64,000 nt of DNA from Candidatus Yanofskybacteria bacterium RIFCSPHIGHO2_01_FULL_43_32. Its GTDB lineage: Bacteria > Patescibacteriota > Minisyncoccia > 2-02-FULL-40-12 > GWA2-44-9. Numbering within the stretch: the stretch's first letter is position 1; each line of letters starts with the position of its first letter. The translations under genes were made by a program, and so were the position numbers. This document shows positions 1 through 64,000 of this stretch, one piece after another. The notes beneath the pieces were generated by a model. The model had not been told where the DNA came from, did not search any database, and was given only the letters and a program-made list of their open reading frames with translations. Where the stretch lies: positions 37,751-101,750 of the forward strand of contig MGJF01000002.1 in the NCBI GenBank assembly GCA_001794125.1. Reading direction: 5' to 3'.

Positions 1-50
1 TGGTAGATGGCTGGATAGCCATACCCGGAACCAGTAGTAAAGCGGTAAAT

Positions 51-305
51 ATGTCAACCGAAAAAGAAGGTGTTATCGATGGTGATTATACTAAAGACCT
101 TGTGTTAAATAGGCTCCTGGAAACAAAAGATATTGAAAAAATAGCCACCGTTAAATTCAAAACATATGGAACAAGCAGGATCTGGACACATGAAGACGAA
201 GTGCCAACTTACAGAGATTTAATTCTCCATGAAATTACAAAAAAAGACTTATGGCGTGGTTATGCTTGGCTTTTGCATACTGATAATTTAAAAAAATTAA
301 ATTAA
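51..305 (+). CDS. hypothetical small protein (84 aa)
   Basis: Intact ORF immediately upstream of and apparently co-transcribed with the methyltransferase gene; no recognisable motif. Confidence 0.3.
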   Translation: MSTEKEGVIDGDYTKDLVLNRLLETKDIEKIATVKFKTYGTSRIWTHEDEVPTYRDLILHEITKKDLWRGYAWLLHTDNLKKLN

Positions 306-306
306 C

Positions 307-1263
307 ATGGAAAAAATCCGCAACTTTAAGCTAAAAGATTTTGCCGGTTTCTTTGGAACCACAGTTCAAGATATTCCCGAGGTTTGCCGGAAAATAATAA
401 CAAAAAGTGATTTTCGTTATCGCTTGGTTTCTGCTACGAAACTGACTCAATTAATTCGGGAGATAAATAGAAAAATTGATGGGGATGATTTGTTTGTGGC
501 CGGTAAAAAAGCTAAATCGATTTGGCAAAAGAGGTGGTCTGCTCAGCTTAAAGATTTTGTTGCCAACGACTTCCAAGCTACAGTTTTGGTGCCAAAATAT
601 GTCAAAAAACCGATTAATAATACATATTGCCGGTTTGATCATGGTTTTATTGCTCCATTGGATGAAAATTTTGAATTGAACTGGAAACTGGTTTTGAAAT
701 ACTGGTTATTCGGTAAGTACCTTAAAAATGTGGACCACATTTATGAATTCGGCTGTGGAACGGGGATAAATATGGCGATACTTGCCGATCTGTTTCCGCA
801 AAAAAAATTGCATTGTTCAGACTGGGTAGATTCATCCAAAAAAATAGCTGAGCATATGTCTAAGCAGTATCACTGGAACGTGTCGGGCCATGTTTTTGAT
901 ATGTTTCATCCCGATCCAAAATTTAAAATAGAAAAAAATAGCGCTTTTTTGACTTTTGGCGCTTTGGAGCAAATGGGAACGGGATATGAATCTTTTATAA
1001 ATTTTGCCATAAAAAATAAAATAGATTTATTTGTAAACGTGGAACCAGTAGAAGAATTGCTCGATAAAACCGATTCCTTAGATGCTTTGTCCATCAAGTT
1101 TATTTATAAAAGGAATTATTTAAGAAATTACTTAACTTATCTGCGCCGTTTGCAAACAGAAGGCAAAATAAAAATTCAAAAAGTACAAAGGACTTGTCCT
1201 GGGAGCTTCTATCAGGATCTTTCATATATTGTTTGGCGGCCAATTAAACCTAAGATTAATTGA
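307..1263 (+). CDS. class I SAM-dependent methyltransferase
   Basis: Motif I EFGCGTGINMAILAD (GxGxG Rossmann SAM-binding); start 1 nt after previous stop. Confidence 0.55.
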   Translation: MEKIRNFKLKDFAGFFGTTVQDIPEVCRKIITKSDFRYRLVSATKLTQLIREINRKIDGDDLFVAGKKAKSIWQKRWSAQLKDFVANDFQATVLVPKYVKKPINNTYCRFDHGFIAPLDENFELNWKLVLKYWLFGKYLKNVDHIYEFGCGTGINMAILADLFPQKKLHCSDWVDSSKKIAEHMSKQYHWNVSGHVFDMFHPDPKFKIEKNSAFLTFGALEQMGTGYESFINFAIKNKIDLFVNVEPVEELLDKTDSLDALSIKFIYKRNYLRNYLTYLRRLQTEGKIKIQKVQRTCPGSFYQDLSYIVWRPIKPKIN

Positions 1264-1266
1264 ACC

Positions 1267-2262
1267 ATGATTATAACGAGAACCCCATTTAGAATTTCAT
1301 TTTTCGGAGGTGGTACAGATTACCCTGTTTGGTATGAGAAAAACGGCGGCTCCGTCTTGTCTATGGCCATTGATAAATATAGTTATATCAATTTGCGTTC
1401 TATGCCGCCGTTTTTTAAACATAAATATAAAATCATTTATTCTAAACACGAAGAAGTTAAACATATCAATAAAATAAAACACCCTTCGGCAAGGGAAACG
1501 CTTCGCTATTTAAATATTGATGGAGGTGTGGTAATTCACCACGACGGTGATTTACCGGCCATGTCCGGCCTGGGCTCTAGTTCATCATTTACTGTCGGAC
1601 TCGTCCATGCTTTATCCGGGTTGAAAGGAGAAATAAAAACAAAACGCCAATTGGCGCTGGATGCTATTCATATAGAACAAAATTTAATCAAAGAAAATGT
1701 TGGTTCTCAAGATCAAACTATTGCCGCCTTCGGCGGTCTTAATCGTATAGATTTTGGCGGACCTCAAAAAATTCAAGTTTACCCGATAACTATAAGCAAA
1801 GAAAGAACGGAATTGTTTAAAAGTCATCTCATGCTATTTTTTACTGATTTTACCCGGCAAGCTTCTAAAATAGCTAAACATTGGATAAAAAATACCAAGA
1901 ATAACGGTAATGAACTTAAATCGATAACCAATATGGTTGACGAGGGAGTGGCTATTTTATGCAGTAATCGGAACATAATTGATTTCGGTAAATTGCTTCA
2001 CGAACATTGGTTAATAAAACGTGGGCTGGCTCAAAAAATTTCCAATCCTAAAATAGACGAAATATACAAAATCGGACGGGAAGCGGGAGCTATTGGCGGG
2101 AAGCTACTCGGCGCGGGTGGCGGAGGTTTTATGTTGTTTTTTGCGAAACCGGAGGATCATCCCAAAATAAAAGAAAAATTAAAAAAGTTTTTATATGTGC
2201 CGTTTAACATTGATATGCTTGGAAGCCAGATAATTTATCATAATCTTAATAATAGTTTTTAA
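1267..2262 (+). CDS. GHMP-family sugar kinase, D-glycero-alpha-D-manno-heptose-7-phosphate kinase (HddA/WcbL)-like
   Basis: N-terminus MIITRTPFRISFFGGGTDYPVWYEKNGGSVLSMAIDKY closely matches HddA; GHMP motif PAMSGLGSSSSFTVG; C-terminal GAGGGGF. Confidence 0.7.
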   Translation: MIITRTPFRISFFGGGTDYPVWYEKNGGSVLSMAIDKYSYINLRSMPPFFKHKYKIIYSKHEEVKHINKIKHPSARETLRYLNIDGGVVIHHDGDLPAMSGLGSSSSFTVGLVHALSGLKGEIKTKRQLALDAIHIEQNLIKENVGSQDQTIAAFGGLNRIDFGGPQKIQVYPITISKERTELFKSHLMLFFTDFTRQASKIAKHWIKNTKNNGNELKSITNMVDEGVAILCSNRNIIDFGKLLHEHWLIKRGLAQKISNPKIDEIYKIGREAGAIGGKLLGAGGGGFMLFFAKPEDHPKIKEKLKKFLYVPFNIDMLGSQIIYHNLNNSF

Positions 2263-2265
2263 AAA

Positions 2266-2300
2266 TAACCTACCGTCAGCTTACAGCCGGCGGTAGGTTT
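2266..2300. terminator. hairpin between convergent genes (acctaccg...cggtaggt) with flanking A/T runs
   Basis: 8-bp inverted repeat 2268-2275/2291-2298 between + gene stop 2262 and - gene stop 2299. Confidence 0.3.
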
Positions 2301-2814
2301 AAACACCCCTGTCTCTGTTTGAAAGTATCGGATTAACAACCGGCCACGGAATATTAAATCTTGGGTCGTTCCATCGGACGCTCCACTGGTTTTCTGCTCC
2401 TTTGTAATATTCTGATTGGTTGTAATGAAAAATAGCACCCTTATTACTTAAAACGAGGTGGCCATTCAGGTGTTTCGGCGGAATAAGAATTTGTAAACCA
2501 TTGTCGTCGGTTAAGAAAAACATTTCCCATTTGCCAAAATGACAGGAAAATTGGTCATAATTTACTACCGCCAAACAAAAAGCGCCGAAAGGACAACAAA
2601 TCATTTTGTAAGTTTTGTCGTCTCCATGGAGACCCCTTAGGGTATTTTTCCTAGAAAAGGAAAAATCCTGTTCCACAAAATCAATCGTGATTCCTTTCTT
2701 AAAGTAATCCTCTCTTTGATAAATTGTCGCATAAATCCCGCGGTGATCCCTGAACGGAAATCCTCTGTGTATTTTCAATACTCCAGGTAAAGAAGTTGAA
2801 GAGACCTTGATCAC
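2299..2814 (-). CDS. RmlC-like cupin sugar-nucleotide 3,5-epimerase (dTDP-4-dehydrorhamnose 3,5-epimerase family)
   Basis: RGLHGD motif, IPPKHLNGH and WNDPRFNIPWP align with RmlC RGLH / IPxGFAHGF / WNDPxxxIxWP. Confidence 0.7.
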   Translation of the reverse strand: MIKVSSTSLPGVLKIHRGFPFRDHRGIYATIYQREDYFKKGITIDFVEQDFSFSRKNTLRGLHGDDKTYKMICCPFGAFCLAVVNYDQFSCHFGKWEMFFLTDDNGLQILIPPKHLNGHLVLSNKGAIFHYNQSEYYKGAENQWSVRWNDPRFNIPWPVVNPILSNRDRGV

Positions 2815-2897
2815 GAACCTGTTCCTCGGTTGATTTTAAAGTATCAATATTAAGATTGTACTATGTATCGTAGACGTGTCAAGCCAACAATAAAAAA

Positions 2898-2926
2898 TTG
2901 ACAACGGGTTCTTTGTTATATATATT
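2898..2926 (+). promoter_or_regulatory. sigma70-like promoter TTGACA-17nt-TATATT upstream of first split transketolase
   Basis: TTGACA 2898-2903, TATATT 2921-2926. It lies inside the ORF-track start at 2926, so the real start is likely ATG 2980. Confidence 0.45.
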
Positions 2927-2979
2927 TGCGCCAATTGAACATTAAAAACAAGGATGGGGGAGTGATAAATAACAACCAC

Positions 2980-3780
2980 ATGGCTAAGCAGGCGAGAATG
3001 GCTCGCCACATGATACTGGATATGATATTTGAAGCAAGATCATCCCATCTTGGCTGCGCTCTTTCCATCGTCGACATACTAACAGCATTATATTTTGGGG
3101 ATATTCTAAAAATTGACCCCAAAAATCCTGATTTGGAAGACAGGGACAAGTTTATTTTGAGCAAAGGCCATGCTTGTGTGGCGTTGTATGCTACTTTGGC
3201 TTTGAAGGGTTATTTTTCATTAGAAAAATTGAAAGAGTATGGAACTGACGGTACTCTGATCGGAGATCACAATACCCGTGGCGCTTTGCCTGGAATCGAA
3301 ACAACCAACGGTTCTCTCGGGCATGGCTTGCCGATTGGTGTCGGGATGGCATTAGCCGCAAAGAAGGCAAAAAGATCGTCAAGAGTCTTTGTTTTGGTCG
3401 GAGATGGTGAGCTTCAGGAAGGTTCAAACTGGGAAGCTTTGATGTTTGCCGGATTCCATAAATTGGACAACTTAACTCTCATTATTGACAATAACAACCT
3501 TGAGACACTCGGACCGACCGACAAAATTCTTAGTTTGGCCGGATTACATGATAAATTAGAAAGTTTCGGATGGGATACGGAAAGCATTTGCGGACATCGC
3601 TTCGCAGAAATTATCGGCCAGCTAAATATGTCTCATGAAAAACCGTTTGCACTAAATTGCCACACAACAAAGGGCAAGGGTGTTCCGTTCATGGAGAATG
3701 ATCATATCTGGCACGGCAAATGTCCGACCAAAGAAGAATATGAGAGAGCCAAAAAAGAATTGAACGGAGGATTGCAATGA
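2980..3780 (+). CDS. transketolase, N-terminal (ThDP-binding) subunit, copy 1
   Basis: SKGHACVALYATLAL, GSLGHGLPIGVGMALA, GDGELQEGSNWEA motifs. Start moved to ATG 2980 (MAKQARMARHMILD) downstream of the promoter. Confidence 0.8.
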   Translation: MAKQARMARHMILDMIFEARSSHLGCALSIVDILTALYFGDILKIDPKNPDLEDRDKFILSKGHACVALYATLALKGYFSLEKLKEYGTDGTLIGDHNTRGALPGIETTNGSLGHGLPIGVGMALAAKKAKRSSRVFVLVGDGELQEGSNWEALMFAGFHKLDNLTLIIDNNNLETLGPTDKILSLAGLHDKLESFGWDTESICGHRFAEIIGQLNMSHEKPFALNCHTTKGKGVPFMENDHIWHGKCPTKEEYERAKKELNGGLQ

Positions 3781-4703
3781 GATTTGAGGTCGTCAAAACG
3801 ATTTACAAGGCTGCGTGTTCCGATTCCAAAGTAGTTTTTCTAACAGGGGATTTGGGCCATGCTCATTTGGATGATTTCAGAAAAAATTTACCCGGCCAGT
3901 ATTATAATATCGGCATTGCTGAGCAAAACATGATAGGTATTGCTGCCGGACTTGCTCTTTCCGGCCACAGAGTGTTTGTTTATTCAATTGCTCCCTTTGT
4001 GACGCTGCGGTGTCTTGAACAAATTAAGGTAGATGTTTGTTATCAAAATGTTGGGGTCGTGGTTGTCGGAGTGGCCGCTGGCTATGCCTATTCAACATGC
4101 GGATGCACTCATCATGCGATTGAAGATGTTGCGGCCATGAAAGCATTGCCGAATATGCAGATATATTCGCCATCCAATTCATTAGAAGCGCGGTTGGTTA
4201 CAGAATATCTAATAAAAACATCGCATCCCGCCTATCTGCGCATCGGTAAAGGCGGGGAATTGAGCGCCGAAAAAGAATATGGCCTTGAAATCGGCAAGGG
4301 GTTAGTCGTTAAGCCTGGCAACGATATAACCATATTCGCCACCGGCACGATTGTAAATGAGGCGGTTGCCGCAAGCAATATTTTGGAGCAACACGGAGTC
4401 AGCGCAGAGGTGATAAATATACACACAATAAAACCCTTGGACAAAGAGCTTGTTGAAAAATCAGCTCAAACCAGAGATGCGGTATTTGTCCTAGAAGAAC
4501 ACAACATCATTGGCGGACTGGGTGAAAGCATCGCAAGAATAATCTGCGAATGTAATGGGAACAAGAAACCAATTTTCAAATGTCTTGGCGTTCCCGACGA
4601 ATACAACCATCGTGCAGGTAGCCACCAGTATATGTTGGGCTGTTATGGATTGAACGCAGAAGCAATTGCCAGACAAATTGTAGAATTATATAAAAAGGCC
4701 TAG
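3777..4703 (+). CDS. transketolase, C-terminal (pyrimidine-binding) subunit, copy 1
   Basis: GIAEQNMIGIAAGLALSGHRVFVYSIAPFVTLRCLEQIK; ATGA overlap with upstream stop. Confidence 0.8.
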   Translation: MRFEVVKTIYKAACSDSKVVFLTGDLGHAHLDDFRKNLPGQYYNIGIAEQNMIGIAAGLALSGHRVFVYSIAPFVTLRCLEQIKVDVCYQNVGVVVVGVAAGYAYSTCGCTHHAIEDVAAMKALPNMQIYSPSNSLEARLVTEYLIKTSHPAYLRIGKGGELSAEKEYGLEIGKGLVVKPGNDITIFATGTIVNEAVAASNILEQHGVSAEVINIHTIKPLDKELVEKSAQTRDAVFVLEEHNIIGGLGESIARIICECNGNKKPIFKCLGVPDEYNHRAGSHQYMLGCYGLNAEAIARQIVELYKKA

Positions 4704-4716
4704 GGGCCTTTTTTCA
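4692..4716 (+). terminator. rho-independent terminator
   Basis: aaaaaggcc-tagg-ggccttttttc perfect hairpin plus T-run overlapping the stop codon. Confidence 0.6.
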
Positions 4717-4775
4717 TTGACAGAAGCCCAAAAAAATACATAATATACACCAAGAACTTTGAAATAAGGAAAAAT

Positions 4776-5576
4776 ATGGATCTCGGTTTAAAAGGAAGAA
4801 CAGCACTCATTACCGGTTCAAGCCAGGGTATCGGCAAGGCATGTGCTATCGCTTTAGCCAGAGAAGGGTGCAATATAATTTTGTGCGCGCGAAATGCTTC
4901 TAAGTTAAGAACAGTTTGTGTGGAAATTGAAGAGATGTATCCCGATATTAATGTAAACTGGGCAACCGTTGACGCAACTTCTCGAGAAAGTGTTAAGAGT
5001 TTTTTAAGTCAGATTCATTCTCTTGATATTTTGGTAAATAATGTCGGCGGCGGAACAGAAAAACCATTAAAACTTTGGGGATTAACCGAGGAACAATGGA
5101 TTGACACGTACAAGTTAAATGCTTTAAGCATGGTGTGGTTTACCGAATTCGCGGTTCCTCTTCTTGAAAAATCTTTACAGCCGAGAGTTATAAATATTGG
5201 AAGCAAAACATCTCATGAGCCGGGATGGAACAATCCCCACTATGGCGCTGCCAAATCAGCCATGGATTATCTGAATAAGCGCATATCCAATGAGTTGGCG
5301 CCTAAAGGAATTTGCGTCAACGTTATCGGTCCCCATGCGCTTATTTGCGACACTTGGGAGAGAGATGTTCGCGACCGCGCGCAAACTCTCGGAATAGCTA
5401 TTCAGAAAGCACGGGCCATTGTGACCAAAGAGGTTGTAAGCAAAATACCAATGGGACGACAAGGCACAGATGAAGATGCGGCTAATTTGGTTGTTTTCCT
5501 GGCTTCTGCTCAAGCTAATTTTATCACCGGTACTTACATTCCCTTAGACGGTGGAGCTACGAGGTCGATTCTTTGA
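4776..5576 (+). CDS. SDR-family oxidoreductase
   Basis: TGSSQGIGKACAIALAREG (TGxxxGIG) Rossmann motif, YxxxK region, AGGAA RBS. Confidence 0.8.
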   Translation: MDLGLKGRTALITGSSQGIGKACAIALAREGCNIILCARNASKLRTVCVEIEEMYPDINVNWATVDATSRESVKSFLSQIHSLDILVNNVGGGTEKPLKLWGLTEEQWIDTYKLNALSMVWFTEFAVPLLEKSLQPRVINIGSKTSHEPGWNNPHYGAAKSAMDYLNKRISNELAPKGICVNVIGPHALICDTWERDVRDRAQTLGIAIQKARAIVTKEVVSKIPMGRQGTDEDAANLVVFLASAQANFITGTYIPLDGGATRSIL

Positions 5577-5601
5577 GGGCTAAGATTTTTAGCCCTTTTT
5601 T
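5575..5601 (+). terminator. rho-independent terminator
   Basis: gggctaa-gattt-ttagccc followed by tttttt. Confidence 0.55.
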
Positions 5602-5645
5602 AAATATTATAAAAATTGAAACTTTAATTTAAAGAATTAGATTAA

Positions 5646-5671
5646 CAAAAAAAAACACGCTGAATGCGTGT
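5646..5671 (-). terminator. rho-independent terminator for minus-strand SDR gene
   Basis: acacgc-tgaat-gcgtgt hairpin with a 9-nt A-run on + (T-run on -). Confidence 0.55.
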
Positions 5672-6453
5672 TATAAAATCTTGCTTTGACCTCCGTCAAT
5701 CACTATTGAGGCGCCGTTTAGCAGTTGGGCTTTGTCTGAACAAATAAATGTTACGACACTTGCCACTTCTTCGGGTAAACCCAGTCGCCCTAATGGGAAA
5801 TTTTCCAGAACAAACTTATTGAATTCTTCCGGATTTTCCCTTTGTTTTCTTTCCAGTCCCGTGTCCGGTATCATTATCTGTCCCGGAGCAACGCTATTGA
5901 ACGTAATTCCGTCTCTTACCAAGTCGTGTTTGATGGCCAGGCTTTTCATAAAACTTATCTGCGCGCTCTTTGCCATGCTGTACCATGGTCTTCCTCCGGC
6001 TTCCCGCCCGCAAATAGAAGATATGGTGACTACCCTGCCCCATTTTTCTTTTCTCATAAGAGGCAGACACCGCATTGTAAATCTGATAGCTGCTGTAACG
6101 TTTTTGTCATATACGTCTTGCCACACCTTTTCGGAAGTTTGCTCAACATCTTCACTGCCCCAGCTTCCGCCTCCGCCTACGTTATTTATCAAAATATGCA
6201 ATTTTCCCCACGTGCCGGTTATAATACTTACCACTCGCTCAATATCTTGCGGGTTTGTTGCGTCAGCGCTTATTCCTATGCCAACAACACCTTTGTTTTC
6301 TATCTCTTTGACCACTTCATCAACCCTTTGTTTGTTTCTCGCACAGATAGCCACGTGACAGCCTTCAGCAGCTAAGGCAAGAGCTATTGCCCGGCCAATC
6401 CCGTGACTGCCACCGGTAACCAATGCGTACTTTCCACTTAGACCCAAGTTCAA
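5671..6453 (-). CDS. SDR-family oxidoreductase (3-oxoacyl-ACP-reductase-like)
   Basis: VTGGSHGIGRAIALALAAEG, NNVGGGG; convergent with the preceding SDR. Confidence 0.8.
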   Translation of the reverse strand: MNLGLSGKYALVTGGSHGIGRAIALALAAEGCHVAICARNKQRVDEVVKEIENKGVVGIGISADATNPQDIERVVSIITGTWGKLHILINNVGGGGSWGSEDVEQTSEKVWQDVYDKNVTAAIRFTMRCLPLMRKEKWGRVVTISSICGREAGGRPWYSMAKSAQISFMKSLAIKHDLVRDGITFNSVAPGQIMIPDTGLERKQRENPEEFNKFVLENFPLGRLGLPEEVASVVTFICSDKAQLLNGASIVIDGGQSKIL

Positions 6454-6557
6454 ATTAGCTCTCCTTCAGTTATTATTTTCAATAAACTGGCCATAGAATA
6501 GAATACTTTTGGTGATTTGTCAAAAAAATGTAAAAAACTCGGCATCTGGTACTGAGC

Positions 6558-6585
6558 TTGATTTACTTCAAAATCATAGTATAAT
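6558..6585 (+). promoter_or_regulatory. sigma70-like promoter TTGATT-16nt-TATAAT (extended TAGTATAAT)
   Basis: Lies inside the ORF-track start 6509, so the real start is ATG 6620. Confidence 0.45.
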
Positions 6586-6619
6586 TTCGACACGCGATCT
6601 TTTAAAACTAGGCCACAAA

Positions 6620-7450
6620 ATGAATATAGACAAATTAAGCAAGAAGGCGAAATGGATCAGAAGCAGAGCCCTGGAAATGTGCATCAATGCCGGCAAGGGC
6701 CATCTTGGCGGCGCATTTTCCTGTACCGAAATTCTTGTCGCTCTTTACTATGGCGGTATTTTGAACATATCGCCCCTCTCAAAAAACAACTCCGACAGAG
6801 ACAGGCTGATATTCAGCAAGGGCCATGCCATGCTGGCTCTCTATGTAATTCTTGGAGATTTAGGATTTTTTGACGCCAAAGAATTGGAAGCCTACGGTAA
6901 AAATGGAACAATGCTCGGCGATCACCCTGATCACATGATACCCGGAATAGAAATCGCTTCCGGATCATTAGGCCATGGCTTAAGTGTTGCCTGCGGTCTT
7001 GCACTGTCTGCAAAAATGAACAACAAAAATTTTCTGACAGTGGCAATCTTGGGTGATGCTGAATGCAACGAGGGCTCCGTTTGGGAGGCAGCAACATTCG
7101 GTTGCAACTCCAAATTAAACAATTTGGTAGCAGTCGTAGACAACAACAGAATAGGCGCCACAGATTTTACGGAAAATTTTTCCGGTTCAATGCCGATGGA
7201 AAATAAATGGCAAGCATTCGGATGGCAGACGGTAAAAATTGACGGCCATAGTTTCAGAGATATCTTGTCTGGTTTTGAAAGAGCCAAGCAGTCAACGGAC
7301 AGACCCACGGCTATTATAGCCGAAACTATAAAAGGTAAAGGTATTTCATTCATGGAAAATAAATCTAATTGGCATCACGGCGCGCCCAAAGGCGAATTGG
7401 CCATTAAGGCCCGGCAAGAACTTGCAGACGGAGATAAAAATGGAAACTAA
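6620..7450 (+). CDS. transketolase, N-terminal subunit, copy 2 (paralog of 2980-3780)
   Basis: FSKGHAMLALYVILG, GSLGHGLSVACGLALSA, GDAECNEGSVWEA. Confidence 0.8.
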   Translation: MNIDKLSKKAKWIRSRALEMCINAGKGHLGGAFSCTEILVALYYGGILNISPLSKNNSDRDRLIFSKGHAMLALYVILGDLGFFDAKELEAYGKNGTMLGDHPDHMIPGIEIASGSLGHGLSVACGLALSAKMNNKNFLTVAILGDAECNEGSVWEAATFGCNSKLNNLVAVVDNNRIGATDFTENFSGSMPMENKWQAFGWQTVKIDGHSFRDILSGFERAKQSTDRPTAIIAETIKGKGISFMENKSNWHHGAPKGELAIKARQELADGDKNGN

Positions 7451-8387
7451 AAATTATACCGATTTGCGGGACGCTTTTTTTGAGGAGTTATATCTTCTGG
7501 CTTCGGCTGACAGCAATGTGGTTTTAATATACGGCGACCAGGGAGCTCAAACTTTCAAAAAATTCCAGCAAACCATACCTGGTCAAATAATTAACGGCGG
7601 AATCGCGGAACAAAATTTGATAGGTGTTGCGGCTGGCTTGGCCTTAGGCGGCAAAAAAGTTTTTGTCCACGCAATTGCCCCGTTCATTACCTTGAGATGT
7701 TATGAACAAATAAAAGTTGATCTGGGTTTAATGGGTCTTCCTGTTACCTTAGTGGGGATTGGAGCGGGGTACTCTTACGGCGACGCCGGACCCACACACC
7801 ATGCCGTTCAAGACCTGTCAATTTTGCGGGCAATTTCTGGAATGACAATCTTTAACGCATCCGATACTGTTAGCCTATCCCGTTTTGTTAAAATTGCTTA
7901 CGGGAACATTAAAGGACCTGTTTATATCCGATTTGATAAAGATAGTCCCTCTCAAATTTATACGGAAAAAGAAAGTTTTTGCGCAGGTTTGGCGAAAATA
8001 AGAAGCGGAAAAGATATAATTATTATTTCAACCGGTTTAATGGTTCACAGGGCCTTAGCAGTTGCGGATAAATTAAACTCATTGGGAATTGATGCCGGAG
8101 TAATTGATGTATATCGCATCAAACCGCTTAATTCTGTTTTGCTGGCAGAAGTCCTGGCCGGCTGTCAAAGGATTGTCGCCCTTGAAGAACACAGCCCTAT
8201 CGGCGGCCTTGGTTCGCTGATAAGCGAATTCATTTGCGATTCCGGATTGTCTACCGTTTCTCTGAAAAGAATCGCTCTTGAAGATAGCGATTGCTTTACT
8301 TACGGTACGCGTGAATATGTTCATACCCGAATTGGCTTAGACAAGGACACGCTTGTTGCCAGAATACGTGAGTGGCTCGTTTTATAA
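7440..8387 (+). CDS. transketolase, C-terminal subunit, copy 2
   Basis: GIAEQNLIGVAAGLALGGKKVFVHAIAPFITLRCYEQIK; start at ATG 7440 with GGAGA RBS, 11-nt overlap with upstream. Confidence 0.8.
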   Translation: METKNYTDLRDAFFEELYLLASADSNVVLIYGDQGAQTFKKFQQTIPGQIINGGIAEQNLIGVAAGLALGGKKVFVHAIAPFITLRCYEQIKVDLGLMGLPVTLVGIGAGYSYGDAGPTHHAVQDLSILRAISGMTIFNASDTVSLSRFVKIAYGNIKGPVYIRFDKDSPSQIYTEKESFCAGLAKIRSGKDIIIISTGLMVHRALAVADKLNSLGIDAGVIDVYRIKPLNSVLLAEVLAGCQRIVALEEHSPIGGLGSLISEFICDSGLSTVSLKRIALEDSDCFTYGTREYVHTRIGLDKDTLVARIREWLVL

Positions 8388-8412
8388 CCCATGTCAAACA
8401 TGGGTTTTTATT
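8386..8412 (+). terminator. rho-independent terminator
   Basis: aacccatg-tcaaa-catgggtt then tttta. Confidence 0.55.
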
Positions 8413-8439
8413 GACTTTGGTGTGGTTTAAATTATAATC

Positions 8440-9243
8440 ATGGAAACAAGTTTTCGTTCTTTTATTAACAAGGTAGCTAAAGTGGCAGAGAGAAAAATCA
8501 ATGTTGAAACCAAAGAAACAAACAAAGAAAAACAAAATGTTCAAAAATTAGTTACCCTTCTTCGAGAATGTCCAATCCCCAACGAGCAGGTATTGTCTAA
8601 TTTGGGTCTTTTTCTGACCTCTAAAGAATTGGCAAGAATTTTGTTTGTGGATTTTATTTACCGCCAGGCCATAGAAGTTCAGGGTATTATTGTTGAATTT
8701 GGCACTCGTTGGGGTAATAACTTGGCGATTTTTGAAGCCCTAAGAGGAATTTATGAGCCGTTCAACAAGTTAAAACAAATAATTGGCTTTGACACTTTCG
8801 AAGGATTTCCTCATGTGTCGTCAGAGGATGGAAATTCAAACCCCCTTGTCTCTGTGGGAAATTTATCATGCACCGTAAATTACCCTGATTACTTAGACCG
8901 GATAATGAAGTGCCACGAGGAAAGCAACCCGCTTAGTTATATAAAAAAATATAAAATCAGGGTTGGCGATGTCACTAAAGAAATAGACCGATATCTAAAA
9001 GATAATCCGGAAACAATTATTGCTTTGGCATTTTTTGACCTTGATTTGTATAGACCAACCAAGAAGTGTCTCGAAGCCATAAGATCACATCTTGTAAGAG
9101 GCAGTATCTTGGCTTTTGATGAATTAAATGACCACAACTGGCCAGGAGAAACCATTGCTCTTAAGGAAGTGTTCGGTCTAAATAATATTAGACTCAAGAG
9201 GCATCCGCAAGCATCCAGAGTCTCTTACTTTGCAGTAGAGTGA
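8440..9243 (+). CDS. TylF/MycF-family (macrocin O-methyltransferase-like) sugar O-methyltransferase
   Basis: GIIVEFGTRWG ... FDTFEGFP parallels TylF GDIVECGVxRGGS ... DSFEGLP. Confidence 0.55.
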   Translation: METSFRSFINKVAKVAERKINVETKETNKEKQNVQKLVTLLRECPIPNEQVLSNLGLFLTSKELARILFVDFIYRQAIEVQGIIVEFGTRWGNNLAIFEALRGIYEPFNKLKQIIGFDTFEGFPHVSSEDGNSNPLVSVGNLSCTVNYPDYLDRIMKCHEESNPLSYIKKYKIRVGDVTKEIDRYLKDNPETIIALAFFDLDLYRPTKKCLEAIRSHLVRGSILAFDELNDHNWPGETIALKEVFGLNNIRLKRHPQASRVSYFAVE

Positions 9244-9252
9244 TACCAAAAT

Positions 9253-9280
9253 CCGCCCTGAAGGGCGGTTTAATTTTTTG
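9253..9280 (+). terminator. rho-independent terminator
   Basis: ccgccct-ga-agggcgg then tttaatttttt. Confidence 0.6.
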
Positions 9281-9362
9281 TTTCATAAATATGGAACAAC
9301 TTGACTGATTTCAATTTTTTCTGTTAAATAGAGCAACAAGGAATCTTGCAAGGGAGGTAACA

Positions 9363-10325
9363 ATGCAGAAAGATTTAGAGCTTGAACTTTACCAATCGAT
9401 GTACCGAATGCGTGCCGCAGAGCGGGCCATTCAGCAAGAATATCCGAACAATCAAATGAAGACCCCGATGCATATGTCCATAGGAGAAGAAGGAATCGTT
9501 GCGGGCATTTGTACTGCCCTGAAGGAAAAGGCAAAATTCTACGGAACTTACCGTAGTCATGCACTTTACCTGGCTGTCACGGAAGAAACAGATGGTTTTT
9601 TTGCCGAGTTGTACGGTAAAGTTACAGGTCCAGCCGGTGGAAAGGCAGGCTCAATGCATTTGGCATCTCCTGATCACAATCTGATAATGACATCCGCCGT
9701 TGTCGGAACAACTATTCCGGTTGCAGTCGGCGGAGCATTCAGAGAAAAATACATGAATACGGACAAGATTGCCGTTGTGTTTTTTGGCGACGGCGCCGTA
9801 GATGAAGGCGTGTTTTGGGAAAGCTTGAATCTTGCCTGCTTGTGGAAATTACCGGTGCTGTTTGTCTGCGAAGATAACGGTCTGGCAATCCACACACCCA
9901 CATCTGTGAGGCGCGGATATGATTCGTTGGGAAAAATTGCCAGGCAATATAATTGTTTGGTCTATGATTCTTTTGAGCAAACCGATGTTTTGACTATTCA
10001 TGCTATGGCAAAAAAAGCTTATGCAGAGATTCAACGTTTCAGGATGCCTGCTTTGGCGATTATTCCTTACTATCGTTATTTGGAACATGTCGGTGTTAAT
10101 GAAGATTTTGATGTGGGATATCGTTCATGTGATGAGTTCGAACAATGGCTCGCGAAAGATCCAATAGCGCTTTTACGACGAAGGCTAATTAACCAGAACC
10201 AGGAAAATGCAGTAGTTTCAATTGAAGATGCAGTCAACAAACAGATTTTTATAAGTGTCCAAAAAGCAAAAGATGCACCATTCCCAAGACCCGAAGAACT
10301 TTACAGGGGGGTATACGGTGAGTAA
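9363..10325 (+). CDS. ThDP-dependent dehydrogenase E1 component, alpha subunit (PDH/acetoin-DH E1 alpha family)
   Basis: YRSHALYLA, GDGAVDEGVFWESLNLACLWKLPVLFVCEDNGLAIHT (ThDP motif), GGGAGG RBS. Confidence 0.8.
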   Translation: MQKDLELELYQSMYRMRAAERAIQQEYPNNQMKTPMHMSIGEEGIVAGICTALKEKAKFYGTYRSHALYLAVTEETDGFFAELYGKVTGPAGGKAGSMHLASPDHNLIMTSAVVGTTIPVAVGGAFREKYMNTDKIAVVFFGDGAVDEGVFWESLNLACLWKLPVLFVCEDNGLAIHTPTSVRRGYDSLGKIARQYNCLVYDSFEQTDVLTIHAMAKKAYAEIQRFRMPALAIIPYYRYLEHVGVNEDFDVGYRSCDEFEQWLAKDPIALLRRRLINQNQENAVVSIEDAVNKQIFISVQKAKDAPFPRPEELYRGVYGE

Positions 10326-11364
10326 GCGTATCATTACTTACGCTCAAGCGATTAACGAAGCTCTCCGGCAAGAAATGGAACGTGATTCAAGTGTCTTTGT
10401 TTATGGACTGGATGTCGCAGACCACAAAGGCATCAATGGAACAACGTCGGGACTAGCGGAAAAATTTCCGGGACGCTGTTTGAGTACGCCCCTATCAGAA
10501 GAAGCTTTGATGGGATTTGGTCTTGGTGCAGCTATCAATGGTCTGCGTCCGGTTAATGTTCATATTCGTGTTGAATTCTTACTTGTGGCTTTCAACCAGT
10601 TGGTAAATATGCTCGCCTCGGCCCGTTACGGTTCCAATGGTAAACTGTCCGTTCCAATTGTCATCAGAGTGTTGATTGGTCGCGGTTGGGGACAGGGATT
10701 CCAGCATTCAAAAAGCTTGCAAAGTATTTTTGCCCATATTCCCGGACTAAAAGTTATTATGCCGGCTACGCCATATGATGCTAAAGGTATGCTCATCGCC
10801 GCTATCCGCGACGATAATCCTGTTATTTGCATGGAACATCGGTTCCTGTTTTGGCAGGAAGGCGAAGTGCCTTTTGAGCCATACACCGTTCCTTTGGGCA
10901 AGTGCTCAATTCTTCGTTCCGGGTCGGACGTTACGATAGTGGCCAGCTCCTGGTCATGCGTTGACGCACTTGACGCGGCTAAAGTATTGGAGCGGAAACA
11001 CAATATTTTGGCCGAACTGATAAATGTGCGAACTATTGCACCCTTTGATGATGCAACAGTGAATCAATCTGTACGGAAAACCGGCCACTGTATTGTCGTG
11101 GATAGTGACTGGACTCATTGTGGGTTTTCCGCCGAAGTGGCAGCTCGTGTGCAGGAAGATTGTTTCGGCTCGTTGAGATCGCCTGTTACCCGAATCGGTT
11201 TTGCGCCGACTCATTGTCCGACAACCAGGCCTATGGAAGACCTGTATTATCCGAATGCGGAAACAATTATTCGGGTTACCGAAAAGAAGCTTGGCCTGAA
11301 GCCGGCCGATTTATCCGATGAAAAGTTCCACAATTACGAGAATAAGTTTAAGGGACCGTTCTAA
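10318..11364 (+). CDS. ThDP-dependent dehydrogenase E1 component, beta subunit (transketolase-like)
   Basis: ITYAQAINEALRQEMERDSSVFVYG...GLAEKFPGRCLSTPLSEEALMGFGLGAA; GTG start overlapping the alpha-subunit stop. Confidence 0.75.
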   Translation: MSKRIITYAQAINEALRQEMERDSSVFVYGLDVADHKGINGTTSGLAEKFPGRCLSTPLSEEALMGFGLGAAINGLRPVNVHIRVEFLLVAFNQLVNMLASARYGSNGKLSVPIVIRVLIGRGWGQGFQHSKSLQSIFAHIPGLKVIMPATPYDAKGMLIAAIRDDNPVICMEHRFLFWQEGEVPFEPYTVPLGKCSILRSGSDVTIVASSWSCVDALDAAKVLERKHNILAELINVRTIAPFDDATVNQSVRKTGHCIVVDSDWTHCGFSAEVAARVQEDCFGSLRSPVTRIGFAPTHCPTTRPMEDLYYPNAETIIRVTEKKLGLKPADLSDEKFHNYENKFKGPF

Positions 11365-11390
11365 AACCACCATTTGACAGGTGGTTTTTT
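11364..11390 (+). terminator. rho-independent terminator
   Basis: aaaccacc-atttgaca-ggtggtttttt. Confidence 0.55.
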
Positions 11391-11462
11391 AATGTTGCTT
11401 TCTTTCAATTATTTGTGTATACATTTAGATAAGCTTTTTAACAATTTCCATAAGGAGAGTGC

Positions 11463-12659
11463 TTGGCTGACTATCCCGGCTATCATATAAAATATTATCT
11501 GGCTGAAGATACAATTGATGCTAATGATTTAAGCGCTCTGGCCGATTGGTTGAAAACCAATCCGAGAATAACTATGGGGCCTTTAACCAAGGAGTTTGAG
11601 GCAAAATGGAGCAGTTGGCTGGGACAAAAGTATTCAATTTACTGTAATTCGGGTTCTTCTGCCAATCTGCTTATGTATGCGGCTCTGGCTGCTTTGGGGC
11701 GACTATCCAATAGGATGATTATTGTGCCAAGTGTCGGCTGGGTAACTACTATAGCTCCGGCTATTCAGTTTGGTTGGGAACCAATTATGTGTGAAGCTGA
11801 TCCGGATACTTTTGGACTGGATCTCAATCATCTTGAAGTACTCTTGCGGAGACACAATCCCAGTACGGTAATTATGGTTCAGGTCTTGGGTGTGCCTCAT
11901 AAAATGAACGAATTACTGGAACTGAAAAAACGATACGGATTTTTCTTATTGGAAGATACTTGCGCTGCTATGGGTTCAAGTTATCACGGTCAACATGTTG
12001 GCACCTTCGGCGATATGAGCAGTTTTTCACTTTTCTTCGGCCATCAAATATCAACCATTGAAGGCGGATTGGTCTCAACCAACAATGAAGAGCTTTATAA
12101 TCTAATGCTTATGATTAGAAGCCATGGCTGGACTAAAGACTTAGACACTGAAAAGAAAGAGGCTCTGTTGGCAAAACATAAGGTTGACAGCTTTCATCAC
12201 CCATTCCTATTTGTGCTGGACGGTTTTAATTTAAGACCGACTGATGACCACGCCTTTCTCGGAATTAAACAAATAGACAAAATGGAATGGCTTATCAAGC
12301 GCCGGATGGAAAATCATCTGCTTTATAAAGCAATTCTTGGCAAGTATTTCTGTGTTCAGAAATACGAACCGGATTCGGTCGTGTGCAGTATTTCCTTTGG
12401 CATGTTGGCAAGCAGTGTTGCTGAAAGAAAAAAGATAATTGAAGCTTGCCGTCGAGAAGGTATCGAAACTAGAATGTTTTCGGCAGGTAACCTGGGTCTG
12501 CATCCTTTCTGGTATGAAAGATACGGTAAATTTTCCGCTCCTATGGCCGACAGAATTCATCATTGCGGTTTGTTTCTGCCCAATAATCCGTCACTTAAAA
12601 CAAAGGATATAGAATTTATATCCAGTGTAGTATTAAACGCTACCAAGGAGGCTCAATGA
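11463..12659 (+). CDS. colD: PMP-dependent GDP-4-keto-6-deoxy-D-mannose 3-dehydratase (ColD/E1-type sugar 3-deoxygenase)
   Basis: GTFGDMSSFSLFFGHQISTIEGG...IRSHGWTKDL matches ColD GTFGLMGTFSSFYSHHIATMEGG...IRAHGWTRNL. A His replaces the Schiff-base Lys of DegT aminotransferases; ORF track implies a non-ATG (TTG) start. Confidence 0.75.
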   Translation: MADYPGYHIKYYLAEDTIDANDLSALADWLKTNPRITMGPLTKEFEAKWSSWLGQKYSIYCNSGSSANLLMYAALAALGRLSNRMIIVPSVGWVTTIAPAIQFGWEPIMCEADPDTFGLDLNHLEVLLRRHNPSTVIMVQVLGVPHKMNELLELKKRYGFFLLEDTCAAMGSSYHGQHVGTFGDMSSFSLFFGHQISTIEGGLVSTNNEELYNLMLMIRSHGWTKDLDTEKKEALLAKHKVDSFHHPFLFVLDGFNLRPTDDHAFLGIKQIDKMEWLIKRRMENHLLYKAILGKYFCVQKYEPDSVVCSISFGMLASSVAERKKIIEACRREGIETRMFSAGNLGLHPFWYERYGKFSAPMADRIHHCGLFLPNNPSLKTKDIEFISSVVLNATKEAQ

Positions 12660-13591
12660 GCAGAATTCTTGTAACCGGCGGAGCGGGATATATCGGTTCC
12701 GTTTTGGTGCCGATGCTTTTGAGCGCCGGCCACGAAGTTATCGTTTTAGATAATTTTATGTACAGACAGGGTTCTCTGCTTGATTGTTGCAATAACAAAA
12801 GACTGGCCATCATTCGAGGTGATACAAGAGATGAGAAATTAATAGACCGGATCTTTAAAAACCATCCAATTGAATATGTTCTCCCCCTTGCGGCCATAGT
12901 AGGAGCCCCGGCCTGTGACCAAGATCCCACGACATCCATTACAACCAATGTGGGTGGAGTGGTGGAAGTATCTCGAAGATGGACCACGAAAATAATTTTT
13001 CCGAATACCAACAGTGGTTACGGCATTGGCCAAGAGAGCATGTACTGCACAGAAGAGAGTCCCCTCAATCCGATTTCTCTTTATGGCCGCCAGAAGGTTG
13101 AAGCAGAAAGGTCGGTATTAGAAGGCGGTAACGCAATCGTATTGCGCTTAGCCACCGTATTTGGAGTAAGTCCCAGAATGCGTTTGGACCTTTTGGTTAA
13201 CGACTTTGTATATCGGGCCGTAACCGACAGATGTGTTACCTTATTTGAAGCGCACTTTAAGAGAAATTATATTCATGTCAGGGATGTGTCCAGAGCTTTT
13301 ATCCATTGTATGAATAATTTTGAGTCAATGAAAAACCAGACCTACAATGTCGGCTTAAGCGATGCCAACTTGTCTAAAAAAGAGTTGTGCCAAGAGATAC
13401 AGAAACAAATACCTGAATTTTATTTTCATGAAGCAGAAATAGGCGAAGATCCTGACAAGAGAAACTACATCGTTAGCAATGCCAAGATCGAAGCTACCGG
13501 CTTCAAACCACGGATCTCATTGCAAGAAGGGATAGCCGAATTAATTAAGGGTTTTCAAATCATAAGACGAGACCAGTTTACAAATTTGTAA
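12656..13591 (+). CDS. NAD(P)-dependent epimerase/dehydratase (extended SDR), probable ketosugar 4-reductase/epimerase
   Basis: ILVTGGAGYIGSVLVPMLLSAGHEVIVLDNF; ATGA overlap with colD. Confidence 0.65.
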   Translation: MSRILVTGGAGYIGSVLVPMLLSAGHEVIVLDNFMYRQGSLLDCCNNKRLAIIRGDTRDEKLIDRIFKNHPIEYVLPLAAIVGAPACDQDPTTSITTNVGGVVEVSRRWTTKIIFPNTNSGYGIGQESMYCTEESPLNPISLYGRQKVEAERSVLEGGNAIVLRLATVFGVSPRMRLDLLVNDFVYRAVTDRCVTLFEAHFKRNYIHVRDVSRAFIHCMNNFESMKNQTYNVGLSDANLSKKELCQEIQKQIPEFYFHEAEIGEDPDKRNYIVSNAKIEATGFKPRISLQEGIAELIKGFQIIRRDQFTNL

Positions 13592-13592
13592 A

Positions 13593-13616
13593 AGAGCCGA
13601 ATGGCTCTTTTTTTTG
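13593..13616 (+). terminator. rho-independent terminator
   Basis: agagcc-gaat-ggctct followed by tttttttt. Confidence 0.65.
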
Positions 13617-13706
13617 TTTCCAATATCGACGCAATCAGCTGATGGACAAATCTAAACTTTTATGTTATCAAATTGAGAACACCGCACCTTGTCAATAAGG
13701 AACAAA

Positions 13707-14696
13707 ATGAAAGCCATAAAAGTTTTGATTACAGGAATTTCTGGTTCCGGAGCAAGTTATTTAGCTGAATATATTGTTAATAACCATCCAGAAGTAGAAC
13801 TTCACGGCACTTTTCGCTCAAATAGCTCTCGCTCTCAAAAAAATATTCAAGAAATTGCAAACAAACTGTTTCTTCACGACTGCGACTTAGATGATTATAC
13901 CGTCACGCACCAATTGATTGCCGGACTTAAACCGGACATTGTTTTCCACATCGCTTCTTATGCCAACGTAAGAGAGTCCTGGGACAAGCCGGTCTTTACT
14001 CTGCAGAACAATATAATCAGCACAGCCAATCTGTTGGAAGCAATCCGATCGGCCGCCGGTATACACCCCCGGATCCAAATGTGCAGCACACCGGAAGTAT
14101 ACGGCCAAGTAGATCCCAAGAACATTCCAATCGATGAAAGCTGTCCCATTAACCCAAACAATCCCTATGCCGTATCCAAATTTGCACAGGAATCGTTGGG
14201 GTACTCTTATTTCAAGGGTTTTGGCTTGCCCGTGATTATTACTCGCATGTCTACCTATCTCAATCCGAGGCGGGCGGATCTTTTTGCCACAGCATTCGCA
14301 ATGCAAGTGGCGCGGATTGAAGCTGGTTTACAGAAAGAATTACGGCACGGCAACCTTGATTCTACCAGAACGATTCTTGATCCCAGGGACTGCGCCAGTG
14401 CTTATTGGGCCGCCATAGAAAAAGGCGAGTCCGGAGAGGTCTATAATATCGGCGGAAATACAGTGGTAACGGTTGGGGAATTTTTGGAAGTACTTAAAAT
14501 AAAAGCCCGACGAACGATTCCCTCTATAGCCGACAAGAGTTTATTTAGACCCGCAGACATCACTCTACAAATCATAAATTCCGGAAAATTTTCCAAGCAA
14601 ACCGGCTGGCAGCCAAAATATAGTTTTGAGGAAAGCGTCGAATACTTACTGGGGCATTGCCGCCGAACAGTTCAAGAGGAGTTGGCAAGCCGGTGA
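13707..14696 (+). CDS. gmd: GDP-mannose 4,6-dehydratase family
   Basis: LITGISGSGASYLAEYI / HGTFRSNSS / YAVSKFAQESLGYSY...RMSTYLNPRR track Gmd LITGVTGQDGSYLAEFL / HGIKRRASS / YAVAKLYAYW...NHESPRR; start at ATG 13707 with AAGGAA RBS. Confidence 0.75.
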   Translation: MKAIKVLITGISGSGASYLAEYIVNNHPEVELHGTFRSNSSRSQKNIQEIANKLFLHDCDLDDYTVTHQLIAGLKPDIVFHIASYANVRESWDKPVFTLQNNIISTANLLEAIRSAAGIHPRIQMCSTPEVYGQVDPKNIPIDESCPINPNNPYAVSKFAQESLGYSYFKGFGLPVIITRMSTYLNPRRADLFATAFAMQVARIEAGLQKELRHGNLDSTRTILDPRDCASAYWAAIEKGESGEVYNIGGNTVVTVGEFLEVLKIKARRTIPSIADKSLFRPADITLQIINSGKFSKQTGWQPKYSFEESVEYLLGHCRRTVQEELASR

Positions 14697-15652
14697 AAAA
14701 GAAAAAGGTTTTGATCTGCGGGGCAAGCGGGTTTATCGGAAGAAATATTTTTGAAGCACTAGTAAAAAATAGCGAGATAGAAGTTGTCGGCACATATAAT
14801 TCTCATCCATTTTACAGCCCCACTTCGAGTTTGAGGAAGGTTGACCTGACCAGTAAGAAAGATGTCAATAAATTGCTTGATGAAAATTTTGATGTAGTAA
14901 TCCAAGCCGCAGCGACCACATCAGGATCCAAAACGATAAAAGAGCATCCGGAAATTCACATAACCGATAATGCAATAATGAACTCTCTTGTTTTCCGCTC
15001 TGCTCATCATCATAAAATTTCTCATGTAATTTTCTTCAGCTGTTCAATTGTGTATTCCGGCGGCGACAAGCCGGCTAAAGAAACAGACGTTAATCTTAAT
15101 GACGGTATGCACTCTGCATATTTCGGAGCCGGTTGGACAAAAATCTATTTGGAAAAAATGTGCGAATTTTACTCACGTCTTGGTCGGACCAAATTTCTTG
15201 TAATACGGCACTCGAACATGTATGGTCCGTATGATAAGTATGACCCTGAGAGGTCTCACATGTTCGGCGCCAATATTACTAAGGTTATGACAGCAAAAGA
15301 TGGCGATGAAATTATGCTCTGGGGAACGGGCCAGGAAAAAAGAGATCTGCTGTGTATGTCTGATCTGGTGGATTTTATAGAGATTGTCTTGGCAAAGCCA
15401 GACAAGAAGGACTTTGATTTAGTCAATGTCGGTTGCGGTGAAGCTGTAAGTGTCAACGATATAATTTCAAAGACAATCCTTGCCTCGGGTAAGGACCTCT
15501 CTGTGGCACACAATGTAACCGGACCAACTATCCCGGTTAGCATTACACTTGATACGACAAAAGCAAAAAATGTGTATGGCTGGCAGCCACAAATTGGTTT
15601 AGACGAAGGCATTAAAAGAACAATTGAGTGGTATCGCAATAATTTTCCATAA
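14693..15652 (+). CDS. GDP-L-fucose synthase / GDP-colitose synthase-like (Fcl/ColC family) epimerase-reductase
   Basis: VLICGASGFIGRNIF; C-terminal VNVGCGEAVSVNDI...TLDTTKAKNVYGWQPQIGLDEGI resembles the Fcl C-terminus; GTG start overlapping the gmd stop (GTGA). Confidence 0.6.
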   Translation: MKKKKVLICGASGFIGRNIFEALVKNSEIEVVGTYNSHPFYSPTSSLRKVDLTSKKDVNKLLDENFDVVIQAAATTSGSKTIKEHPEIHITDNAIMNSLVFRSAHHHKISHVIFFSCSIVYSGGDKPAKETDVNLNDGMHSAYFGAGWTKIYLEKMCEFYSRLGRTKFLVIRHSNMYGPYDKYDPERSHMFGANITKVMTAKDGDEIMLWGTGQEKRDLLCMSDLVDFIEIVLAKPDKKDFDLVNVGCGEAVSVNDIISKTILASGKDLSVAHNVTGPTIPVSITLDTTKAKNVYGWQPQIGLDEGIKRTIEWYRNNFP

Positions 15653-15744
15653 CACCTCGCATTCTGCGGGGTTTTTAATTGACAGACGCAAATAAACAGT
15701 TAGAATAAAGGCCAGTTGTTTGTCAAAATTCAGGAGAAAAACCC

Positions 15745-16695
15745 ATGAAATATAAACCGCTTGGAACAAGCGGAATTATGGTATCAGAGATTGGATTTGG
15801 CGGCTGGGGAATAGGCGGGGTAACTCCGGGGCCGACCTCTTATGGTCCGACTGACGATAACGAATCACAGAGAGCCTTGGAGTCGGCATTTGATAGAGGA
15901 ATAACTTACTACGACACCGCCGGTGTTTATGGCAAAAGTGAAGAACTAATAGGAAAGACCTTTAAACATCGCCGAGGCAAAGTGGTTATCGGAACCAAAG
16001 TGGGGTTTCTGGAGCATCATACTCCGCAAGATTTTTCGAGAAAAAATATTATTGCCACACTTCAAAAAAGCCTAAAGAACATGGAAACGGATTACATTGA
16101 TCTCTACCAGCTCCACAATCCTGATCTTAAAAACCTGCCCATGGATGAGATTGTGGGTACCTTGATAAAATTACGAACTCAAGGACTAATCAGGGCCTTA
16201 GGTGTTTCGGTTAAACATCCTGATCATGGTCTGACAGCGCTATGGTATGGAGAATTTACTTCTATACAAGTTAATCTGAATATGATTGACCAAAGAGCGG
16301 TTGATAACGGCCTCATAAAACAAGCCGGGGAACAAAGCGTGGGAATTATAGCACGCACGCCTCTAAACTTTGGCTTCCTTACTGACAACGGCAAGACAAT
16401 GAACTTAGACTTCGGTCTGCAGGATCATAGGTCGGTTTGGTCAATGGAACAAAGAGTGGCCTGGCAAAAAGCCGCTCATTTGTTATCTGAAGTTTGCCCG
16501 GAAGAATCATTAGCCACATTGGCCATGCGTTATTGTTTAAGCGTTGATGGTGTAAGTACCGTTATCCCGGGCATGCTGACCGTGGATGACGTTTTGGCTA
16601 ATTCTGTCGCAGTAGAATTACCATTGAATCAAAAAACAATGTTTGAAATAAGGCACATATATCACGAGAATGATCAGTTCTTTGTCCGACAATAA
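15745..16695 (+). CDS. aldo/keto reductase
   Basis: LGTSGIMVSEIGFGGWGIGG, YYDTAGVYG, IDLYQLHNPD AKR signatures. Confidence 0.8.
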   Translation: MKYKPLGTSGIMVSEIGFGGWGIGGVTPGPTSYGPTDDNESQRALESAFDRGITYYDTAGVYGKSEELIGKTFKHRRGKVVIGTKVGFLEHHTPQDFSRKNIIATLQKSLKNMETDYIDLYQLHNPDLKNLPMDEIVGTLIKLRTQGLIRALGVSVKHPDHGLTALWYGEFTSIQVNLNMIDQRAVDNGLIKQAGEQSVGIIARTPLNFGFLTDNGKTMNLDFGLQDHRSVWSMEQRVAWQKAAHLLSEVCPEESLATLAMRYCLSVDGVSTVIPGMLTVDDVLANSVAVELPLNQKTMFEIRHIYHENDQFFVRQ

Positions 16696-16697
16696 AA

Positions 16698-16721
16698 TCG
16701 CCCTAAATAGGGCGACTTTTT
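16698..16721 (+). terminator. rho-independent terminator
   Basis: tcgccct-aaat-agggcga followed by cttttta. Confidence 0.6.
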
Positions 16722-16800
16722 ATTTAGTATTATTGAATTGCCAAAAGGTAAGTTTTTATGTATAACTATTGTCATGAACCTTAATAATTAGGGAGTAGCT

Positions 16801-18954
16801 ATGAGTTCAAGAGTAATTCCCCTCAAGGTTGTAACCGAGAGTCCTCCATTGGCCACAATTATTCCAAAACCGAAAAATAAGATAAAAATAGGCCCCATTC
16901 AGCTTAATAATAGCTTTTCTGGTCAGAATTATCTCCCCCAATCTATAGGAATGATTCAAGCCTATGCCAAAAAACATCTGACCCATGCCGAGGACTATAA
17001 TTTTCTTTTGCCACTTTTTACTTTTATGCCGATTAATGAGGCGGTAGAAAAATTAAGTGGTGCTGATCTTTTGGTTTTAAGCTTATATGTTTGGAATTTT
17101 GAAAATTCTATGGCTATAGCTGAAGAGTTTAAAAGACGCTACCCGGAACGATTAGTCGTTGTCGGCGGGCCTCATGTGCCTGATGGAAAAAAACAGTTTC
17201 AAAGAATTAAAAAATCTGATCCCGGATCAGATGAATTAAAGACGAAAAGAGTGGGCATAACTGAAAAATTTCATCGCGAACATCCTTGCATAGATATTGC
17301 GGTTCATGGGGAAGGCGAAAGGGTGTTTAAAATGATTCTTGAACGAATGGCCATCGATGGCCTGACCGATAAAAGCCAGATACCATCAATTAGTTATATT
17401 GATAACAAGGGATTGTTTCATCACAATTCCAAACTTGAACGGATGCGTGATTTATCTGAAGTTCCCTCACCATACCTTACGGGCGTGTTCGATCCTCTTG
17501 TGGCGGCATATCCCGATCAGAAATGGATTGCGATGTGGGAAACCGACAGAGGCTGCCCTTATCAATGTACTTATTGCGATTGGGGCGGAGCTACTGAAGA
17601 TAAGGTGAGCCCGTTCAAACTTGATTGTATCAGGCAAGAGGCTTGGTGGTTTGGAAAGCACAAGATTCCGTATATTTTTCTTGCGAATGCAAATTATGGA
17701 ATTTTAAAACAGGATGTAGAAATTGCAAAAAGCTTGGCCGAGGTTAAAAGGATAACCGGTTTTCCGGAAGGAATATCCGTTCAAAATGCCAAAAACCCGA
17801 AACCTCATACTTTGGAAGCTTTGGAAATTCTTGAACAGGCCGGTCTCAACAAAGCCACGGTAATGTCGATTCAATCTAAGAATAGGGAAACTCTTGAGGC
17901 GGTCAGGCGTGAGAATATGAAACCTGAAGAATATCAGGCAAACCAGAAACGCTTACGCGCTAAAGGTGTCTTCACGATGACTGACTATATTATTCCGATG
18001 CCGATGGAAACTTACGACAGCGTATTACAGGGAATATCCGACATTATTTCGGATGGTCAGCATGACCGGATTCAATTTAACAATCTTTCTATTTTGCCAA
18101 ATGCAGAAATGGCCGATCCGGAATATCAGGAAAAATACGGTATGGAAATGGTCAGGACGCCGATAACTAATATTCATGGTAAGAAAAGTGCATCTGTTAG
18201 CGGTGTTGAGGAATATCAAGATCTGGTGATTGCAACAAGCACAATGTCGAGAGAAGAATGGGTTAAGACACGAACATTGTGTTATGCGGTAGCTCTTGTT
18301 TATTTCAATAAACTTCTTCAGATTCCGATTATGATTTTGCACGAAATCTACGGAGTGTCTTATAAAGATATATTTGAAGCGTTTATGGAAGACCCGAAAA
18401 AATCCGTAAAATTTCCTGTTTTTGCCGAGATTCTTAATTTTTTTGAGACGTTCTCGCACGGAGTTCAAAATGGAACACAAGAAGAATTCTATCACTCTCA
18501 GGAGTGTTTAGACGTTTTGTGGCCGCCTGACGAATATGTATTTATTAAACTGTGCCGGGAAAATAAATTGGAAAGATTTTATGAAGAAGCTGAAATGATA
18601 ATGATGAATTTTGTAACCGGACCGGATATTTCGCCCGAACCTTTCAGGGAAGCAGTAGGACTCAATAGGTCACTGATAAAGTTACCGTTTCAGACAACAG
18701 ATTTGGAAATAACTTTAAATTACAATATTCTGGATATATATCAGTCCGCCCGATTGGAAGAGAAACTAGAACTTCAATCAGGAAATTACCGGCATGTTAT
18801 AGACAGAACTACTAAGTCAGATTCCGCTAATACTAATGCTAGGTGGGATTCATGGGAAGAATGGTATGAAAAAATGGTTTGGTGGTGCAACCGCCGAGGC
18901 GCATACCTCTATGGAAGCAAGAACCCGCACACAGAAATCGCCGGTCATCATTAA
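16801..18954 (+). CDS. cobalamin (B12)-binding-domain radical SAM enzyme (class B), 717 aa
   Basis: N-terminal B12-binding-like Rossmann segment, radical-SAM CPYQCTYCDWG (CxxxCxxC), long C-terminal extension. Confidence 0.7.
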   Translation: MSSRVIPLKVVTESPPLATIIPKPKNKIKIGPIQLNNSFSGQNYLPQSIGMIQAYAKKHLTHAEDYNFLLPLFTFMPINEAVEKLSGADLLVLSLYVWNFENSMAIAEEFKRRYPERLVVVGGPHVPDGKKQFQRIKKSDPGSDELKTKRVGITEKFHREHPCIDIAVHGEGERVFKMILERMAIDGLTDKSQIPSISYIDNKGLFHHNSKLERMRDLSEVPSPYLTGVFDPLVAAYPDQKWIAMWETDRGCPYQCTYCDWGGATEDKVSPFKLDCIRQEAWWFGKHKIPYIFLANANYGILKQDVEIAKSLAEVKRITGFPEGISVQNAKNPKPHTLEALEILEQAGLNKATVMSIQSKNRETLEAVRRENMKPEEYQANQKRLRAKGVFTMTDYIIPMPMETYDSVLQGISDIISDGQHDRIQFNNLSILPNAEMADPEYQEKYGMEMVRTPITNIHGKKSASVSGVEEYQDLVIATSTMSREEWVKTRTLCYAVALVYFNKLLQIPIMILHEIYGVSYKDIFEAFMEDPKKSVKFPVFAEILNFFETFSHGVQNGTQEEFYHSQECLDVLWPPDEYVFIKLCRENKLERFYEEAEMIMMNFVTGPDISPEPFREAVGLNRSLIKLPFQTTDLEITLNYNILDIYQSARLEEKLELQSGNYRHVIDRTTKSDSANTNARWDSWEEWYEKMVWWCNRRGAYLYGSKNPHTEIAGHH

Positions 18955-18960
18955 AAATAT

Positions 18961-18986
18961 AAATCCCGCAATAGCGGGATTTTTGA
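18961..18986. terminator. bidirectional rho-independent terminator between convergent radical-SAM genes
   Basis: aaatcccgc-aata-gcgggattt flanked by A-run upstream and T-run downstream. Confidence 0.65.
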
Positions 18987-18993
18987 TTTGGTT

Positions 18994-20292
18994 TCAGTAG
19001 ACCATTCCATGGTCTCTGAGATACTGCTGAACTTGTTTAATATTGTTGGCAATTTCTTCGCGGGTGAGCGACGGACCCCAAGGAGTCATTTTTTCATATT
19101 CAAACGGAAGGCCGACTTCCTCGTCATCGCCGAAACGATACATCAAGTGCGCATGTTTGGAGAGGTCCGGTTCAATACTCTTTATGCCTAAAGATTTGGC
19201 GTTTTTCTGAAAGACCGAACCGGGCACTACGTCCAGACCCGAAACCGCCATGAAATCCGGCTTGACCTCTTCAATAAACCTGATTGTTTTCTCCACTACC
19301 CGGTTGGTTTCGCCGGGAAGACCGAAGATAATGCAGACCTTAACTTTAATGCCGTGCTTTTTTAACAATTCAATGAACCTGCGGTTAGCATCAATGCTTG
19401 TAGAGGGCTTGTTGGACAGCTGAAGCACTTTGTCGGTTTCAACACTTTCAACACCGATAGCGAGTTCCAAACACCCGCTCTGTCGGGCAAGTCTGATGAT
19501 TTCTTCTGATCCCATGGGAATCGTCTGCCCTCTCCAGACAATATTTTCAGCAGCGATGGCTTCAAACATAGCAACAGCTTCTTTCCGGTTAACCGGGATA
19601 CACACCTCGTCGCGCAGATTAATTCCCTGCACACCGTAGCGCTGCTTAAGGTATCTGATCTCTGCCGTGATCTGAACGGGCCGCTTAAGCTCAAATCTGT
19701 TCGGATTGTTATATACACAGAAACTGCAGTGGAAAACACAACCGCGCGAGAAGTAAACACTCGTTCCGGGAATCGAACCGTATTGAGCGAAATGCTTGTC
19801 GTGAACAATCTTGAAATCGGGAAGGAAGTCTCGTTGAGGAAAGGGATAAGATGCGAAATGAAATATTTGGTTGCTTTTGTAGGTTCGTTGTAGATTGTGG
19901 GCACGATAGTCTGTCAATGCTTGCAACAATAATTCTTCTCCGCTACCGATAATTGATGCGTCAAAAATATTGAGACATTCATCTGTGAGCCGGTCAACAT
20001 GATTGCCGCCGGCGATATGGGCACTATTGGGATATCTTTGTTTTGTATTTTTGACAAGACCATATATTTCGGGCGCATCGGCACTTTTGTTGATCCAGTA
20101 AAGGTACAGATCTCTTTCCGGCAAATCAACTTCTTCACTTTTTGGCCAATCGCGTAGGTCTATAATATCTACATTTACACCCGGATCACGCTCACGCAAA
20201 AAAGTTGCATAATAAAGTTCCCAGAGAGGCTGTAGTTTCACAGGATCTTTCCAGTAATGCCATGATGGAACAATAACAGCGATATTCAACAT
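18994..20292 (-). CDS. cobalamin-binding-domain radical SAM enzyme (class B), 432 aa
   Basis: YFSRGCVFHCSFCVYN (CxxxCxxC) after an N-terminal B12-like domain. Confidence 0.65.
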   Translation of the reverse strand: MLNIAVIVPSWHYWKDPVKLQPLWELYYATFLRERDPGVNVDIIDLRDWPKSEEVDLPERDLYLYWINKSADAPEIYGLVKNTKQRYPNSAHIAGGNHVDRLTDECLNIFDASIIGSGEELLLQALTDYRAHNLQRTYKSNQIFHFASYPFPQRDFLPDFKIVHDKHFAQYGSIPGTSVYFSRGCVFHCSFCVYNNPNRFELKRPVQITAEIRYLKQRYGVQGINLRDEVCIPVNRKEAVAMFEAIAAENIVWRGQTIPMGSEEIIRLARQSGCLELAIGVESVETDKVLQLSNKPSTSIDANRRFIELLKKHGIKVKVCIIFGLPGETNRVVEKTIRFIEEVKPDFMAVSGLDVVPGSVFQKNAKSLGIKSIEPDLSKHAHLMYRFGDDEEVGLPFEYEKMTPWGPSLTREEIANNIKQVQQYLRDHGMVY

Positions 20293-20428
20293 GATAACCC
20301 TTTTTGTTTAAGAACTTTCGGCAAACGATACCATTTTTTGTTGCGCAGGTCAATTCCTAAATTGCTATAAAGTGACGGACTTATTTTTTATTTTGACATC
20401 AGCTGATATTTTCTGATACGGTTATTCT

Positions 20429-21517
20429 ATGGCTGAACAAACTTCAACAAATGCGAGTATTATAATCCCCACAATGAATAGGGTTGATTTTGTTATACGA
20501 CAACTTCGCTACTATGCATCAGTTGGATGCCAGCATATCATTTATATTGGCGACTCAAGCTCAAAAGAAGAATCGGAAAAAATACAAAACGAAATCAAGC
20601 GACTTGGAGATACTATTAATGTGAAATATTATTATCTACCACCCTATAATATTTGGCAGGCCCATTATTATTTGCTTACCCAGGTTAAGGAAAAGTATAC
20701 CTGTCTCAGTGGTGATGATGATTATCAGATTCCAGATTCAATAACTAAATGTGCGGAATTTTTGGAAACTAATCAGGAATACACAACAGCAAGTGGACAC
20801 GCGGTAAGTTTCAGGTTAAAACAGAATGGTGTGCATGGAGAGCTTTTAAGGCTAGCCGATTATAAAAGAAGGCAAATAGAAAACAATACCGGAGCGGAGA
20901 GGATTATAAATTTTTTTGACGATAATTATTTTGTGACATTTTTTTCGGTAAATAGAACAAATCAAACCAGGGAATACTGGAAAAGCTCAGAAAAAATATC
21001 AGATCAGGCGTTTGGATCTGAAATCTTGCCGAATTCTCTGTCTTTAATTCACGGTAAGTCAAAAATATTAGATTGCCTTGGGTTTGTGAGGCAAATCCAC
21101 GGTCAAAATAATGGGCTCTTAGGCACATTTGATTGGATTACGAGCTCGGAATGGTGTTCGTCTTATTCTTTGTTTGAAAAAGTAATTTCTGAAAACTTAG
21201 CCACAAAAGATAATATTTCCACTAAGGACGCTGTGGGTATTACGAAACAAGCATTTTTGGCCTACCTCCATAAACAGTTTAATAAAGTATACAACGAAGA
21301 CATTCCTGTTTCAAAAAGGAGTTACTTTTACGGAAGCGTTCTTAAGTCAATACGATCTAAAATTACAAAAATATTCCCATTTCTTAAATATATCTACAGG
21401 GTCGTGGTAAAGCCGAGACTAACCGGTAAAAAAGAACTTCATTATGAAGTGCTTAGAACCGAATCCGAATATTACAAAGACTTTAAGCCGGTTATGGATT
21501 CATTCACTGGCCATTGA
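20429..21517 (+). CDS. hypothetical protein, weak GT2-like N-terminal motif
   Basis: SIIIPTMNR resembles the GT2 N-terminal signature; the rest is unrecognised. Confidence 0.3.
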   Translation: MAEQTSTNASIIIPTMNRVDFVIRQLRYYASVGCQHIIYIGDSSSKEESEKIQNEIKRLGDTINVKYYYLPPYNIWQAHYYLLTQVKEKYTCLSGDDDYQIPDSITKCAEFLETNQEYTTASGHAVSFRLKQNGVHGELLRLADYKRRQIENNTGAERIINFFDDNYFVTFFSVNRTNQTREYWKSSEKISDQAFGSEILPNSLSLIHGKSKILDCLGFVRQIHGQNNGLLGTFDWITSSEWCSSYSLFEKVISENLATKDNISTKDAVGITKQAFLAYLHKQFNKVYNEDIPVSKRSYFYGSVLKSIRSKITKIFPFLKYIYRVVVKPRLTGKKELHYEVLRTESEYYKDFKPVMDSFTGH

Positions 21518-21594
21518 AGTTTTTGGTTATAACTCTGTTTGACACTTTTTGATACTTTTTGATACCATAAACTTAACTCGGAAAGAATTCGTTT

Positions 21595-24312
21595 ATGGTA
21601 AATAATCCTAAAATAATTGTCACTGTCGGACCGGCTACCCACAGTTTAAATCATCTTGAAAAAATGAAGGACTTGGGTGTGGATTTTATCCGCGTCAACA
21701 TGTCTCACTCAACAACAGACTACCTTAAAGATTTTATCAGGCTTTCTAAAAAGGCCGACTTGCCGTTTATAATCGATACTCAAGGTTCACAGGTCAGGAC
21801 TGGTGATTTATCAAGACCCTCAATACAGCTGAAAGAAAATCAATACATAAAAATTTACACTAAGACATCATTGGACTTAAAGGACAATGGCCTATGCCTT
21901 AAACCGTCGGGCATAACAGAAAAACTTGAACCGGGGGATTTGATATACATTGATTTTAATAGTTTGGTTTTAAGGGTTAGCGATGTTTCAACATCTTCAA
22001 GAGGATATATTACTGCTCAAGCCATCAGTGATGGATGCGCCGGCAACAACAAGGCTGTTGTCATCGAATCAGTTTTTAGGAATAAAATAAATTTGCCGGT
22101 TTTAAGTCCGGTTGATTTTGAGGCGATTAAAATTGGTCTGAGAGAAAAAATCGGATATATAGCCGTCTCGTTTGTTCGTCGTGTTGAGGACATTGATTTT
22201 GTCAGAAAAGCCACAAAAAATTCAATGAAAATAATTTCAAAGATTGAATGTGTTGACGCCTTGAAAAACCTGGATGCTATAGTTAAGAAAACTGACCTTA
22301 TCCTTATTGACCGCGGAGACTTAAGCAAGGAAATACCCCTTACAGCCATACCAATGGCTCAAAAAATGATAATGAACACAGCCAAGAAATATAAAAAAGA
22401 CGTATTTGTAGCAACAAATCTTCTGGAGACAATGATTAGCAGTAAAAAGCCAACCCGGGCAGAAGTAAATGATATAGCGAATACTATTTTAGATGGAGCT
22501 GCAGGACTTGCGTTGGCAGCGGAGACTGCAATCGGCAAATATCCTTTGGAATCCATAGCTACACTTAAAAAGGTAATAAGCCACACAATATCTCCTGCGG
22601 TAAATTTGCATGACGGTAACTCATTGATTACCAGACCTCATGGCGGGAAATTGGTTAATTTAATACCCGATTCTATGCCAAGTTCAAAATACCTTGCATC
22701 ACTGAAGAAAGTTAAACTTGATCCAGAACATCAGATGGACGTTGAACTTATGGGTGTCGGTGTTTATAGTCCGCTTGAAGGATTTATGATCAAAAAGGAT
22801 TTGGATAGTGTTGCCGACAAAATGCGCCTTGCTAACGGCACTATCTGGCCGCTGCCTATTGTTCTTGATGTAAGCAAAGAAGAGTCCTGTAAGTTTAAAA
22901 TCGGGGATGCCATTGCCCTTATGGACAGTGAAAATTCGGTTATGGCGATATTGCACTTAGCCCAAAAATACCCTTTTAATAAAAAGAGGATTATAAAAAA
23001 AATATTTGGTACTGACAGTATAAAACACCCTGGCGTTAAGATGATGAATAACATGAAAGACATTTTTATTGGAGGCAAGATAGAGTTTATCAAAAAAAGA
23101 AATTCCGAGACAAAAGGGTATGAATTAACTCCCGCTCAGGTAAGAAAGCTCATTGAAGAAAAGGGGTGGCTAAAGGTAATAGGGTTTCACACCCGGAATG
23201 TTATTCACCGCAGCCACGAGTTTATACAACTCGAAGCATTAAGAAAGGAATTTGGTGACGGGCTTTTTGTTCATCCGATTATAGGCAAGAAAAAACCGGG
23301 GGACTTTAATGCAAAATATATTATTAGGTCATACGAAACAATGATGAAAAATTTTTATCCAAAGGATTCCGTTATCTTTTCGGTTTTCTCAAGCTATTCC
23401 CGTTATGCCGGTCCAAGAGAGGCTTTGTTTACGGCTATTTGCCGGAAGAACTACGGGTGCAGTCATTTTATTGTCGGCCGGGATCATACCGGGGTTGGTG
23501 ATTTTTATAAACCGACTGCGTCTCATGATATTTTTGATAAGTTTCCGGATCTTGGAATAAAACCAGTTAAATTCCACCAAGTCTTTTACTCCAAGAAATT
23601 AGACCAGCATATGCATGAAAAAAATGTTTCCCGTCATGATGAAAAAGATAAACTTCATATCAGTGGAACCCAAGCCCGCAAAATGTTTTTGAACGGAAAA
23701 ATACCGCCGAGTTGGTTTATGAGGCCGGAAATTTCAAAACCAATTCTGACTGCCATCAAAAGAGGTGAAAAAGTTTTTGTGAAAAACGCTGTGGTTGTTT
23801 GGTTTACTGGACTAAGCGGTTCTGGAAAAACAACAATTGCTACCGCACTCTCAGGGAAACTTTCTAAGATGGGTAAAAAGGTCCTTATGTTGGATGGTGA
23901 CGAAATAAGAAAGACCATCAGCAAAGATTTGGGTTTTTCAAGAGACGATATCAGGGAAAACAATAAACGCATTGCTGAGTTGGCAAAATCAAAGATGGGA
24001 GACTACGACTTTATTCTAGTTCCCGTTATTTCACCCCTTAAAGAAGATCGGCTAACTGCCAGAAAATTAATAGGGGACAATTTTGTGGAGCTTTTTGTTA
24101 ATGCTTCTTTGGAAAAATGCAAAGAACGGGACGTTAAGGGTCTTTATGGAAAATATGCTGCCGGTTTGGTCGTTAATCTTATAGGAGCCAGTTCATCTAG
24201 TTCATATGAATGCCCTGAAAATCCTGACATAGAGATAAATACTGAAGATTCAATTGTTAACAAAAACATCAATCAGGTAATCAAAACTTTGAATAAGAAA
24301 AAAATAATATGA
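21595..24312 (+). CDS. tri-domain fusion: pyruvate-kinase-like domain + sulfate adenylyltransferase (ATP sulfurylase) + adenylylsulfate (APS) kinase
   Basis: aa 1-330 PK-like (IVTVGPATHS...RVNMSHS...IIDTQGSQVRTG; SKIECVDALKNLDAIVKKTDLILIDRGDLSKEIP; KKPTRAEVNDIANTILDGAAGLALAAETAIGKYPLESI); middle GFHTRNVIHRSHEFIQ (ATP-sulfurylase QTRNxxHRAH); C-terminal VVWFTGLSGSGKTT P-loop (CysC-like). Confidence 0.8.
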   Translation: MVNNPKIIVTVGPATHSLNHLEKMKDLGVDFIRVNMSHSTTDYLKDFIRLSKKADLPFIIDTQGSQVRTGDLSRPSIQLKENQYIKIYTKTSLDLKDNGLCLKPSGITEKLEPGDLIYIDFNSLVLRVSDVSTSSRGYITAQAISDGCAGNNKAVVIESVFRNKINLPVLSPVDFEAIKIGLREKIGYIAVSFVRRVEDIDFVRKATKNSMKIISKIECVDALKNLDAIVKKTDLILIDRGDLSKEIPLTAIPMAQKMIMNTAKKYKKDVFVATNLLETMISSKKPTRAEVNDIANTILDGAAGLALAAETAIGKYPLESIATLKKVISHTISPAVNLHDGNSLITRPHGGKLVNLIPDSMPSSKYLASLKKVKLDPEHQMDVELMGVGVYSPLEGFMIKKDLDSVADKMRLANGTIWPLPIVLDVSKEESCKFKIGDAIALMDSENSVMAILHLAQKYPFNKKRIIKKIFGTDSIKHPGVKMMNNMKDIFIGGKIEFIKKRNSETKGYELTPAQVRKLIEEKGWLKVIGFHTRNVIHRSHEFIQLEALRKEFGDGLFVHPIIGKKKPGDFNAKYIIRSYETMMKNFYPKDSVIFSVFSSYSRYAGPREALFTAICRKNYGCSHFIVGRDHTGVGDFYKPTASHDIFDKFPDLGIKPVKFHQVFYSKKLDQHMHEKNVSRHDEKDKLHISGTQARKMFLNGKIPPSWFMRPEISKPILTAIKRGEKVFVKNAVVVWFTGLSGSGKTTIATALSGKLSKMGKKVLMLDGDEIRKTISKDLGFSRDDIRENNKRIAELAKSKMGDYDFILVPVISPLKEDRLTARKLIGDNFVELFVNASLEKCKERDVKGLYGKYAAGLVVNLIGASSSSSYECPENPDIEINTEDSIVNKNINQVIKTLNKKKII

Positions 24313-25247
24313 AAATAAGGCTTGGCAAAAGACAACCCTTGACGAAAAAACTCCTTTTAGTTGAGGGCATAGCAAGAGCTGGTAAATTTTTATTGGCTAA
24401 TGTTTTGAGCGGGTTTGAGCACATTGAGCCGGTTCAACTGTATGGTTTATTAGAACAAATACCCGTGTGGGCTAATTTGGGATTAATTGATAGAAATACC
24501 GCAAAAGAGATTTTGAGGTTAGAAATTGATACACATTGTTATGAAATGCTTACTGGACGAAATTTTAACTACAGAGTGTCGGACAAATCATCAATTTTTA
24601 ATATTCCACGTTATCAAAAATACCTTGCCCGCTCTAAAGAGAAAGACATAGACAAGATAATGAAAGAATATGATCAGGAAAAACCGTTCAGTTTTTTCAT
24701 TATGCACGAACTGATGCCGTACATCGGAATATATTTTGAAACCTTTCCAGAGTTGAAGGTTATAAGCATCAGGAGAAATCCTGTTGACTTGGTTTTTTCA
24801 TGGTACAAACGCGGTATCGGTCAAAGATATGGCAAGGATCCTAAATTTTTCAAAATTCCTATTCAGGGCAAATATGGCTCCGCTCCCTGGTTTTTACCCG
24901 AATGGAATAAGCTTTCGGAAATAGATAGGATAATACTTTCCATCAAAAAACTCTTCGACATGTATGAGGTGTCGTACCGGTGCTTGCCTCACAAGTATAA
25001 AAAAAGAATTATGTTTGTTTCATGTGAAGATGTTTTGAGTAATCCTGTGAGCGTTATTGATAGATTGGGAAATTTTTTGGGCAAAAAAGCTCTTCCAGAA
25101 ATGAAGTCTATTTTAAAAAGAGAAAAACTGCCTGTAATTAAAAAGCTTGAATTAAGGAGCCAAAATCTAGAGGAAATTAAAAAATTGGCTTCAAAAAAGT
25201 ATTTAAATGTTTTAATTAAACTAAAAAGGGAATATGAAAAATCTTAA
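24309..25247 (+). CDS. putative PAPS-dependent carbohydrate sulfotransferase
   Basis: GIARAGKF 5'-PSB-like loop and ISIRRNPVDLVFSWY resembling the 3'-PB RxxRxPxDxxxS motif; ATGA overlap with the PAPS-synthase fusion. Confidence 0.5.
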   Translation: MKIRLGKRQPLTKKLLLVEGIARAGKFLLANVLSGFEHIEPVQLYGLLEQIPVWANLGLIDRNTAKEILRLEIDTHCYEMLTGRNFNYRVSDKSSIFNIPRYQKYLARSKEKDIDKIMKEYDQEKPFSFFIMHELMPYIGIYFETFPELKVISIRRNPVDLVFSWYKRGIGQRYGKDPKFFKIPIQGKYGSAPWFLPEWNKLSEIDRIILSIKKLFDMYEVSYRCLPHKYKKRIMFVSCEDVLSNPVSVIDRLGNFLGKKALPEMKSILKREKLPVIKKLELRSQNLEEIKKLASKKYLNVLIKLKREYEKS

Positions 25248-25971
25248 GCCAAAAATATTAGCATATATTCCTGCTCGAGGCGGATCAAAAAGAATACCGG
25301 GCAAAAATATAAAGAAGTTTGCCGGTAAGCCTCTCATTGCTTACACTATTGAGCAGGCTTTAGCATGCAAGCTTGCGGACAAAATCGTAGTTGATACTGA
25401 CTCCAAAGAAATAGCAAAAATTGCAAAAGAGCATGGGGCAGAAGTTTCCTTTTTGCGTCCAGCTAAACTGGCTCAAGACAAATCAATGATTATAGATAGT
25501 ATAATCTATACTCTTGACCGACTTGAAAAAGAACAGAATTACAAACCCACTCATCTGTTAATCCTTCAAACCACTTCCCCTTTGCGTGAACTAAAGGACA
25601 TAATGGATTGTTGGAAATTAATGCAGTCAACGAATGCAACCACAGTATTAACTGTCTGCCCAACTCATCCTTGTTTTTACCACATGAAAGAGAATAAAGA
25701 CATTACCATTGTTAATGGAAACGAGGGTATATCTACAAATATGCAGGCTTGGCCGGAAGGATATATTTTGAATGGCTGTTTTGTCTATATTGTTGATATT
25801 CCCACACTAAGAAAAGAACGTCGTGTTATCACTGCCAAGACCAAGGCGGTCGTCTGTCCCAAATGGCGATCCGCTGACCTTGATACGCCGGAAGAATGGG
25901 TAATGGCTGAAGTTTTGTATAAGAATAAAAAGAAAATAGAAAAACAAATAAAAAAACATGAATCGAAATAA
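25234..25971 (+). CDS. CMP-nonulosonic acid synthetase (acylneuraminate cytidylyltransferase NeuA/LegF family)
   Basis: ILAYIPARGGSKRIPGKNIKKFAGKPLIAYTIEQA signature of CMP-NeuAc/Leg synthetases. Confidence 0.75.
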   Translation: MKNLKPKILAYIPARGGSKRIPGKNIKKFAGKPLIAYTIEQALACKLADKIVVDTDSKEIAKIAKEHGAEVSFLRPAKLAQDKSMIIDSIIYTLDRLEKEQNYKPTHLLILQTTSPLRELKDIMDCWKLMQSTNATTVLTVCPTHPCFYHMKENKDITIVNGNEGISTNMQAWPEGYILNGCFVYIVDIPTLRKERRVITAKTKAVVCPKWRSADLDTPEEWVMAEVLYKNKKKIEKQIKKHESK

Positions 25972-26980
25972 ATTAAAACTCTTAGTCATCGGATTAGGTT
26001 CAATGGGAAAACGGAGGATTAGAAACCTTATTGCCAATGGTGTTAAAAAAGATAATATTTTTGGTTTTAATATTTCAAAAGAACGCTGTAAAACAATTGG
26101 TGAGGAATATGGTATTAAAACAAGCGATGATTTTAAATTGGCTGTAAAAAGTTTTAGCCCAGATGTCTTCATGATTTCTACACCACCGGATACTCATGAT
26201 AAGTATTTTCTTTATGCCATTAAACACAAAAAGCATTTTTTTGTGGAACATCCGACAACAGATAAGGGTTATAATAAACTGCTGACTAAAACTCCAAAAG
26301 GTATTGTGGGTGTCCCGTCTAATAGCTGGAGGTTTAATCCGTCTGTCAAGAAAATTAAAGAATTGTTGGAAAAAGGAACTATCGGAAAAATTCTTGCTTT
26401 TCAGTATCACATGGGCCAGTATCTCCCTGATTGGCATCCATGGGAGGACTTCAGGAATGTCTATTTTTCCAAGAAAGAAACCGGCGCTTGCAGGGAAATG
26501 TTTGCCTTTGAATTGGGTTGGCTTACTTTTGCGCTTAATTTAAGCGAGGTAAAAAACATTTTGGGTATAACAAAAAAATTATCTGATTTGGACATGAGCG
26601 CAGATGATTTCTATTCGGCGGTTTTAAATTTTAAAAACAAAGTAAGTGCTACAATGGTAATTGATTTATTGTCTAGAAAACCTTTCCGAACATTGAAAAT
26701 TATCGGTTCGAAGGGTGTGCTTGAGTGGGAGTGGCTTGATTACACAATAAAAATTCATAAATCAAGAAATGATTCCCAGTTGATACGGCTCAACAAAGGC
26801 AGAAACGAGAAACTTTATGTCACCACGGAAGATATGTATGAGGAAGAAATAGAGTTGTTTTTAGAGGCTGTTGAGGGTAAAAGACTTTTTCCGTTCACCT
26901 TCAAAGAAAATCATCATTTTTTAAAAGTTTTATTTGCCTTAGAAAAAAGCAGTAAAACGGGACAGGTTGTTTCACCATGA
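25958..26980 (+). CDS. Gfo/Idh/MocA-family NAD(P) oxidoreductase
   Basis: LKLLVIGLGSMGKRRIRNL Rossmann N-terminus. Confidence 0.65.
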   Translation: MNRNKLKLLVIGLGSMGKRRIRNLIANGVKKDNIFGFNISKERCKTIGEEYGIKTSDDFKLAVKSFSPDVFMISTPPDTHDKYFLYAIKHKKHFFVEHPTTDKGYNKLLTKTPKGIVGVPSNSWRFNPSVKKIKELLEKGTIGKILAFQYHMGQYLPDWHPWEDFRNVYFSKKETGACREMFAFELGWLTFALNLSEVKNILGITKKLSDLDMSADDFYSAVLNFKNKVSATMVIDLLSRKPFRTLKIIGSKGVLEWEWLDYTIKIHKSRNDSQLIRLNKGRNEKLYVTTEDMYEEEIELFLEAVEGKRLFPFTFKENHHFLKVLFALEKSSKTGQVVSP

Positions 26981-28032
26981 TTAAAATCGGCTCTAAAACT
27001 ATTTCCGAAAAATCACCAGTTTTTATTGTTGCTGAAGCCGGAGTAAATCATAACGGTAATTTAAAATTGGCTAAAAAACTAATTGATGTTGCCGTCCTGG
27101 CCGGTGTTGATGCTGTAAAATTTCAGACTTTTAATCCCGACACATTGGTTGCTAAAAATGTTTCCAAAGCCGACTATCAGGCAAAAAATGAAAAAAGGTT
27201 AAAGAAAGAAGAAAGTCAGTACGAAATGCTGAAGCGGTTAATGTTGCCCAGAGAATGGCATAAGGAATTAAAAAAATATGCCGAAAGCAAGGGTTTGATA
27301 TTTTTATCTACTCCGTTCTCTTTGGATGATGCCGTTTTCTTGCGTAAGCTCGGAGTGAAAGCGATTAAAGTAGGTTCAACTGATACTGAAAACTTGCCCT
27401 ATCTTGCCAAGATTGCAAAATGGAATCTGCCGATTATTTTGTCTACCGGAATGTCGGCATTGCCGGAGATAAAAGAAGCAGTTAGAACTATTCAAAAGGC
27501 GGGCAATGATAAACTAATCGTTCTGCATTGCACAACCAATTATCCGACACCCTTTGAAGAAGTTAACCTGAGAGCCATAGCCACTCTTCAAAGAGAACTA
27601 AAAAACATACCTATAGGTTTTTCCGAACACACAGTCGGAATAGAAGCAACTGTAGCTTCAGTAGCTCTCGGCGCAAGAGTTATAGAAAAACACTTCACTC
27701 TAGATAAAAATTTTCCCGGACCTGATCATTCGGCTTCTCTTGAGCCTGATGAATTAAAACAATTGGTTTCTTCAGTTAGGCGCATTGAAACCGCTATGGG
27801 CACGGGCAATAAAGTGTTGTTTGTCAGCGAGAAAAAAATTGCTGAGGTTGCGCGAAAGAGCTTGGTTGTCGCCCGTGACATACCCTCCGGAAAACAGTTA
27901 ACCGCTGAGGACGTCTCCGTAAAAAGACCGGGTACAGGAATAAAGCCGAAATTTTTGAATAAAATTATCGGAAAAACAGCGAAAGTAAACTTGCAAAAAG
28001 ATCAGTTGTTAAGTTGGGATTTAATTAAATGA
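26977..28032 (+). CDS. nonulosonic acid synthase (NeuB/LegI/PseI family, PEP-condensing)
   Basis: PVFIVAEAGVNHNGNLKLAKKLIDVAVLAGVDAVKFQTF; C-terminal SAF-like domain. Confidence 0.85.
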   Translation: MIKIGSKTISEKSPVFIVAEAGVNHNGNLKLAKKLIDVAVLAGVDAVKFQTFNPDTLVAKNVSKADYQAKNEKRLKKEESQYEMLKRLMLPREWHKELKKYAESKGLIFLSTPFSLDDAVFLRKLGVKAIKVGSTDTENLPYLAKIAKWNLPIILSTGMSALPEIKEAVRTIQKAGNDKLIVLHCTTNYPTPFEEVNLRAIATLQRELKNIPIGFSEHTVGIEATVASVALGARVIEKHFTLDKNFPGPDHSASLEPDELKQLVSSVRRIETAMGTGNKVLFVSEKKIAEVARKSLVVARDIPSGKQLTAEDVSVKRPGTGIKPKFLNKIIGKTAKVNLQKDQLLSWDLIK

Positions 28033-29177
28033 TTAATAAAAAAATAGCTTACATATCGGGTACGAGAGCAGATTTCGGGTTAATGACTCCTGTTTTGGCT
28101 GCAATTAAAAAAAGCAAGAAACTTGATTTAAAACTATATGTAACCGGTATACATCTGATGCCGGAATTCGGTAATACGATCAAAGAGATTAAAAAACAAT
28201 TTCCGGAGATAATTGAAGTTAAGGCCGTATTTGAAAGTGATGAAAAACAAGCCATGGCTGAGTTTGCGAGTATTTTGATAAGTAAGTTGGTCAGTCTTTT
28301 TGAAAAAGACAGGCCGGATTTTGTGCTAACACTAGGTGATCGGCCAGAGATGATTTCTGTTGCTTTGGTCTGTTTGTATCTCGGAATTCCTACGGGTCAA
28401 ATCCATGGGGGCGATAAAAGCGCTACTGTGGATGAAATTGCCAGACATGCAATTACAAAGCTTTCTCATTTGCATTTTCCTGCAACAAGAGAGGCGGCGG
28501 AACGAATCAAAAAAATGGGCGAGGAAAGTTGGCGGATAAAAGTTGTGGGCGCGCCAGCTTTAGACGTAATTATGAATGAACAATTGCCGACCAGAGAGCA
28601 ACTTTTTAAAAACCTTGGTCTTGACCTAAAAAAGAAAGTAATTTTAGTTACCCAGCATCCGGTAAGTGAAGAATACGAAAAATCCGGAAGCCAAATGGCA
28701 GAGATTATATCCGCGATAAAAACTTTTGAATTGCCCGTAGTGATTATCTATCCGCATGCTGATGCCGGAGGGAGAAGAATAATATCCGAGATCAATAAGG
28801 AAAACAAAAATCCAAATTTTCATATTTTCCCGAGCTTGCCTCATAAAGATTTTTTAGCTCTTGAGAGGGAAGCGGCCGTCTGGGTCGGGAATTCTAGTGC
28901 TGCCATGATAGAATCAGCTTCTTTCGGGGTTCCCATAGTTAATATTGGTGGTCGCCAATCAGATCGACAAAGAGGACTTAATGTTTTAAATGTCGGTTAT
29001 GATAGGAATAAAATTAAGAGGGCTATGAAAAAATCTTTGTTTGATACTGCCTATCTTAAAACTCTAAAAAAAATAAAAAATCCATGGGGTGATGGAAAAA
29101 CCGGACAACGGGTGATGAAAACGCTTGAAAATATTAAAATTGATTCAAAATTATTAAATAAGCAGATAACTTATTAG
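28029..29177 (+). CDS. hydrolysing UDP-N-acetylglucosamine 2-epimerase (NeuC/LegG family)
   Basis: IAYISGTRADFGLMTPVL, GDRPEMISVALVCLYLGIPTGQIHGGD. Confidence 0.8.
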   Translation: MINKKIAYISGTRADFGLMTPVLAAIKKSKKLDLKLYVTGIHLMPEFGNTIKEIKKQFPEIIEVKAVFESDEKQAMAEFASILISKLVSLFEKDRPDFVLTLGDRPEMISVALVCLYLGIPTGQIHGGDKSATVDEIARHAITKLSHLHFPATREAAERIKKMGEESWRIKVVGAPALDVIMNEQLPTREQLFKNLGLDLKKKVILVTQHPVSEEYEKSGSQMAEIISAIKTFELPVVIIYPHADAGGRRIISEINKENKNPNFHIFPSLPHKDFLALEREAAVWVGNSSAAMIESASFGVPIVNIGGRQSDRQRGLNVLNVGYDRNKIKRAMKKSLFDTAYLKTLKKIKNPWGDGKTGQRVMKTLENIKIDSKLLNKQITY

Positions 29178-29278
29178 AAAAGAAAGGTGTTTTTGCGCAA
29201 TAAATAAATAATTAGTCAATGATGACATCTATTAAAAAACATGTTAAAAATAAGCAGCTTTTTAATAAGGGCCCTGAC

Positions 29279-30088
29279 ATGTCTGAGCGCGAAATAAAAA
29301 ACGTGATATTTATGGGTAAAAAGCCCTTGGCGGTAAGTGCTTTTGAGTATTTGCTTCAAAGGGGGATTAACGTAAAACTTGTTGTTGCAATGGTGGATGA
29401 ACCATTTGAAAACAATCTGGCCAATGCCGCTTTGTCTCATGGCATACCGTTATATACCGATCCGAAAGAGATTTATGAACTTATTGATTCAGGTGATGAA
29501 ATGTTCAGAGATGTTGATTTAGTTATTTCTTATCTTTTTTGGAAAAGAATGAAAAATGGCCTGATCAAATTGCCTAAGTGGGGATGCGTTAATTTTCATC
29601 CAGCACCACTTCCGGATTATAAGGGAAGAGCGGGATATAATACTGCAATTCTTGATAAACGTGATGATTTCGGGGTAAGTGCTCATTTTATAGATTCGGA
29701 GGAGTTTGACGTTGGGCCAATAATTAAAGTTACTAAATTTAAAATTGAACACGACAAAGAAACAGCTTATTCACTGGAGGCAAAAAGCCAGCAAAAAATG
29801 TTGGAACTGTTTAAAGAGGTAATTAATCTATTTACAAGTAACGAGGAGATTCAAATCTCTCCAAATTCCGGGGGGCTACACTTAACCGGTGAACAACTTG
29901 AAGAAATGAAAAAAGTTGATCTAGCCAAAGATTCTGCAGAAGAAATAGACCGGAAGGTAAGAGCTTTTTTCTTTCCTCCTTATACCGGGGCTAAACTAAT
30001 TGTAGGAGAAAAAGAATTTACTTTAGTTAATCAGGGGATATTAAATTTATTTCATGAAAAAATTAATAAAAAATTACCCAATAGCTAG
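29279..30088 (+). CDS. formyltransferase-fold sugar N-acyl(formyl)transferase
   Basis: VIFMGKKPLAVSAFEYL and WGCVNFHPAPLPDYKGRAGYNTAIL (Fmt catalytic core). Start chosen at ATG 29279 with AAGGG RBS rather than the ORF-track 29219. Confidence 0.6.
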   Translation: MSEREIKNVIFMGKKPLAVSAFEYLLQRGINVKLVVAMVDEPFENNLANAALSHGIPLYTDPKEIYELIDSGDEMFRDVDLVISYLFWKRMKNGLIKLPKWGCVNFHPAPLPDYKGRAGYNTAILDKRDDFGVSAHFIDSEEFDVGPIIKVTKFKIEHDKETAYSLEAKSQQKMLELFKEVINLFTSNEEIQISPNSGGLHLTGEQLEEMKKVDLAKDSAEEIDRKVRAFFFPPYTGAKLIVGEKEFTLVNQGILNLFHEKINKKLPNS

Positions 30089-31190
30089 GCCTCATATCAC
30101 TCATACGGAAAGACGGCATGTTTTGGAGGTTTTAAGTTCCGGGTCTTTAAGTTTGGGACCAAAATATGCAATATTTGAAAAAGAATTTGCTAAAAAAATA
30201 GGAACTAAATTTGCATGTACGGTTTCCAGTGGTACGGCCGGTTTACATTTGGCTATGATAGCTGCGAACATACAACCAGGAGATGAAGTTATTACATCTC
30301 CTTTTTCTTTTGTGGCTTCAGCAAATTGTATTTTATACATGAACGCTACGCCGGTTTTTGTGGATATAGATTCTCTGACATACAACATGAACCCCGATAA
30401 AATAGAAGCGGCGATTACTTCTAAAACGAAGGCTATTTTAGTAGTTCATATTTTTGGCCAAACATCAGACATGACCCGAATCATGCAAATTGCCAAAAAA
30501 CATAATCTTAAGATTATAGAGGATGCCTGCGAATCTGTATGCGCAACCCATAAAGGGAAAAAGGCCGGAACTTTCGGTGAAACTGCCGTGTTTGCTTTTT
30601 ATCCAAACAAACAGATGACGACCGGTGAAGGCGGAATGATAACCACGAATAATGAAAAAATATATAAATTATGCGGGAGTTTAAGAAATCAAGGACGAGC
30701 AGAAAACATGCAGTGGCTAGACCATGAAAGATTGGGATACAACTATAGAATGGATGAAGTGAGCGCAGCTCTCGGTATCAGTCAGTTGGCAAGGCTGGAT
30801 AAAATGATAGAACAACGCAGGATTATCGCAGGATGGTATAATGAATATCTGAAACCGTACAAAGAATTGGTGCAAATACCCCAAGTATCACCAGAGAACA
30901 CTCATACATGGTTTGTTTATGTCGTTACTCTAAGCCATGCCAAAATTAACCGGGATAAATTAATTACAATGTTGTCTCGGTTGGGTGTCAGCACTAAACC
31001 TTATCTGCCGTCTATTCATCTTTTCAGTTTTTATAAAAACAGATTCGGCTATAAAAAAGGTGATTTCCCGATATCAGAAAAGATAAGTCATTCCGCTTTG
31101 GCTTTGCCGTTTTATATCGGTCTGAAAAAGGGGGACATTAAGTACATAGTCAAAACATTAATTGACACCATTAAAAGCTATGAAAAATGA
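30054..31190 (+). CDS. DegT/DnrJ/EryC1/StrS PLP-dependent sugar aminotransferase (PseC/LegC-like)
   Basis: TVSSGTAGLHLAM, AFYPNKQMTTGEGGMITT with the conserved Lys present. Confidence 0.85.
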   Translation: MKKLIKNYPIARPHITHTERRHVLEVLSSGSLSLGPKYAIFEKEFAKKIGTKFACTVSSGTAGLHLAMIAANIQPGDEVITSPFSFVASANCILYMNATPVFVDIDSLTYNMNPDKIEAAITSKTKAILVVHIFGQTSDMTRIMQIAKKHNLKIIEDACESVCATHKGKKAGTFGETAVFAFYPNKQMTTGEGGMITTNNEKIYKLCGSLRNQGRAENMQWLDHERLGYNYRMDEVSAALGISQLARLDKMIEQRRIIAGWYNEYLKPYKELVQIPQVSPENTHTWFVYVVTLSHAKINRDKLITMLSRLGVSTKPYLPSIHLFSFYKNRFGYKKGDFPISEKISHSALALPFYIGLKKGDIKYIVKTLIDTIKSYEK

Positions 31191-32184
31191 ATTTAAAAAT
31201 AAAATAATTTTAGTTACTGGCGGTACCGGATCTATTGGCTCAGAAATAGTCAAACAACTTTTGGAATATAAGCCCAGGCAGATTAGGGTATTATCAAGAA
31301 ATGACAGCAAGCAATATCACTTGTTAGAAAAACTTGGCCATCCTAAAAACGTCAGAACACTCATTGGGGATATTAGGGACTCCAACCGTCTTGATTTGGC
31401 TTTTGAAAATGTGGATGTAGTTTTTCACACTGCCGCTTTAAAACATGTTTCCTTGTGCGAATACAATCCTCTCGAGACTATTAAAACTAATGTTTTAGGT
31501 TCTCAAAATGTTATAGATGCTGCTTTTAAAAACGGTGCTGAAAAGGTTATAGCTATTTCAACCGATAAGGCCGCAAACCCCGGCAATGTGATGGGCTTAT
31601 CAAAATTAATGATGGAAAAACTCATGACGAATACTGGTTATTTTTCCGGAGGAAAAACAAAGCTTTCGTGTGTAAGGTTCGGTAATGTGGCATGGTCAGA
31701 AGCCTCAGTCTTGCCATTGTGGAAAAGTCAGGCTGAAAATAAAGGACAAATAAATCTTACTGATAGGGATGCAACCAGATTTTTTATGTCAACAGACCAG
31801 GCGGTTAAATTAGTCTTAAAAGCGGCTGAAATTATGCAAGGAGGCGAGGTTTTTATTTTAAAGATGCCTTCAATTAAAATGGCTGATCTTGCCCGTGTTT
31901 TTGTTAATAAACATTTTTCAAATAAAAAAATTAAAATTAAATCCACCAACAAAAGAATCGGTGACAGAACACACGAGGAATTGTTTGACTTTAACGATGA
32001 TCAGAAATTGGTGCTTGAAGATAAGCAGATGTTTGTCATATTGCCCAGAGAATCAAGAGAAAGAAATAAAATATATTCAGTGCAACCCAAAATGTCTGCA
32101 TATAAGGGATTTAAAACAATTACCAAGACAACCTATGCTTCCCAAGATTATTTAAACAAAGATGCGATAGGAAAATTGGTTTAA
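31162..32184 (+). CDS. nucleotide-GlcNAc 4,6-dehydratase (PseB/LegB/FlaA1/CapD family)
   Basis: IILVTGGTGSIGSEIVKQLLEYKPRQIRVLSRNDSKQ short-form CapD N-terminus. Confidence 0.8.
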   Translation: MTPLKAMKNEFKNKIILVTGGTGSIGSEIVKQLLEYKPRQIRVLSRNDSKQYHLLEKLGHPKNVRTLIGDIRDSNRLDLAFENVDVVFHTAALKHVSLCEYNPLETIKTNVLGSQNVIDAAFKNGAEKVIAISTDKAANPGNVMGLSKLMMEKLMTNTGYFSGGKTKLSCVRFGNVAWSEASVLPLWKSQAENKGQINLTDRDATRFFMSTDQAVKLVLKAAEIMQGGEVFILKMPSIKMADLARVFVNKHFSNKKIKIKSTNKRIGDRTHEELFDFNDDQKLVLEDKQMFVILPRESRERNKIYSVQPKMSAYKGFKTITKTTYASQDYLNKDAIGKLV

Positions 32185-32190
32185 CACAGA

Positions 32191-33162
32191 ATGTTTAATG
32201 TTTACATAATCGGGGCGGGTCAAATAGGAAGTCGCCACTTCCAGGCTTTAAAAAGGGTCAAATTTCCCCTGAGTGTAACCGTGGTTGATCCATCTGAACA
32301 GTCACTCGCAGTTGCCAAAAAGCGATATGAAGAAATGCCAAAAGGAAGGTATCGCCATGAGATAAAATATCTTCAAGAAATTGATACCGGACAGAAAATT
32401 GACTTGATTATTCTTGCCACTACATCTAATGTGCGGGCCAAGATTATTAAGGATGTTTTGAAAAAAAATCAGGTACGCTATTTCATTCTGGAGAAGATCG
32501 TTTTTAATAAAAAGAGTGACTATTATGCCGTTAAAAATATTTTATCAAAATCAAAAATTAAAGCCTGGGTTAATTTACCCAGAAGAATTAGGCCGATTTA
32601 TAAAAAGATCAAAGAACAATTAATTGGCCGTGTAGTTTCTGTTCGAGGTATTGGCAGCCAATGGGGTCTGGCATGCAATGCTGTACATTTTCTCGACCTG
32701 ATTTCTTATCTTACCGGAGATTGTGATTATACTGTTGACACTCATCATCTGGATAAAAAAATATCATTAAGCAAAAGAAGGGGCTTCTTGGAAATTCATG
32801 GAACTCTTTATGCTAATTTCAAAAAAGGAAGTCGTTGTGAACTTTCCAGTCATACTTCCGGAAACGCCCCACTTCTCATTGATATATCTAATGACAATAT
32901 ACGATATATTATACGGGAACCGGAGGGCAAATATTGGGCTTCTAATGCAAGGGATAATTGGCGCTGGGAAGAGGTTTCATTTAGAACCCCATTAGTAAGC
33001 GAAACAACAACTTTAATAGTAGAAAATATTTTGACAAACGGCGATTGCCCCCTTACTTCATATGAAGAATCTATAAAAACACACCTATTATTGCTGGAGC
33101 CATTAAGACATTTTTTGAATAAAAATTCAGAAAAAAAATATGAACACTACCCATTCACCTAA
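32191..33162 (+). CDS. NAD-binding oxidoreductase (Gfo/Idh/MocA-like)
   Basis: VYIIGAGQIGSRHFQAL Rossmann N-terminus. Confidence 0.45.
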   Translation: MFNVYIIGAGQIGSRHFQALKRVKFPLSVTVVDPSEQSLAVAKKRYEEMPKGRYRHEIKYLQEIDTGQKIDLIILATTSNVRAKIIKDVLKKNQVRYFILEKIVFNKKSDYYAVKNILSKSKIKAWVNLPRRIRPIYKKIKEQLIGRVVSVRGIGSQWGLACNAVHFLDLISYLTGDCDYTVDTHHLDKKISLSKRRGFLEIHGTLYANFKKGSRCELSSHTSGNAPLLIDISNDNIRYIIREPEGKYWASNARDNWRWEEVSFRTPLVSETTTLIVENILTNGDCPLTSYEESIKTHLLLLEPLRHFLNKNSEKKYEHYPFT

Positions 33163-34084
33163 AATATTGCTAATCGGTTCTGGAAATATGGCTAAAGAAT
33201 ACGCCAGAGTATTGAAGGTCTTGAAAAAGGACTTTTTGGTGATAGGTAGAGGCGAAAAAAGCGCTTCAATTTTTGAAAAAGATGTCGGGGTACCAGTCGT
33301 AACGGGTGGTTTAAATAAATGGCTTGAAAATAAAACAAACAAAATACCGTCGGTGGCGATTGTTGCTACCAACGAAGAACAGCTCGGTCCGATAGCTCGC
33401 CTTCTTGTTCAACGTGGTGTGAAGTCTGTCCTTGTTGAAAAGCCGGGAGGCATGAATCTGAGCGATCTCACTAAGACTCAAAAAATTGCATTGAAAATGG
33501 GAGCGGAGGTTTTTGTTGCTTATAACCGCCGGTTTTATGCATCCACAATCAAAGCTAAAGAATTTATAAAACAAGATGGCATTTCTTCTTTTACTTTTGA
33601 TTTTACTGAACGAAGCGACCGTATAGCAAAGGCGGCTTTCTCTGCTAATGTCAAAAAAGAATGGCTTTTGACAAATTCAAGTCATGTAATTGATCTGGCG
33701 TTCTTCTTGGGAGGTAAACCAAAAAAAATAAAATGTTTTATGGCTGGAGGTCTGGATTGGCATCCGAAAGCTTCCATATATGCCGGAGCGGGGGTCAGTG
33801 AAAACGGAGCGCTATTTTCCTATCATGCAAACTGGGAGTCGGCGGGCCGATGGGGTGTGGAAATTCTGACACCAAAACGTAAACTTATATTAAGACCTTT
33901 AGAAAAACTGACTATTCAAAATAAGGATAGTTTGGTGACGGAGGAAGTGTTGTTGAATGATAGGTTGGACATTAATTTCAAGCCAGGTTTGTACCTTCAG
34001 GTTAAATCCCTCCTTGGCTCAAAAGCTAATTTGTTGACCATTCAAGAACAGGTTAAAAATGTAAGGTATTATAACTTAATTTAA
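33140..34084 (+). CDS. Gfo/Idh/MocA-family oxidoreductase
   Basis: ILLIGSGNMAKEYARVL; 23-nt overlap with the upstream gene. Confidence 0.55.
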   Translation: MNTTHSPKILLIGSGNMAKEYARVLKVLKKDFLVIGRGEKSASIFEKDVGVPVVTGGLNKWLENKTNKIPSVAIVATNEEQLGPIARLLVQRGVKSVLVEKPGGMNLSDLTKTQKIALKMGAEVFVAYNRRFYASTIKAKEFIKQDGISSFTFDFTERSDRIAKAAFSANVKKEWLLTNSSHVIDLAFFLGGKPKKIKCFMAGGLDWHPKASIYAGAGVSENGALFSYHANWESAGRWGVEILTPKRKLILRPLEKLTIQNKDSLVTEEVLLNDRLDINFKPGLYLQVKSLLGSKANLLTIQEQVKNVRYYNLI

Positions 34085-34089
34085 GAAGA

Positions 34090-34938
34090 ATGATTATTAT
34101 AAGATTATCGTTGGGTATGGGCAATAATTTATTTCAATATGCGTTGGGCCGTCGTTTGGCACTGGAACGCGAGACGGAATTATATTTGGATTTTTCGGGT
34201 GAAAATGAGAATCGCCGTCGCTATGCTTTGGGTTATATTTCTAAATTCAACATGATCAAAGCTGTAGCGATCAAAAGAGAAGTTGGAAAAATAAAATTAT
34301 TAAACAAATTATTTTTCTTAAACCCCAACTACAGAAACGCTGTCATTAAAGAGAGTGGAAATACTTTTGATCAAACTGTTATTAATGCTCCTAAGGACGC
34401 CTATCTTATGGGTTACTGGCAGAGTGAAAGATATTTTAAACCCGCGGAGAGTATTATAAGACAAGACCTTACACTTAAAGAACCGCAAGGGGAAAAATAT
34501 CAAGATCTTTTGGATAGAATTACACTATCTAATTCCGTGTCAGTTCATATCCGGCGCGGTGATTATTTGTTGGAAAAAAATTTACGCTTATTTCACCCAT
34601 GCACATCTGATTATTATCTTAAAGCCGAAGCGTTAATATCAGAAAAAGTATCTTCGCCTGAGTTGTTTATTTTTTCTGACGATATTGAATGGGTAAAACA
34701 AAATATCCCGTTTCGTTTTCCGGCCACTTTTGTTTCTGATGGCAGCCTAGCTGACTATCAGGAGCTTATGTTGATGAGCGCATGCAAACACAATATTATT
34801 GCCAACAGCACTTTTAGCTGGTGGGGCGCCTGGCTTAACAATAATCCTCAAAAAATAGTAATTACCCCTAAAAAATGGTTTATTGACCCGGCCACGGACG
34901 AAAAGGATTTAATACCTCCGACATGGGTTAAGATATAA
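34090..34938 (+). CDS. GT11-family alpha-1,2-fucosyltransferase-like (fucosyl- or colitosyl-transferase)
   Basis: GMGNNLFQYALGRRLA (GxGNQxFQYA) and VSVHIRRGDY (HxRRGDY) GT11 motifs. Confidence 0.8.
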   Translation: MIIIRLSLGMGNNLFQYALGRRLALERETELYLDFSGENENRRRYALGYISKFNMIKAVAIKREVGKIKLLNKLFFLNPNYRNAVIKESGNTFDQTVINAPKDAYLMGYWQSERYFKPAESIIRQDLTLKEPQGEKYQDLLDRITLSNSVSVHIRRGDYLLEKNLRLFHPCTSDYYLKAEALISEKVSSPELFIFSDDIEWVKQNIPFRFPATFVSDGSLADYQELMLMSACKHNIIANSTFSWWGAWLNNNPQKIVITPKKWFIDPATDEKDLIPPTWVKI

Positions 34939-34964
34939 AATGAGCAGATTATAATATAAAAGCC

Positions 34965-35822
34965 ATGAACTATTCTCCCAAAAAAATAATCTCCAGAATA
35001 AAAAAGCGGTATCAAGAATACCAAAATTTTTGGCACTTAAGTGATGTTTTACAAAAAAACAACATCCTTCTTGATTCAAAAAAAGGTAAAACTTGCTTCA
35101 TTTTAGGTAATGGACCATCAATAAATAACCAGGACTTAACCTGCTTGGTCAATAAAGAAACCTTTGTAATGAATAATTTTTGGCGACATCCTCAGTATAA
35201 AATCATTCGTCCCAAGTATTTGTTGGCTGGTGATTTGGCAAGTTATGCTCAAAATAAAAGACCGGAAGTAAGGGGCGTGGATTTATCGGCCAGTAGTGTT
35301 GCCACATCACAGGTTCCCGAAACGAAGTTGTTTTTAAATAGCATAGCCAAAAAATATGTTGAAGAAAATAAATTGTTTTTACAAAATCAGATTTTTTATG
35401 TTCTGCAACAGGGTCACATGGATGAAAAGTTGCGTTTTAATATTGATCCAAGTAGGCCCATACCACTTCCTAAAAATTCTGCCATATTAGCTTTGATTAT
35501 TGCCGTACATATGGGTTTTGAAATCATTTATCTTCTTGGGTGTGAGCATGATTTTTTGGCTTATCCTGCCAAAAGGTCATATGCTGGTTTTGTGGGTTTT
35601 TATGATAAACCTAAAAAATCTTCTTCGGATATACCCGAAGTTCCTTTGTATCAAGAAGCTCGTTATGAAAATATGATAGAAAGCTGTTTGAAACTTTTCA
35701 GAAACTACAGACTATTGTCGGAAAAAATCGCTAAGCTGTATCCTAATGTCAAAATTTATAATGCAACCCCAAACAGCTTTTTGGACGTATTCCCAACTGT
35801 TAATTTTGAAGATATTAAATAA
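34965..35822 (+). CDS. GNGPS-motif glycosyltransferase, GT42 sialyltransferase (CstII)-like / Maf (DUF115)-like
   Basis: FILGNGPSINNQDL...FVMNNF...AILALIIAVHMGFEIIYLLGCEHDF parallels CstII AGNGPSL...FRCNQF...AVAIALGYKEIYLSGIDFY. Confidence 0.45.
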   Translation: MNYSPKKIISRIKKRYQEYQNFWHLSDVLQKNNILLDSKKGKTCFILGNGPSINNQDLTCLVNKETFVMNNFWRHPQYKIIRPKYLLAGDLASYAQNKRPEVRGVDLSASSVATSQVPETKLFLNSIAKKYVEENKLFLQNQIFYVLQQGHMDEKLRFNIDPSRPIPLPKNSAILALIIAVHMGFEIIYLLGCEHDFLAYPAKRSYAGFVGFYDKPKKSSSDIPEVPLYQEARYENMIESCLKLFRNYRLLSEKIAKLYPNVKIYNATPNSFLDVFPTVNFEDIK

Positions 35823-36796
35823 TGGAACCAAAAATCTCGGTTATAATGACGGCATATAATTCGTCTAAGCACATCGGCGAAGCGATTTTAAGTATTTTAA
35901 ATCAGACACTTGAGGAATTTGAGCTCATTGTTGTTGACGACTGTTCACTTGATGACACATCTGAAATCGTAAGACGATATGCTGATAAGGACCCGAGAGT
36001 GATTTTGTTAAAAAATACGGTCAACTTAAAACCTGCTCTTTCCAGAAATAAAGCACTAGAAATTGCGAGGGGTAAATATGTCGCCGTATTGGATTCTGAC
36101 GACGTTTCACTACCTAATCGTTTAAGAGAACAGTATGATTATCTTGAAAGAAATCAGGACGTAGTTTTGGTTGGTTGCGCTGCCGAAATCATTGATGATA
36201 ATGGAAAAATTCTGGGACGAAAATATTATCCTAAAGATTTTAAAGAAATTAAATTTGTCTTGCTTTTAAAGAACCCGTTTGTTCATTCGGGAATTTTGGG
36301 TAGAAAACAAGCTATGACAGAGTTTGGATATTCAAACGACCATCTTCACTCCGAAGATTTAAAGTTATATTCAAATCTTGTCAGTAAATACAAAATTACA
36401 AATCTGGACAACATCCTTATAAAATATCGCCAAAGCGCCGGTTCCGTTACACTGGAACCGGAAACCAGACAAATACAACTGGCTAACGCAAACAAAATCC
36501 ACCACGACCTGATTAATCAATATCTGTTCGCTTCACCTGTTAAAGTAAAGATTGCCATTGAAACTATCCATAAAATGAGACACGACTTGTTTTCTATTTT
36601 AAGCACGATAGTTTTCTGCCGGCGCCTAACCCTTTCTTATGTTGAAAAAGAGCAGCCAAATATCGAAACCCGCAAAACTATTTGGAGTATATATTCCAAA
36701 GAAAAAGAGATGCTTCTTGGTCAAATTTTCCGTGTTCATGTGCCAAAATTATATTCCGCCGCTAAAAAAACCTACCGAGTTTTATCTGGCAATTAA
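35822..36796 (+). CDS. GT2-family glycosyltransferase
   Basis: ISVIMTAYNSSKHIGEAILSILNQT...ELIVVDDCSLDDT, DSDD. Confidence 0.8.
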   Translation: MEPKISVIMTAYNSSKHIGEAILSILNQTLEEFELIVVDDCSLDDTSEIVRRYADKDPRVILLKNTVNLKPALSRNKALEIARGKYVAVLDSDDVSLPNRLREQYDYLERNQDVVLVGCAAEIIDDNGKILGRKYYPKDFKEIKFVLLLKNPFVHSGILGRKQAMTEFGYSNDHLHSEDLKLYSNLVSKYKITNLDNILIKYRQSAGSVTLEPETRQIQLANANKIHHDLINQYLFASPVKVKIAIETIHKMRHDLFSILSTIVFCRRLTLSYVEKEQPNIETRKTIWSIYSKEKEMLLGQIFRVHVPKLYSAAKKTYRVLSGN

Positions 36797-36799
36797 AAA

Positions 36800-38134
36800 G
36801 TGTATGCTGTTATTATGAATCTTAAGAAAAGGTTTCAATATTTTTTTAATCATAAGTTTGTTCGGCGGACGGCTACTTTGCAAATAGGAAGTTTTGGGGG
36901 GACAATTGTTCAGGCGGTGGTCGGCATACTTTTAGCCAGGCTTTTGCAGCCGGAGCTTTTGGGTATTTATTCTCTTGCTTTCGGATTAGCGGCTACAACT
37001 TCTTTGGTAATTGGCATGGGAATTCAGGAGGCGGTTTCAAGTTTACTGGGCAGATCTTACGCGCAAAAGGATAAAGCCGAGACAGAAAATATTCTTGGCT
37101 TTATGTTCAAGATAACTTTTTTTGCCGCCCTGATAGTGTTGGTTTTTAGTTTTTTTCTGCCGAACATAGCGGATAGATTATATGGTGATTCGGTTATTGG
37201 TATTTATGCTTCAATTATTGTTGTCGCGGTGATTCTGTCATCGTTTTTCTTTACTCTCGCGTACTCTGCTTTTCAGGTTACCGGCAGAATCAGATCCCTC
37301 ACATATTTAATCGTTATCGACCAATCATTGAGATCCGGCCTGTCTTTGGTTTTGGTTATGGCCGGTTTTGGAGTTTTAGGAGCGGTTAGCGGACACCTGG
37401 TCGGGGCTTTGATACTATTTATTTCCTCGGCATTGTTGTTTGTAAATTTAAAAATAAAGGATTCTGTTTTTCCGGATTTACGCCGGCTGATTATTAGCGC
37501 AAAGAGCATAAGTCTAAAAAAATATTTCGGTTTTACTTTCTGGGTCGCTTTGGACAGGAATATGGGCAACTTATTTATGGCTTTGCCGGTTATTCTTACC
37601 GGTATTTATGTTACTGTTTCCGAAGTTTCTTTTTTCAGACTAGCTTTCGGATATGTTAATCTTGCCTTAAGTTTGCTTGGTCCGGTATCGGTGCTGTTAA
37701 ATGTTGAATTTCCCAAGTTGCATATTGAAAACAAGGAAAAATTAGCTGAAAATTTCAAAAAAGTTTCTTTATATTCCCTTGCGCTTTCTATTTTTTTGAC
37801 TGTTACCGCGGTTGTTATTTCTCCCATAGCGTTCAAAATATTTTATGGAGAAAGTTTTTTGCCGAGTGTGCCTTATGTGGCCGGACTGATTGTTTATGGC
37901 GCTTTGTATGGTATCGGAGTGGGTTTGGGCCCGATGTGGCGGGCAATCAACAAGGTTAAGATTTCAATATTGATAAATTCTGTTATTCTTGGCATGGGTA
38001 TTCCACTGGGTCTATGGTTAATAAAGAGTTATGGACTTTGGGGGTCGGTTATTATGGTGACGGTGTGGTTTTCGGTTTCACATCTAATTTCTTTTATTTA
38101 CCTTATAAAAAAACTAAATATTAAAAATGGCTAA
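36800..38134 (+). CDS. Wzx-type oligosaccharide flippase (MOP superfamily)
   Basis: 444 aa with about 12 predicted TM helices, directly after the GT genes. Confidence 0.65.
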   Translation: MYAVIMNLKKRFQYFFNHKFVRRTATLQIGSFGGTIVQAVVGILLARLLQPELLGIYSLAFGLAATTSLVIGMGIQEAVSSLLGRSYAQKDKAETENILGFMFKITFFAALIVLVFSFFLPNIADRLYGDSVIGIYASIIVVAVILSSFFFTLAYSAFQVTGRIRSLTYLIVIDQSLRSGLSLVLVMAGFGVLGAVSGHLVGALILFISSALLFVNLKIKDSVFPDLRRLIISAKSISLKKYFGFTFWVALDRNMGNLFMALPVILTGIYVTVSEVSFFRLAFGYVNLALSLLGPVSVLLNVEFPKLHIENKEKLAENFKKVSLYSLALSIFLTVTAVVISPIAFKIFYGESFLPSVPYVAGLIVYGALYGIGVGLGPMWRAINKVKISILINSVILGMGIPLGLWLIKSYGLWGSVIMVTVWFSVSHLISFIYLIKKLNIKNG

Positions 38135-39269
38135 ACGGGAATATTTGTTAATAGGTATTGTTGCGGCGGTGATGCTGGCTTACTTTATCATAGCTACGCC
38201 AGTTATGAACGACGATGGATTTCACTATGAAGGATTTGCTGAATCACTGGCTCACGGCAAATTGGACTTCAAATCGTTTTACGGGTTTCAAGGTCTTTCT
38301 TTTTTTGCCGTTCCTATATTTTGGCTGACCCGTTCTCACGATTCAATTATTATAATGTCGGCAATATTTTCCTTGTTTTCTGTTCTGTTGGCTTACTTTA
38401 TCGGGAAAGAATTTTACGGAAACCGCCGAGCCGGCATTTATTTTTTAATTTTATTTTTGCTGACGCCTTATCCTTATACGACCATGATGCGGGGATTTCA
38501 GGAGGCGGCGCTTCTGTTCTTTATTCTCCTGATAATATACGGGAGTTTGAATAAAAAATTGTGGACCCCTGTGACGTGGGCAGTTGGTGGAATCGTAAAG
38601 CCATTTGCCATGGTCCTCTTTCCTTTGTTTATCAAAGATTTTTGGAATAATCCGTTTAATAAAACTCATGGCAGGAAAATCATTTGGCCGATAGTTGCCA
38701 TAGTTATCGGCGGTGCTTATTTGGGTGCAAGTTATTATCAAACCGGACACTTGATTAATAACGCAGCAATAAATTCATATCAGGGGAACTTTGATACGGG
38801 TAATCCACCGCCTTTGGCAGAAAGCTTTACCGTCGGAATTAAGGGATATTTAAGAGTTGCCGCCAACCTTCTCCTGTCTTTTAGAAAAATAATGATTTCT
38901 CCATTGGTAATTGTATTGGGCTTCCTTTCCCTGCTGTTTAACAAGGACTTAAAATTAAGAAAAGAAATAATTTTGGCCATTATTCTTAATTTTATATTGG
39001 TTGGCAGTCTAACATTTTCTTTTTCTAAATATCTTCTACCGATGACGGCGTTATTTGCCTTGGCTTCGGTTAGCTATCTTCTAAAACATAAATGGCTGAT
39101 GATTTTTGTGTTTGTTGATTCGTTGTTTGTGTTTTTGCCGATTTGGAATTATTTTGGTCATAACTATTGGTCGAATATTTATTTATATTTAACCCCTTTT
39201 TGGTTAGCGGCGGCATTGTTTATATATGAGCGATTACTCGCAAAGCATAGTTTTAATACCAACTCTTAA
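38127..39269 (+). CDS. polytopic membrane protein, putative Wzy polymerase or GT-C-fold glycosyltransferase
   Basis: 380 aa, multiple TM helices, position between flippase and polyprenyl-phosphate GT2. Confidence 0.4.
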   Translation: MAKREYLLIGIVAAVMLAYFIIATPVMNDDGFHYEGFAESLAHGKLDFKSFYGFQGLSFFAVPIFWLTRSHDSIIIMSAIFSLFSVLLAYFIGKEFYGNRRAGIYFLILFLLTPYPYTTMMRGFQEAALLFFILLIIYGSLNKKLWTPVTWAVGGIVKPFAMVLFPLFIKDFWNNPFNKTHGRKIIWPIVAIVIGGAYLGASYYQTGHLINNAAINSYQGNFDTGNPPPLAESFTVGIKGYLRVAANLLLSFRKIMISPLVIVLGFLSLLFNKDLKLRKEIILAIILNFILVGSLTFSFSKYLLPMTALFALASVSYLLKHKWLMIFVFVDSLFVFLPIWNYFGHNYWSNIYLYLTPFWLAAALFIYERLLAKHSFNTNS

Positions 39270-39936
39270 CGAGAGGGAGAATTTAAAAGATCTGATCCCT
39301 TCGATTTTTGGTTTAATGCCGGAGATTTCTGTTTTAGTCGTGGACGACAATTCTTCCGACGGTACGCGGGAATTGGTCGGGTTTATGAAGACAGGTTTTA
39401 AAAACCTTTTTCTTTTGGAAAGAAAAAATAACTTTGGTTATGGGCGTTCAAGCATCGACGGATTCAAGTGGATATTTGAAAGACCATATGACAATGTTGT
39501 GACAATGGACGCCGATTTTTCACATAATTTTAATGAAGTACCCGCCTTACTGGAAAAACTTAAAAACTCTGATGTTGCGATGGGCTCTCGGTATATAAGG
39601 GGAGGCGGAGTTAAAAATTGGAGTTTTTTCAGGAGAGTTTTAAGCAGGCTTGCTAATCTTTATGTAAAAATAATTTTAGGTCTTCCTGCTGCGGATGCTA
39701 CGTCTGGATTTAATGCTTACCGGGTGACTTCATTGAAAAAAATAAATTTAGACAAGATAGATTCAAACGGATACGCCTTCCTTGTGGAATTAAAATATCG
39801 GCTTTTCAGGGCTGGCTCTAAATTTATCGAACACCCAATTCTGTTCAGTGAGCGCAGGGAGGGGCAATCAAAAATGTCCGGCAAAATAATATGGGAATCA
39901 ATCAAGCTTCCTTGGAAACTGAAATTATTCAATTAG
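39226..39936 (+). CDS. polyprenyl-phosphate glycosyltransferase (GT2, Dpm1/ArnC/GtrB-like)
   Basis: [16 protein letters not shown]...[22 protein letters not shown]. Confidence 0.75.
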
Positions 39937-40467
39937 TATTGCCGCGGCGACCACGGTTGTCCAGAGGCCGTCTTTGTTGCCGATGGCTGATTGAGTGTAA
40001 TTTGTCGTCTTGAATATTTGTTCGGAGGCTTTGAATATTTGTTCTCTTTCGTCCCATGCGGTATCGGGGTCAAACTCTATGCCCAATGTGGTTGCCAGCA
40101 TTTGCGCGGCCAGGTCTTCCGCGTAATCGCCGGCTTTTTCATCTGTTTCCCCGAAAGGGTGGTGTTCCGACAGATAACCGTATTGATTCGGATCTTGCGG
40201 AATGGCAACGCCTATCGAAGCCGAAATCAACCTGTTCGGCTCATTGGTGGCATTGCGGGCGATGACGGCGTGAACCACCGAACCCGGCGGCAGTAATTTA
40301 ATTCCTTCTTCGCGGGTTATTTTTTTAACATTCGGCGGGTAGATGCTGGATACCGCAACTAAATTGTACGGCGCGACTCCGGCGGCGCGCAACGCCAGCT
40401 CGAAAGAAGTTAAATATTCTTTGTGCGTTCCCGAACCTTTGGTGAAAAATATTTTTGTCGGCAGCAT
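39925..40467 (-). CDS. pdaD: pyruvoyl-dependent arginine decarboxylase
   Basis: [39 protein letters not shown] and [12 protein letters not shown] align with M. jannaschii PdaD [38 protein letters not shown] / ISAAISVAIPKD; Ser-Ser self-cleavage site present. Confidence 0.75.
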
Positions 40468-40526
40468 AATTTAATTTTACAACAAAAAAATATTTTTTAA
40501 ATATTTTTTTGTTGATAACTAAAATA

Positions 40527-40560
40527 AAACCGCATTGAATGCGATTTTATTTTGAGATAA
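40527..40560 (-). terminator. rho-independent terminator for the wbaP-like gene
   Basis: On the - strand: atcgcatt-c-aatgcggt (one G-U) followed by tttatttt. Confidence 0.45.
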
Positions 40561-40573
40561 TTTTTTAAAAAAA

Positions 40574-41911
40574 TTATTTTCCCGACCTCTGAAACATAAT
40601 CCTGATAGTTTTGAGAGCAATTCCAATATCCAAGATCAAAGAGCGGTTTTTGATATAGTACAGATCGTATTTTAATTTTTCGGCCGCATCGGCCACGGAA
40701 GAACCGTAGCGGAAATTTATCTGGGCCCAGCCGGACAGCCCCGGTTTTATCAGATATCTTTCTTCATAGAACGGAACTGTTTTTAATTGTTCATTAAACT
40801 CCGGCCGCTCTGCCCGCGGTCCGATAAATGCCATCTGTCCTTTGAGGATGTTCCATAATTGGGGCAACTCATCTATTCTTGTTTTACGCATAAATCCGCC
40901 CGCTTTGGTTATTCTGGGGTCGTTGTTTGAGGCCCAAATCGCGCCGGTGTTTTTCTCGGCGTCTTTATTCATCGTTCTGAATTTAATAATTTCAAAAGTT
41001 TTACCAAGCTGGCCGACCCTTTTCTGTTTGTAAAAAACCGGTCCTTCCGAAGTCATTTTGATCAAAAAAACGATAAAAGGATAAAACAGCAAGCTGAACA
41101 GGCCCAGAACAACGGCGAAAACCAAGTCGCTGACGCGTTTGGCCATTTCGTATGCTCTTTTGTTTCCTTCGTTCAGATTTTCCAGAAACCAAATCTGGTT
41201 GATTGCCCCTAAAGGAACCATACCCGTCAGGCGTTCGTAAAAAGAAGCAAGGTTTACGAAACCAACCTTTTGCTCAAGAGACTTGTAAAAGATGTCTATT
41301 ATTTCAGGAACCTGATATGCTTCCGGGCTTAAAACGATTGTGTCTATTTTTTCTTCTTTAATTACCATGTCAATGTGCTTTAGTTTGTCCGAAGCTATGT
41401 CTATGACGGACTTAATCTCATAACCTAACTGGGGATTTTCTTTTATGAACAGATCAAGTTCAAGGGACTGATTATTCGTCCCCACGATGAGTATTGATTT
41501 CTTGAAACCTTTTTGCAGAATATTATTGGAAACAGAACGGCTAAGAAATTCCAGTCCCGTAAAAACAGCCACAAAAATCAACAGATTTGTTTTCGGCGTA
41601 ATTCCATACAGGGGAATTACATAGAAAAACAACACGGAAATTGCGGCGGCTATGATAATTGCCCGGAAAAGCGCCGAATAAAAATGGATATTGTTTCTTA
41701 GCAGCTTTGGTTCGTAGAGATTAGCAATATAAAAAACTAAAAGCCAGGAAATGAAAATCAAAGAAAACGGGTATAAGTGTACCGTATATTTCTCATAGAG
41801 ATTGTCGGGATACCGGATTAGAAGAGTCAATACCAGGGAAAAATAAAGAATCGTAATATCCGAGAAGAAAATTAAGAATTTTTTCACCCTCTGATTATAC
41901 CAAATTTGCAA
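40574..41911 (-). CDS. initiating polyprenyl-phosphate hexose-1-phosphate transferase (WbaP/EpsL 'bacterial sugar transferase' family)
   Basis: N-terminal TM helices; C-terminal RVSDLVFAVVLGLFSLLFYPFIVFLIKMTSEGPVFYKQKRVGQLGKTFEIIKFRTM ... PGLSGWAQI. Confidence 0.8.
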   Translation of the reverse strand: MQIWYNQRVKKFLIFFSDITILYFSLVLTLLIRYPDNLYEKYTVHLYPFSLIFISWLLVFYIANLYEPKLLRNNIHFYSALFRAIIIAAAISVLFFYVIPLYGITPKTNLLIFVAVFTGLEFLSRSVSNNILQKGFKKSILIVGTNNQSLELDLFIKENPQLGYEIKSVIDIASDKLKHIDMVIKEEKIDTIVLSPEAYQVPEIIDIFYKSLEQKVGFVNLASFYERLTGMVPLGAINQIWFLENLNEGNKRAYEMAKRVSDLVFAVVLGLFSLLFYPFIVFLIKMTSEGPVFYKQKRVGQLGKTFEIIKFRTMNKDAEKNTGAIWASNNDPRITKAGGFMRKTRIDELPQLWNILKGQMAFIGPRAERPEFNEQLKTVPFYEERYLIKPGLSGWAQINFRYGSSVADAAEKLKYDLYYIKNRSLILDIGIALKTIRIMFQRSGK

Positions 41912-41965
41912 TAAAAATCAACCCTGATATAATTTGTCCAGCAAAGAAATAGAGAAGGAATTTCG

Positions 41966-42928
41966 GTGGCTGAAACGGTCAGAAACTTAACAATCGGGGT
42001 AATTGGTGTTGGAATGGTCGGTGAGCCGATAAGGTGGTGGTTTGAAGAAAAAAGAGGATTAAAACGTAATCTTGAACTGTTTTGTTATGACACAGATCCG
42101 GCAAGGGGCTATTTTGATGATTACAACAAAGCAGATATAATCTTCGTTTCTGTTCCTACTCCGCCTAATCCGAATGGCAGTTGTAACACCTCCATAGTTA
42201 AGAGTGTAGTCGGGTCCATTCAAGGAGAAAAAATAATCGTTATTAAGTCAACGGTGCCTCCGGGAACTACCGAAGGTCTTCAAAAGGGATTTCCTCAACA
42301 TAAATTTTTATTTAATCCCGAGTTTCTTACGGAGTCTCAAGCACGAGAAGATTTTTTGAAACCGGTTAGGCAGATAGTCGGTTATACAGAGAAAAGTCGG
42401 GATGTTGCTTTGGCGGTTTTAAATCTTTTGCCGGCATCGTATTATCAAAGCCCCTGGATGGCTTCTACTTATACAATTAGGAGACATACGGCAACCGAGG
42501 CGGAAATGATAAAATATGCTTCAAATGTATTCGGAGCTATCAAAGTTAGTTTTGGAAATATGATCTGCGACATATGTAATGGCCTCGAATCTTCTGAAGG
42601 ACTGGATATTAATTACGAAAACGTTAGGGATGCTCTTGGTGCTGATCCTCGGATAGGCCCGGCTTGGCTAGACATCAATCACGGTTCATACCGTGGATTT
42701 GGCGGCTACTGTTTTCCGAAAGATTTAAGAGCCTTTACCGTATTTGTTTCTGAGTTAACAAAAAAGATTAGCCAACCAATGACGGATAGGATGGCGAAGA
42801 TTATAGATCTTTTTATGACCGTATGTAACTATAATTACCATCTTCTTTTGGATCAAAGATTGACCATTAAAGATGTTTCTATGCACGATAAGGAAATTAT
42901 ATTGACCAAAAGAAAGGCCATTAAATAA
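41966..42928 (+). CDS. UDP-glucose/GDP-mannose dehydrogenase-family protein, short form (lacks the C-terminal UDP-binding domain)
   Basis: IGVIGVGMVG, IKSTVPPGTT, GGYCFPKD catalytic Cys motif; only 320 aa. Confidence 0.55.
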   Translation: MAETVRNLTIGVIGVGMVGEPIRWWFEEKRGLKRNLELFCYDTDPARGYFDDYNKADIIFVSVPTPPNPNGSCNTSIVKSVVGSIQGEKIIVIKSTVPPGTTEGLQKGFPQHKFLFNPEFLTESQAREDFLKPVRQIVGYTEKSRDVALAVLNLLPASYYQSPWMASTYTIRRHTATEAEMIKYASNVFGAIKVSFGNMICDICNGLESSEGLDINYENVRDALGADPRIGPAWLDINHGSYRGFGGYCFPKDLRAFTVFVSELTKKISQPMTDRMAKIIDLFMTVCNYNYHLLLDQRLTIKDVSMHDKEIILTKRKAIK

Positions 42929-42950
42929 TCCCACTAAGACGGGATTTTTA
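42928..42950 (+). terminator. rho-independent terminator
   Basis: atccc-actaagac-gggat followed by tttta. Confidence 0.45.
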
Positions 42951-42994
42951 TTGTCTTTTGTTCTAAAAATTGCTAAAATTTTAGCGTAGTATAA

Positions 42995-44671
42995 ATGTCG
43001 GTCTATATAAAATTTGTGAAATCCAGGATTTATAAAAACATAGTTATTATCAGTGTATTGTTGGCATCTTTTTTTATTTCAACTACTAACGTCTCGGCTG
43101 ATACCATAGGCCAGTCCGTGATTTTCAACGTTAACTCCAAGTATGACCAGTTTTCCAGAACGAGTTTGAGCGCTACGCTTAGGCAAACATCGGAACACGC
43201 CTACTTTTATGTGGAGGACAGATATTGGAACAATTTAAATCTAAACGAAAGAGTCATTCTCAACAACAACATATCTGCTCTGGGTCAGGAATTTGAAAAC
43301 AATATTTATCCGAAAGAAACTCAATTCTGGGGTTCGGAGCCGAATCCGGGAATAGATGATGACCCAAAGATCACTATTGTTCTGGAAAGTTTGGTTTCCG
43401 GAAACGGCGGTTATTTTGACACGACCAACGAGTATCCTAAAAAAATTGCCGCCAATTCAAACGAACGGGAGATGATATTTATAAGCGTCCAGGCCGGCAG
43501 TTTCGCTAAAATTTTTTTAGGGCATGAATTTCAGCACCTTATCTCCTATAATCAAAAAGAAATTTTAAGAAAAGTTCAGGAAGATGTTTGGCTTAACGAA
43601 TTAAGATCGGAGTATTCAGTTTCTTTGCTTGGTTATAATGACAATTTTTACGGCTCAAGTTTGGATAGACGGGTAAGCACGTTTTTAGAAAACTCCTCCG
43701 ACAGTTTGACCGAGTGGCCTAATGTTTCCACTGATTATGCTCAAGTAGTTCTTTTCGGGCAGTATTTATTGGAACAATTCGGTCAGTCAATATTTAAAGA
43801 AACCCTCCAAAGTCCGACGGTTGGCATTGATTCAATAAATAAATTTCTTCAGGAACATAATTATCAAGAAAAGTTTTCAAATGTCTTTGAAAACTGGACA
43901 GTTGCCGGTTATTTAAACAATGTTTTCCCGGATACGCGCTATGGCTACCAAAGAAACGAGTTAAAAAATATTCATGTAATTCCCGAACAATCATTTTTAT
44001 CCCATCCTTCCCCACACACATTCAATTACAGCTTAAAGTCCTGGCAGGCGAATTGGCACAAATACAACCTTTCTTCTCTGCCTTCCGATAAAGCGGTAAA
44101 AATAAATTATAACCCCGATTACTTGTTTCGGGTTTTGTATGCGGATAACTTGGGGCGGATCGGCGTTTTGAACAATCCGGGATATATCACAAACCCGGGC
44201 GGGTTGAGTTCTGTCGTTTTGATGCCCGTCAATGAAATCGAAACTTCGGATTTTGGCAGCGAAGAAACTCCGAGAACAATCTCTTTGGGCATAAGTTACG
44301 TGGATAATGCATCAGCGCAGCCCGTTGCCGATGGCGCATTGATAAAAAGGCCCGGCGAAGCGGAGGTTTATGTCGTTGAAGGAAAATACAAGAGATATCT
44401 AAGGCCGGAAATTGTTCAATTATATGGCCAGTTAGATTCGTCAAAAGCAATTGAACTTGAAGATAAAACATTTAACTCATATACAACCGCTAATTATGTC
44501 AGGGGTGTGAATGATAAAAAAGTTTATGCCGTTTGGCCGGATGGGACCAAGCACTGGCTTAATATGACGGGGGACTATTTTACTCGATCGGGACGGGATT
44601 GGGGCGCGATATTTATTATTAATGAATCAGAGCTCGGTGCATATAAAACAGGATCAGAAATTACAAAATAG
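42995..44671 (+). CDS. secreted protein with HExxH motif (possible zinc metallopeptidase)
   Basis: N-terminal signal peptide IVIISVLLASFFISTTNVSA; FLGHEFQHL. Confidence 0.4.
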   Translation: MSVYIKFVKSRIYKNIVIISVLLASFFISTTNVSADTIGQSVIFNVNSKYDQFSRTSLSATLRQTSEHAYFYVEDRYWNNLNLNERVILNNNISALGQEFENNIYPKETQFWGSEPNPGIDDDPKITIVLESLVSGNGGYFDTTNEYPKKIAANSNEREMIFISVQAGSFAKIFLGHEFQHLISYNQKEILRKVQEDVWLNELRSEYSVSLLGYNDNFYGSSLDRRVSTFLENSSDSLTEWPNVSTDYAQVVLFGQYLLEQFGQSIFKETLQSPTVGIDSINKFLQEHNYQEKFSNVFENWTVAGYLNNVFPDTRYGYQRNELKNIHVIPEQSFLSHPSPHTFNYSLKSWQANWHKYNLSSLPSDKAVKINYNPDYLFRVLYADNLGRIGVLNNPGYITNPGGLSSVVLMPVNEIETSDFGSEETPRTISLGISYVDNASAQPVADGALIKRPGEAEVYVVEGKYKRYLRPEIVQLYGQLDSSKAIELEDKTFNSYTTANYVRGVNDKKVYAVWPDGTKHWLNMTGDYFTRSGRDWGAIFIINESELGAYKTGSEITK

Positions 44672-44715
44672 GATTAATTTTTTGGGATCTGGTCAAGACT
44701 TGCAAACTTATTTTC

Positions 44716-45396
44716 TTGTGCCATTATGGCCAGATGAAAAGGCCCTCTGTTTACCTAATAGAATCAAGCAGTCGTCAAGATTTGGCTCAAATGTTTATGC
44801 GCTTCCAGGAGTATTATGAGTCTCCTGAATTCAAGGGAAAAACCTTTTCTATCGATGAATTTGTCCATTGGTACACTCAGAAGCATAAAGCCTTCACATA
44901 CACTCGCGACTGGTACGGCTTTAATATCCCAGCTTCTGTCCTCCAGCCATTCCGAGACGGCCAATTTGACCCGCTTACGACCAAAGAACGCAATTTGCTT
45001 AAATTGTGTGAAAAGGCAGACACAAATTCATATATTATAGGTGTAACTCCAAGTGCCGAGTATTTTAAGGAAACCGTTAAGCATGAATTTGTTCATGGGG
45101 CGTTTCATGTCGATCGTTTTTATAGAGATGAGGTTAAGGCGTGCCTTTTGAATAATAACGTAAAAGAGATTGTCACAGGATTAAAGAAGATGGGTTATCA
45201 CGAAGATGTTTTTGCGGACGAGGCAAACGCTTATGTGCTTATAGAACCCGAAACTATTCAGGAATTTGCATCAATTTCCAATACAAAGCGTCTTAGAGAA
45301 GATTTGAGAACAATTTTTCAGAAGCATTTCGGCTTTTCAATTCTCGACATAAAAGTCCAGGAACTGCTTGGGCGAGTGGAGCATGTTTTAATATAA
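44716..45396 (+). CDS. hypothetical protein with HEFVH motif
   Basis: KHEFVHGAFH; no other recognised domain. Confidence 0.3.
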   Translation: MCHYGQMKRPSVYLIESSSRQDLAQMFMRFQEYYESPEFKGKTFSIDEFVHWYTQKHKAFTYTRDWYGFNIPASVLQPFRDGQFDPLTTKERNLLKLCEKADTNSYIIGVTPSAEYFKETVKHEFVHGAFHVDRFYRDEVKACLLNNNVKEIVTGLKKMGYHEDVFADEANAYVLIEPETIQEFASISNTKRLREDLRTIFQKHFGFSILDIKVQELLGRVEHVLI

Positions 45397-46722
45397 ATAG
45401 CCCCAAGTTTGCAGCTTATCGCTGTCTTCTGACCACGTAGCGCCGATATCGGTTCGATAAAACATATTTACCAGCATAATATTTTCTATTCTCAAATATG
45501 CTTGTTTTCTCGCCTCTTCCATGGTTGAGCCGCTTCCTGTGACGATGAGCACATATGCGCTTTCCCCGGCGACTCTCCATACTCCGTCGGTTATTTTTAC
45601 GTCACCCAAATGGACGCCCTCGGTGTTCTGTTTTTTAAAAAGTATGGAAAGGTCTTTGTATATTTCAAATTCGGACTTATCTTCAGATGGAAATGGCGGA
45701 ACAACGCAAACCACTCCTACCTGGAACCCCTTTTTTGTTTTTAGGTCATAGTCTTCCTTGTGAGCCAATGCGTAAAAGAACTCTCCCCATTCCGAAAGCA
45801 CCCCCTCTTGCTGAATATTAATCGTCGGATATCCGAACCGGCAGGTAAATTCGAGAGGATAGATACCGCGTCCGTTGACGATACAGTTAATGTCTATATA
45901 TCCCACATACCCCGACTTATGAAGGTCTTCTTCCATCTTTCCCGTAGTTTCACCGAACAATTTATTGGATTCGCACCAGAACATTGAAGTACCCATCTCA
46001 CCGGTCATTGGTCCCAATTCGCCGGGAAATAATCTTTTGTGTTCAAAAGCTATCAGGATCGGGGTAATGAATTTATTGCCGTTGAAAAATGCCGATGCGC
46101 CGACCTCAACGCCCGAAACGAATTTTTGAAGCTGGAATTGTTTAATTTTTTTGCTGATTATTTTTTTATTTTGCTCGAGAATCTCATAAAGATCGCGTCC
46201 GTCTTCTTCTTTTCCCGCAAACAACAAACCTCTCCATTCGCCGGGAACAAATCCGGAAGGTTTGTAGACATATCTTCCGGGATTTTCTTTTATGAATTGC
46301 AGGGCTTTATCATAATCATCAAAATCCCACGATGGAAGAGTCAGCATTCCCAAACGCTTCATCTCGGCCTGGCCGAATTCGCGGTCATCTTCAAGCCTGT
46401 CGGTATATTCGCTTCCGCCTATCACGGCTTTGCCTTCTTTTCTTAGCGCATCGGCTTCTTTACCGAAACCCACATCGTCAAAAATCACAACATCCGCCCA
46501 TTTAACGTGGTCTTTCCAATCGCTGACTTTTTCAATAAAGCCATCATATTCATCCGCTACATCTTTGATGCAGCATTTTACTTTATGGCCTTCGTTTTGT
46601 ATTTTCCATGCTAAGTCGCCGGAGAGCGCTTCCCACGATACAAATAAAAATTTATATTTCTTGCCCTGAACTTGTTGAAGGGTTTTTTCTCCGTTGTGGC
46701 CGTTGCCGTTTCCGTTTGCCAT
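45388..46722 (-). CDS. phosphoribosylamine-glycine ligase (PurD)-like ATP-grasp enzyme
   Basis: LAWKIQNEGHKV; FTCRFGYPT (PurD FNCRFGDPE); C-terminal RVAGESAYVLIVTGSGSTMEEARKQAYLRIENI...RTDIG (PurD GGRVLCVTALGHTVAEAQKRAY...RKDIG). Confidence 0.6.
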   Translation of the reverse strand: MANGNGNGHNGEKTLQQVQGKKYKFLFVSWEALSGDLAWKIQNEGHKVKCCIKDVADEYDGFIEKVSDWKDHVKWADVVIFDDVGFGKEADALRKEGKAVIGGSEYTDRLEDDREFGQAEMKRLGMLTLPSWDFDDYDKALQFIKENPGRYVYKPSGFVPGEWRGLLFAGKEEDGRDLYEILEQNKKIISKKIKQFQLQKFVSGVEVGASAFFNGNKFITPILIAFEHKRLFPGELGPMTGEMGTSMFWCESNKLFGETTGKMEEDLHKSGYVGYIDINCIVNGRGIYPLEFTCRFGYPTINIQQEGVLSEWGEFFYALAHKEDYDLKTKKGFQVGVVCVVPPFPSEDKSEFEIYKDLSILFKKQNTEGVHLGDVKITDGVWRVAGESAYVLIVTGSGSTMEEARKQAYLRIENIMLVNMFYRTDIGATWSEDSDKLQTWGYLY

Positions 46723-46779
46723 TTTCTAATTTAAATTTACGCCTTAAATAAAATCTATACAAGAAATTTTGTGCATAAG

Positions 46780-46808
46780 TTGAATTAAAAAATAATTAGT
46801 TGTATAGT
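46780..46808 (+). promoter_or_regulatory. putative promoter TTGAAT-17nt-TATAGT immediately upstream of hpf ATG (possibly leaderless)
   Basis: -10 ends 6 nt before ATG 46815. Confidence 0.3.
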
Positions 46809-46814
46809 TTTATT

Positions 46815-47144
46815 ATGAAAATAGATATTTCTACAAAAAACATGACTCTGGACGAACCGCTCCGAATTTTTATAGAAGATAAAATAGGCGGATTGGACCA
46901 TTTGATAGGCAACGACAAGGGGCAGGCGAAAGTTGAGGTGGGAATGCCGTCCAAACATCACCGTTCAGGGGATATTTTTTCCGCCGAGGTTAACCTGTCT
47001 CTTGGGGGCAAATTATTAAGAGCAACCTGCACTCATGAAGATCTTCGCAATGCCATTACCGATGTCAAAGACGAACTCCAAGTCCAGATAAAAAAGTTCA
47101 AAGAAAAAACGACCGAGCGAAGAGCGAGGAAGTACCGAGCGTAG
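46815..47144 (+). CDS. hpf: ribosome hibernation promoting factor / sigma54-modulation protein (HPF/YfiA/RaiA family)
   Basis: MKIDISTKNMTLDEPLRIFIEDKIGGLDHL ... AEVNLSLGGKLLRATCTHEDLRNAITD matches HPF architecture. Confidence 0.8.
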   Translation: MKIDISTKNMTLDEPLRIFIEDKIGGLDHLIGNDKGQAKVEVGMPSKHHRSGDIFSAEVNLSLGGKLLRATCTHEDLRNAITDVKDELQVQIKKFKEKTTERRARKYRA

Positions 47145-47318
47145 AAACGCGAATGCAGAACAGATCTGGCAAGGCAGCCTAAAGAATAGCTGACACAACC
47201 TCCATGCATGCTGCGGAGCATACTTTTCTAAAATACTACTGATTTTATAAAAGCATGCTCCCTCCGCCGGTTGTTTTGGTTGTGTATAATGTTTGGCAAT
47301 AGAGGTTCAAATTTTTTA

Positions 47319-47942
47319 ATGAAAAATCTTAAAGATGCAATTATTGTTCTTGGTGGCGGAATAGAGCCAGATGGCTCATTGCCGGACATACCAAAACTTA
47401 GAATAACTAAAGGCATTGAGCTACTGAATAATGGAGTTGCTCTAAGAATTATCATGTCTGGGAAATGGGGATTTTGGCTTGAGAAATAACCAGCCAGAAC
47501 CGAAGCCGAAGCAATGAGGGAATACGCTGTTGGTTTAGGCACTTCAGCAGACGCTATTCTTAAAGAGGACGTTTCAAAAGACACAATTGGCAACGCATAC
47601 TTCTGTAAACTGAATTTTTTAGAACCTAACGATTGGCACAATATTGTTATTGTAACTTCGGATTACCACATACCAAGAACTCGCTATATTTTTGAGAAAG
47701 TTTTAGGAAGTGGTTACACAATTGAATTTGCGTCAGTAGGAAGCAAGCTATCGCCCGAAGAATTTGCTGCTAAAATTAATAAAGAAAATAAGACCACAGA
47801 GTTTCTAAAAAAGTGGTTTGACTCAATAAGTCCAGGAGATACCAAAGCCATTAAAGAACTGATGTATGCCAAACATCCAGGTTATACTGAAAATCCAGAA
47901 GTAACCAAGGAGCAATTATTAAAAATGTTAGGCAGAAGTTAA
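47319..47942 (+). pseudogene. DUF218 (YdcF/ElyC/SanA) family gene interrupted by an in-frame TAA at 47487-47489
   Basis: IIVLGGGIEPDGSLPD...IMSGKWGFWLEK*PARTEAEAMREYAVGLG...VIVTSDYHIPRT; both halves are in the same frame and span the DUF218 SGGxG...EAEAM signature. Confidence 0.5.
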
Positions 47943-48266
47943 GCGCAGCCCCATCGTTTTTATGTCACTTTGACGAGGCGAGGTTGATAAGTAGTTTAGC
48001 GAAAGGCCTTGCCTGATTTTCTCACTTATGACGAATGGTTGGCAGTGTCTGTGAGCGACGCTATTTTTCTGGGAAACCGAGCCGGAGGTGGCAGGAACGG
48101 GCTCGCTCAAAGAGCGAACCGCATGGCCTGACGGAGGTGGCTCCGGGCGGTCAGAAAAATTAGAAGCGAGCAGATACACTGCCCCATGAGGAGTCCGGTG
48201 AGGAAAATCAGGTGAGGCATGGAGCGTCTTTATTTTTGCTCAAAACCGTGCTAAAATGGCGGGATA
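47943..48266 (+). ncRNA. candidate structured noncoding RNA / leader upstream of secA (identity unknown)
   Basis: About 320 nt with no credible ORF, conspicuously GC-rich relative to its surroundings, repeated ggaggtggc elements and multiple short inverted repeats. Confidence 0.3.
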
Positions 48267-50996
48267 ATGCCATTTTTATCTAAGATATTCGGGGACGCAA
48301 ATGCCCGTTATATTAAGTCATTACAACCCACAGTTGACCGCATAAACTTACTCGAAAAGAACTTTGAGAAACTTTCGGACACACAATTAAAGGAAAAGAC
48401 CTCTGAATTCAGACAACGGCTCAACGGCTCACCGGGTGAGCCGTTGGACGATATTTTACCTGAAGCCTTTGCCGCGGTCAGGGAGGCGTCAAAACGCACA
48501 TTGGGCCAGCGTCATTTTGATGTTCAGCTGATGGGCGGGATAGCTCTGCACCGCGGGAATATCTCTGAAATGAAAACCGGAGAAGGCAAAACATTGGTCG
48601 CCACATTGGCCGCATATTTGAACGCCATTACCGGCGCCGGTGTACATGTTGTTACCGTGAACGATTATCTGTCAAGGCGCGATGCGGTTTGGATGGGACA
48701 GATTTACAATGCTCTCGGTTTGACCACGGGCTGCATCAATCACGAAGCGAGTTATTTGTACGATTTTTCTCATACCGACAAGAGCGAAGATAAAGAACGC
48801 GACACCGAAGGAAGCTTTAAAATTGTCCATGAATTTTTAAAACCGGTCACAAGACGGGAGGCATACTTGGCCGATATTACTTACGGCACGAATAATGAAT
48901 TTGGTTTTGATTATCTCCGCGACAATATGGCATATGAAGAAGCGCAGATGGCCCAGGCCAAAGGCCACAACTTCGCAATTGTTGACGAGGTGGACTCTAT
49001 TTTAATAGACGAGGCCAGAACGCCTTTGATAATTTCCGCGCCGGTTGAGGATTCCGGGAAATTATATGAAACATTTTCAAAAATCGTCCCGCGTCTTGTA
49101 GAAAACGAGGATTATAACGTAGATGAAAAATTAAAAGCTGTTTCAATAACTGAAAAAGGAATAGAAAAAGTTGAAAAGACTTTGGGGCTTACCAATATAT
49201 ATGACGAAGGCGGTACCCGGCACGTTCACCATATGGAGCAGGCCTTGAAAGCCCAGATATTGTTTAAACGCGACCGTGATTATGTCGTGAATCCGTCAGC
49301 TGACGGAGGCGAGGTAATAATTGTGGACGAATTTACAGGGCGCATGATGCCCGGCCGGAGATGGTCCGAAGGTCTGCATCAGGCCGTTGAAGCCAAAGAA
49401 GGTGTAAAAATAGAAAAAGAATCCAAGACATTGGCGACAATTACTTTTCAGAATTATTTCCGTTTGTATAAAAAGCTTTCAGGTATGACCGGAACCGCCC
49501 AATCATCCGCTGAAGAATTTCACAAGGTATATAAATTAAATTCTTTTGTTATTCCGACAAACAAGCCGATGGTCAGAAAGGACTTGCCGGACAGAATTTA
49601 TAAAACAGAAGCCGGTAAATTCAGGGCAATTGTTAGGGAAATAAAAGAAATGCACGAAAAAGGTCAGCCGGTTCTCGTGGGTACGGTTTCAATTGAGAAG
49701 AACGAATTGTTGTCGGCGATGCTTGAAAGAGAAGGTATTTCTCATAATGTTTTGAATGCTAAACAACATGAGAAGGAAGCCGAAATGCATGCTCAAGCCG
49801 GAAGGCAGGGAGCGGTTACGGTGGCTACTAATATGGCAGGAAGAGGCGTGGATATTATTCTCGGTGGAAATCCGCCTTCGGCTGATGAAGCGAGCAAAGC
49901 TCGCGAAGGCGGCGGTTTACATGTTATCGGCACTGAACGCCATGAAGCAAGGCGGATAGACGACCAGTTAAGAGGCCGCGCCGGAAGACAGGGCGACCCC
50001 GGTTCTTCAAGATTTTTTGTTTCAGTAGAGGACGAGCTGGTTAGGATATTTGGAGGAGATAAATTAAAGAATCTTATGGACCGGCTCGGCGTGGGAGAAG
50101 ATGACGTTATAGAGAACAGGTTTGTTTCAAGCGCCATTGCCCAGGCCCAAGCCAGAATCGAAGGCCATAATTTCGATATCAGGAAATATGTTCTGGAATA
50201 CGATGATGTCATGAACAAGCACCGCGAAGCGATATACCGTTTGAGAAAAGAAATTCTGTCATCCGAAAGCGCAAAAGAGATTGTTTTAGATTATCTGCGG
50301 ATTCAAATCAGGAATTTGATAAACTTTCATACCCAAGGGCACTCGGAGTGGTCTCCTGGCCGTGCTTTAGCCGGCCGAGGAACTCTGTCGGACTATAAAT
50401 GGAATACAGAAGAAATAGGGGAATCATTGAAAGCGTTATTGCCTGTCGGCGACGAAATTAGTGCTCAATTAGTTGAAACCGCCAAGACTGGAAACAAAGA
50501 CGAATTAATCGAATTTGTTATCAAAAAATCGGAGGAATTATACGAAATAAGAGAAAAAGAAATGGGCGCGGAATCCGCCGGTTGGCGGATGCGACGCCTG
50601 GAAAAGCTTGTCTTGCTCCGTACGATTGACGAATTGTGGATTGACCATATTGAATCTATGGAATATTTGCGAGATTCGGTGCGCTTGCGGGCTTACGGCC
50701 AGAGAGACCCGTTGGTTGAATATAAGATAGAAGGACAGAATATGTATAATCAGCTGATGATGTCGGTTGGAGCTCAAACGGCTAATCTTATATTTAAAGT
50801 AAGTTTTATGGAACAACCAAAGATGGCCAATATTCAGGAGAAACGGCCGGATATTGTCGGAGATTCACATAAACATCAAGAAATAACAAACGAACCGGCG
50901 CATCGAAACACGGAATCATCGGAATCTAAACTCGGCCGCAACGATCCCTGCTGGTGCGGGTCAAAAAAGAAATATAAGAAGTGCCATGGGAAATAA
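48267..50996 (+). CDS. secA: preprotein translocase ATPase SecA
   Basis: [35 protein letters not shown] Walker [20 protein letters not shown]-terminal [15 protein letters not shown] zinc finger. Confidence 0.95.
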
Positions 50997-52005
50997 ACGA
51001 CAAATTATAGTTGCAGTATCAGGCGCGTTTGACCCGATTCATATCGGGCATATTCGGTTGATCAAAGAAGCCAAAAGATTAGGCGATAAGTTGGTGGTTA
51101 TTTTGAACAACGACAACTGGCTGTTAAATAAAAAGACCCAAGTTTTTATACACCAAAATGAACGCAAGGAGATATTGGAAGCGATTAAAGAAGTTGGCGA
51201 GGTGATTATCAGCAGTCATTCCGCAAATCCCAAAGACATGAGTGTTTCCAGAGAACTGTTTAAGATCAAGCCAGACATTTTTGTTAAAGGAGGCGATCGA
51301 AAAAGCAAGAAGGATATTCCCGAAGCCGAAGCGTGCAAAAAAATAGGATGCAGAATTGTTTTTAATATCGGCCATGGCGGAAATTTTAAATACAGCTCAT
51401 GGCTTTTGGCGAATTACATCAGGAGCTTAAACCGCATTAAACAAATTGATGTAAACAAAACCACGGCTAAAATAAGACAAGTCTTTAAGAAATCTAAAAC
51501 CCCGGTTTCTTTAAACATTAAATCGGCATTAAGCGAGATTATTTTGAACGTCATGAACCGGCGCCGGGCTTTCGGTTTGTTCGTTATTTTGGGCTGGCAC
51601 AATAAGTGGAATAATTTTACGGATGTTCCCGACAGCAGTCAGGATATTTATAAAAAACACCATGTAAATTTGAAGGACCTCATTAAAGAAGGCAAGCATT
51701 ACAAAATTGAATCTACCCTTGATTTTGACGGGGCAATTTTAATTGATAAAAACGGCAACATTTTAGATTCGGGAATTATCATTGAAGGTTTGCGGCCCAA
51801 AGTGATTGCCGATAAAATTAACCCCGGCAAATTTAAAGACCTTTCCCAGCAATTCGGGTTTAAGGGCAAGGTCCATTCGCGCCACCTATCGGCGATTGCC
51901 GCCTCATATATTTTCAAAGGAACAACGGTATTTACCGTTTCTGAAGAGAATGATTCTTTTCACATTTTCGAGAACGGTAAAATAGCTTACCAATACGGCA
52001 AATAA
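50986..52005 (+). CDS. HxGH nucleotidyltransferase (TagD/RfaE-domain-II-like cytidylyl/adenylyl-transferase) fused to a C-terminal diadenylate-cyclase (DAC)-like domain
   Basis: N-terminal [30 protein letters not shown] and [10 protein letters not shown] (TagD [28 protein letters not shown]; RfaE LVKGGDYK); C-terminal [14 protein letters not shown]...[12 protein letters not shown]...[21 protein letters not shown] parallels the DAC HDGAVII...GTRHRAALGISE...VSEETGxIS. Confidence 0.55.
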
Positions 52006-53598
52006 CTAAATACCCGGCACAAGCGTAGACCCGGTCATCTCTTTCGGTTTTTCCAGCCCGAACAGGTCAAGCACCGAAGGGGCGATATCGAGCAGTGTTC
52101 CTATCGGCTTTTCTGTGGCGAGAGATTCAAGCGACTTGCCGCTGCCGTTGGCGCCCAGAAATCTTTGAGCGACGAATACGACCGGTACCGGATGCGTGGA
52201 ATGCTGGGTGTCCTCGCCTCCGGTCATCGGATCAATTAATTCTTCGGCGTTTCCGTGGTCGGCGGTGATGACCACGGCGTTATCGGGGTCTTTAACAATC
52301 GTTTCGACTATCTGTCTGATAGAGTCGTCAAGAATCTTGAGCCCCTTTACCGTCGCTTCCGTATCTCCTGTGTGGGCAATAATATCGGCATTGGCAAAAT
52401 TTATAACGAACAATTTTTTATCCTCTTCTGCCCGCGCCAGAACTTCCCGGACAATCCCGGCGGCGGACATCTCCGGATGTTCCATGTAGTTACTGCCGGT
52501 CATCTTTCTTGATTCGACTATGACCCGTTCCTCGCCTTCGTACGGGCCTATCTTTCCGCCGTTGAAGAAGTTGGAGACATGGGCTTCTTTTTCTTTTTCG
52601 GCTATCCTGTATTGCTTCCAGTCCTGTTTGCTTATCACCTCGCCGAGAATATTGGGCGTTTCAAGCGGTTCATAGGCAACGCTAACATTAAAGTCGTCGG
52701 AGTAGCGCGTCATAGTGGCTACGAAAAGATTTTGCGGCACGTTTTTTCTTTTGAATCCGGAGAAGTCCGGAGAAACGAACGAAGATACGATCTGCTTCAT
52801 TCTGTCGTTTCGGAAATTAAAGAAAACGAGCGCGTCATTGCTTCCGATGGTTGCCACCGGCCGGACTGCATCATTTTTTGTATCCACTATCACCGCCGGC
52901 TCTATTTCGTGGTCGGAAATATTTTTTGCATAATTTTGCCGGAAATAATCTTCGGGATCGGTGACAGGGGATCCTTCGCCGTCAACCATGGCGCACCAGG
53001 CCTTTTCGGTCAGCGGCCAGTTCAGGAGCCGGTCCATTCCATATACGCGTCCGATCACGGAGGCAATGCGGCCTCCGGTATCGGCTATGACATTTTTAAC
53101 TTTTGCCAAACTGATTATACCGTCTCTCGGTCCGCTGTCCTGTCCGTCGGTTATCATGTGCACGAAAATTTCTTTGAAGTTTTCTGCGGCGGCAAAACGG
53201 AGAAGCGCGAACAGGTGGTCTTCGTGGGAGTGAATGCCGCCCGGGCTTACGCATCCGATTAAGTGGAGCTTGGATCTGTTTTTCAAGCAATGCTCGACGG
53301 CGGCTTTAAAAAACGGATGTTTGAAGAACTGGCCGCTTGCGATGTTCTGATTTATTCTCGCCCAGTCCTGAACGATAATCCGTCCGGAGCCGATGGCGGA
53401 ATGGCCGACTTCGCTGTTGCCGTATTTGCCCCAAGGAAGACCGACGATAAGTCCGGAGGATACGACGGAATACGAAGGATACCCGGCCGTAAGGCTGTTT
53501 AAATATTTCATTTCCGCAGTTGTAACGGCGTTGCCCGGTCCGGAGAGATCCAATCCGAATCCGTCTAAAATTATTAGGAATACTTTTTTGAAACTCAT
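52006..53598 (-). CDS. gpmI: 2,3-bisphosphoglycerate-independent phosphoglycerate mutase
   Basis: MSFKKVFLIILDGFGL N-terminus and full-length iPGM architecture. Confidence 0.9.
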   Translation of the reverse strand: MSFKKVFLIILDGFGLDLSGPGNAVTTAEMKYLNSLTAGYPSYSVVSSGLIVGLPWGKYGNSEVGHSAIGSGRIIVQDWARINQNIASGQFFKHPFFKAAVEHCLKNRSKLHLIGCVSPGGIHSHEDHLFALLRFAAAENFKEIFVHMITDGQDSGPRDGIISLAKVKNVIADTGGRIASVIGRVYGMDRLLNWPLTEKAWCAMVDGEGSPVTDPEDYFRQNYAKNISDHEIEPAVIVDTKNDAVRPVATIGSNDALVFFNFRNDRMKQIVSSFVSPDFSGFKRKNVPQNLFVATMTRYSDDFNVSVAYEPLETPNILGEVISKQDWKQYRIAEKEKEAHVSNFFNGGKIGPYEGEERVIVESRKMTGSNYMEHPEMSAAGIVREVLARAEEDKKLFVINFANADIIAHTGDTEATVKGLKILDDSIRQIVETIVKDPDNAVVITADHGNAEELIDPMTGGEDTQHSTHPVPVVFVAQRFLGANGSGKSLESLATEKPIGTLLDIAPSVLDLFGLEKPKEMTGSTLVPGI

Positions 53599-53804
53599 AT
53601 TATTTGTCGTTCGTGTTTATTTTAACACGCAGAGCTTTGTTTTAAAATGACCAGACGACTTGTAGTCACAGGATTTTGTTTCAAATTTCTTAATAATTCT
53701 ACATAAAGGTTCATAAAAAAGAGTAGTTTGCGGTTCTTTGGATTTGAACCGATTCTTGCGTTTTTTCAATCTCAACTTATTACTTTCAGCTTCGGTACGG
53801 AGCA

Positions 53805-53813
53805 TGGTATAAT
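53805..53813 (+). promoter_or_regulatory. extended -10 promoter element TGGTATAAT, followed by GTGAGGT RBS
   Basis: 16 nt upstream of ATG 53829. Confidence 0.45.
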
Positions 53814-53828
53814 AAAAAGTGAGGTATA

Positions 53829-56222
53829 ATGCCCAAAAACTATCAACCGAATTTTTTAAAGGAGAACGATAAAAACAAAGGCGCTCTAATTAAAAAGGCG
53901 GGCCGTTATCTTATAATTCTGTTGGCGGTTTTATCAATGCTGTCTTTTGTTGCCGTGGCCGGTTCGCTTACTCCTTCCGCTTCGCCTGCCAGCACGATGA
54001 AGACATTGCAGGAGATATACGATTCCATCGCCGGAACATTTGATTCATCTTCCATTACCGCAAGCCAGAACGGTTCTCTCATCCAGGGTTTAAAATATAT
54101 TTCCAATAATCTTTTCTGGGCCTCTTCATCCGACGATATTTACAACATCAACACGGGCAACGTCGGCATCGGGACGACTTCGCCCGATTCTGTTTTGGAA
54201 GTTGCTTCCGCATCGGCTAAATTCATCCTCCGCTCTACCGGCTCCGCCGCATCCGTTTCCATTGACTTCCAGCCTGCCGGAGGAGCGTCATCCAGCAACC
54301 AAAGCAAATTTACCATCAGAGCAGGAGGCTTGGCTTCAACTCTGGGCGAGCGTCTGGAATTTCTTAACGGCAATATGACCAGCTTGATGACCATTGCAAG
54401 CTCCGGCAATATTGGTATCGGGACAACGGCGCCCGCCTCGCTTCTTACCGTTCAGGGCCGGGGAGAATTCTATGGCACGGCTTCGGCTTCTTATCTCCTG
54501 ACCGGCAACACTCTTCAAGTAGGAGGCTATTCATCTGCCGCATACTCAAGATTCGGGATAGGCGCAACAAGTGAATCTCATTACATCGCCGGGGCAAATG
54601 ACCTTTTTGTCACCGAAGACTTTGAAGTTGATGGCTCCGTCTCATTTGCCGGACCGGCATCAATATCCAATACGCTTTATGTATCCACGCTTGGGAAAAC
54701 AGGCAACGTCGGAATCGGTGTATCAAACCCAACAGCGTTGCTGACACTCAAGTCGACCGGAGCTCTCGGCTGGGACGACAGCTCGGGAACGGCGGATGTG
54801 AAATTGGTGCGTGACGGGTCTAAGCAACTGGCAATGCGAAACGGCACAAACGACCAGCAGTTCAGCGTTTATGGTACGTATACCAGCGGTACAAACTATC
54901 GCCGTTTGCGCATAAACGTAGCTAGTACGAATGTGAATATTTATTCGGAGTCTGCAACTCAAAGCGCGGCGGATATGAACATCGGCACCTTAGGCAGTTC
55001 TGTGTTGCAGTTTGTCACCAATAGCAGCAACCGATGGCATATAGATGCGAGTGGCAACTTTGAGGCAAGTACGGATAACAGCGTGGATATCGGCGCCAAT
55101 CAAGCCAACCGTCCAAAAACCGGCTATTTTGGCACGTCGCTCGGTGTCGTTTCCGGAGGCACCCTCAATACCACTTTTGAGGTCGGGGGTACCGCATCTG
55201 TATCGGGCAATGCATTCTTTGCAAGCAATGCTTCAATATCCGGGGCGCTGGAAATTGTAACCTTGAACCCGGCGGCAGCCACTCATGTCTGCCGGGATGC
55301 CGGAAATGTTTTATCAACCTGTTCCTCGGCTGCAGAATGGGCGCCGGCTTTGCCTGATAATGATATTGAAGAAGGAGATATTGTGTCAATTGACTTTGAG
55401 ACTCCTAATCCTTATGGCGACGAGCACAGCCCGTTTGTTATCAAAAAATCATCGACTTCTTACGAAGGAGGAATAATCGGCTATGTTACCGACTCTAAAT
55501 TAGGCGGTGACGGGCCTAAATTAAACGATAATTACCGTCCGGTGGCAGTAGTGGGTTATTGGCCGGTCAAAGTCAATTTAGAAAACGGCCCCATCAAAAG
55601 GGGCGACCATATCACCTCTTCTGCTACGCCTGGTGTAGGCATGAAAGCGACAACACCGGGGATGATTGTGGGCATTGCCTTGGATGAGGCGAATAATATG
55701 CCTGACGGCGCTTCGTTTGTAAAGATAAGGATATTTACCAATCTAAGCTATTGGGCACCCAGCGTGGATTCGATTCTGGATTCTGCTTCTGTTGACCCGG
55801 CGTTTGCGCTCCAAACGACAACCGGCAGCCGCTTCACCCTTTTAATGCTTTTTGGCTTCATTCTTGAACAACTCAAGCAAGTCGGAGTCATAATCCACGA
55901 TGGTCTTGTCCAGGCCAACATTATCAAAGCCAACCAGCAATTCTGCGTCGGCAACGCCTGTGTTACGGAGGACCAATTCAAACAGCTTCTTGAAAATGCC
56001 GGACTGATGCAAACAAATTCTCCGTTACCGGAGCCGATCCCTTCGCCCTCGGCAACACCAACCCCTGAAGCTATGCCGGAAGCGACTCCAGAGGAAACTC
56101 CAACCCCGACTTCTGAACCGGCTTCGGAAGAGACGCCTGTTCCCGTCCCTGAACCCGTTTCTGAACCAACTCCCGAACCAACTCCCGAACCAACTCCAGC
56201 CCCGGATTCATCCGGCCAATAA
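53829..56222 (+). CDS. large secreted/cell-surface protein with N-terminal signal-anchor, Ser/Thr/Gly/Ala-rich beta-rich body and C-terminal Pro/Thr/Glu-rich tail
   Basis: TM ILLAVLSMLSFVAVAG then the conserved module GSLTPSASPASTMKTLQEIYD...; the C-terminus has TPEPTPEPTPAP repeats. Confidence 0.55.
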   Translation: MPKNYQPNFLKENDKNKGALIKKAGRYLIILLAVLSMLSFVAVAGSLTPSASPASTMKTLQEIYDSIAGTFDSSSITASQNGSLIQGLKYISNNLFWASSSDDIYNINTGNVGIGTTSPDSVLEVASASAKFILRSTGSAASVSIDFQPAGGASSSNQSKFTIRAGGLASTLGERLEFLNGNMTSLMTIASSGNIGIGTTAPASLLTVQGRGEFYGTASASYLLTGNTLQVGGYSSAAYSRFGIGATSESHYIAGANDLFVTEDFEVDGSVSFAGPASISNTLYVSTLGKTGNVGIGVSNPTALLTLKSTGALGWDDSSGTADVKLVRDGSKQLAMRNGTNDQQFSVYGTYTSGTNYRRLRINVASTNVNIYSESATQSAADMNIGTLGSSVLQFVTNSSNRWHIDASGNFEASTDNSVDIGANQANRPKTGYFGTSLGVVSGGTLNTTFEVGGTASVSGNAFFASNASISGALEIVTLNPAAATHVCRDAGNVLSTCSSAAEWAPALPDNDIEEGDIVSIDFETPNPYGDEHSPFVIKKSSTSYEGGIIGYVTDSKLGGDGPKLNDNYRPVAVVGYWPVKVNLENGPIKRGDHITSSATPGVGMKATTPGMIVGIALDEANNMPDGASFVKIRIFTNLSYWAPSVDSILDSASVDPAFALQTTTGSRFTLLMLFGFILEQLKQVGVIIHDGLVQANIIKANQQFCVGNACVTEDQFKQLLENAGLMQTNSPLPEPIPSPSATPTPEAMPEATPEETPTPTSEPASEETPVPVPEPVSEPTPEPTPEPTPAPDSSGQ
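56163..56198 (+). repeat. 3 x 12-bp tandem repeat (gaaccaactccc) encoding (EPTP)n
   Basis: Perfect or near-perfect tandem copies in the C-terminal tail of the surface protein. Confidence 0.8.
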
Positions 56223-56225
56223 TCC

Positions 56226-56507
56226 ATGGTTAATTTCCAAACCGGCAAAATAAAGAAAATAGGAAGAGAGGCGCTGATAATTATTATCGGCATCTTTGCC
56301 GTCATATATATAATAAGAACAGTCCAGGCCGGAAGCCTGACTCCGTCGGCGTCTCCGGCTTCAACCCTGAAAACTTTGCAGGAAGTTTATGATCCTTTGG
56401 TTGGCACATCTCACGATTCTTCTTCAGTCGTTGCAGGCCAGAATGGAGATGCCCTGCAGATAATGAAATGCATAATAAGCAAACTAAATACCGGATCGTG
56501 TCCATAG
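56226..56507 (+). CDS. short ORF encoding a second copy of the N-terminal signal-anchor/GSLTPSASPAST module (possible truncated paralog or 5' part of a frameshifted gene)
   Basis: IIIIGIFAVIYII TM then GSLTPSASPASTLKTLQEVYDP...DSSSVVAGQNG paralleling residues 35-90 of the upstream protein. Confidence 0.3.
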   Translation: MVNFQTGKIKKIGREALIIIIGIFAVIYIIRTVQAGSLTPSASPASTLKTLQEVYDPLVGTSHDSSSVVAGQNGDALQIMKCIISKLNTGSCP

Positions 56508-58306
56508 TTGCTCTTCAGCGAGCGATTCTTCTGGCGGCTGTCGCGGCGTATCTTGCGACGCCTTTTGGCGCCGGAGCCTCATCCGAAGACGGCACAATAA
56601 ATTCAACGTTTAAATATGCCTGGGGAGAAAACATCGGCTGGATAAATTTCGGTACATCCGAGGGCAATGTTCATATAACCGATTCAGGGATGACCGGCTA
56701 TGCCTGGGGAGAGAATGTCGGCTGGATATCGCTTAACTGTTCCAATACAAGTTCGTGCGGCACGGTGGACTATGGCGTTTCAAATGACAGTCACGGAAAT
56801 CTTACCGGCTATGCCTGGGGCGAGAATACAGGCTGGATATCATTTGATAATGTATTTAGCAGTGTGAATATAAGCCAGACCGGGGTGTTCAGCGCTTATG
56901 CCTGGGGCGAGAATACAGGCTGGATATCATTTAACTGTTCCAATACAAGTTCGTGCGGCACGGTGGACTATGGACTCAAGACAGATTATATCCCCAGCCC
57001 GTCAGGGGGGGGAGGATTTGGTGATCCGCCATCTCCGAGCAGTACGCCGGCTCCTTCACCGACACCAGAAGAATCTCCGACCCCAAGTCCGTCGGTCTCA
57101 CCCAGTCCGGAAATAACTCCTGAACCATCAGCAGAGCCATCCGTCACGCCGCCTCCGGCCATGCCGGAAGCTCCGCCTCCCGATCAAGCCCCTCCGGCTC
57201 CGCCTACTTCTTCCGGTCCGCCATTCATATCGGTGCCGGGAATCGGCGTCTTGCCTCAAGGAGTGCAGGATGTGATAAACCAAACAGTGTTGAATGTTGT
57301 TGAGGCTGTCCAGACAGTCACTAAAGTGACCGTAGAGGTAGCCAAGGTTGTTGCCCCGGTTGTTGAAAAATCGGCGGAACCAGTCACTCAAGTTACGACT
57401 GCCACGACGGGAGTCTCAAGCGCGGTAGCGGTTGCGCCTATGGCCAACTCGGCCAGTAACGCCGGCAATATACTTGAATTCTTACGCCAGAATCTCTGGG
57501 TGGCGGTGGGTCTTAAACGCAGAAGAAAACCATGGGGCACCGTTTATAACGGGAAAACGAAACAGCCGATACCTTTTGCTAAAGTTGAACTTTTAAACCC
57601 AAGTTCCCGTCTTTTGGAATCCCAGGTCACCGATATGAACGGGCGCTATGGTTTTTTGGTCACCCCCGAGTCCACGGAACAAAAAGTCGTTGAGATCCAA
57701 ATCCAGGCCCGTAAAGAAGAATACGTTTTCCCGGCGCAAGGCATTATTCCGCCTAACGATACGATGCTATACGGCAATGTTTATGTCGGCGGCATTGCCA
57801 AAGTTGATGTTGAAGCTCTGGCGGGTTTTGATATTCCGATGAGCAAGCTTACGCCAGACAAATTATTGGATACGGCCGTTAAAAAACCGCTTGCCAAGCT
57901 CAACAACAGCATTACGATCCTGTTAAATTTCGGTTTTTATTTGGGATTGGTCATGGCGCCTCTGTCTTATATTCTGACTCCGAGCAATTTTAATCTGGCT
58001 ATACTGGCGGGTTTCTTTGTTGTAAACATCCCCCGATTCGCCGGCTTGACTCAAAGGCAATTTGGTATGGTGGTAGATTCTTCTACAAGCGTTCCGATAC
58101 CCTTTGCCTTGATAACTCTGAACGACCGCGAAGGGAAGCGGGTCGGATTTACGGTATCCGATGAGAGGGGCCGTTATTTCCTGCTCGTGCCTAAAGGACA
58201 CTATTCAATCCTGGCTTATACGCCGGCGACAATAATTCCGACCAGGACTTTCAGTCGGGAATTTAAAACCAGAAAAGGCTGGATAAAAGAAGAGCTCCGG
58301 TTATAA
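56468..58306 (+). CDS. secreted/membrane protein with 4-5 tandem ~40-aa YAWGENxGWIxF(NCSNTSSCGTVDYG) repeats, Pro-rich linker, CarboxypepD_reg-like domains and C-terminal TM helices
   Basis: Own AxA signal-peptide-like segment (AAVAAYLATPFGAGA|SS); repeats visible in protein and DNA. Confidence 0.5.
   Translation: MHNKQTKYRIVSIVALQRAILLAAVAAYLATPFGAGASSEDGTINSTFKYAWGENIGWINFGTSEGNVHITDSGMTGYAWGENVGWISLNCSNTSSCGTVDYGVSNDSHGNLTGYAWGENTGWISFDNVFSSVNISQTGVFSAYAWGENTGWISFNCSNTSSCGTVDYGLKTDYIPSPSGGGGFGDPPSPSSTPAPSPTPEESPTPSPSVSPSPEITPEPSAEPSVTPPPAMPEAPPPDQAPPAPPTSSGPPFISVPGIGVLPQGVQDVINQTVLNVVEAVQTVTKVTVEVAKVVAPVVEKSAEPVTQVTTATTGVSSAVAVAPMANSASNAGNILEFLRQNLWVAVGLKRRRKPWGTVYNGKTKQPIPFAKVELLNPSSRLLESQVTDMNGRYGFLVTPESTEQKVVEIQIQARKEEYVFPAQGIIPPNDTMLYGNVYVGGIAKVDVEALAGFDIPMSKLTPDKLLDTAVKKPLAKLNNSITILLNFGFYLGLVMAPLSYILTPSNFNLAILAGFFVVNIPRFAGLTQRQFGMVVDSSTSVPIPFALITLNDREGKRVGFTVSDERGRYFLLVPKGHYSILAYTPATIIPTRTFSREFKTRKGWIKEELRL
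56618..56982 (+). repeat. array of degenerate ~100-bp intragenic direct repeats; two ~80-bp copies (about 56696-56776 and 56894-56982) share a long identical core (ccaatacaagttcgtgcggcacggtggactatgg)
   Basis: Direct comparison of DNA strings. Confidence 0.75.
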
Positions 58307-58350
58307 TTGGTTTGTATAATCGATAACTTTAATTTTTCAGCGCCTGAAAA

Positions 58351-58387
58351 GGCGTTTTTAATTTGACTGTTTAACTTTTTGTTGTAG
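58351..58387 (+). repeat. direct repeat copy 1 (ggcgtttttaatttgactgtttaactttttgttgtag), includes a TTGACT -35-like box
   Basis: Re-occurs at 59946-59984 with two single-T indels. Confidence 0.8.
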
Positions 58388-58482
58388 TTAAGAAAATTTT
58401 TACTTAAAATAAGTACTTGACTTGTCGTAAAATTTAGGTATTCTAAGATTCAGCAATTTACCAATTAAAACCGGAGCTGTGA

Positions 58483-59733
58483 GTGAGAAGAATCCCCATA
58501 CTTGTCTTTTTGTGTGGCTTATCTATCGCTTGCGACAGCAACAATGGTCCGAGCTTCAGCCCAACGGCGCCAAGCACGAGCATCAGCGTCGAGGACCCGG
58601 CAACTTTACAGACCGTAACCAAGACCGGTCCGGCAAGCGTGAAACCGCTGAACGCGCGCGAAATCTGCGGCAACCCCAACGACTGGGAGCCGGATGATGC
58701 AGCGCTTCAGACCTGCTTGGACAAGGGGGGGAATATTGATCTTGAACCGGGTTTGCCGGGGTATATCGTGAACGGCCTCAATGGAGATGTAAACCGGGGG
58801 CTTCATCTGATCCGTTCGGGAACAGCTCTCGGGTCTTCCGGAGGAGCGAACAGAGCGCGTATCATTGCGGGAAGGGACTTGTTTGCCATAATCCTTCAGA
58901 CACAGGGCAGTGTAAGCAACTTCAGCATTCGGAATATTTCCTTTGACGGCATGGTTGATGAGATGGCCGAAGACGGCCCATACCGGCGAAGGCGTGGTGA
59001 GTGCATTGACGGCAGGGCGCCGGGAAATATTTTTCTTCAAGGCAATGGTTTCCAGTTCAAGGATAACGAATCCCAGCACGCAATGTGCGGAAGCGGCCTT
59101 GGTTTGATGGGTAGCGGCTATGATGTTCAGAATAATTACGTCTCTTACAACGGGCGGGATAAGAATTCCGGAGCGCCGGGAGCGCCATGGTCAGACGGGA
59201 TGACTGTTCTTTCCTGCGAACGCGGCTATATTGCACACAACGTTCTGGTGGATAATACGGATATTGACCTGGTGCTTGGCGGCGGGCGGGGATGCATTGT
59301 GGAGTTAAATACCATCGCCCACTTCGGCAATTATGCTTTCGCCGGGCTGAGCATCGGAAATTTCTCCGGCGGCGACCACACCGGTTCGGAATTCCGTGGA
59401 AATACGGTCTATTCCGGCGTTCCGGACAGATTGTCCATGGGAATTCTTGTCGGAAGCCATCCATGGTCAACCCAGGTCTGGGTTCACAATGCCGGCAGAG
59501 TTGTCGGAAACACTTCCTACGGTAACGTGCTCAACTTGATAGTTGAAGGCGTCCGGGGAGGAGAGGTAGTCGGCAACAATATTTATAATCCCCAGGGAAG
59601 CGATAGCGGATGCGGCAAACACAGCATGAATTATGTCGTTAACCCTGCCCATGTAACGAACACGAAACTGCAGGATGGCTGGACGCCACTCCAATTCGAT
59701 GAATGGGTTTGTGTTCCGGTAGCTGGCGAATAG
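58483..59733 (+). CDS. lipoprotein with right-handed parallel beta-helix (pectate-lyase-fold) repeats, GTG start
   Basis: Lipobox LVFLCGLSIAC; NVLVDNTDIDLVLGGGRGCIVELNTIAHFGNYAFAGLSIGNF...GNTVYSG beta-helix-like repeats; markedly higher GC than neighbours. Confidence 0.5.
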   Translation: MRRIPILVFLCGLSIACDSNNGPSFSPTAPSTSISVEDPATLQTVTKTGPASVKPLNAREICGNPNDWEPDDAALQTCLDKGGNIDLEPGLPGYIVNGLNGDVNRGLHLIRSGTALGSSGGANRARIIAGRDLFAIILQTQGSVSNFSIRNISFDGMVDEMAEDGPYRRRRGECIDGRAPGNIFLQGNGFQFKDNESQHAMCGSGLGLMGSGYDVQNNYVSYNGRDKNSGAPGAPWSDGMTVLSCERGYIAHNVLVDNTDIDLVLGGGRGCIVELNTIAHFGNYAFAGLSIGNFSGGDHTGSEFRGNTVYSGVPDRLSMGILVGSHPWSTQVWVHNAGRVVGNTSYGNVLNLIVEGVRGGEVVGNNIYNPQGSDSGCGKHSMNYVVNPAHVTNTKLQDGWTPLQFDEWVCVPVAGE

Positions 59734-59945
59734 CCAGCTTTTTAATTAGCTTTTGGAAATACTTATTGTATGTTTAAAAACATGAAAAAAATACTTTTGT
59801 TCTTAGCTATGTGAGAGACAGTTCAAGATAAGAATATTAGAATAGGAAACGAGGTTATCAAGGAAGTTATGAAATGGGCTCCGGTCTGCGGTTGGCCCAA
59901 GATTTACAGAGACATCAATTCTTGAACTGAAACGAAACGTCTAAG

Positions 59946-59984
59946 GGCGTTTTTTAATTTGACTGTTTAACTTTTTTGTTGTAG
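59946..59984 (+). repeat. direct repeat copy 2 (ggcgttttttaatttgactgtttaacttttttgttgtag)
   Basis: See copy 1; precedes pepA. Confidence 0.8.
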
Positions 59985-60019
59985 ATTTTGACAATCTCGA
60001 TCTTTGAAAAAGGGATACC

Positions 60020-61663
60020 ATGCCTCGTCAGTCGCCGGAAATTCAGTTCTTTTTTCAGTCGTTTTCTGCGATTGAATATCAGTCTGATACGCCCGTTCTT
60101 TGCTATGTTTTTGAAAACCAATCTGATATGATCTTGGCAAATACATTTCCTGAAGTTGAAAAAGCGCGGGAAATGCTGGACAAAGCCCGAGATCGCGGAA
60201 ATGAAACAGTTTCCATTTTTGGAGGATTGCGTGGCGACAAGATTATTCCTTTGGGGATTGTTTATATTAGACAGCCCTGGCGCCGCCGTGGACAATCTGC
60301 GTGGAATATAGACAGTATCAATTTTTACCGCGAGCTGTGGGAAAGAACAATGTTGGCGGCCAATCGTGTCCGCAGCGCCGGCTATACGGATTTTGTACTT
60401 GTTCTTCCGAGCAAGTTTCGTCCGGAAAATATCAGAAATGACCGATGCCAAGAACAGCGTCTCGGGAAGTTCATTCGCTCGGTTACAGAGGCGGTAATCT
60501 ATGCCAATCACTCGCTGGACGAACTTATTCAAGACGCTCCGCCATTGATCAAAAATGTAACGCTAACTTATTTCGGTGAAGAAGACCGCGAAGTCAATAA
60601 CTTTTTTCAGAGATCCATCGAAGAAGGCCAAGCAATCGGAGAAGAAACGGGCCGTGTTAGACAACTGACTGTTTTACCGTCAAACCTCAAGCACCCTCTT
60701 CAATTTGTGAATCGCGCAACAGGGGCAATTCCCAAGCCGAGAACTTCTAAAAGCAAGGCTTGGAGGCTGCTCAAAGGCCATCATTTCTCTTCAAGGACGA
60801 AGATTTCTTATCTCTACGGAAAAGAGGGAATTGAAAAATTCGGTTTTGGTCTTATCCATGCTGTAAGCAAGGGCAGTATGTACAATCCGATATTCCTGAA
60901 GGTCCATTATCGGCCATTGACCGACCGCCAAAAACCGGTAAAGAAAATTGTTCTTGTAGGCAAGGGGATTGTTTTTGACACAGGCGGCACTAATGCAAAA
61001 GATGATTCAAATCTTGAACGTATGAATTACGATATGGCTGGCGCCGCAATTGCGCTAAGAACCGTGAAGCTTGCGGATAAAATGGCTCTACCCGTTGAAT
61101 TGATCGCACTCGTGCCGATCGCCGAAAACGCCAACGGACCGGAAGCGGTACGGCCCAAGGATGTGGTCAAGGCCTATAACGGCAAAACAGTGGAGATTGT
61201 TAACACCGATGCGGAAGGCCGCCTTGTTTTGGCTGATGCTATTGCTTATGCCGAAAAACACCTGAAGGCTGATTGTACTATCACTATTGGGACGCTTGGC
61301 GATATGAGCGATATGGGACCTGATCTTATTAAAGTCGGGTTTGGCAACGACAAACTTCGCAAAAAGATAATTCGGGCTGAAAATATCTCGACGGAAAAAG
61401 TCATTCTTCTGCCAAGCATTGACCATTTAAACGAGGTCTACAATGAACATCTTGGCGACGTAAGCGACTTGTTAAGTTGTCCAGAATGGGATTATTTTCA
61501 TTCTGCGCCGTTTGTTTTTTTGTATAATTTCTTTAACGCAGAGAGACCGGAATGGATATTTGTTGACCCCAGTGCCTTGTTTGAAACTGATGCCGATAGC
61601 TATGGAGCAGGTCCCGGCTTTGGTGTCAAATTCATCTGGTATATTTTGAAACAGTATGTATAG
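60020..61663 (+). CDS. pepA: leucyl aminopeptidase (M17 family)
   Basis: GKGIVFDTGGTNAKDD, NTDAEGRLVLADAIAYA M17 signature. Confidence 0.9.
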   Translation: MPRQSPEIQFFFQSFSAIEYQSDTPVLCYVFENQSDMILANTFPEVEKAREMLDKARDRGNETVSIFGGLRGDKIIPLGIVYIRQPWRRRGQSAWNIDSINFYRELWERTMLAANRVRSAGYTDFVLVLPSKFRPENIRNDRCQEQRLGKFIRSVTEAVIYANHSLDELIQDAPPLIKNVTLTYFGEEDREVNNFFQRSIEEGQAIGEETGRVRQLTVLPSNLKHPLQFVNRATGAIPKPRTSKSKAWRLLKGHHFSSRTKISYLYGKEGIEKFGFGLIHAVSKGSMYNPIFLKVHYRPLTDRQKPVKKIVLVGKGIVFDTGGTNAKDDSNLERMNYDMAGAAIALRTVKLADKMALPVELIALVPIAENANGPEAVRPKDVVKAYNGKTVEIVNTDAEGRLVLADAIAYAEKHLKADCTITIGTLGDMSDMGPDLIKVGFGNDKLRKKIIRAENISTEKVILLPSIDHLNEVYNEHLGDVSDLLSCPEWDYFHSAPFVFLYNFFNAERPEWIFVDPSALFETDADSYGAGPGFGVKFIWYILKQYV

Positions 61664-61692
61664 CCCCTTAACTAAGGGGCCTTTTATTTTTA
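61663..61692 (+). terminator. rho-independent terminator
   Basis: gcccctta-ac-taaggggc followed by cttttattttt. Confidence 0.55.
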
Positions 61693-61716
61693 ACAATAAC
61701 AAGTTAGCATAAGATA

Positions 61717-62451
61717 ATGCCACGTGTTTCCAATACTCTTAAAATTTCCAGAAGCGGGTTGAAATTATTTCTTGATTGTCCGAGATGTTTTTGGCTGGAT
61801 GTCCACCATAAGGTCAAAAGGCCTCCAGGATACCCGTTCACGCTTTCAATAGCCGTCGACTACCTTGTTAAAAAAGAATTTGATACCTATCGCGAGAAGG
61901 GGACGCTTCCTCCGGTTTTAAAAAATTATGGAATCAAAGACGCCAAGTTGTTTAATGGCGATGAACTATCCGAATGGAGGAATAATTTTAAAGGTATTTC
62001 TTATTTTGACGAAGGCCTCAATGCTTATTTGTATGGCGCCGTTGATGACATGCTTGAATTTTCGGACGGCTCTCTGGGTGTTATTGATTATAAGTCCTCC
62101 GGCGCGAAAGAAATAACCATTTATGACGATTATCAGAAACAAATGGATGTATATAATTATATTTTAAAACAAAAAGGCCATGAAACTTATCCCGAAGCGT
62201 TCTTTGTTTTTTATAAAGTGATAAAAGAAGGAGAAACCGGCTTTGGAAATGCTTTAAAATTCACGGAAGAGGTCAGACCGGTCAAAGTTAATACCGAATG
62301 GGTCGGTCCGGCTTTTGAAAATGCCGTAGAGCTTGCCCGTTCTGGCATTCCTCCTGCTTCGGGCACAGCGGGAAAGGACGGCCATTGCGACCACTGCCAC
62401 TATGTGGAACTGGCCAGCCGGCATAAAGTAATACCTGACCTGAATATTTAA
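61717..62451 (+). CDS. Cas4-like / RecB-family PD-(D/E)XK nuclease with four-Cys cluster (DUF83-like), standalone
   Basis: N-terminal CPRC, motif II GAVDDML, motif III VIDYKSS (D-x-K), QKQMDVYNYIL (QhxxY), C-terminal CDHC. Confidence 0.55.
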   Translation: MPRVSNTLKISRSGLKLFLDCPRCFWLDVHHKVKRPPGYPFTLSIAVDYLVKKEFDTYREKGTLPPVLKNYGIKDAKLFNGDELSEWRNNFKGISYFDEGLNAYLYGAVDDMLEFSDGSLGVIDYKSSGAKEITIYDDYQKQMDVYNYILKQKGHETYPEAFFVFYKVIKEGETGFGNALKFTEEVRPVKVNTEWVGPAFENAVELARSGIPPASGTAGKDGHCDHCHYVELASRHKVIPDLNI

Positions 62452-62482
62452 AAAGCCCCGTGAATACGGGGCTTACTTACTG
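62452..62482 (-). terminator. rho-independent terminator for the aldehyde dehydrogenase gene
   Basis: agccccg-tgaata-cggggct with an A-run on + (T-run on -). Confidence 0.5.
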
Positions 62483-62492
62483 TCGGGGTGAT

Positions 62493-63992
62493 TTATATCT
62501 TAGCGGAAAGACCCTGAGCCATTTTGATATCAGTTCCGTAATTTATAGTGAAAGCACTCTCGTGAGAAAGATAATTGAATAGCCAGGCTGCCGATGGCAT
62601 TCCTGTTCCGGAACGGCGCATGCCGCCAAAAGGCAAATGAACTTCGGCCCCTATGCTCGGAAGATTCACATATTTAAGTCCGGCTTTTCCGCGGATCTTG
62701 AATTCACGCATTTTCCGGTAATCTTCCGTAATAAGGGCCATTGAAAGGCCATACTCCGTATCATTGGCGACAAATAATGCTTCCTCAAAATCTTTCACCG
62801 GAATTATCACTACGTTCGGAGTAAAGAATTCCTGACGGAGAGTAAATGTATTGGGGCGGTATTTCATTCTAAATACATTCGGTTCAGCAAAAAAACCTAC
62901 TCTGTGGGCATATCCCAGCTTAAGCGCTTCAGCTTCTGACAGAATCTCTGAACCATTTGAAAGGTGCTTATTCATCGCCCTTTCATTGATAAGCGGACCG
63001 GCAAAAACGTCAGGGTCGAATGGATTACCGAATTTGACCCGGGCGGTCATTTCCAGGAACTGTTTCGTAAATTCCGGTTCTACGGATTCCTCGACAATAA
63101 TAAGGTCTGCAGAAACACATCTTTGGTGAGTTGTCTTGAATGCCGAAAATACTGCTGCCCGAACGGCAAGTTCCATGTTGGCGTCTTTAAGAACAATGAG
63201 AGAATTCTTGCCCCCCATTTCACAAACAGAAAATTTCTCATGATGAGACGCGGCAATTTGCTTAACCTTAGAACCCACGGCATATGAGCCGGTGAACAAT
63301 TGGCCGACTGTGCCTTCGTGGCGGACAAGATATTCACCGACATCTCCCCGGCCGTGAACTAAATTAAGCACTCCTTTAGGAACGTTATGCTTCCTGGCAG
63401 CTCTGTCAAAAAGTTCCACCAAGACCTGCCCTGAAAAAGGAGTTTCTTCGGACGGTTTGAAAATTACCGGACAACCGGAAACAAGCGCCGGTCCGATAAG
63501 CCATGTTGGGATGGCAAAAGGGAAATTCCATGGCGTGATAACAGTACAAACACCGCGCGGACTAAGGTGGGTTTCAGCGTCTTTTTCCGGAATTTCAGAC
63601 GATATTTTGTAACCAATCGGATGTCTGCCTCGTGAGGCGCAGTATTGAAGCATGTGGATGCCTTCAACAACATCAGCCACAGCTTCATTGATATGTTTTC
63701 CGGACTCAAGAGTTATTAAGCGGGCTATATTTTCGATCTCAGATTTTATCAGCTGAACTAAGTCATCAATAACTTCGGCGCGTTTTACCCATGACCACCT
63801 GCTCGGGTCGCCCCATTCCTTGAAAGCTTCATTGGCCGAATCTACAGCGCTATTTACCTCTTCTTTCGTAGTTGCCGGAAAATAACCGATAACATCGCCG
63901 GTGGCCGGATTAACATTAGCCAAGCTATGCAAATCATGATGGCCCCACTCGCCCGCAATAAAATTATTGCCGCATTTTTCGATTTTTTTCAC
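62493..63992 (-). CDS. NAD(P)-dependent aldehyde dehydrogenase
   Basis: ITPWNFPFAIPTW, IFKPSEETP, SVCEMGGKNS (ELGGK variant), catalytic Cys region HQRCVSADLIIVEE. Confidence 0.85.
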   Translation of the reverse strand: MKKIEKCGNNFIAGEWGHHDLHSLANVNPATGDVIGYFPATTKEEVNSAVDSANEAFKEWGDPSRWSWVKRAEVIDDLVQLIKSEIENIARLITLESGKHINEAVADVVEGIHMLQYCASRGRHPIGYKISSEIPEKDAETHLSPRGVCTVITPWNFPFAIPTWLIGPALVSGCPVIFKPSEETPFSGQVLVELFDRAARKHNVPKGVLNLVHGRGDVGEYLVRHEGTVGQLFTGSYAVGSKVKQIAASHHEKFSVCEMGGKNSLIVLKDANMELAVRAAVFSAFKTTHQRCVSADLIIVEESVEPEFTKQFLEMTARVKFGNPFDPDVFAGPLINERAMNKHLSNGSEILSEAEALKLGYAHRVGFFAEPNVFRMKYRPNTFTLRQEFFTPNVVIIPVKDFEEALFVANDTEYGLSMALITEDYRKMREFKIRGKAGLKYVNLPSIGAEVHLPFGGMRRSGTGMPSAAWLFNYLSHESAFTINYGTDIKMAQGLSAKI

Positions 63993-64000
63993 TTTTTCTC

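Follow-up and report, generated by a model that had tools for sequence, protein, structure and literature searches.

Genes and features at the locus

The window, by which we mean the whole 64-kb stretch of DNA analysed, harbours secA and, directly behind it, a gene encoding a protein of 339 aa, identical to A3G51_02450, a hypothetical protein from the metagenome-assembled genome (MAG) of a Candidatus Yanofskybacteria bacterium (exact match P0001). The protein combines a cytidylyltransferase-like domain of the HxGH type with a divergent domain of the diadenylate cyclase (DAC) fold. The following features were located:

48267..50996, + strand: secA, the upstream neighbour, outside the protein (ORF list and sequence)
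50986..52005, + strand: two-domain gene, HxGH nucleotidyltransferase plus divergent DAC domain, 339 aa with ATG start (ORF list)
50986..51429, + strand: cytidylyltransferase-like (HxGH) domain, TagD/ECT/HldC-like, aa 1-148 (Pfam, NCBIfam, PDB and Foldseek)
51040..51051, + strand: HxGH motif H19-I-G-H22, the nucleotide-binding signature, reading catatcgggcat
51430..51570, + strand: helical linker, aa 149-195, matching the N-terminal helices of stand-alone relatives
51571..52002, + strand: divergent diadenylate-cyclase (DAC/DisA_N) fold domain, aa 196-339
51727..51735, + strand: DGA motif D248-G249-A250, predicted to provide the metal-binding Asp for catalysis as in DACs, aligned to HDGAV in structures of CdaA
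51787..51873, + strand: insertion specific to the family, aa 268-296, separating the DGA strand from the RH helix
51877..51888, + strand: S298-R299-H300-L301, equivalent of the canonical T-R-H-R, aligned to GTRHRAA of CdaA
51940..51948, + strand: S319-E320-E321, equivalent of the CdaA-type phosphate-/metal-binding motif VSEETG, aligned to VVSEETG

The original prediction placed the gene immediately after secA, which agrees with the coordinates of both genes on the forward strand, while the overlap of the secA 3' end with the start of the fusion gene, given there as 10 nt, is 11 nt. The order HPF-secA-gene is repeated in relatives, but with a gap of ~160 nt or with other genes in between; the adjacency and the overlap with secA are therefore taken as synteny rather than as a functional link. 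The neighbours in the window are secA and iPGM, and neither cdaR nor glmM is found among the neighbours of the fusion gene. In the 64-kb window, which does not stand for the whole genome, searches for a second DAC, for c-di-AMP receptors or phosphodiesterases, and for a ydaO riboswitch all came up empty.

Domain identities and active-site residues

The N-terminal half had been predicted to be a nucleotidyltransferase of the TagD/RfaE domain II type, and the NCBIfam, PDB and Foldseek matches agree with this assignment. PF01467 (CTP_transf_like), the profile proposed for this half, matches aa 12-105 with E 3.3e-15 and 56.9 bits (cutoff 21), and TIGR00125 scores 59.6 bits (cutoff 27.7), which together with the motif places the domain in the HxGH superfamily. 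The top NCBIfam models are rfaE_dom_II, with 73 bits, and g3p_cytidyltrns, with 69. Scores remain far below the equivalog thresholds of RfaE domain II/HldC (TIGR02199, 73.2 bits against at least 181.5) and of TagD (TIGR01518, 69.2 bits against at least 165.4), whose C-terminal RTEGISTT is replaced by G-G-x-x-x-S-S-W-L-L. The closest PDB sequences are ECT, 3glv, and TagD (3elb/3glv/1coz, E ~1e-12), and HldC (5x9q) matches more weakly, with E 4.9e-6. Foldseek aligned the domain to 1coz (E 6.7e-7, TMt 0.71) and to HldC 5xf2 (TMt 0.66), and the fold match to catalytic domains is close (TMt 0.71-0.77).

The HxGH fold is shared with TagD/ECT/CCT and HldC at 26-33% identity, and the HxGH, K-K, R60, and (V)DEV(I) stretches of TagD align with the fusion protein; none of the TagD, ECT, CCT, and HldC enzymes has a DAC domain. 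Matches of the HxGH region to NadM were weak (NCBIfam PRK05379, E 0.016-0.083), and NMNAT-family scores were insignificant. In 29 aligned sequences, with identity down to 61%, H19, G21, H22, K50, and R60 are invariant, as is S137-S138 of an ISST-like motif. Since these catalytic motifs do not vary, the N-terminal domain is probably active as an NTP:phospho-alcohol or phospho-sugar nucleotidylyltransferase.

The C-terminal half was searched with PF02457 (DAC), as had been proposed, with a divided outcome: aa 221-332 of the full protein align with profile positions 26-118 of 119 at E 1.1e-4, but the score of 22.2 bits falls short of the gathering score of 27 bits, also when the domain is scanned alone (24.4 bits). 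Among the relatives, 43 of 56 match at E<=0.01, the best with E 8.6e-11. None of the NCBIfam DAC families matched the fusion protein at E up to 10. A broad family profile searched against the PDB retrieved 18 matches, 17 of them DAC chains aligned motif to motif; a narrower profile of close relatives found no DAC among PDB sequences at E<=10. The structural model, of a monomer (pLDDT 95.4), has the DAC alpha/beta fold, and the best 50 Foldseek matches are all DACs. The family profile and the predicted structure thus confirm the C-terminal half as a true DAC-fold domain, as anticipated.

Residue conservation was counted in 106 family members. The motifs DGA, RH(L), and SEE follow each other in the canonical DAC order, as the original prediction had it, at D248-G-A250, S298-R299-H300-L301, and S319-E-E321. 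Conservation is high for D248 (104/106), G249 (97/106), and A250 (101/106), for R299 and H300 (101/106 each), and for S319 (100/106), E320 (84/106), and E321 (89/106). Alignment to DACs recovers Asp, Gly, Ala, the first Arg, and His of the DGA/RHR set, but the second Arg is Leu. The change from RHR to RHL noted before is no one-off degeneration, as position 301 is hydrophobic throughout the family of more than 100 sequences (L in 63 of the 106, I in 16, T in 5, rarely R). Single mutants D112A, G113A, and R143A of DacM retain traces of activity or none (bioRxiv 10.1101/2022.03.11.483894), and the equivalent positions are among those conserved in the DAC-like family. Replacement of RHR by AAA in M. 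tuberculosis DacA abolished ATP binding (PMC3328451). The literature search for the second Arg alone returned only triple RHR-to-AAA mutants and a first-Arg mutant; its family-wide loss might abolish or alter catalysis.

The family also possesses an insertion of ~20 residues that carries G291-F292 (G291 in 101 and F292 in 102 of the 106 members). In the model it forms two short helices (271-278 and 286-289), and the distance D248-R299 is 51 residues in the fusion protein, compared with about 32 residues between D171 and R203 in B. subtilis CdaA. Canonical DACs are without this GF insertion. It adjoins the active-site helix and might obstruct head-to-head dimerisation or alter specificity.

The layout of the stand-alone relatives, and of residues ~150-339 of the fusion protein, resembles that of CdaS (2fb5), a soluble protein of ~200 aa with short N-terminal helices followed by the DAC domain. 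However, CdaS has the canonical RHR, no GF insertion and no nucleotidyltransferase fusion, and the fusion protein shows no NCBIfam or other sequence-level match to its family. CdaS is further confined to spore-forming Bacillota; a survey counted it in 22 species, every one of them Bacillota (PMC12901056). With CdaA/DacA, the motifs DGA, T/S-R-H, and the CdaA-type VSEE(T)G align, although identity is only 14-20%, a hydrophobic residue follows RH in place of the second Arg of RHR, and the ~20-residue insertion is additional. The fusion protein also differs from CdaA (TIGR00159-type) in having a soluble HxGH N-terminus in place of three transmembrane helices, and in lacking a cdaA-cdaR-glmM operon. 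In the first strand, G-x-x-I-V-L-G-(Y/W) can be aligned to RTGALIVLGYD of DisA from M. smegmatis; DisA, however, uses RHR and has its DAC domain at the N-terminus, whereas here this domain lies at the C-terminus, with the last residue at aa 339 and no linker domain. No transmembrane region, HhH domain or PK_C-like domain was found in the fusion protein.

Family distribution and Nudix association

The DAC-like domain occurs mostly as a stand-alone protein of ~190 aa in Parcubacteria-type genomes, and in more distant form in DPANN archaea. Genomes were scanned with an alignment of close relatives and two exact peptide patterns, a procedure that under-counts carriers, and of the 50 loci obtained 30 are stand-alone and 20 are fused. 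The twenty fused loci are independent at the species level. The fused full-length architecture was recovered in 614 homologous protein clusters from NCBI, JGI, ENA, and Logan assemblies, at identities down to 62% along the whole protein. Taken on this sequence record, the fusion is real and under selection. At none of the 30 stand-alone loci was a separate cytidylyltransferase-like gene found within 6 kb; a domain that lives mostly alone, with no transferase gene so close by, argues against the role of a mere regulatory appendage. The cytidylyltransferase fusion is a lineage-specific form of the Yanofskybacteria type, and the DAC-like domain is, judged from these sequences, older than its fusion. 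The linker shares homology with the N-terminus of the stand-alone relatives, so that the gene joins, end to end, a transferase and an entire DAC-like protein of the stand-alone kind.

The five classical types of DAC (DisA, CdaA, CdaS, CdaM, DacZ) are indeed without an HxGH partner, as had been stated. The description of the fusion as novel-looking holds in this respect, but some relatives already carry both Pfam matches in public annotation. A literature search for a connection of DACs to cytidylyltransferases, TagD, HldE or CPR/Parcubacteria returned nothing relevant; the classification into 22 DAC families, reportedly made by Galperin in 2023, lay outside its scope. A conserved operon partner was sought by clustering of neighbours and rejected: fused genes gave clade-level synteny only (secA, HPF, PDDEXK, and M16 peptidase), and stand-alone genes no dominant neighbour.

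Genes for Nudix hydrolases are adjacent at 7 of the 50 loci. They flank fused genes at L013, L014, L015, and L023 and lie downstream of stand-alone genes at L052 and L048, and P0129/P0202 are Nudix-DAC-like fusions with the Nudix box intact. The recurrent Nudix partner thus tracks the DAC-like domain, even in transferase-free members (P0129, L052, and L048). A precedent for Nudix in such company is NadM-Nudix, in which an HxGH nucleotidyltransferase and a Nudix hydrolase share one gene; there the Nudix part is joined to the transferase, whereas here it follows the DAC-like domain. A role in anti-phage defence was considered and rejected, as PADLOC gave no match for the fusion protein or four stand-alone relatives. 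The sole weak PADLOC match was the Nudix part of P0129.

Proposed function and its alternatives

Domain identities, fold, motif conservation, and distribution are computational observations; we infer catalysis, product, transferase substrate, and any coupling of the two domains. On balance, with somewhat better than even confidence, we take the protein for a soluble enzyme in which a divergent c-di-AMP synthase is coupled with a nucleotidyltransferase that is itself active. The C-terminal ~190 residues amount to a full representative of a divergent DAC-superfamily clade that is normally stand-alone. ATP and a divalent metal would be bound through D248, S298-R299-H300, and S319-E320-E321, two DAC-like domains may pair head-to-head, and the paired domains would condense two ATP to c-di-AMP. 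In the Yanofskybacteria-type lineage, the stand-alone protein was presumably attached, end to end, to the rear of an HxGH transferase of the TagD/ECT/HldC-like kind. The fusion may tie synthesis of the second messenger to a pathway of nucleotide-activated precursors, probably of the cell envelope, by analogy with CdaA, a cyclase wired to envelope-precursor metabolism through inhibition by the cell-wall enzyme GlmM (PMC8573169). Alternatively, a dimeric transferase domain might merely position or gate the cyclase domains.

The Nudix association bears on the product. Nudix enzymes act on nucleoside-diphosphate-X compounds, and c-di-AMP, which has no pyrophosphate bond, is not one of them; that Nudix partners recur nevertheless counts against the c-di-AMP synthase reading. 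So do the PF02457 score under the gathering threshold, the narrower profile that retrieved no DAC from the PDB, the lost second Arg, the insertion beside the active-site helix, and the negative result for receptors, phosphodiesterases and riboswitch in the window. The DAC-fold domain may instead be catalytic with another product, a linear one such as pppApA or a different nucleotide derivative containing pyrophosphate, which Nudix would process, its chemistry retuned by loss of the second Arg and gain of the conserved GF insertion. The family-wide hydrophobic position 301, the near-invariant G291-F292, and the several independent forms in which Nudix adjacency or fusion arose speak for such a product, which we still consider unlikely. 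All remaining DAC catalytic residues are kept, the simplest sign of unchanged chemistry; Nudix is found at only seven of the loci, several of which share synteny, and no neighbour dominates around stand-alone genes. Genuine DACs also vary secondarily, as the adenine-stacking Tyr is unconserved in DisA and CdaS (bioRxiv 10.1101/2022.03.11.483894). In its broadest form, a CPR and DPANN clade marked by RH-hydrophobic and the GF insertion would make a pyrophosphate or 5'-triphosphate signal or intermediate (pppApA, ApnA-like), cleared by Nudix and accompanied by a fused transferase in Yanofskybacteria; this we hold to be distinctly unlikely.

Slightly more doubtful still is that the DAC-fold domain is a non-catalytic module that binds ATP or c-di-AMP and regulates the N-terminal nucleotidyltransferase. 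The sub-threshold PF02457 score and the lost second Arg of RHR would fit such a module, and inactive enzyme domains often become second-messenger receptors, a general pattern noted for GGDEF and EAL (PMC12448109). Nonetheless, the metal-binding, catalytic Asp and both glutamates of SEE hardly vary, which is unexpected for a mere binding domain, the thirty stand-alone loci without a transferase nearby indicate a function of its own, and the domain is also fused to another partner, Nudix. The converse, an active cyclase whose HxGH domain only senses a ligand or dimerises and has no enzymatic role, appears improbable to us: its scores far under the TagD and RfaE-II equivalog cutoffs are in favour, but the invariant HxGH, K50, R60, and S137-S138 are typical of active nucleotidyltransferases, and the fold lies close to catalytic domains. 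In characterised DACs, the N-terminal domains are regulatory according to what Galperin is said to have written in 2023, a point for the purely regulatory role. The same direction is indicated by the autoinhibitory N-terminal domain reported for CdaS (PMC4110313). An assembly or gene-calling artefact joining two neighbouring genes could be suspected from the metagenomic source and the 11-nt overlap with secA, yet the architecture is uninterrupted in the 614 clusters from four sources, recurs at 20 independent species-level loci, and includes a linker homologous to the N-terminus of stand-alone proteins, so that the chance of an artefact is negligible. Stop codons or frameshifts between the domains, which an artefact should show in most independent assemblies, were not observed.

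Signalling by c-di-AMP is regarded as near-universal in Gram-positive-type bacteria and is, to our knowledge, undescribed in CPR/Patescibacteria. When gut genomes were surveyed with Pfam, 0% of Patescibacteria scored DAC-positive (PMC12901056). Such screens can miss the DAC-like family, since it scores just under the Pfam threshold. Should the soluble divergent c-di-AMP synthase proposed here be active, an uncounted second-messenger system would exist in many Parcubacteria and in some DPANN archaea. Loss of the supposedly essential second Arg, together with an insertion beside the active site, could inform the mechanism and regulation of DACs, and the TagD/ECT-like fusion and the recurrent Nudix partner provide testable leads on signal coupling in uncultured organisms. 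If the domain is inactive or its product differs, the DAC fold would gain a new function, and the broadest Nudix-linked reading, if true, would mean that ultra-small symbionts have a nucleotide-signalling chemistry of their own that is new.

Domains of the fusion protein

The fusion gene starts with ATG in the ORF list of the window and encodes 339 aa. Its first 11 nt are shared with the 3' end of secA, whose product ends in an ordinary zinc-binding tail.

48267-50996, secA
50986-52005 (+), fusion of an HxGH nucleotidyltransferase domain with a diadenylate cyclase (DAC)-like domain

The original prediction placed the gene immediately after secA, as found here, with an overlap of 10 nt, a trivial difference from the 11 nt measured. 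The fusion protein is 100% identical to 'hypothetical protein A3G51_02450' of a Candidatus Yanofskybacteria metagenome-assembled genome (MAG), which places the window in a CPR/Patescibacteria member.

The N-terminal domain was matched by Pfam CTP_transf_like (PF01467) over aa 12-105 (E 3.3e-15, 56.9 bits, cutoff 21). The generic NCBIfam model cyt_tran_rel was passed (59.6 vs cutoff 27.7), whereas the equivalogs rfaE_dom_II (73 vs 181.5) and g3p_cytidyltrns (69 vs 165.4) failed. The closest solved structures by sequence are human ECT, Thermoplasma 3glv, and B. subtilis TagD (E ~1e-12), and the closest folds in Foldseek are TagD, ECT, the Fom1 cytidylyltransferase domain, and HldC (E ~1e-6, target TM 0.66-0.77). 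The PF01467 and TagD/HldC fold matches are in agreement with the TagD/RfaE-type HxGH nucleotidyltransferase expected in this half. By sequence, the domain is assigned to the cytidylyltransferase-like superfamily, outside the TagD and RfaE-II equivalogs. HxGH (H19, G21, H22), K50, R60, and S137-S138, a pair standing in place of the ISTT motif, do not vary among 29 aligned full-length relatives that share 61-83% identity with the query, as expected of an active nucleotidyltransferase.

The C-terminal domain was matched by the Pfam DAC profile (PF02457) across nearly its whole length, so that the proposed match exists (E 1.1e-4), but with 22.2 bits for the full protein and 24.4 bits for the isolated domain it lies below the gathering score of 27. 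A profile of close relatives found no DAC among PDB sequences. An exhaustive phmmer search with the domain against 1.84 billion representative proteins revealed only 82 related clusters, mostly stand-alone proteins of 190-260 aa. Forty-three out of 56 relatives matched PF02457 at E<=0.01 (best E 8.6e-11), and the profile of these relatives matched 18 PDB sequences, 17 of which are diadenylate cyclases (best E 1.1e-4). In this pairing kpGmiivLGyd corresponds to RTGALIVLGYD in the first motif, fDGAiLi to HDGAVII in the DGA motif, GtRHlsAi to GTRHRAAI in the RH motif, and lSEEtG to VSEETG in the SEE motif. For aa 161-339, AlphaFold modelling based on the broad-family alignment gave a very confident structure (pLDDT 95.4, pTM 0.91), whose best 50 Foldseek matches are all DACs. 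Since profile, motif, and fold matches to DACs were all obtained, the DAC-like assignment of the original prediction holds, and the domain, though divergent, truly belongs to the DAC fold superfamily.

Conservation of the active site

Conservation was counted in a realignment of 106 family members, namely the 56 relatives and the genes of 50 genome loci.

Residues of the fusion protein conserved among the 106 family members
D248, 104
G249, 97
A250, 101
R299, 101
H300, 101
S319, 100
E320, 84
E321, 89

This set takes in positions required in DacM, where the single mutants D112A and G113A leave trace activity and R143A, at the first Arg of RHR, which contacts ribose, gives no product (bioRxiv 10.1101/2022.03.11.483894). 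In M. tuberculosis DacA, replacement of RHR by AAA abolished both activity and the binding of ATP (PMC3328451); in M. bovis CdaM it abolished activity (PMC13022847). Single-residue data on the second Arg were not found in the literature. The predicted change of RHR to RHL is present and extends across the family, with L in 63, I in 16, and T in 5 sequences, and R only rarely. Therefore, RHL is a family trait, not the decay of a single gene. The DGA strand and the RH helix are also separated by a family-specific insertion of ~20 residues, which the model folds into two short helices and which carries an invariant G291-F292 motif (101/106 and 102/106). That the catalytic set is under strong purifying selection argues for catalysis. 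RHL and the GF insertion leave room for changed specificity or changed oligomerisation.

Distribution and genomic surroundings

The full-length two-domain architecture occurs in 614 protein clusters, with Yanofskybacteria, Taylorbacteria or Paceibacterota as named sources. Among the matches listed, 120 out of 120 span 95-100% of the query, with identity down to 62%, and about one sixth of these listed relatives have both Pfam matches annotated publicly. When one genome per GTDB species was scanned by pattern, 50 loci were detected, 20 with the fusion (~336-360 aa, HxGH) and 30 with a stand-alone protein (~187-237 aa); at none of the 30 does a cytidylyltransferase-like gene lie within 6 kb. The helices that open the stand-alone proteins and the fused protein's linker (aa ~150-195) are homologous, so the fusion joined a transferase end-to-end to a complete pre-existing protein.

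Neighbours recurring around fused genes are secA, HPF, a PDDEXK protein, an M16 peptidase, an RNase-H-like protein, and an alpha/beta hydrolase. The recurrent secA/HPF/PDDEXK neighbourhood is clade-level synteny, not an operon, and the secA overlap of the window is not kept in relatives. The HPF-secA...PDDEXK arrangement is also present at some stand-alone loci, which suggests that the fusion arose in place. No dominant neighbour of stand-alone genes was found in their neighbourhoods, and the PADLOC defence search gave no matches.

More distant stand-alone relatives (P0164, P0204) are annotated from DPANN archaea (Nanoarchaeota, Woesearchaeota), and the divergent DAC family is thus common to both ultra-small symbiont groups. 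One JGI record among the distant relatives is already titled 'DisA with diadenylate cyclase activity'. Stand-alone carriers of high GC (L033-L042, L046; 57-66%) have conflicting titles (Gammaproteobacteria, Acutalibacteraceae, Vicinamibacterales, Binatia, Patescibacteria). These labels are unreliable, because the proteins are 60-84% identical to each other, and the carriers are probably mislabelled or mis-binned MAGs of a single lineage.

Nudix is the sole recurrent nucleotide-related partner of the DAC-like gene, fused or stand-alone. In one lineage the two are fused: P0129/P0202 (contigs L004 and L057) are Nudix-DAC-like proteins whose Nudix box is intact, and on each contig an ECF-type sigma factor comes next.

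Nudix genes beside DAC-like genes
L052 6074-6559, 7 nt downstream of a stand-alone gene, homologous to the Nudix of P0129/P0202
L048 6994-7626, 457 nt downstream of a stand-alone gene, homologous to the same Nudix
L013 4989-5462, second Nudix type, abutting a fused gene
L014 5021-5476, second type, abutting a fused gene
L015 5708-6172, second type, abutting a fused gene
L023 5009-5467 and 6479-6916, second type, abutting a fused gene

With adjacency at 7 out of 50 loci and one fusion, the link is suggestive rather than conclusive. It is also puzzling, because c-di-AMP has no pyrophosphate bond. Within the 64-kb window, a six-frame HMM and motif scan found no second DAC, and no c-di-AMP receptor or phosphodiesterase was recognisable. 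The Rfam scan of the whole window at gathering threshold detected no RNA family; tRNAs, riboswitches (ydaO included), and other structured RNAs were all absent from the matches.

Other features of the window
~1-42900, surface-glycan/nonulosonic-acid biosynthesis island, very large for so small a genome
2926-4703, 6509-8387, and 9363-11364, three consecutive split transketolase/E1-type subunit pairs within 9 kb
21595-24312 (+), 905-aa fusion of a pyruvate-kinase barrel (PF00224, aa 4-321), PUA_2, ATP-sulfurylase, and APS kinase
24309-25247, sulfotransferase gene, overlapping the preceding gene by 4 nt
47271-47942 (+), DUF218 (YdcF-like) gene
53829-58306 (+), two large proteins of 797 aa and 612 aa

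The glycan island encodes NeuB, a CMP-sugar synthetase, UDP-GlcNAc 2-epimerase, two DegT aminotransferases, a PseB-like dehydratase, a formyltransferase, a dTDP-sugar epimerase, and two B12-radical SAM enzymes, together with a GT11 fucosyltransferase-like protein, GT2s, a flippase, and a Bac_transf priming transferase. Each split pair comprises an N-terminal TPP-binding and a C-terminal pyrimidine-binding gene, interleaved with short-chain dehydrogenases; these may be sugar-modifying transketolase-like enzymes of the island. The unusual PK-PAPS-synthase architecture sits within the same island and, with the sulfotransferase, is a hint that a CPR bacterium may carry sulfated glycans on its surface. 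The DUF218 gene apparently falls into two ORFs of 72 aa and 142 aa that lie in different frames. The second matches only profile positions 46-118, and the split could reflect a frameshift, a pseudogene or a sequencing error. Of the two large proteins, both probably secreted or on the surface, the one of 797 aa lacks a Pfam match and ends in a Pro/Thr/Glu-rich tail, and the one of 612 aa contains CarboxypepD_reg-like domains; GC in this region reaches 48-51% vs 36-42% in much of the remaining window.

Proposed function and relation to known DACs

By computation the protein is soluble, and its HxGH nucleotidyltransferase domain is followed by a helical linker and then by a DAC-fold domain whose catalytic set is conserved. 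DAC domains are arranged head-to-head in all studied DACs (PMC8573169). By analogy, those of two protomers would meet in the same way and convert 2 ATP to c-di-AMP, a reading with slightly better than even chances. The N-terminal domain would be an active NTP:phospho-alcohol or phospho-sugar transferase, and the fusion may tie messenger synthesis to the transferase pathway, or the transferase domain may gate the cyclase, comparable to GlmM-CdaA control.

Loss of the second Arg, the GF insertion, and the association with Nudix would fit a DAC-fold domain that makes an altered product, which we consider unlikely. A non-catalytic binding module is improbable, as the Asp and Glu residues are invariant and the domain also occurs stand-alone. 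It is likewise improbable that the N-terminal domain is purely regulatory, and the chance of the fusion being an assembly artefact is negligible.

The fusion protein is DAC-like in its modelled fold and, as predicted for c-di-AMP synthesis, in its working. It departs from the DAC family in two features: its Pfam score stays below the gathering value, and its RHR motif is incomplete. Judged by its domains, it falls in none of the classical DAC classes: the transmembrane helices and cdaR-glmM operon of CdaA are absent in and around the gene, the HhH domain of DisA is absent from the protein, and no NCBIfam DAC family matched it. Galperin reportedly described 22 DAC families, and the cytidylyltransferase-DAC architecture may be among them. 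No description of this architecture, or of DACs in CPR bacteria, was found in the literature that could be searched, and a Pfam-based census counted gut Patescibacteria as DAC-free (PMC12901056). From sequence comparison, this is a divergent DAC clade centred on CPR bacteria and DPANN archaea that has a new fusion partner and peculiarities open to testing.

Follow-up and report, generated by a model that had tools for sequence, protein, structure and literature searches.

Three adjacent genes in the window (the whole 64-kb stretch of DNA analysed) form one unit that encodes a tail-fibre-like protein, a 93-residue small protein and a membrane protein of an undescribed small beta-barrel family, termed here GW4 (Table 1). 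The first two products share an N-terminal tag, and genes for tagged proteins recur beside GW4 genes elsewhere; the two are very probably functionally linked, judging from this genomic arrangement. The linkage is new here and is the most informative feature of the locus. In the explanation that we favour, GW4 is a candidate receptor on which the tag would physically dock. Docking is the best inference from the gene linkage but is unproven; taken alone, its chances appear even at best and possibly somewhat lower. The whole statement, docking included, is given a probability of about 0.5.

The initial annotation had placed all three open reading frames (ORFs) correctly, in coordinates as well as in strand. 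A gap of 3 nt separates the fibre gene from the small gene, which in turn overlaps the GW4 gene by 40 nt in a different frame, an arrangement that is consistent with translational coupling. This tight packing sits between a promoter-like -10 element and a terminator-like hairpin, and was counted in favour of the preferred explanation. The source is a tiny groundwater bacterium, represented by a Candidatus Yanofskybacteria genome. A prophage or virus was considered as the source of the locus and rejected: its neighbours are SecA, iPGM and an M17 aminopeptidase, and pattern and tblastn searches of IMG/VR retrieved neither the tag nor GW4.

Table 1. Features of the three-gene unit in window coordinates; a slash marks a putative cleavage site.
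Feature	Position	Strand	Basis
Promoter-like extended -10 (TGgTATAAT), 16 nt 5' of ATG	53805..53813	+	consensus match only
GAGG Shine-Dalgarno, 3' of extended -10	53821-53824	+	read from sequence
Gene for 797-aa secreted tail-fibre-like protein with N-terminal tag	53829..56222	+	ORF, PHROG match
Fibre signal peptide, aa 1-44, ...SFVAVA/GS	53829..53960	+	hydrophobic aa 23-50, family A-x-A/G; cleavage inferred
Fibre tag module, aa 45-100, GSLTPSASPASTMKTLQEIYDSIAGTFDSSSITASQNGSLIQGLKYISNNL...	53961..54128	+	BLASTP, profile
Fibre Pro/Thr/Glu-rich C-terminal tail, aa 730-797	56016..56219	+	translation
Gene for 93-aa small secreted protein	56226..56507	+	homologues, 47-member alignment, dN/dS
Small-protein signal peptide, aa 1-35, ...RTVQA/GS	56226..56330	+	AF2 helix 6-33, hydropathy, -3/-1 rule
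Predicted mature small protein, 58 aa	56331..56504	+	family alignment, AF2 model
Cys82; Cys92	56469-56471; 56499-56501	+	family alignment
Overlap of small-gene end and GW4-gene start, 40 nt	56468..56507	+	frames differ
Gene for 612-aa GW4 membrane protein	56468..58306	+	ORF, N-terminal-domain homologues, adjacency to tag genes
GW4 own signal peptide, aa 1-37, MHNKQTKYRIVSIVALQRAILLAAVAAYLATPFGAGA/SS	56468..56578	+	translation, hydropathy
GW4 domain, four WGENxGWI repeats at aa 52, 80, 117, 146, predicted 8-stranded beta-barrel	56591..56995	+	
Gly/Pro/Ser-rich stalk, aa 177-255	56996..57232	+	translation
Membrane module: CarboxypepD_reg-like, two predicted TM helices, second CarboxypepD_reg-like	57530..58267	+	PF13620, hydropathy
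Terminator-like hairpin and T-run, 33 nt past GW4 stop, closing the unit	58339..58366	+	pattern match only

The N-terminal module noticed earlier in the fibre and small proteins is real, with 43 identities in 80 positions (54%; BLASTP, E 6e-19), and GSLTPSASPAST is identical in the two products, following the hydrophobic segment in each. Its description as diverged in DNA and conserved in protein holds, because nucleotide identity across the shared region is 55% (123/225) and pS is 0.83 (saturated) against a pN of 0.33; selection at the protein level, as proposed initially, is supported. Within the window the module is carried by these two ORFs only. Run against 1.84 billion representatives at E≤1e-3, its profile retrieves 787 protein clusters, which places the module far from chance and refutes an occurrence limited to this locus. 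The tagged clusters span 59 to 3051 aa in length, and the match is nearly always N-terminal (residues ~1-100). Neither Pfam nor NCBIfam matches the tag, and a candidate sorting or anchoring domain was a reasonable proposal for so widespread an N-terminal element. The tag itself comprises ~55 residues, GSLTPSASPASTMxTLQEIYD..., directly after the signal peptide. Passenger domains behind it include tail-fibre-like, Peptidase_S74, Lcl_C, LVIVD and Ig-like domains; beta-helix and beta-propeller (LVIVD) proteins are among the passengers. On these matches the tag is modular, fused to many different passengers in the Candidate Phyla Radiation (CPR), that is, the Patescibacteria, and in some other phyla. 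The divergence behind the initial reading as an old duplication is confirmed; the term nevertheless undersells the tag, because the tag is a module common to hundreds of unrelated passenger proteins.

The hydrophobic segment preceding the tag is probably a cleaved Sec signal peptide rather than a permanent signal-anchor. Lys or Arg is located before the h-region in 95% of the members, and uncharged runs have a median length of 17 residues. Ala occupies position -1 in 124 of 140 family members, Ala, Val, Thr or Ser occupies position -3 in 128 of the 140, and the residue at +1 of the putative cleavage site is an invariant Gly. The family pattern agrees with the charged n-region, h-region and small -3/-1 residues of Sec/signal peptidase I substrates and suggests cleavage. 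From the term “signal-anchor” used initially, the conserved N-terminal segment is retained, whereas the permanent anchor is probably incorrect. Other signal types were rejected. A class III signal peptide has a short charged leader, G/F(T/S)LxE with cleavage after the Gly, and then a hydrophobic helix; here the conserved Gly comes after the hydrophobic segment and an FTLIE-like motif is absent, at variance with a type IV pilin leader. The invariant Gly at +1, in place of the lipobox Cys, argues against a lipoprotein. The LPXTG sortase signal is present neither in the fibre, which ends in ...PAPDSSGQ, nor in the small protein, which ends in ...GSCP.

Residues 105-474 of the fibre protein match PHROG tail fiber families 18345 and 9942 (E 2.1e-8 and 2.5e-7, respectively), GxxGIGT repeats are visible in its sequence, and weak PDB sequence matches were obtained with the Bdellovibrio fibre proteins 8ojn (E 0.007) and 8ond (E 0.016). 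Pfam does not detect Peptidase_S74 (PF13884) in ORF 53829; the domain is found in the relatives P0011, P0028 and P0033. The C-terminal tail of the fibre has no LPXTG motif and no transmembrane anchor, and similar Pro/Thr/Glu-rich tails recur on many long members of the tag family.

ORF 56226 is almost certainly a real, separate gene, as judged from its homologues, and its initial alternative description as an independent small protein is borne out. It aligns end to end with 46 other small proteins in a family that was defined in this analysis from the 47-member alignment and has at least 47 standalone members of 74-127 aa. Its members consist of a signal peptide, an AGSLTP... tag and a C-terminal KCIIxKxxGGxCP with two cysteines, which in ORF 56226 bound a CX9C loop. 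C82 and C92 are invariant across the 47 aligned members, and A35, G36, L38, P40 and G74 are kept in at least 90% of the alignment. The dN/dS of the gene is 0.09-0.23, with saturated dS, and the sequence comparison indicates that purifying selection extends as far as the stop codon. The mature protein is predicted by AF2 to consist of an extended Pro/Ser segment and two short helices, at low confidence (block pLDDT 51-72).

The rival reading of ORF 56226 as a frameshift remnant continuing into ORF 56468, whether as a genuine pseudogene, through a programmed shift or through faulty assembly, draws on geometry only, that is, on the overlap in different frames, and is refuted by comparison with relatives. 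At least 14 independent loci contain a small ORF of 82-98 aa with a common Cys-x-Cys-Pro C-terminus, homologues of 89-98 aa share the KCIIxKxxGGxCP ending, and the invariant cysteines and the selection that reaches the stop codon also oppose it. Fusion would bury the complete, orthologue-conserved signal peptide of the downstream protein; GW4 equivalents in loci L004, L005, L006 and L007 likewise have their own signal peptides. GW4 is a gene separate from the small ORF in every relative examined, and the overlap is 40 nt in L004, 10 nt in L005 and L024, and zero in L007.

The GW4 family is defined here by a signal peptide and, behind it, four [YF]AW[GS]ENxGW[IL] repeats with invariant Gly and Trp and with Cys loops; ORF 56468 has the four repeats and belongs to the family. 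The N-terminal domain has 2992 homologues. It is always situated after the signal peptide and before the anchors, which are TM helices with CarboxypepD_reg or PG_binding_1. In ORF 56468, Pfam PF13620 matches two stretches (E 4.7e-13), TM helices are predicted at aa 481-528 (nt 57908-58051), and the second CarboxypepD_reg-like domain spans aa 533-600. The domain is modelled confidently as an 8-stranded barrel. Its nearest folds, hemophilin, HpuA (C-terminal barrel), fHbp, TbpB (lobes), YceI and the avidins, are small 8-stranded up-and-down barrels that bind ligands and are not enzymes. From its barrel model, fold neighbours and position before the anchors, GW4 resembles a binding module held by an anchor. 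The ChW repeats of PF07538 resemble GW4 repeats in being repeats of secreted proteins centred on a conserved Gly-Trp, and some GW4 homologues hold precomputed PF07538 matches, marked “faint” where strength is given (L033). However, hmmscan gave no ChW match in the window GW4 protein, and the best in the L024 protein was 10 bits (E 0.81), under the 22-bit gathering threshold; kinship of the two is not supported by these searches.

GW4 genes are present in 12 of 19 genome loci that were retrieved by the tag alone, in 33 of 61 dereplicated metagenome tag loci, and in 19 of the 25 metagenome loci that are 5 kb or longer. The strand of GW4 matches that of the tag gene in all 33 metagenome loci with both (33/33), and the distance is within 150 nt in 24 of these. 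In the reciprocal test, four GW4 proteins were picked without knowing their neighbours, and a tag gene was adjoining in three cases, one in Planctomycetota. In the window and in L004-L008, L024 and L027, the gene directly 3' of the small gene is GW4, in the same orientation, and this is also so in seven of eight metagenome cases; L026 and L037 are exceptions with a small gene and no adjacent GW4. Many Lcl_C proteins also carry the tag, in one or two units, and adjoin GW4 genes.

These observations would be accounted for as follows. Signal peptidase I would cut the fibre and small proteins after A-x-A and expose the tag at the new N-terminus, with GSLTPSASPAST, a short helix MxTLQEIYDxL, and then a second helix. 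The tag may dock non-covalently onto the outward-facing N-terminal barrel of GW4, whose C-terminal part would anchor the barrel in the envelope, by TM helices here and by a peptidoglycan-binding domain in other members. Fibres and lectin-like proteins would thereby be presented on the surface of the cell. As for the small protein, it would be a tag-only partner made with GW4, perhaps an adaptor, a cap or a placeholder of the docking site. Several findings count against docking. About a quarter of long tag loci have no GW4 gene within 5-8 kb, the small gene of L026 and L037 has none next to it, AF2 confidence is low in the mature part of the small-protein monomer, cleavage is predicted from sequence pattern only, and the fibre also has a Pro-rich C-terminal tail, so that either end may face the cell.

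A further finding against docking is that the unit GSLxPxxxPxxTMxTLxxIY occurs twice in tandem in many Lcl_C proteins. Such a duplication would suit an element of structure or oligomerisation no less than a docking peptide. The short helices of the tag might then make up, for instance, a trimeric fibre's base, with GW4 as a co-component that does not bind the tag. The passengers are typically trimeric (tail-fibre-like, Peptidase_S74, Lcl_C), the second half of the module recurs internally in proteins that lack a signal peptide (P0124, P0145, P0151-P0153), and two short helices of low monomer confidence are expected if folding occurs only on assembly. We consider this explanation unlikely, since it does not account for the position of the tag directly after the cleavage site in nearly all 787 matches, the conservation of a tag-only 58-aa protein, or the specific adjoining of GW4 on the same strand across phyla; beta-helix and beta-propeller passengers bear the tag too.

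Alternatively, GW4 may serve the processing, export or assembly of tagged proteins, as a dedicated chaperone, usher or modifying enzyme, or the tag may be a modification site, e.g. for O-glycosylation; GW4 would then not be a permanent anchor. The genomic linkage is the same as under docking, and Ser, Thr and Pro abound in the tag segment TPSASPAST. Although short, soluble-looking GW4 proteins without an obvious anchor exist (166-220 aa; P0164, P0246), many others carry envelope anchors. The invariant GW4 positions, mostly repeat Gly and Trp with a single Glu, a single Asn and a single Cys, read as repeat or structural residues with no recognisable catalytic motif, the fold neighbours are binding barrels rather than enzymes, and no glycosyltransferase is consistently adjacent in the inspected loci. 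This explanation is as improbable as the preceding one.

The proposed docking of the tag on GW4 can be compared with known systems. Lcl_C (DUF1566, PF07603) proteins are targets of diversity-generating retroelements (DGR) in CPR. They have the tag in common with the proteins described here, as a separate module unmodelled by Pfam; the Lcl_C domain itself is absent from the window proteins. A precedent is provided by the mosaic adhesive trimer (MAT) fibre adhesins of Bdellovibrio bacteriovorus (PDB 8ojn, 8ond), which contain a conserved domain after the signal peptide that is presumed to bind a surface element and to hold the fibre on the cell (PMC10769870). Both systems are cell-encoded and phage-tail-fibre-like; in each, the signal peptide leads straight into a conserved module, C-terminal domains are exchangeable, and subtypes with and without S74 exist. 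In MAT the N-terminal domain is beta-rich and ~130 aa long, whereas the tag is ~55 aa with a Pro/Ser-rich segment and two short helices, and similarity between the two is not detectable. In contrast to MAT, the tag is also found on non-fibre passengers and on a tag-only small protein. MAT has no known partner, whereas GW4 is a genomically linked candidate partner. Cohesin-dockerin, SLH, CWB2, LysM and GW modules, modular non-covalent surface-display systems of monoderm bacteria, also place a short conserved module on varied secreted proteins. None of them is related to GW4 or the tag in sequence or in fold. Dockerin is C-terminal and binds calcium, whereas the tag would be at a processed N-terminus, and cohesin is a 9-stranded jelly roll, whereas GW4 is a predicted 8-stranded repeat barrel. 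The logic is nevertheless like that of cohesin-dockerin-type pairs, with an envelope-anchored receptor encoded nearby, for which GW4 is the candidate here.

The strongest new result of the analysis is the linkage of two protein families: the tag, a module of ~55 residues that follows the signal peptide in the products of ORF 53829 (a fibre) and ORF 56226 (a small protein), and GW4, the four-repeat WGENxGWI domain of ORF 56468. Genes of the two families show strong co-location and a shared orientation, and selection acts on both families. The tag is a modular N-terminal element, and the three genes are separate.

The initial annotation had described a shared N-terminal module on diverged DNA, and comparison of the two products bears this out: BLASTP finds 43/80 identities (E 6e-19), whereas the DNA of the common part is 55% identical, with pS of 0.83 (saturated) and pN of 0.33. 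A motif scan and a profile HMM run over all ORFs located no further copy in the window. In 124 of 140 family members Ala stands directly ahead of the invariant Gly, and in 128 position -3 is A/V/T/S; the uncharged run on the N-terminal side of this Gly has a median of 17 residues, with Lys/Arg ahead of the run in 95%. Given this canonical signal-peptidase-I pattern, the hydrophobic segment is most probably a signal peptide that is cleaved off. The cut would fall before the Gly, and the new N-terminus would read G-S-L-T-P-S-A-S-P-A-S-T-M-x-T-L-x-E-I-Y-D-x-[I/L]-A, which the window subfamily extends with G-x-x-DSS-x-x-A-x-x-G-x-x-x-Q-x-x-K-[Y/C]-I. The tag thus named consists of a Pro-rich part and then a short helix. 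Pilin, lipoprotein, LPXTG and Tat readings were ruled out from the sequence. We also note that in five long proteins lacking an N-terminal tag (P0124, P0145, P0151, P0152 and P0153) the latter half of the module (FDSSAxxANxNGSxxExLxxI) is repeated internally, 4-8 times in tandem, a hint that this part can be reused as a structural repeat.

The fibre gene and the small gene are separated by 3 nt, and the small gene overlaps the GW4 gene by 40 nt in a different frame (see table). Pattern matching alone places an extended -10 element (TGgTATAAT) and GAGG upstream of the first ATG, and a hairpin with a T-run downstream of the third stop codon; together with the tight spacing, these features suggest a three-gene operon. 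The overlap of the small and GW4 genes is ordinary gene packing, probably with translational coupling.

Features of the three-gene unit and its surroundings (window coordinates)
Feature	Position	Strand	Remark
SecA	48267		housekeeping neighbour of the unit
Phosphoglycerate mutase (iPGM)	52006	-	housekeeping neighbour
Fibre, 797 aa	53829-56222	+	ORF
Antisense ORF, 185 aa	55748-56305	-	opposite the Pro-rich end of ORF 53829 and the first part of ORF 56226
Small protein, 93 aa	56226-56507	+	ORF
GW4 protein, 612 aa	56468-58306	+	ORF
416-aa protein	58483-59733	+	lipobox-like N-terminus (LCGLSIAC); just beyond the terminator-like hairpin
M17-type aminopeptidase	60020		housekeeping neighbour

The antisense ORF is almost certainly not a gene, because its Gly/Ser/Val-rich translation mirrors Pro/Thr/Glu codons. 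ORF 58483, which has a weak Beta_helix match (E 0.17), was considered as the carrier of a third, degenerate tag owing to a resemblance by eye (GPSFSPTAPSTS...TLQTV), and was rejected at a profile E of 8. GC content is 0.48-0.51 at 52000-60000, a stretch spanning iPGM, the three-gene unit and ORF 58483, against 0.36-0.44 across most of the window; Pro/Ala/Gly-rich coding may explain part of the rise.

ORF 56226 had been viewed either as the product of a frameshift, possibly a pseudogene, or as an independent small protein. The first view, in which the ORF is a frameshift remnant, is refuted by the family to which it belongs. Its product is identical to an annotated protein of 'Candidatus Yanofskybacteria bacterium RIFCSPLOWO2_02_FUL...', which assigns the window to the Candidate Phyla Radiation (CPR, or Patescibacteria). 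A word-indexed search returned four homologues of 89-93 aa, and a profile search of 1.84 billion representatives added dozens more of 74-127 aa. The 47 small proteins aligned have in common the signal peptide, AGSLTP... and ...KCIIxKxxGGxCP, with both cysteines invariant; this CxnC loop suggests a disulfide-stabilised end. Comparison with orthologues in loci L004, L005, L006 and L008 gave dN/dS of 0.09-0.23 with dS saturated, and at least 14 independent loci agree in the position of the stop codon. ORF 56468 moreover opens with its own complete signal peptide (MHNKQTKYRIVSIVALQRAILLAAVAAYLATPFGAGA followed by SS), kept in orthologues, and fusion with ORF 56226 would bury it, which argues against a fused product. 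In L007 the two genes do not overlap, the GW4 protein starting 7 nt past the small-gene stop. The AF2 model of the small protein comprises the signal helix (6-33) and two short helices (51-59 and 76-89), with low confidence outside the signal peptide, as expected if the mature protein were to fold on a partner or on assembly. Three variants of 193-201 aa (P0037, P0047 and P0131) have an additional Cys-rich stretch beyond the CxnC loop.

Residues 105-474 of ORF 53829 match PHROG tail-fibre families (E 2e-8), and a PDB sequence search gave weak matches to the Bdellovibrio fibre adhesins 8ojn and 8ond. The protein ends in a Pro-rich tail, and an S74 chaperone domain was not found in it. A scan of IMG/VR viral contigs for the tag and GW4 found neither module; together with the lack of phage-like neighbours, this identifies ORF 53829 as a cellular fibre-like surface protein.

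ORF 56468 consists of the signal peptide, four WGENxGWI repeats (aa 52, 80, 117 and 146), a Gly/Pro stalk and a membrane module, in which two transmembrane helices are predicted beside two CarboxypepD_reg-like domains. A search with GW4 at E<=1e-3 gave 2992 homologues, from Patescibacteria, Peregrinibacteria and Planctomycetota; in some of these homologues PG_binding_1 replaces the membrane module. The AF2 model built from 56 sequences is a confident all-beta structure, an eight-stranded barrel (pLDDT 87.9, pTM 0.73). Foldseek found no match for it in the PDB (best E 0.67), the PDB sequence search gave no usable match, and Pfam and NCBIfam models gave none; kinship with ChW repeats is not supported. 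At L030:951-1931, two genes upstream of a GW4 gene, the membrane module of the ORF 56468 type occurs as a standalone 326-aa protein with a transmembrane helix, RKR-WGTV, CarboxypepD_reg, further transmembrane helices and a second CarboxypepD_reg, so that barrel and anchor look like separable modules.

The tag profile retrieved 787 clusters at E<=1e-3 (140 at <=1e-10), and in nearly all 787 the match begins within the first ~100 residues. The module proposed from two adjacent genes is widespread and near-universally N-terminal, and Pfam and NCBIfam models do not match it. Genome matches come from Yanofsky-, Brenner-, Taylor-, Nomura- and Peregrinibacteria, Parcubacteria and bins labelled Saccharibacteria. 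Lengths range from 59 to 3051 aa, and the matches listed are mainly small proteins (about 75-130 aa) and long ones (several hundred to 3051 aa). The latter carry, C-terminal to the tag, GxxGIGT tail-fibre repeats, Peptidase_S74, LVIVD propeller repeats, Ig-like domains or Lcl_C (DUF1566), and in Lcl_C types the tag unit is usually doubled in tandem. A rival explanation makes the tag an oligomerisation element of trimeric passengers. At L034:1-2849, two bAvd genes come after the gene of an Lcl_C protein, in a cassette that resembles a diversity-generating retroelement (DGR) and has a GW4 gene 4 kb downstream of it; Lcl_C proteins with the tag may bind ligands in a hypervariable manner and be mounted through the same tag/GW4 system.

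The GW4 gene lies directly downstream of the small gene in the window and in L004, L005, L006, L007, L008, L024 and L027, with L026 as the exception, and the triad of tagged fibre, small protein and GW4 recurs in L005, L006, L007, L024, L038, L039 and L040. A GW4 gene is present in 12 of 19 genomic loci fetched by the tag alone, Lcl_C-type loci included, and in 33 of 61 dereplicated metagenome loci (HMM, E<=1e-5), a fraction that becomes 19/25 for metagenome loci of at least 5 kb and 13/17 for those of at least 8 kb. In these 33 loci GW4 is always on the strand of the tag gene (33/33), mostly downstream (27/33) and within 150 nt (24/33). Its density is 34 genes per 348 kb of metagenome loci, and the window has one in 64 kb, beside the tag genes. 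In the reciprocal test, four GW4 proteins were picked without knowledge of their neighbours; a tag-bearing gene adjoins three, and the fourth is cut by the locus edge. These neighbours encode a Peregrinibacteria protein that has two tag units and does not end in the usual ...VRCVR, a fibre, and a beta-helix protein from Planctomycetota whose start reads ...AGNLEPSAAPAPTMKTLDEV. In Planctomycetota locus L033 the gene for the tag-bearing Beta_helix protein precedes the GW4 gene. The candidate module of the initial annotation is in this way extended to a tag-plus-barrel gene pair. In L062:984-4561, and also in L058, L061, L063, L067 and L074, two or three short tag genes (about 140-230 aa) stand in tandem before one GW4 gene, an arrangement that suggests several cargoes per receptor.

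As a rival to docking, GW4 could be an export, assembly or modification factor. We favour docking with moderate confidence, because the function is inferred from gene context and fold. Sec export and cleavage would expose the tag, which would then bind the GW4 barrel, tethered to the membrane in the window or to peptidoglycan elsewhere, and so display varied adhesin-like passengers; the tag-only small protein, co-made with GW4, would serve as adaptor, as cap or as placeholder. A proline-rich tag and Trp/Tyr-rich repeats would suit polyproline-type peptide recognition. The whole reading, to which we assign a probability of about 0.35, is that of an undescribed two-part display serving as an organising principle of host attachment in episymbiotic ultra-small bacteria. 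The processed Pro-rich/short-helix tag would plug into an aromatic-rich, eight-stranded repeat barrel anchored in membrane or wall. The users would be CPR/Patescibacteria with some Planctomycetota and Peregrinibacteria, the interchangeable adhesins would be tail-fibre-like proteins, DGR-diversified Lcl_C lectins and beta-helix proteins, and the 58-aa tag-only protein would regulate or cap the docking site.

CPR/Patescibacteria form a large share of bacterial diversity, and to our knowledge, type IV pili aside, little is known of the way in which their adhesins are fixed to the cell. One source states that every cultivated member lives attached to other microbes (PMC12206443). The tag offers a sequence handle that picks hundreds of likely surface proteins from unannotated 'hypothetical' genes, and the GW4 barrel is a specific, testable candidate for the element holding them. 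If docking is true, the 58-aa protein would be a minimal natural ligand, handy for binding and structural work. Both domains could be modelled from the alignments of this analysis. The searchable literature yielded no description of either, motif-string matches being unrelated papers, and the gene pair is undescribed as far as this literature and the databases consulted show.

Cohesin-dockerin is an analogy in function only. Among known systems the closest is the Bdellovibrio MAT fibre family, which combines swappable tips with a conserved domain immediately behind the signal peptide; this domain is presumed to bind some element of the surface yet to be identified (PMC10769870). The tag module differs in being unrelated in sequence and size, in serving non-fibre passengers as well, and in coming with a candidate receptor, GW4. 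For CPR, the locus bears on a question also raised by the Bdellovibrio fibres, namely what the conserved N-terminal module binds.

Follow-up and report, generated by a model that had tools for sequence, protein, structure and literature searches.

Gene Layout of the Locus

The window analyzed here, a stretch of 64 kb taken at its full length, encodes a 612-aa surface protein, whose gene is called the barrel gene after the predicted fold of its repeat module. The genes around it and the parts of its product are as follows.

53829..56222, + strand: partner gene, 797-aa secreted tail-fibre-like protein (PHROG tail-fibre matches, 2e-08)
56226..56507, + strand: partner mini-gene, 93 aa, with signal peptide, tag and about 40 aa (called as a gene in GCA_001794695.1)
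56468..58306, + strand: barrel gene, 612-aa surface protein (ORF list; OGN01624.1 and identical entries, Candidatus Yanofskybacteria)
56468..56578, + strand: signal peptide, aa 1-37, hydrophobic core aa 10-37, ending in GAGA before SS (hydropathy windows)
56579..56995, + strand: Trp-rich module with the four repeats, aa 38-176, for which one compact, all-beta, barrel-like domain is predicted
56996..57217, + strand: Gly/Pro/Ser/Thr-rich stalk, aa ~177-250 (translation)
57530..57787, + strand: first CarboxypepD_reg-like beta-sandwich, aa ~355-440 (PF13620, 2 stretches)
57908..58051, + strand: two adjacent hydrophobic helices, aa ~481-528 (Kyte-Doolittle windows of at least 1.5)
58064..58267, + strand: second CarboxypepD_reg domain, aa 533-~600 (PF13620 best stretch aa 533-583, E 4.7e-13)
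58483..59733, + strand: 416-aa protein encoded downstream, lipoprotein-like at its N-terminus and weakly similar to right-handed beta-helices (Pfam Beta_helix, E 0.17)

The 612-aa protein thus runs from signal peptide through repeat module, Pro-rich stalk and CarboxypepD_reg to a transmembrane hairpin and a second CarboxypepD_reg. Translation from a GTG at codon 11 instead would give 602 aa, and 602-aa variants occur among the database entries. The signal peptide is probably cleaved, and conservation in the family alignment begins immediately past it. The C-terminal half belongs to CarboxypepD_reg (PF13620, 49.7 bits over two stretches, cut-off 32.3), with a bMG3 match at aa 363-409 inside the first stretch, and the hydrophobic helices at aa ~481-502 and aa ~505-528 probably form a membrane-anchoring hairpin. 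In this respect the original prediction, which placed a Pro-rich linker, CarboxypepD_reg-like sandwiches and membrane helices 3' of the repeats, was accurate (PF13620 E 4.7e-13; hydropathy). The likeness to CarboxypepD_reg membrane proteins of Patescibacteria is confined to the C-terminal half; this membership covers the anchor half and is uninformative on the repeat module.

The downstream 416-aa protein carries the UniRef name 'Right handed beta helix domain-containing protein'. It did not recur in the neighbourhood clustering of barrel loci, so that we treat it as a neighbour only, and its link to the barrel module is uncertain. The window also carries a sugar/polysaccharide cluster of ~39 kb.

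Four Repeats Predicted to Form One Domain

The motif YAWGENxGWIx(F/L) was found in the ORF as predicted, in exactly four copies rather than four to five, and at uneven start-to-start spacings of 84, 111 and 87 nt (28, 37 and 29 aa) in place of a uniform period of ~40 aa.

56615..56698, + strand: repeat 1, short, YAWGENIGWINF plus loop, no Cys
56699..56809, + strand: repeat 2, long, YAWGENVGWISL plus NCSNTSSCGTVDYG, Cys codons at 56738 and 56756
56810..56896, + strand: repeat 3, short, YAWGENTGWISF, no Cys, first 36 nt the same as those of repeat 4
56897..56986, + strand: repeat 4, long, first 36 nt the same as repeat 3, next 41 nt (NCSNTSSCGTVDYG) the same as repeat 2

The Cys-containing segment, previously ascribed to the repeats in general, is present only in repeats 2 and 4; repeats 1 and 3 are shorter and contain no Cys. 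The two Cys do not vary across a family alignment of 120 sequences. As 2,146 database proteins show this motif at this spacing, the repeats are not a chance pattern. Taken together, there is strong support for the four YAWGENxGW(I/L)x(F/L) units being structural repeats of one extracellular domain of ~135 aa and not a variable array. In the predicted model each unit is a strand-turn-strand hairpin (..GYAWGE / NxG / GWIxF) to which one more short strand is added, an extra loop between the two invariant Cys (C-x5-C) is present in units 2 and 4, and the four together form a compact, all-beta, barrel-like fold.

The view that the repeats belong to no recognized family held. Pfam, NCBIfam and PHROGs placed no model on the repeat region of the 612-aa protein, and searches of PDB sequences with the protein and with a family profile (E<=10) gave no match. 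Among Pfam models the sole candidate was ChW, at threshold level in 2 of 81 relatives. Full-text literature searches with the repeat motif and with the tag motif described below returned no relevant paper.

Distribution and Anchors of the Barrel Family

Relatives of the barrel fall into 8,951 clusters at 50% identity, mostly from Patescibacteria. None was found in the 2.9 M viral contigs of IMG/VR, and on this ground a phage origin of the barrel was rejected despite the tail-fibre-like PHROG matches of the 797-aa partner. There is strong support for the barrel domain as the mark of a large, cellular, mainly patescibacterial family that lacks a curated model and is distinct from ChW.

The domain directly follows the signal peptide in nearly all of the 83 family proteins. 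Behind it the anchors differ (CarboxypepD_reg in 33, PG_binding_1 in 9 and SLH in 5 of 81 relatives); the full C-terminal architecture is common to 12 relatives and lies on a separate downstream gene in two (also at locus L007). By these domain counts, the anchor half appears interchangeable across the family, being a transmembrane hairpin, PG_binding_1 or SLH. Because dedicated wall anchors (PG_binding_1, SLH) co-occur with the module, these architectures argue that the module is a functional head rather than itself a wall anchor.

Linkage with Genes for Tagged Secreted Proteins

Both partner genes upstream of the barrel gene encode a short conserved tag.

53958..54020, + strand: N-terminal tag AGSLTPSASPASTMKTLQEIY of the 797-aa partner, aa 44-64 (motif family; signal-peptidase-type site)
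56328..56390, + strand: tag AGSLTPSASPASTLKTLQEVY of the 93-aa mini-protein

The tag has the consensus GSLTPSAxPAxTMxTLxxIY and starts right after an (A/V)-x-A signal-peptidase-type site. Since Ala stands at position -1 in 48 of 53 sequences and Ala or Val at position -3 in 39 of 53, after a hydrophobic stretch, the tag is the predicted mature N-terminus. The C-terminal heads behind it vary, being tail-fibre-like in the window and C-type-lectin/Lcl_C, beta-helix or LVIVD elsewhere. The last ~40 nt of the 93-aa mini-gene overlap the 5' end of the barrel gene, and equivalent mini-ORFs are present at four other loci (L011, L025, L028 and L044). Beta-helix proteins in planctomycete loci are another class of tag-bearing partner. 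A conserved link between barrel and right-handed beta-helix, considered from the neighbours at L009, L010 and in the window, was rejected, as the 416-aa protein of the window is dissimilar to the others (E 0.27) and carries no tag. Among the family proteins examined, none combined tag and barrel in one chain. The peptide form of the tag, GSLTPSASPASTMKTLQEIYDSI, is a candidate binding partner of barrel aa 38-176.

Of 83 barrel loci, 47 have a tag-bearing ORF; these ORFs number 60 and without exception share the strand of the barrel gene. The distance to the barrel gene is at most 700 nt in 36 loci, with gaps of -39 to +31 nt being common. Among loci with full flanks, 34 of 48 carry a tag ORF, while ~30% of well-flanked loci have no detectable one within 6 kb. 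The reverse search, a metagenome scan seeded with an alignment of 8 tag sequences, found a same-strand barrel gene at 12 of 13 loci with at least 4 kb downstream, a small set with some redundancy (L103/L104; several loci of a single project) and a bias to window-like tag variants. In the 64-kb window there are only two tag ORFs, both directly upstream of the barrel gene. Some of this neighbourhood signal could be mere clustering of surface-protein genes. The reciprocal, same-strand linkage of the barrel gene with genes for tagged secreted proteins is new.

Genes of diversity-generating retroelements (DGRs) are nearby in about a quarter of loci, where their parts adjoin tag-bearing Lcl_C partners and do not lie inside the barrel gene. 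No RT or Avd was found in the 64-kb window, so no DGR was assigned there and the barrel protein was not classed as a DGR target.

A Possible Dock for Tagged Proteins, and Its Alternatives

Our best guess is that the barrel acts as a cell-anchored receptor, or dock, which would hold non-covalently the conserved N-terminal tag of secreted adhesin-like proteins. The barrel sits at the tip of the Pro-rich stalk, on a protein probably held in the membrane by the two-helix hairpin flanked by CarboxypepD_reg sandwiches, and docking would display the tagged proteins on a cell without outer membrane. Taken whole, the explanation by a single four-repeat barrel domain, its partner linkage and a dock for tagged proteins is the best we can offer, tentatively and at somewhat below an even chance. 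The proposed logic resembles that of cohesin and dockerin, with an anchored receptor, interchangeable TM, SLH or PG-binding anchors and a short tag on varied secreted proteins encoded nearby. The resemblance is a functional analogy only, as there is no relation in sequence or fold, and the tag, an N-terminal stretch of ~20 aa, is no Ca-binding dockerin.

The barrel might instead be a lectin-like or cell-wall/carbohydrate-binding head, which through its Trp-rich surface and E-N turns recognizes a glycan, either of the host cell or of the bacterium's own envelope, and whose tagged neighbours are merely co-expressed surface proteins. An extracellular, Trp-rich, disulfide-stabilized domain at the tip of a stalk would suit such a role, it has a short (E/Q)N-x-GW hairpin motif in common with ChW, a surface-anchoring repeat, and the sugar/polysaccharide cluster lies in the same window. 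However, no lectin or CBM matched the domain significantly in sequence or fold, the conserved aromatics may be the core of the barrel, and relatives bearing PG_binding_1 or SLH need no second wall anchor. Such a head would also leave the reciprocal, same-strand and often overlapping linkage with tag genes unexplained, and we consider it a possible but rather unlikely alternative to the dock.

A third reading draws on known barrels. Foldseek with the module model gave no significant match in PDB; the nearest structural neighbours are the soluble 8-stranded barrels hemophilin (7re4), HpuA (5ee2) and TbpB/LbpB/fHbp/NHBA, together with YceI and avidin-type barrels. By analogy with hemophilin/HpuA/TbpB, YceI and avidins, the module could hold a small hydrophobic or cofactor-like ligand inside, for nutrient or lipid capture at the surface. 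But structure-based identity to these neighbours is 15% or less with no ligand-binding residues in common, and those barrels lack the four sequence repeats, the YAWGENxGW motif and the Cys loops, all of which the module has. They are Slam-dependent lipoproteins of diderms and not of Patescibacteria. Furthermore, 8-stranded membrane barrels and barrels designed de novo reach similar scores, and the structural match thus reflects generic topology. About 12 conserved aromatic side chains from the four repeats would probably fill the interior, and the operon partners are adhesin-like and not transporters. An internal ligand is accordingly improbable.

The repeats could also be a divergent branch of ChW (Clostridial hydrophobic W, PF07538 / SMART SM00728), a non-covalent surface anchor whose ligand is not known (PMC5817068, PMC6700490), and hence a described family. 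A precomputed PF07538 label stands on about one third of the top family matches, and two of the 81 relatives have ChW matches at E<=0.001 above the Pfam gathering score of 22 bits (P0022, 27.3 bits; P0063, 24.1 bits), covering only profile positions 3-23 of 35. Both kinds of repeat are extracellular, GW-containing beta repeats in small groups with an (E/Q)-N-x-G-W hairpin turn and a later G-T, and hhalign brings the (E/Q)NxGW motifs of three consecutive repeats into register with ChW. Against this, neither the repeat region nor the full 612-aa protein matched ChW at E<=10, while genuine ChW proteins reach 290 bits for 6 repeats, and hhalign against genuine ChW gave a probability of 2.3% for the domain and 7.7% for a single repeat, in which only ENiGWIS aligned. 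The anatomy also differs: the ChW unit is ~46 aa long (Y..HVQNIGWQ..V..G..AGT.G...R.EAI.I.L) and comes in triplets, whereas the module has units of 28/37/29 aa, four per domain, with Cys-x5-Cys loops and without the R-x-E-A strand. The module's predicted fold is not the ChW fold. Pfam score, profile-profile comparison, repeat anatomy and predicted fold thus led us to reject ChW membership, and descent from this family, largely refuted by these comparisons, is very improbable.

Finally, the original prediction took near-identical DNA over 80-100 bp as a sign of recent expansion, with possible variation in repeat number. The 36-nt repeat cores are 75-100% identical, and full identity is confined to two tracts, 36/36 nt between repeats 3 and 4 and 41/41 nt in the Cys-loop segment of repeats 2 and 4 (92% over 77 nt). 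As repeat 4 matches repeat 3 over its first 36 nt and repeat 2 over the 41 nt that follow, these tracts look like two short intragenic gene-conversion events, with repeat 4 a chimera of a repeat 3 head and a repeat 2 tail. Orthologues keep the short-long-short-long layout at identical spacing even where the repeat DNA has diverged, with 22-29/36 and 23-28/42 nt identical where this gene has 36/36 and 41/41, and a related four-repeat layout occurs in other phyla, which speaks against recent expansion. Nor was repeat-number variation seen, as the exact 612-aa protein is present on 24 independent contigs and the differences within its 90% cluster are limited to start-codon call or truncation. A recently expanded, length-variable array (a contingency or phase-variation locus) is hardly tenable despite the locally identical tracts, given that Tandem Repeats Finder reported no array at the repeats (54-62 kb), the units are unequal in length, the same four persist in orthologues and on all 24 contigs, and gain or loss of a unit would be expected to disrupt a closed four-repeat fold.

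Implications for Patescibacteria

Much of bacterial diversity belongs to Patescibacteria (CPR), which live attached to host cells and whose attachment proteins are mostly unannotated. The barrel is a domain family of about 9,000 clusters (50% identity) outside every curated library, with a confident fold prediction. Linked to it is a second uncurated element, the conserved N-terminal tag on adhesin-like proteins, some of them beside diversity-generating retroelements. Even if docking is wrong, barrel and tag merit family models, through which thousands of 'hypothetical proteins' would become interpretable. If the dock-and-tag reading is true, it offers a testable model of how host-binding proteins, hypervariable ones included, are displayed. 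The wider proposal, that the barrel and the GSLTPSAxPAxTMxTLxxIY tag constitute an undescribed two-part surface-display system widespread in Patescibacteria and occurring also in Planctomycetota, Acidobacteriota, Desulfobacterota and Nitrospirota, is doubtful enough to be offered as speculation. If it were correct, the barrel, anchored in membrane or wall, would capture the mature N-terminus of secreted adhesins (tail-fibre-like, beta-helix, C-type lectin), and would be a device by which episymbionts without an outer membrane mount and exchange their host-binding proteins.

A four-repeat extracellular domain and its anchors

The region 56600-57000 lies within the barrel gene, whose Trp-rich domain (aa 38-176) is here called the module; two neighbours encode secreted partners that carry a conserved N-terminal segment, the tag.

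Barrel gene and adjacent genes in the window
53829..56222, + strand: partner, 797-aa protein with the tag and PHROG tail-fibre matches
56226..56507, + strand: partner, 93-aa ORF with the tag, overlapping the start of the barrel gene by ~40 nt
56468..58306, + strand: barrel gene, 612-aa ORF, containing the region 56600-57000
58483..59733, + strand: 416-aa protein with a lipoprotein-like N-terminus (…LCGLSIAC/DS) and weak right-handed beta-helix similarity

The 612-aa translation contains, in order, the motifs YAWGENIGWINF, YAWGENVGWISL, YAWGENTGWISF and again YAWGENTGWISF. The 36-nt repeat cores start at 56615, 56699, 56810 and 56897 (start-to-start distances 84, 111 and 87 nt); the copy number is thus four rather than the four to five of the original prediction, and the actual spacing of 28/37/29 aa replaces a uniform period of ~40 aa. 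The Cys segment NCSNTSSCGTVDYG, attributed to the repeats in general, was confirmed for copies 2 and 4 only, copies 1 and 3 being short and Cys-free. Tandem Repeats Finder reported no array at the repeats. The protein begins with a signal-like segment (hydropathy), and the features predicted 3' of the repeats were recovered: a Gly/Pro/Ser/Thr-rich stretch corresponding to the Pro-rich linker, CarboxypepD_reg (Pfam, E = 4.7e-13, two stretches), and two adjacent hydrophobic helices (aa ~481-528, hydropathy) between both CarboxypepD_reg stretches. An identical protein occurs on 24 contigs (including GCA_001794695.1); the Candidatus Yanofskybacteria entries name it either hypothetical or 'carboxypeptidase regulatory-like domain-containing'.

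When 1.84 billion representatives clustered at 50% identity were searched with a profile, 8,951 relatives were identified at E<=1e-3, of which 6,306 pass E<=1e-10 and 1,239 pass E<=1e-30, and at least 570 loci in GTDB species representatives encode a barrel relative. The best 80 of these loci are mostly from Patescibacteria (Yanofsky-, Pacei-, Peri-, Nomura-, Moran-, Taylorbacteria and others), together with Anaerohalosphaeraceae/Pirellulales, Acidobacteriota, Desulfobacterales, Nitrospirae and Chloroflexi. No barrel relative was found in 2.9 million viral contigs.

The module directly follows the signal peptide in almost every one of 83 family proteins. Among loci encoding such relatives (L-numbers), the seeming exceptions L017 and L061 are ORF-extension artefacts, which leaves L042 as the one outlier, where a 1,466-aa ORF has the module at its C-terminal end. 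The domains C-terminal to the module vary (81 relatives: CarboxypepD_reg in 33, PG_binding_1 in 9, SLH in 5, and Ig-like domains or nothing in the remainder). The full C-terminal architecture of the window protein is common to 12 proteins and forms a separate downstream gene in two loci; in L007, the gene of a barrel-only protein precedes that of a CarboxypepD_reg protein. Given the position next to the signal peptide and the varied C-terminal parts, the module is the distal head of proteins whose membrane or wall anchors are interchangeable, and this interchangeability is strongly supported. It argues against a wall-anchoring role of the module itself, and we consider it rather unlikely that the barrel is a lectin or wall binder in its own right. 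In 17 patescibacterial loci (e.g., L079 4250..4618) a single-pass membrane protein of ~122 aa lies directly 3' of the barrel gene; it has no Pfam match and is absent from the window.

Linkage to genes of tag-bearing secreted proteins

Clustering revealed that the dominant neighbour family of the barrel gene has a hydrophobic N-terminus followed by AGSLTPSAsPAaTmYTLxdIY. Counted with an HMM of this segment, tag ORFs are present in 47 of 83 barrel loci (34 of the 48 having at least 2 kb on both sides), and the 60 ORFs counted all share the strand of the barrel gene. The tag ORF is within 700 nt of the barrel gene in 36 loci, gaps of -39 to +31 nt being frequent. When metagenome contigs were seeded with the tag alone as a reverse test, the barrel gene was recovered in 16 of 32 loci, and in 12 of the 13 whose downstream sequence reaches 4 kb or more; tag and barrel gene share a strand in every case. 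This reciprocal operon link between the two gene families is well supported, and no protein combining tag and barrel was found.

In the window, both tag ORFs are directly upstream of the barrel gene, with no other copies in the 64 kb. The 93-aa ORF has a signal peptide of its own, after which it corresponds only to the first ~55 mature residues of the 797-aa protein (tag plus 'SSxxAxxNGxxLQxxKC'), and equivalent mini-ORFs directly precede the barrel gene in L011, L025, L028 and L044. Such a mini-protein may act as a cap, a competitor or an adaptor. The tag starts directly after a signal-peptidase-I-type site (Ala at -1 in 48/53, Ala or Val at -3 in 39/53) behind a hydrophobic stretch, which makes it the predicted N-terminus of the mature protein. 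The regions after it vary, including tail-fibre-like, Lcl_C (C-type lectin fold), LVIVD propeller and right-handed beta-helix parts. In 21 of 84 loci (including L007 1852..3849, L030 2986..3351 and L067 1275..2351), components of diversity-generating retroelements (RVT_1 reverse transcriptase, bAvd) are encoded no more than 6 kb from the barrel gene, often beside tag-bearing Lcl_C proteins; none were found in the window. In a planctomycete locus (L088 4152..4823), a tag protein of ~220 aa stands directly upstream of the barrel gene, behind a tag protein of ~448 aa, and shows sub-threshold similarity to TssD/Hcp1 of the T6SS tube (27.7 bits, cut-off 58.9). Likewise, the planctomycete locus L076 has a 217-aa tag ORF 19 nt upstream of the barrel gene.

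Predicted fold

In an AlphaFold2 model built from an alignment of 120 family members, residues 38-176 form one compact all-beta body (mean pLDDT 92.4, pTM 0.85). Each unit is modelled as a strand (..GYAWGE), a tight turn (N-x-G), a strand (GWIxF), a loop and a short strand (VDYGV), and the long units have an extra loop between two cysteines, both invariant across the alignment. That the four repeats build a single extracellular domain is strongly supported, and we read the model as a barrel-like fold assembled from four hairpin repeats and without a closely related solved structure. Its structural neighbours are the TbpB, NHBA and fHbp barrels, OmpA-like and de novo designed barrels, YceI and avidins, on which ~95 of 139 residues overlay at ~2.6 A with identity of at most 15%; Foldseek with the module model gave no significant match (best E 0.23). 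A small-ligand barrel resembling these neighbours appears improbable.

Comparison with ChW repeats

The repeats of the window protein matched nothing in Pfam, NCBIfam, PHROGs or PDB sequence searches, and a literature text search did not find the motif in any paper. The sole lead was the Clostridial hydrophobic W repeat (ChW, PF07538), a precomputed label on about a third of the top homologues. Two homologues reach 27.3 and 24.1 bits (cut-off 22) over profile positions 3-23 of 35 only, where ENIGW...CGT aligns with ChW QNIGW...AGT. Genuine ChW proteins were fetched from a phage collection by tblastn with a ChW consensus, and checked by Pfam (290 bits for six repeats); 93 ChW-triplet proteins were gathered for comparison. 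The hhalign probability was 2.3% at the domain level and 7.7% for a single repeat, the latter over seven columns only (ENiGWIS), and 2 of 81 relatives matched ChW at E<=0.001. The ChW unit is ~46 aa and occurs in triplets, whereas the module unit is 28-37 aa with four per domain; the module lacks the ChW strand R-x-E-A-I-x-I-x-L and has Cys loops, the likeness being a short N-x-G-W hairpin motif. ChW membership was rejected on the hhalign values and the unit anatomy, the fold being compared indirectly, via PDB neighbours; a divergent ChW is very improbable. The original view of an unrecognised repeat family has withstood a serious attempt at refutation. According to the review literature, the ligand of ChW is not known and its structure is not solved (PMC5817068). 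In Lactococcus, a phage endolysin C-terminus acts as a non-covalent surface anchor, with a ChW assignment by manual alignment only, as Pfam searches recognised no domain (PMC6700490).

Expansion versus gene conversion

A search with the repeat region matched 2,146 proteins. Of the best 120, 65 have four copies of the motif and 41 have three, at fixed spacings, commonly 29/37/37 or the window's 28/37/29. The latter layout is shared by the orthologues L011, L012, L044, L015 and L007, where the repeat DNA has diverged: heads of repeats 3 and 4 are identical at 22-29 of 36 nt, versus 36/36 in the window, and tails of repeats 2 and 4 at 23-28 of 42 nt, versus 41/41. From these two identities, repeat 4 is a chimera of the repeat 3 head and the repeat 2 tail, as two short intragenic gene-conversion tracts would be expected to produce. 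The recent expansion once drawn from the near-identical repeats falls with the shared four-repeat layout, and since the proteins clustered at 90% identity vary by no more than start-codon call (602 vs 612 aa) or truncation, a contingency repeat (a variable tandem array) is hardly credible.

Genomic surroundings

GC content is 0.48-0.51 at 52000..60000, against 0.36-0.44 in most of the window; this stretch spans the fibre-like, barrel and beta-helix genes, and may reflect Pro/Ala/Gly-rich linkers or a different origin. The 416-aa beta-helix protein has no tag and does not recur beside barrel genes elsewhere. On the ANAN16 contig of another assembly of the same organism (L004, 562..1449 and 12016..13280), its gene is called as two ORFs (244 and 177 aa), suggestive of a frameshift or stop variant, and an rve integrase gene stands in place of the genes upstream of secA. 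Same-strand genes over ~39 kb (~300..39300, +) have the appearance of a sugar-modification/polysaccharide cluster, including split transketolase-like pairs (2926..4703, 6509..8387), an E1 dehydrogenase component, two DegT aminotransferases, a 717-aa radical-SAM protein, a GFO/IDH/MocA oxidoreductase and a Wzx-type flippase. A 905-aa ORF (21595..24312, +) is an unusual fusion of a pyruvate-kinase barrel domain, PUA_2, ATP-sulfurylase and APS kinase, which suggests PAPS supply for sulfation.

Proposed role of the module

The module represents a new family of domains, which belongs to a broad and known category, that of extracellular binding domains built from repeats. We propose that the barrel would be an anchored receptor for the conserved N-terminal tag. 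The whole package of four-repeat domain, interchangeable anchors, operon link and receptor role is put forward tentatively, at a little under an even chance, and the step of direct barrel-tag binding, taken alone, is doubtful. The barrel family is probably one half of a two-part surface module, in which the barrel, by holding the tags, would display variable adhesin-like proteins at the surface of a cell that lacks an outer membrane.
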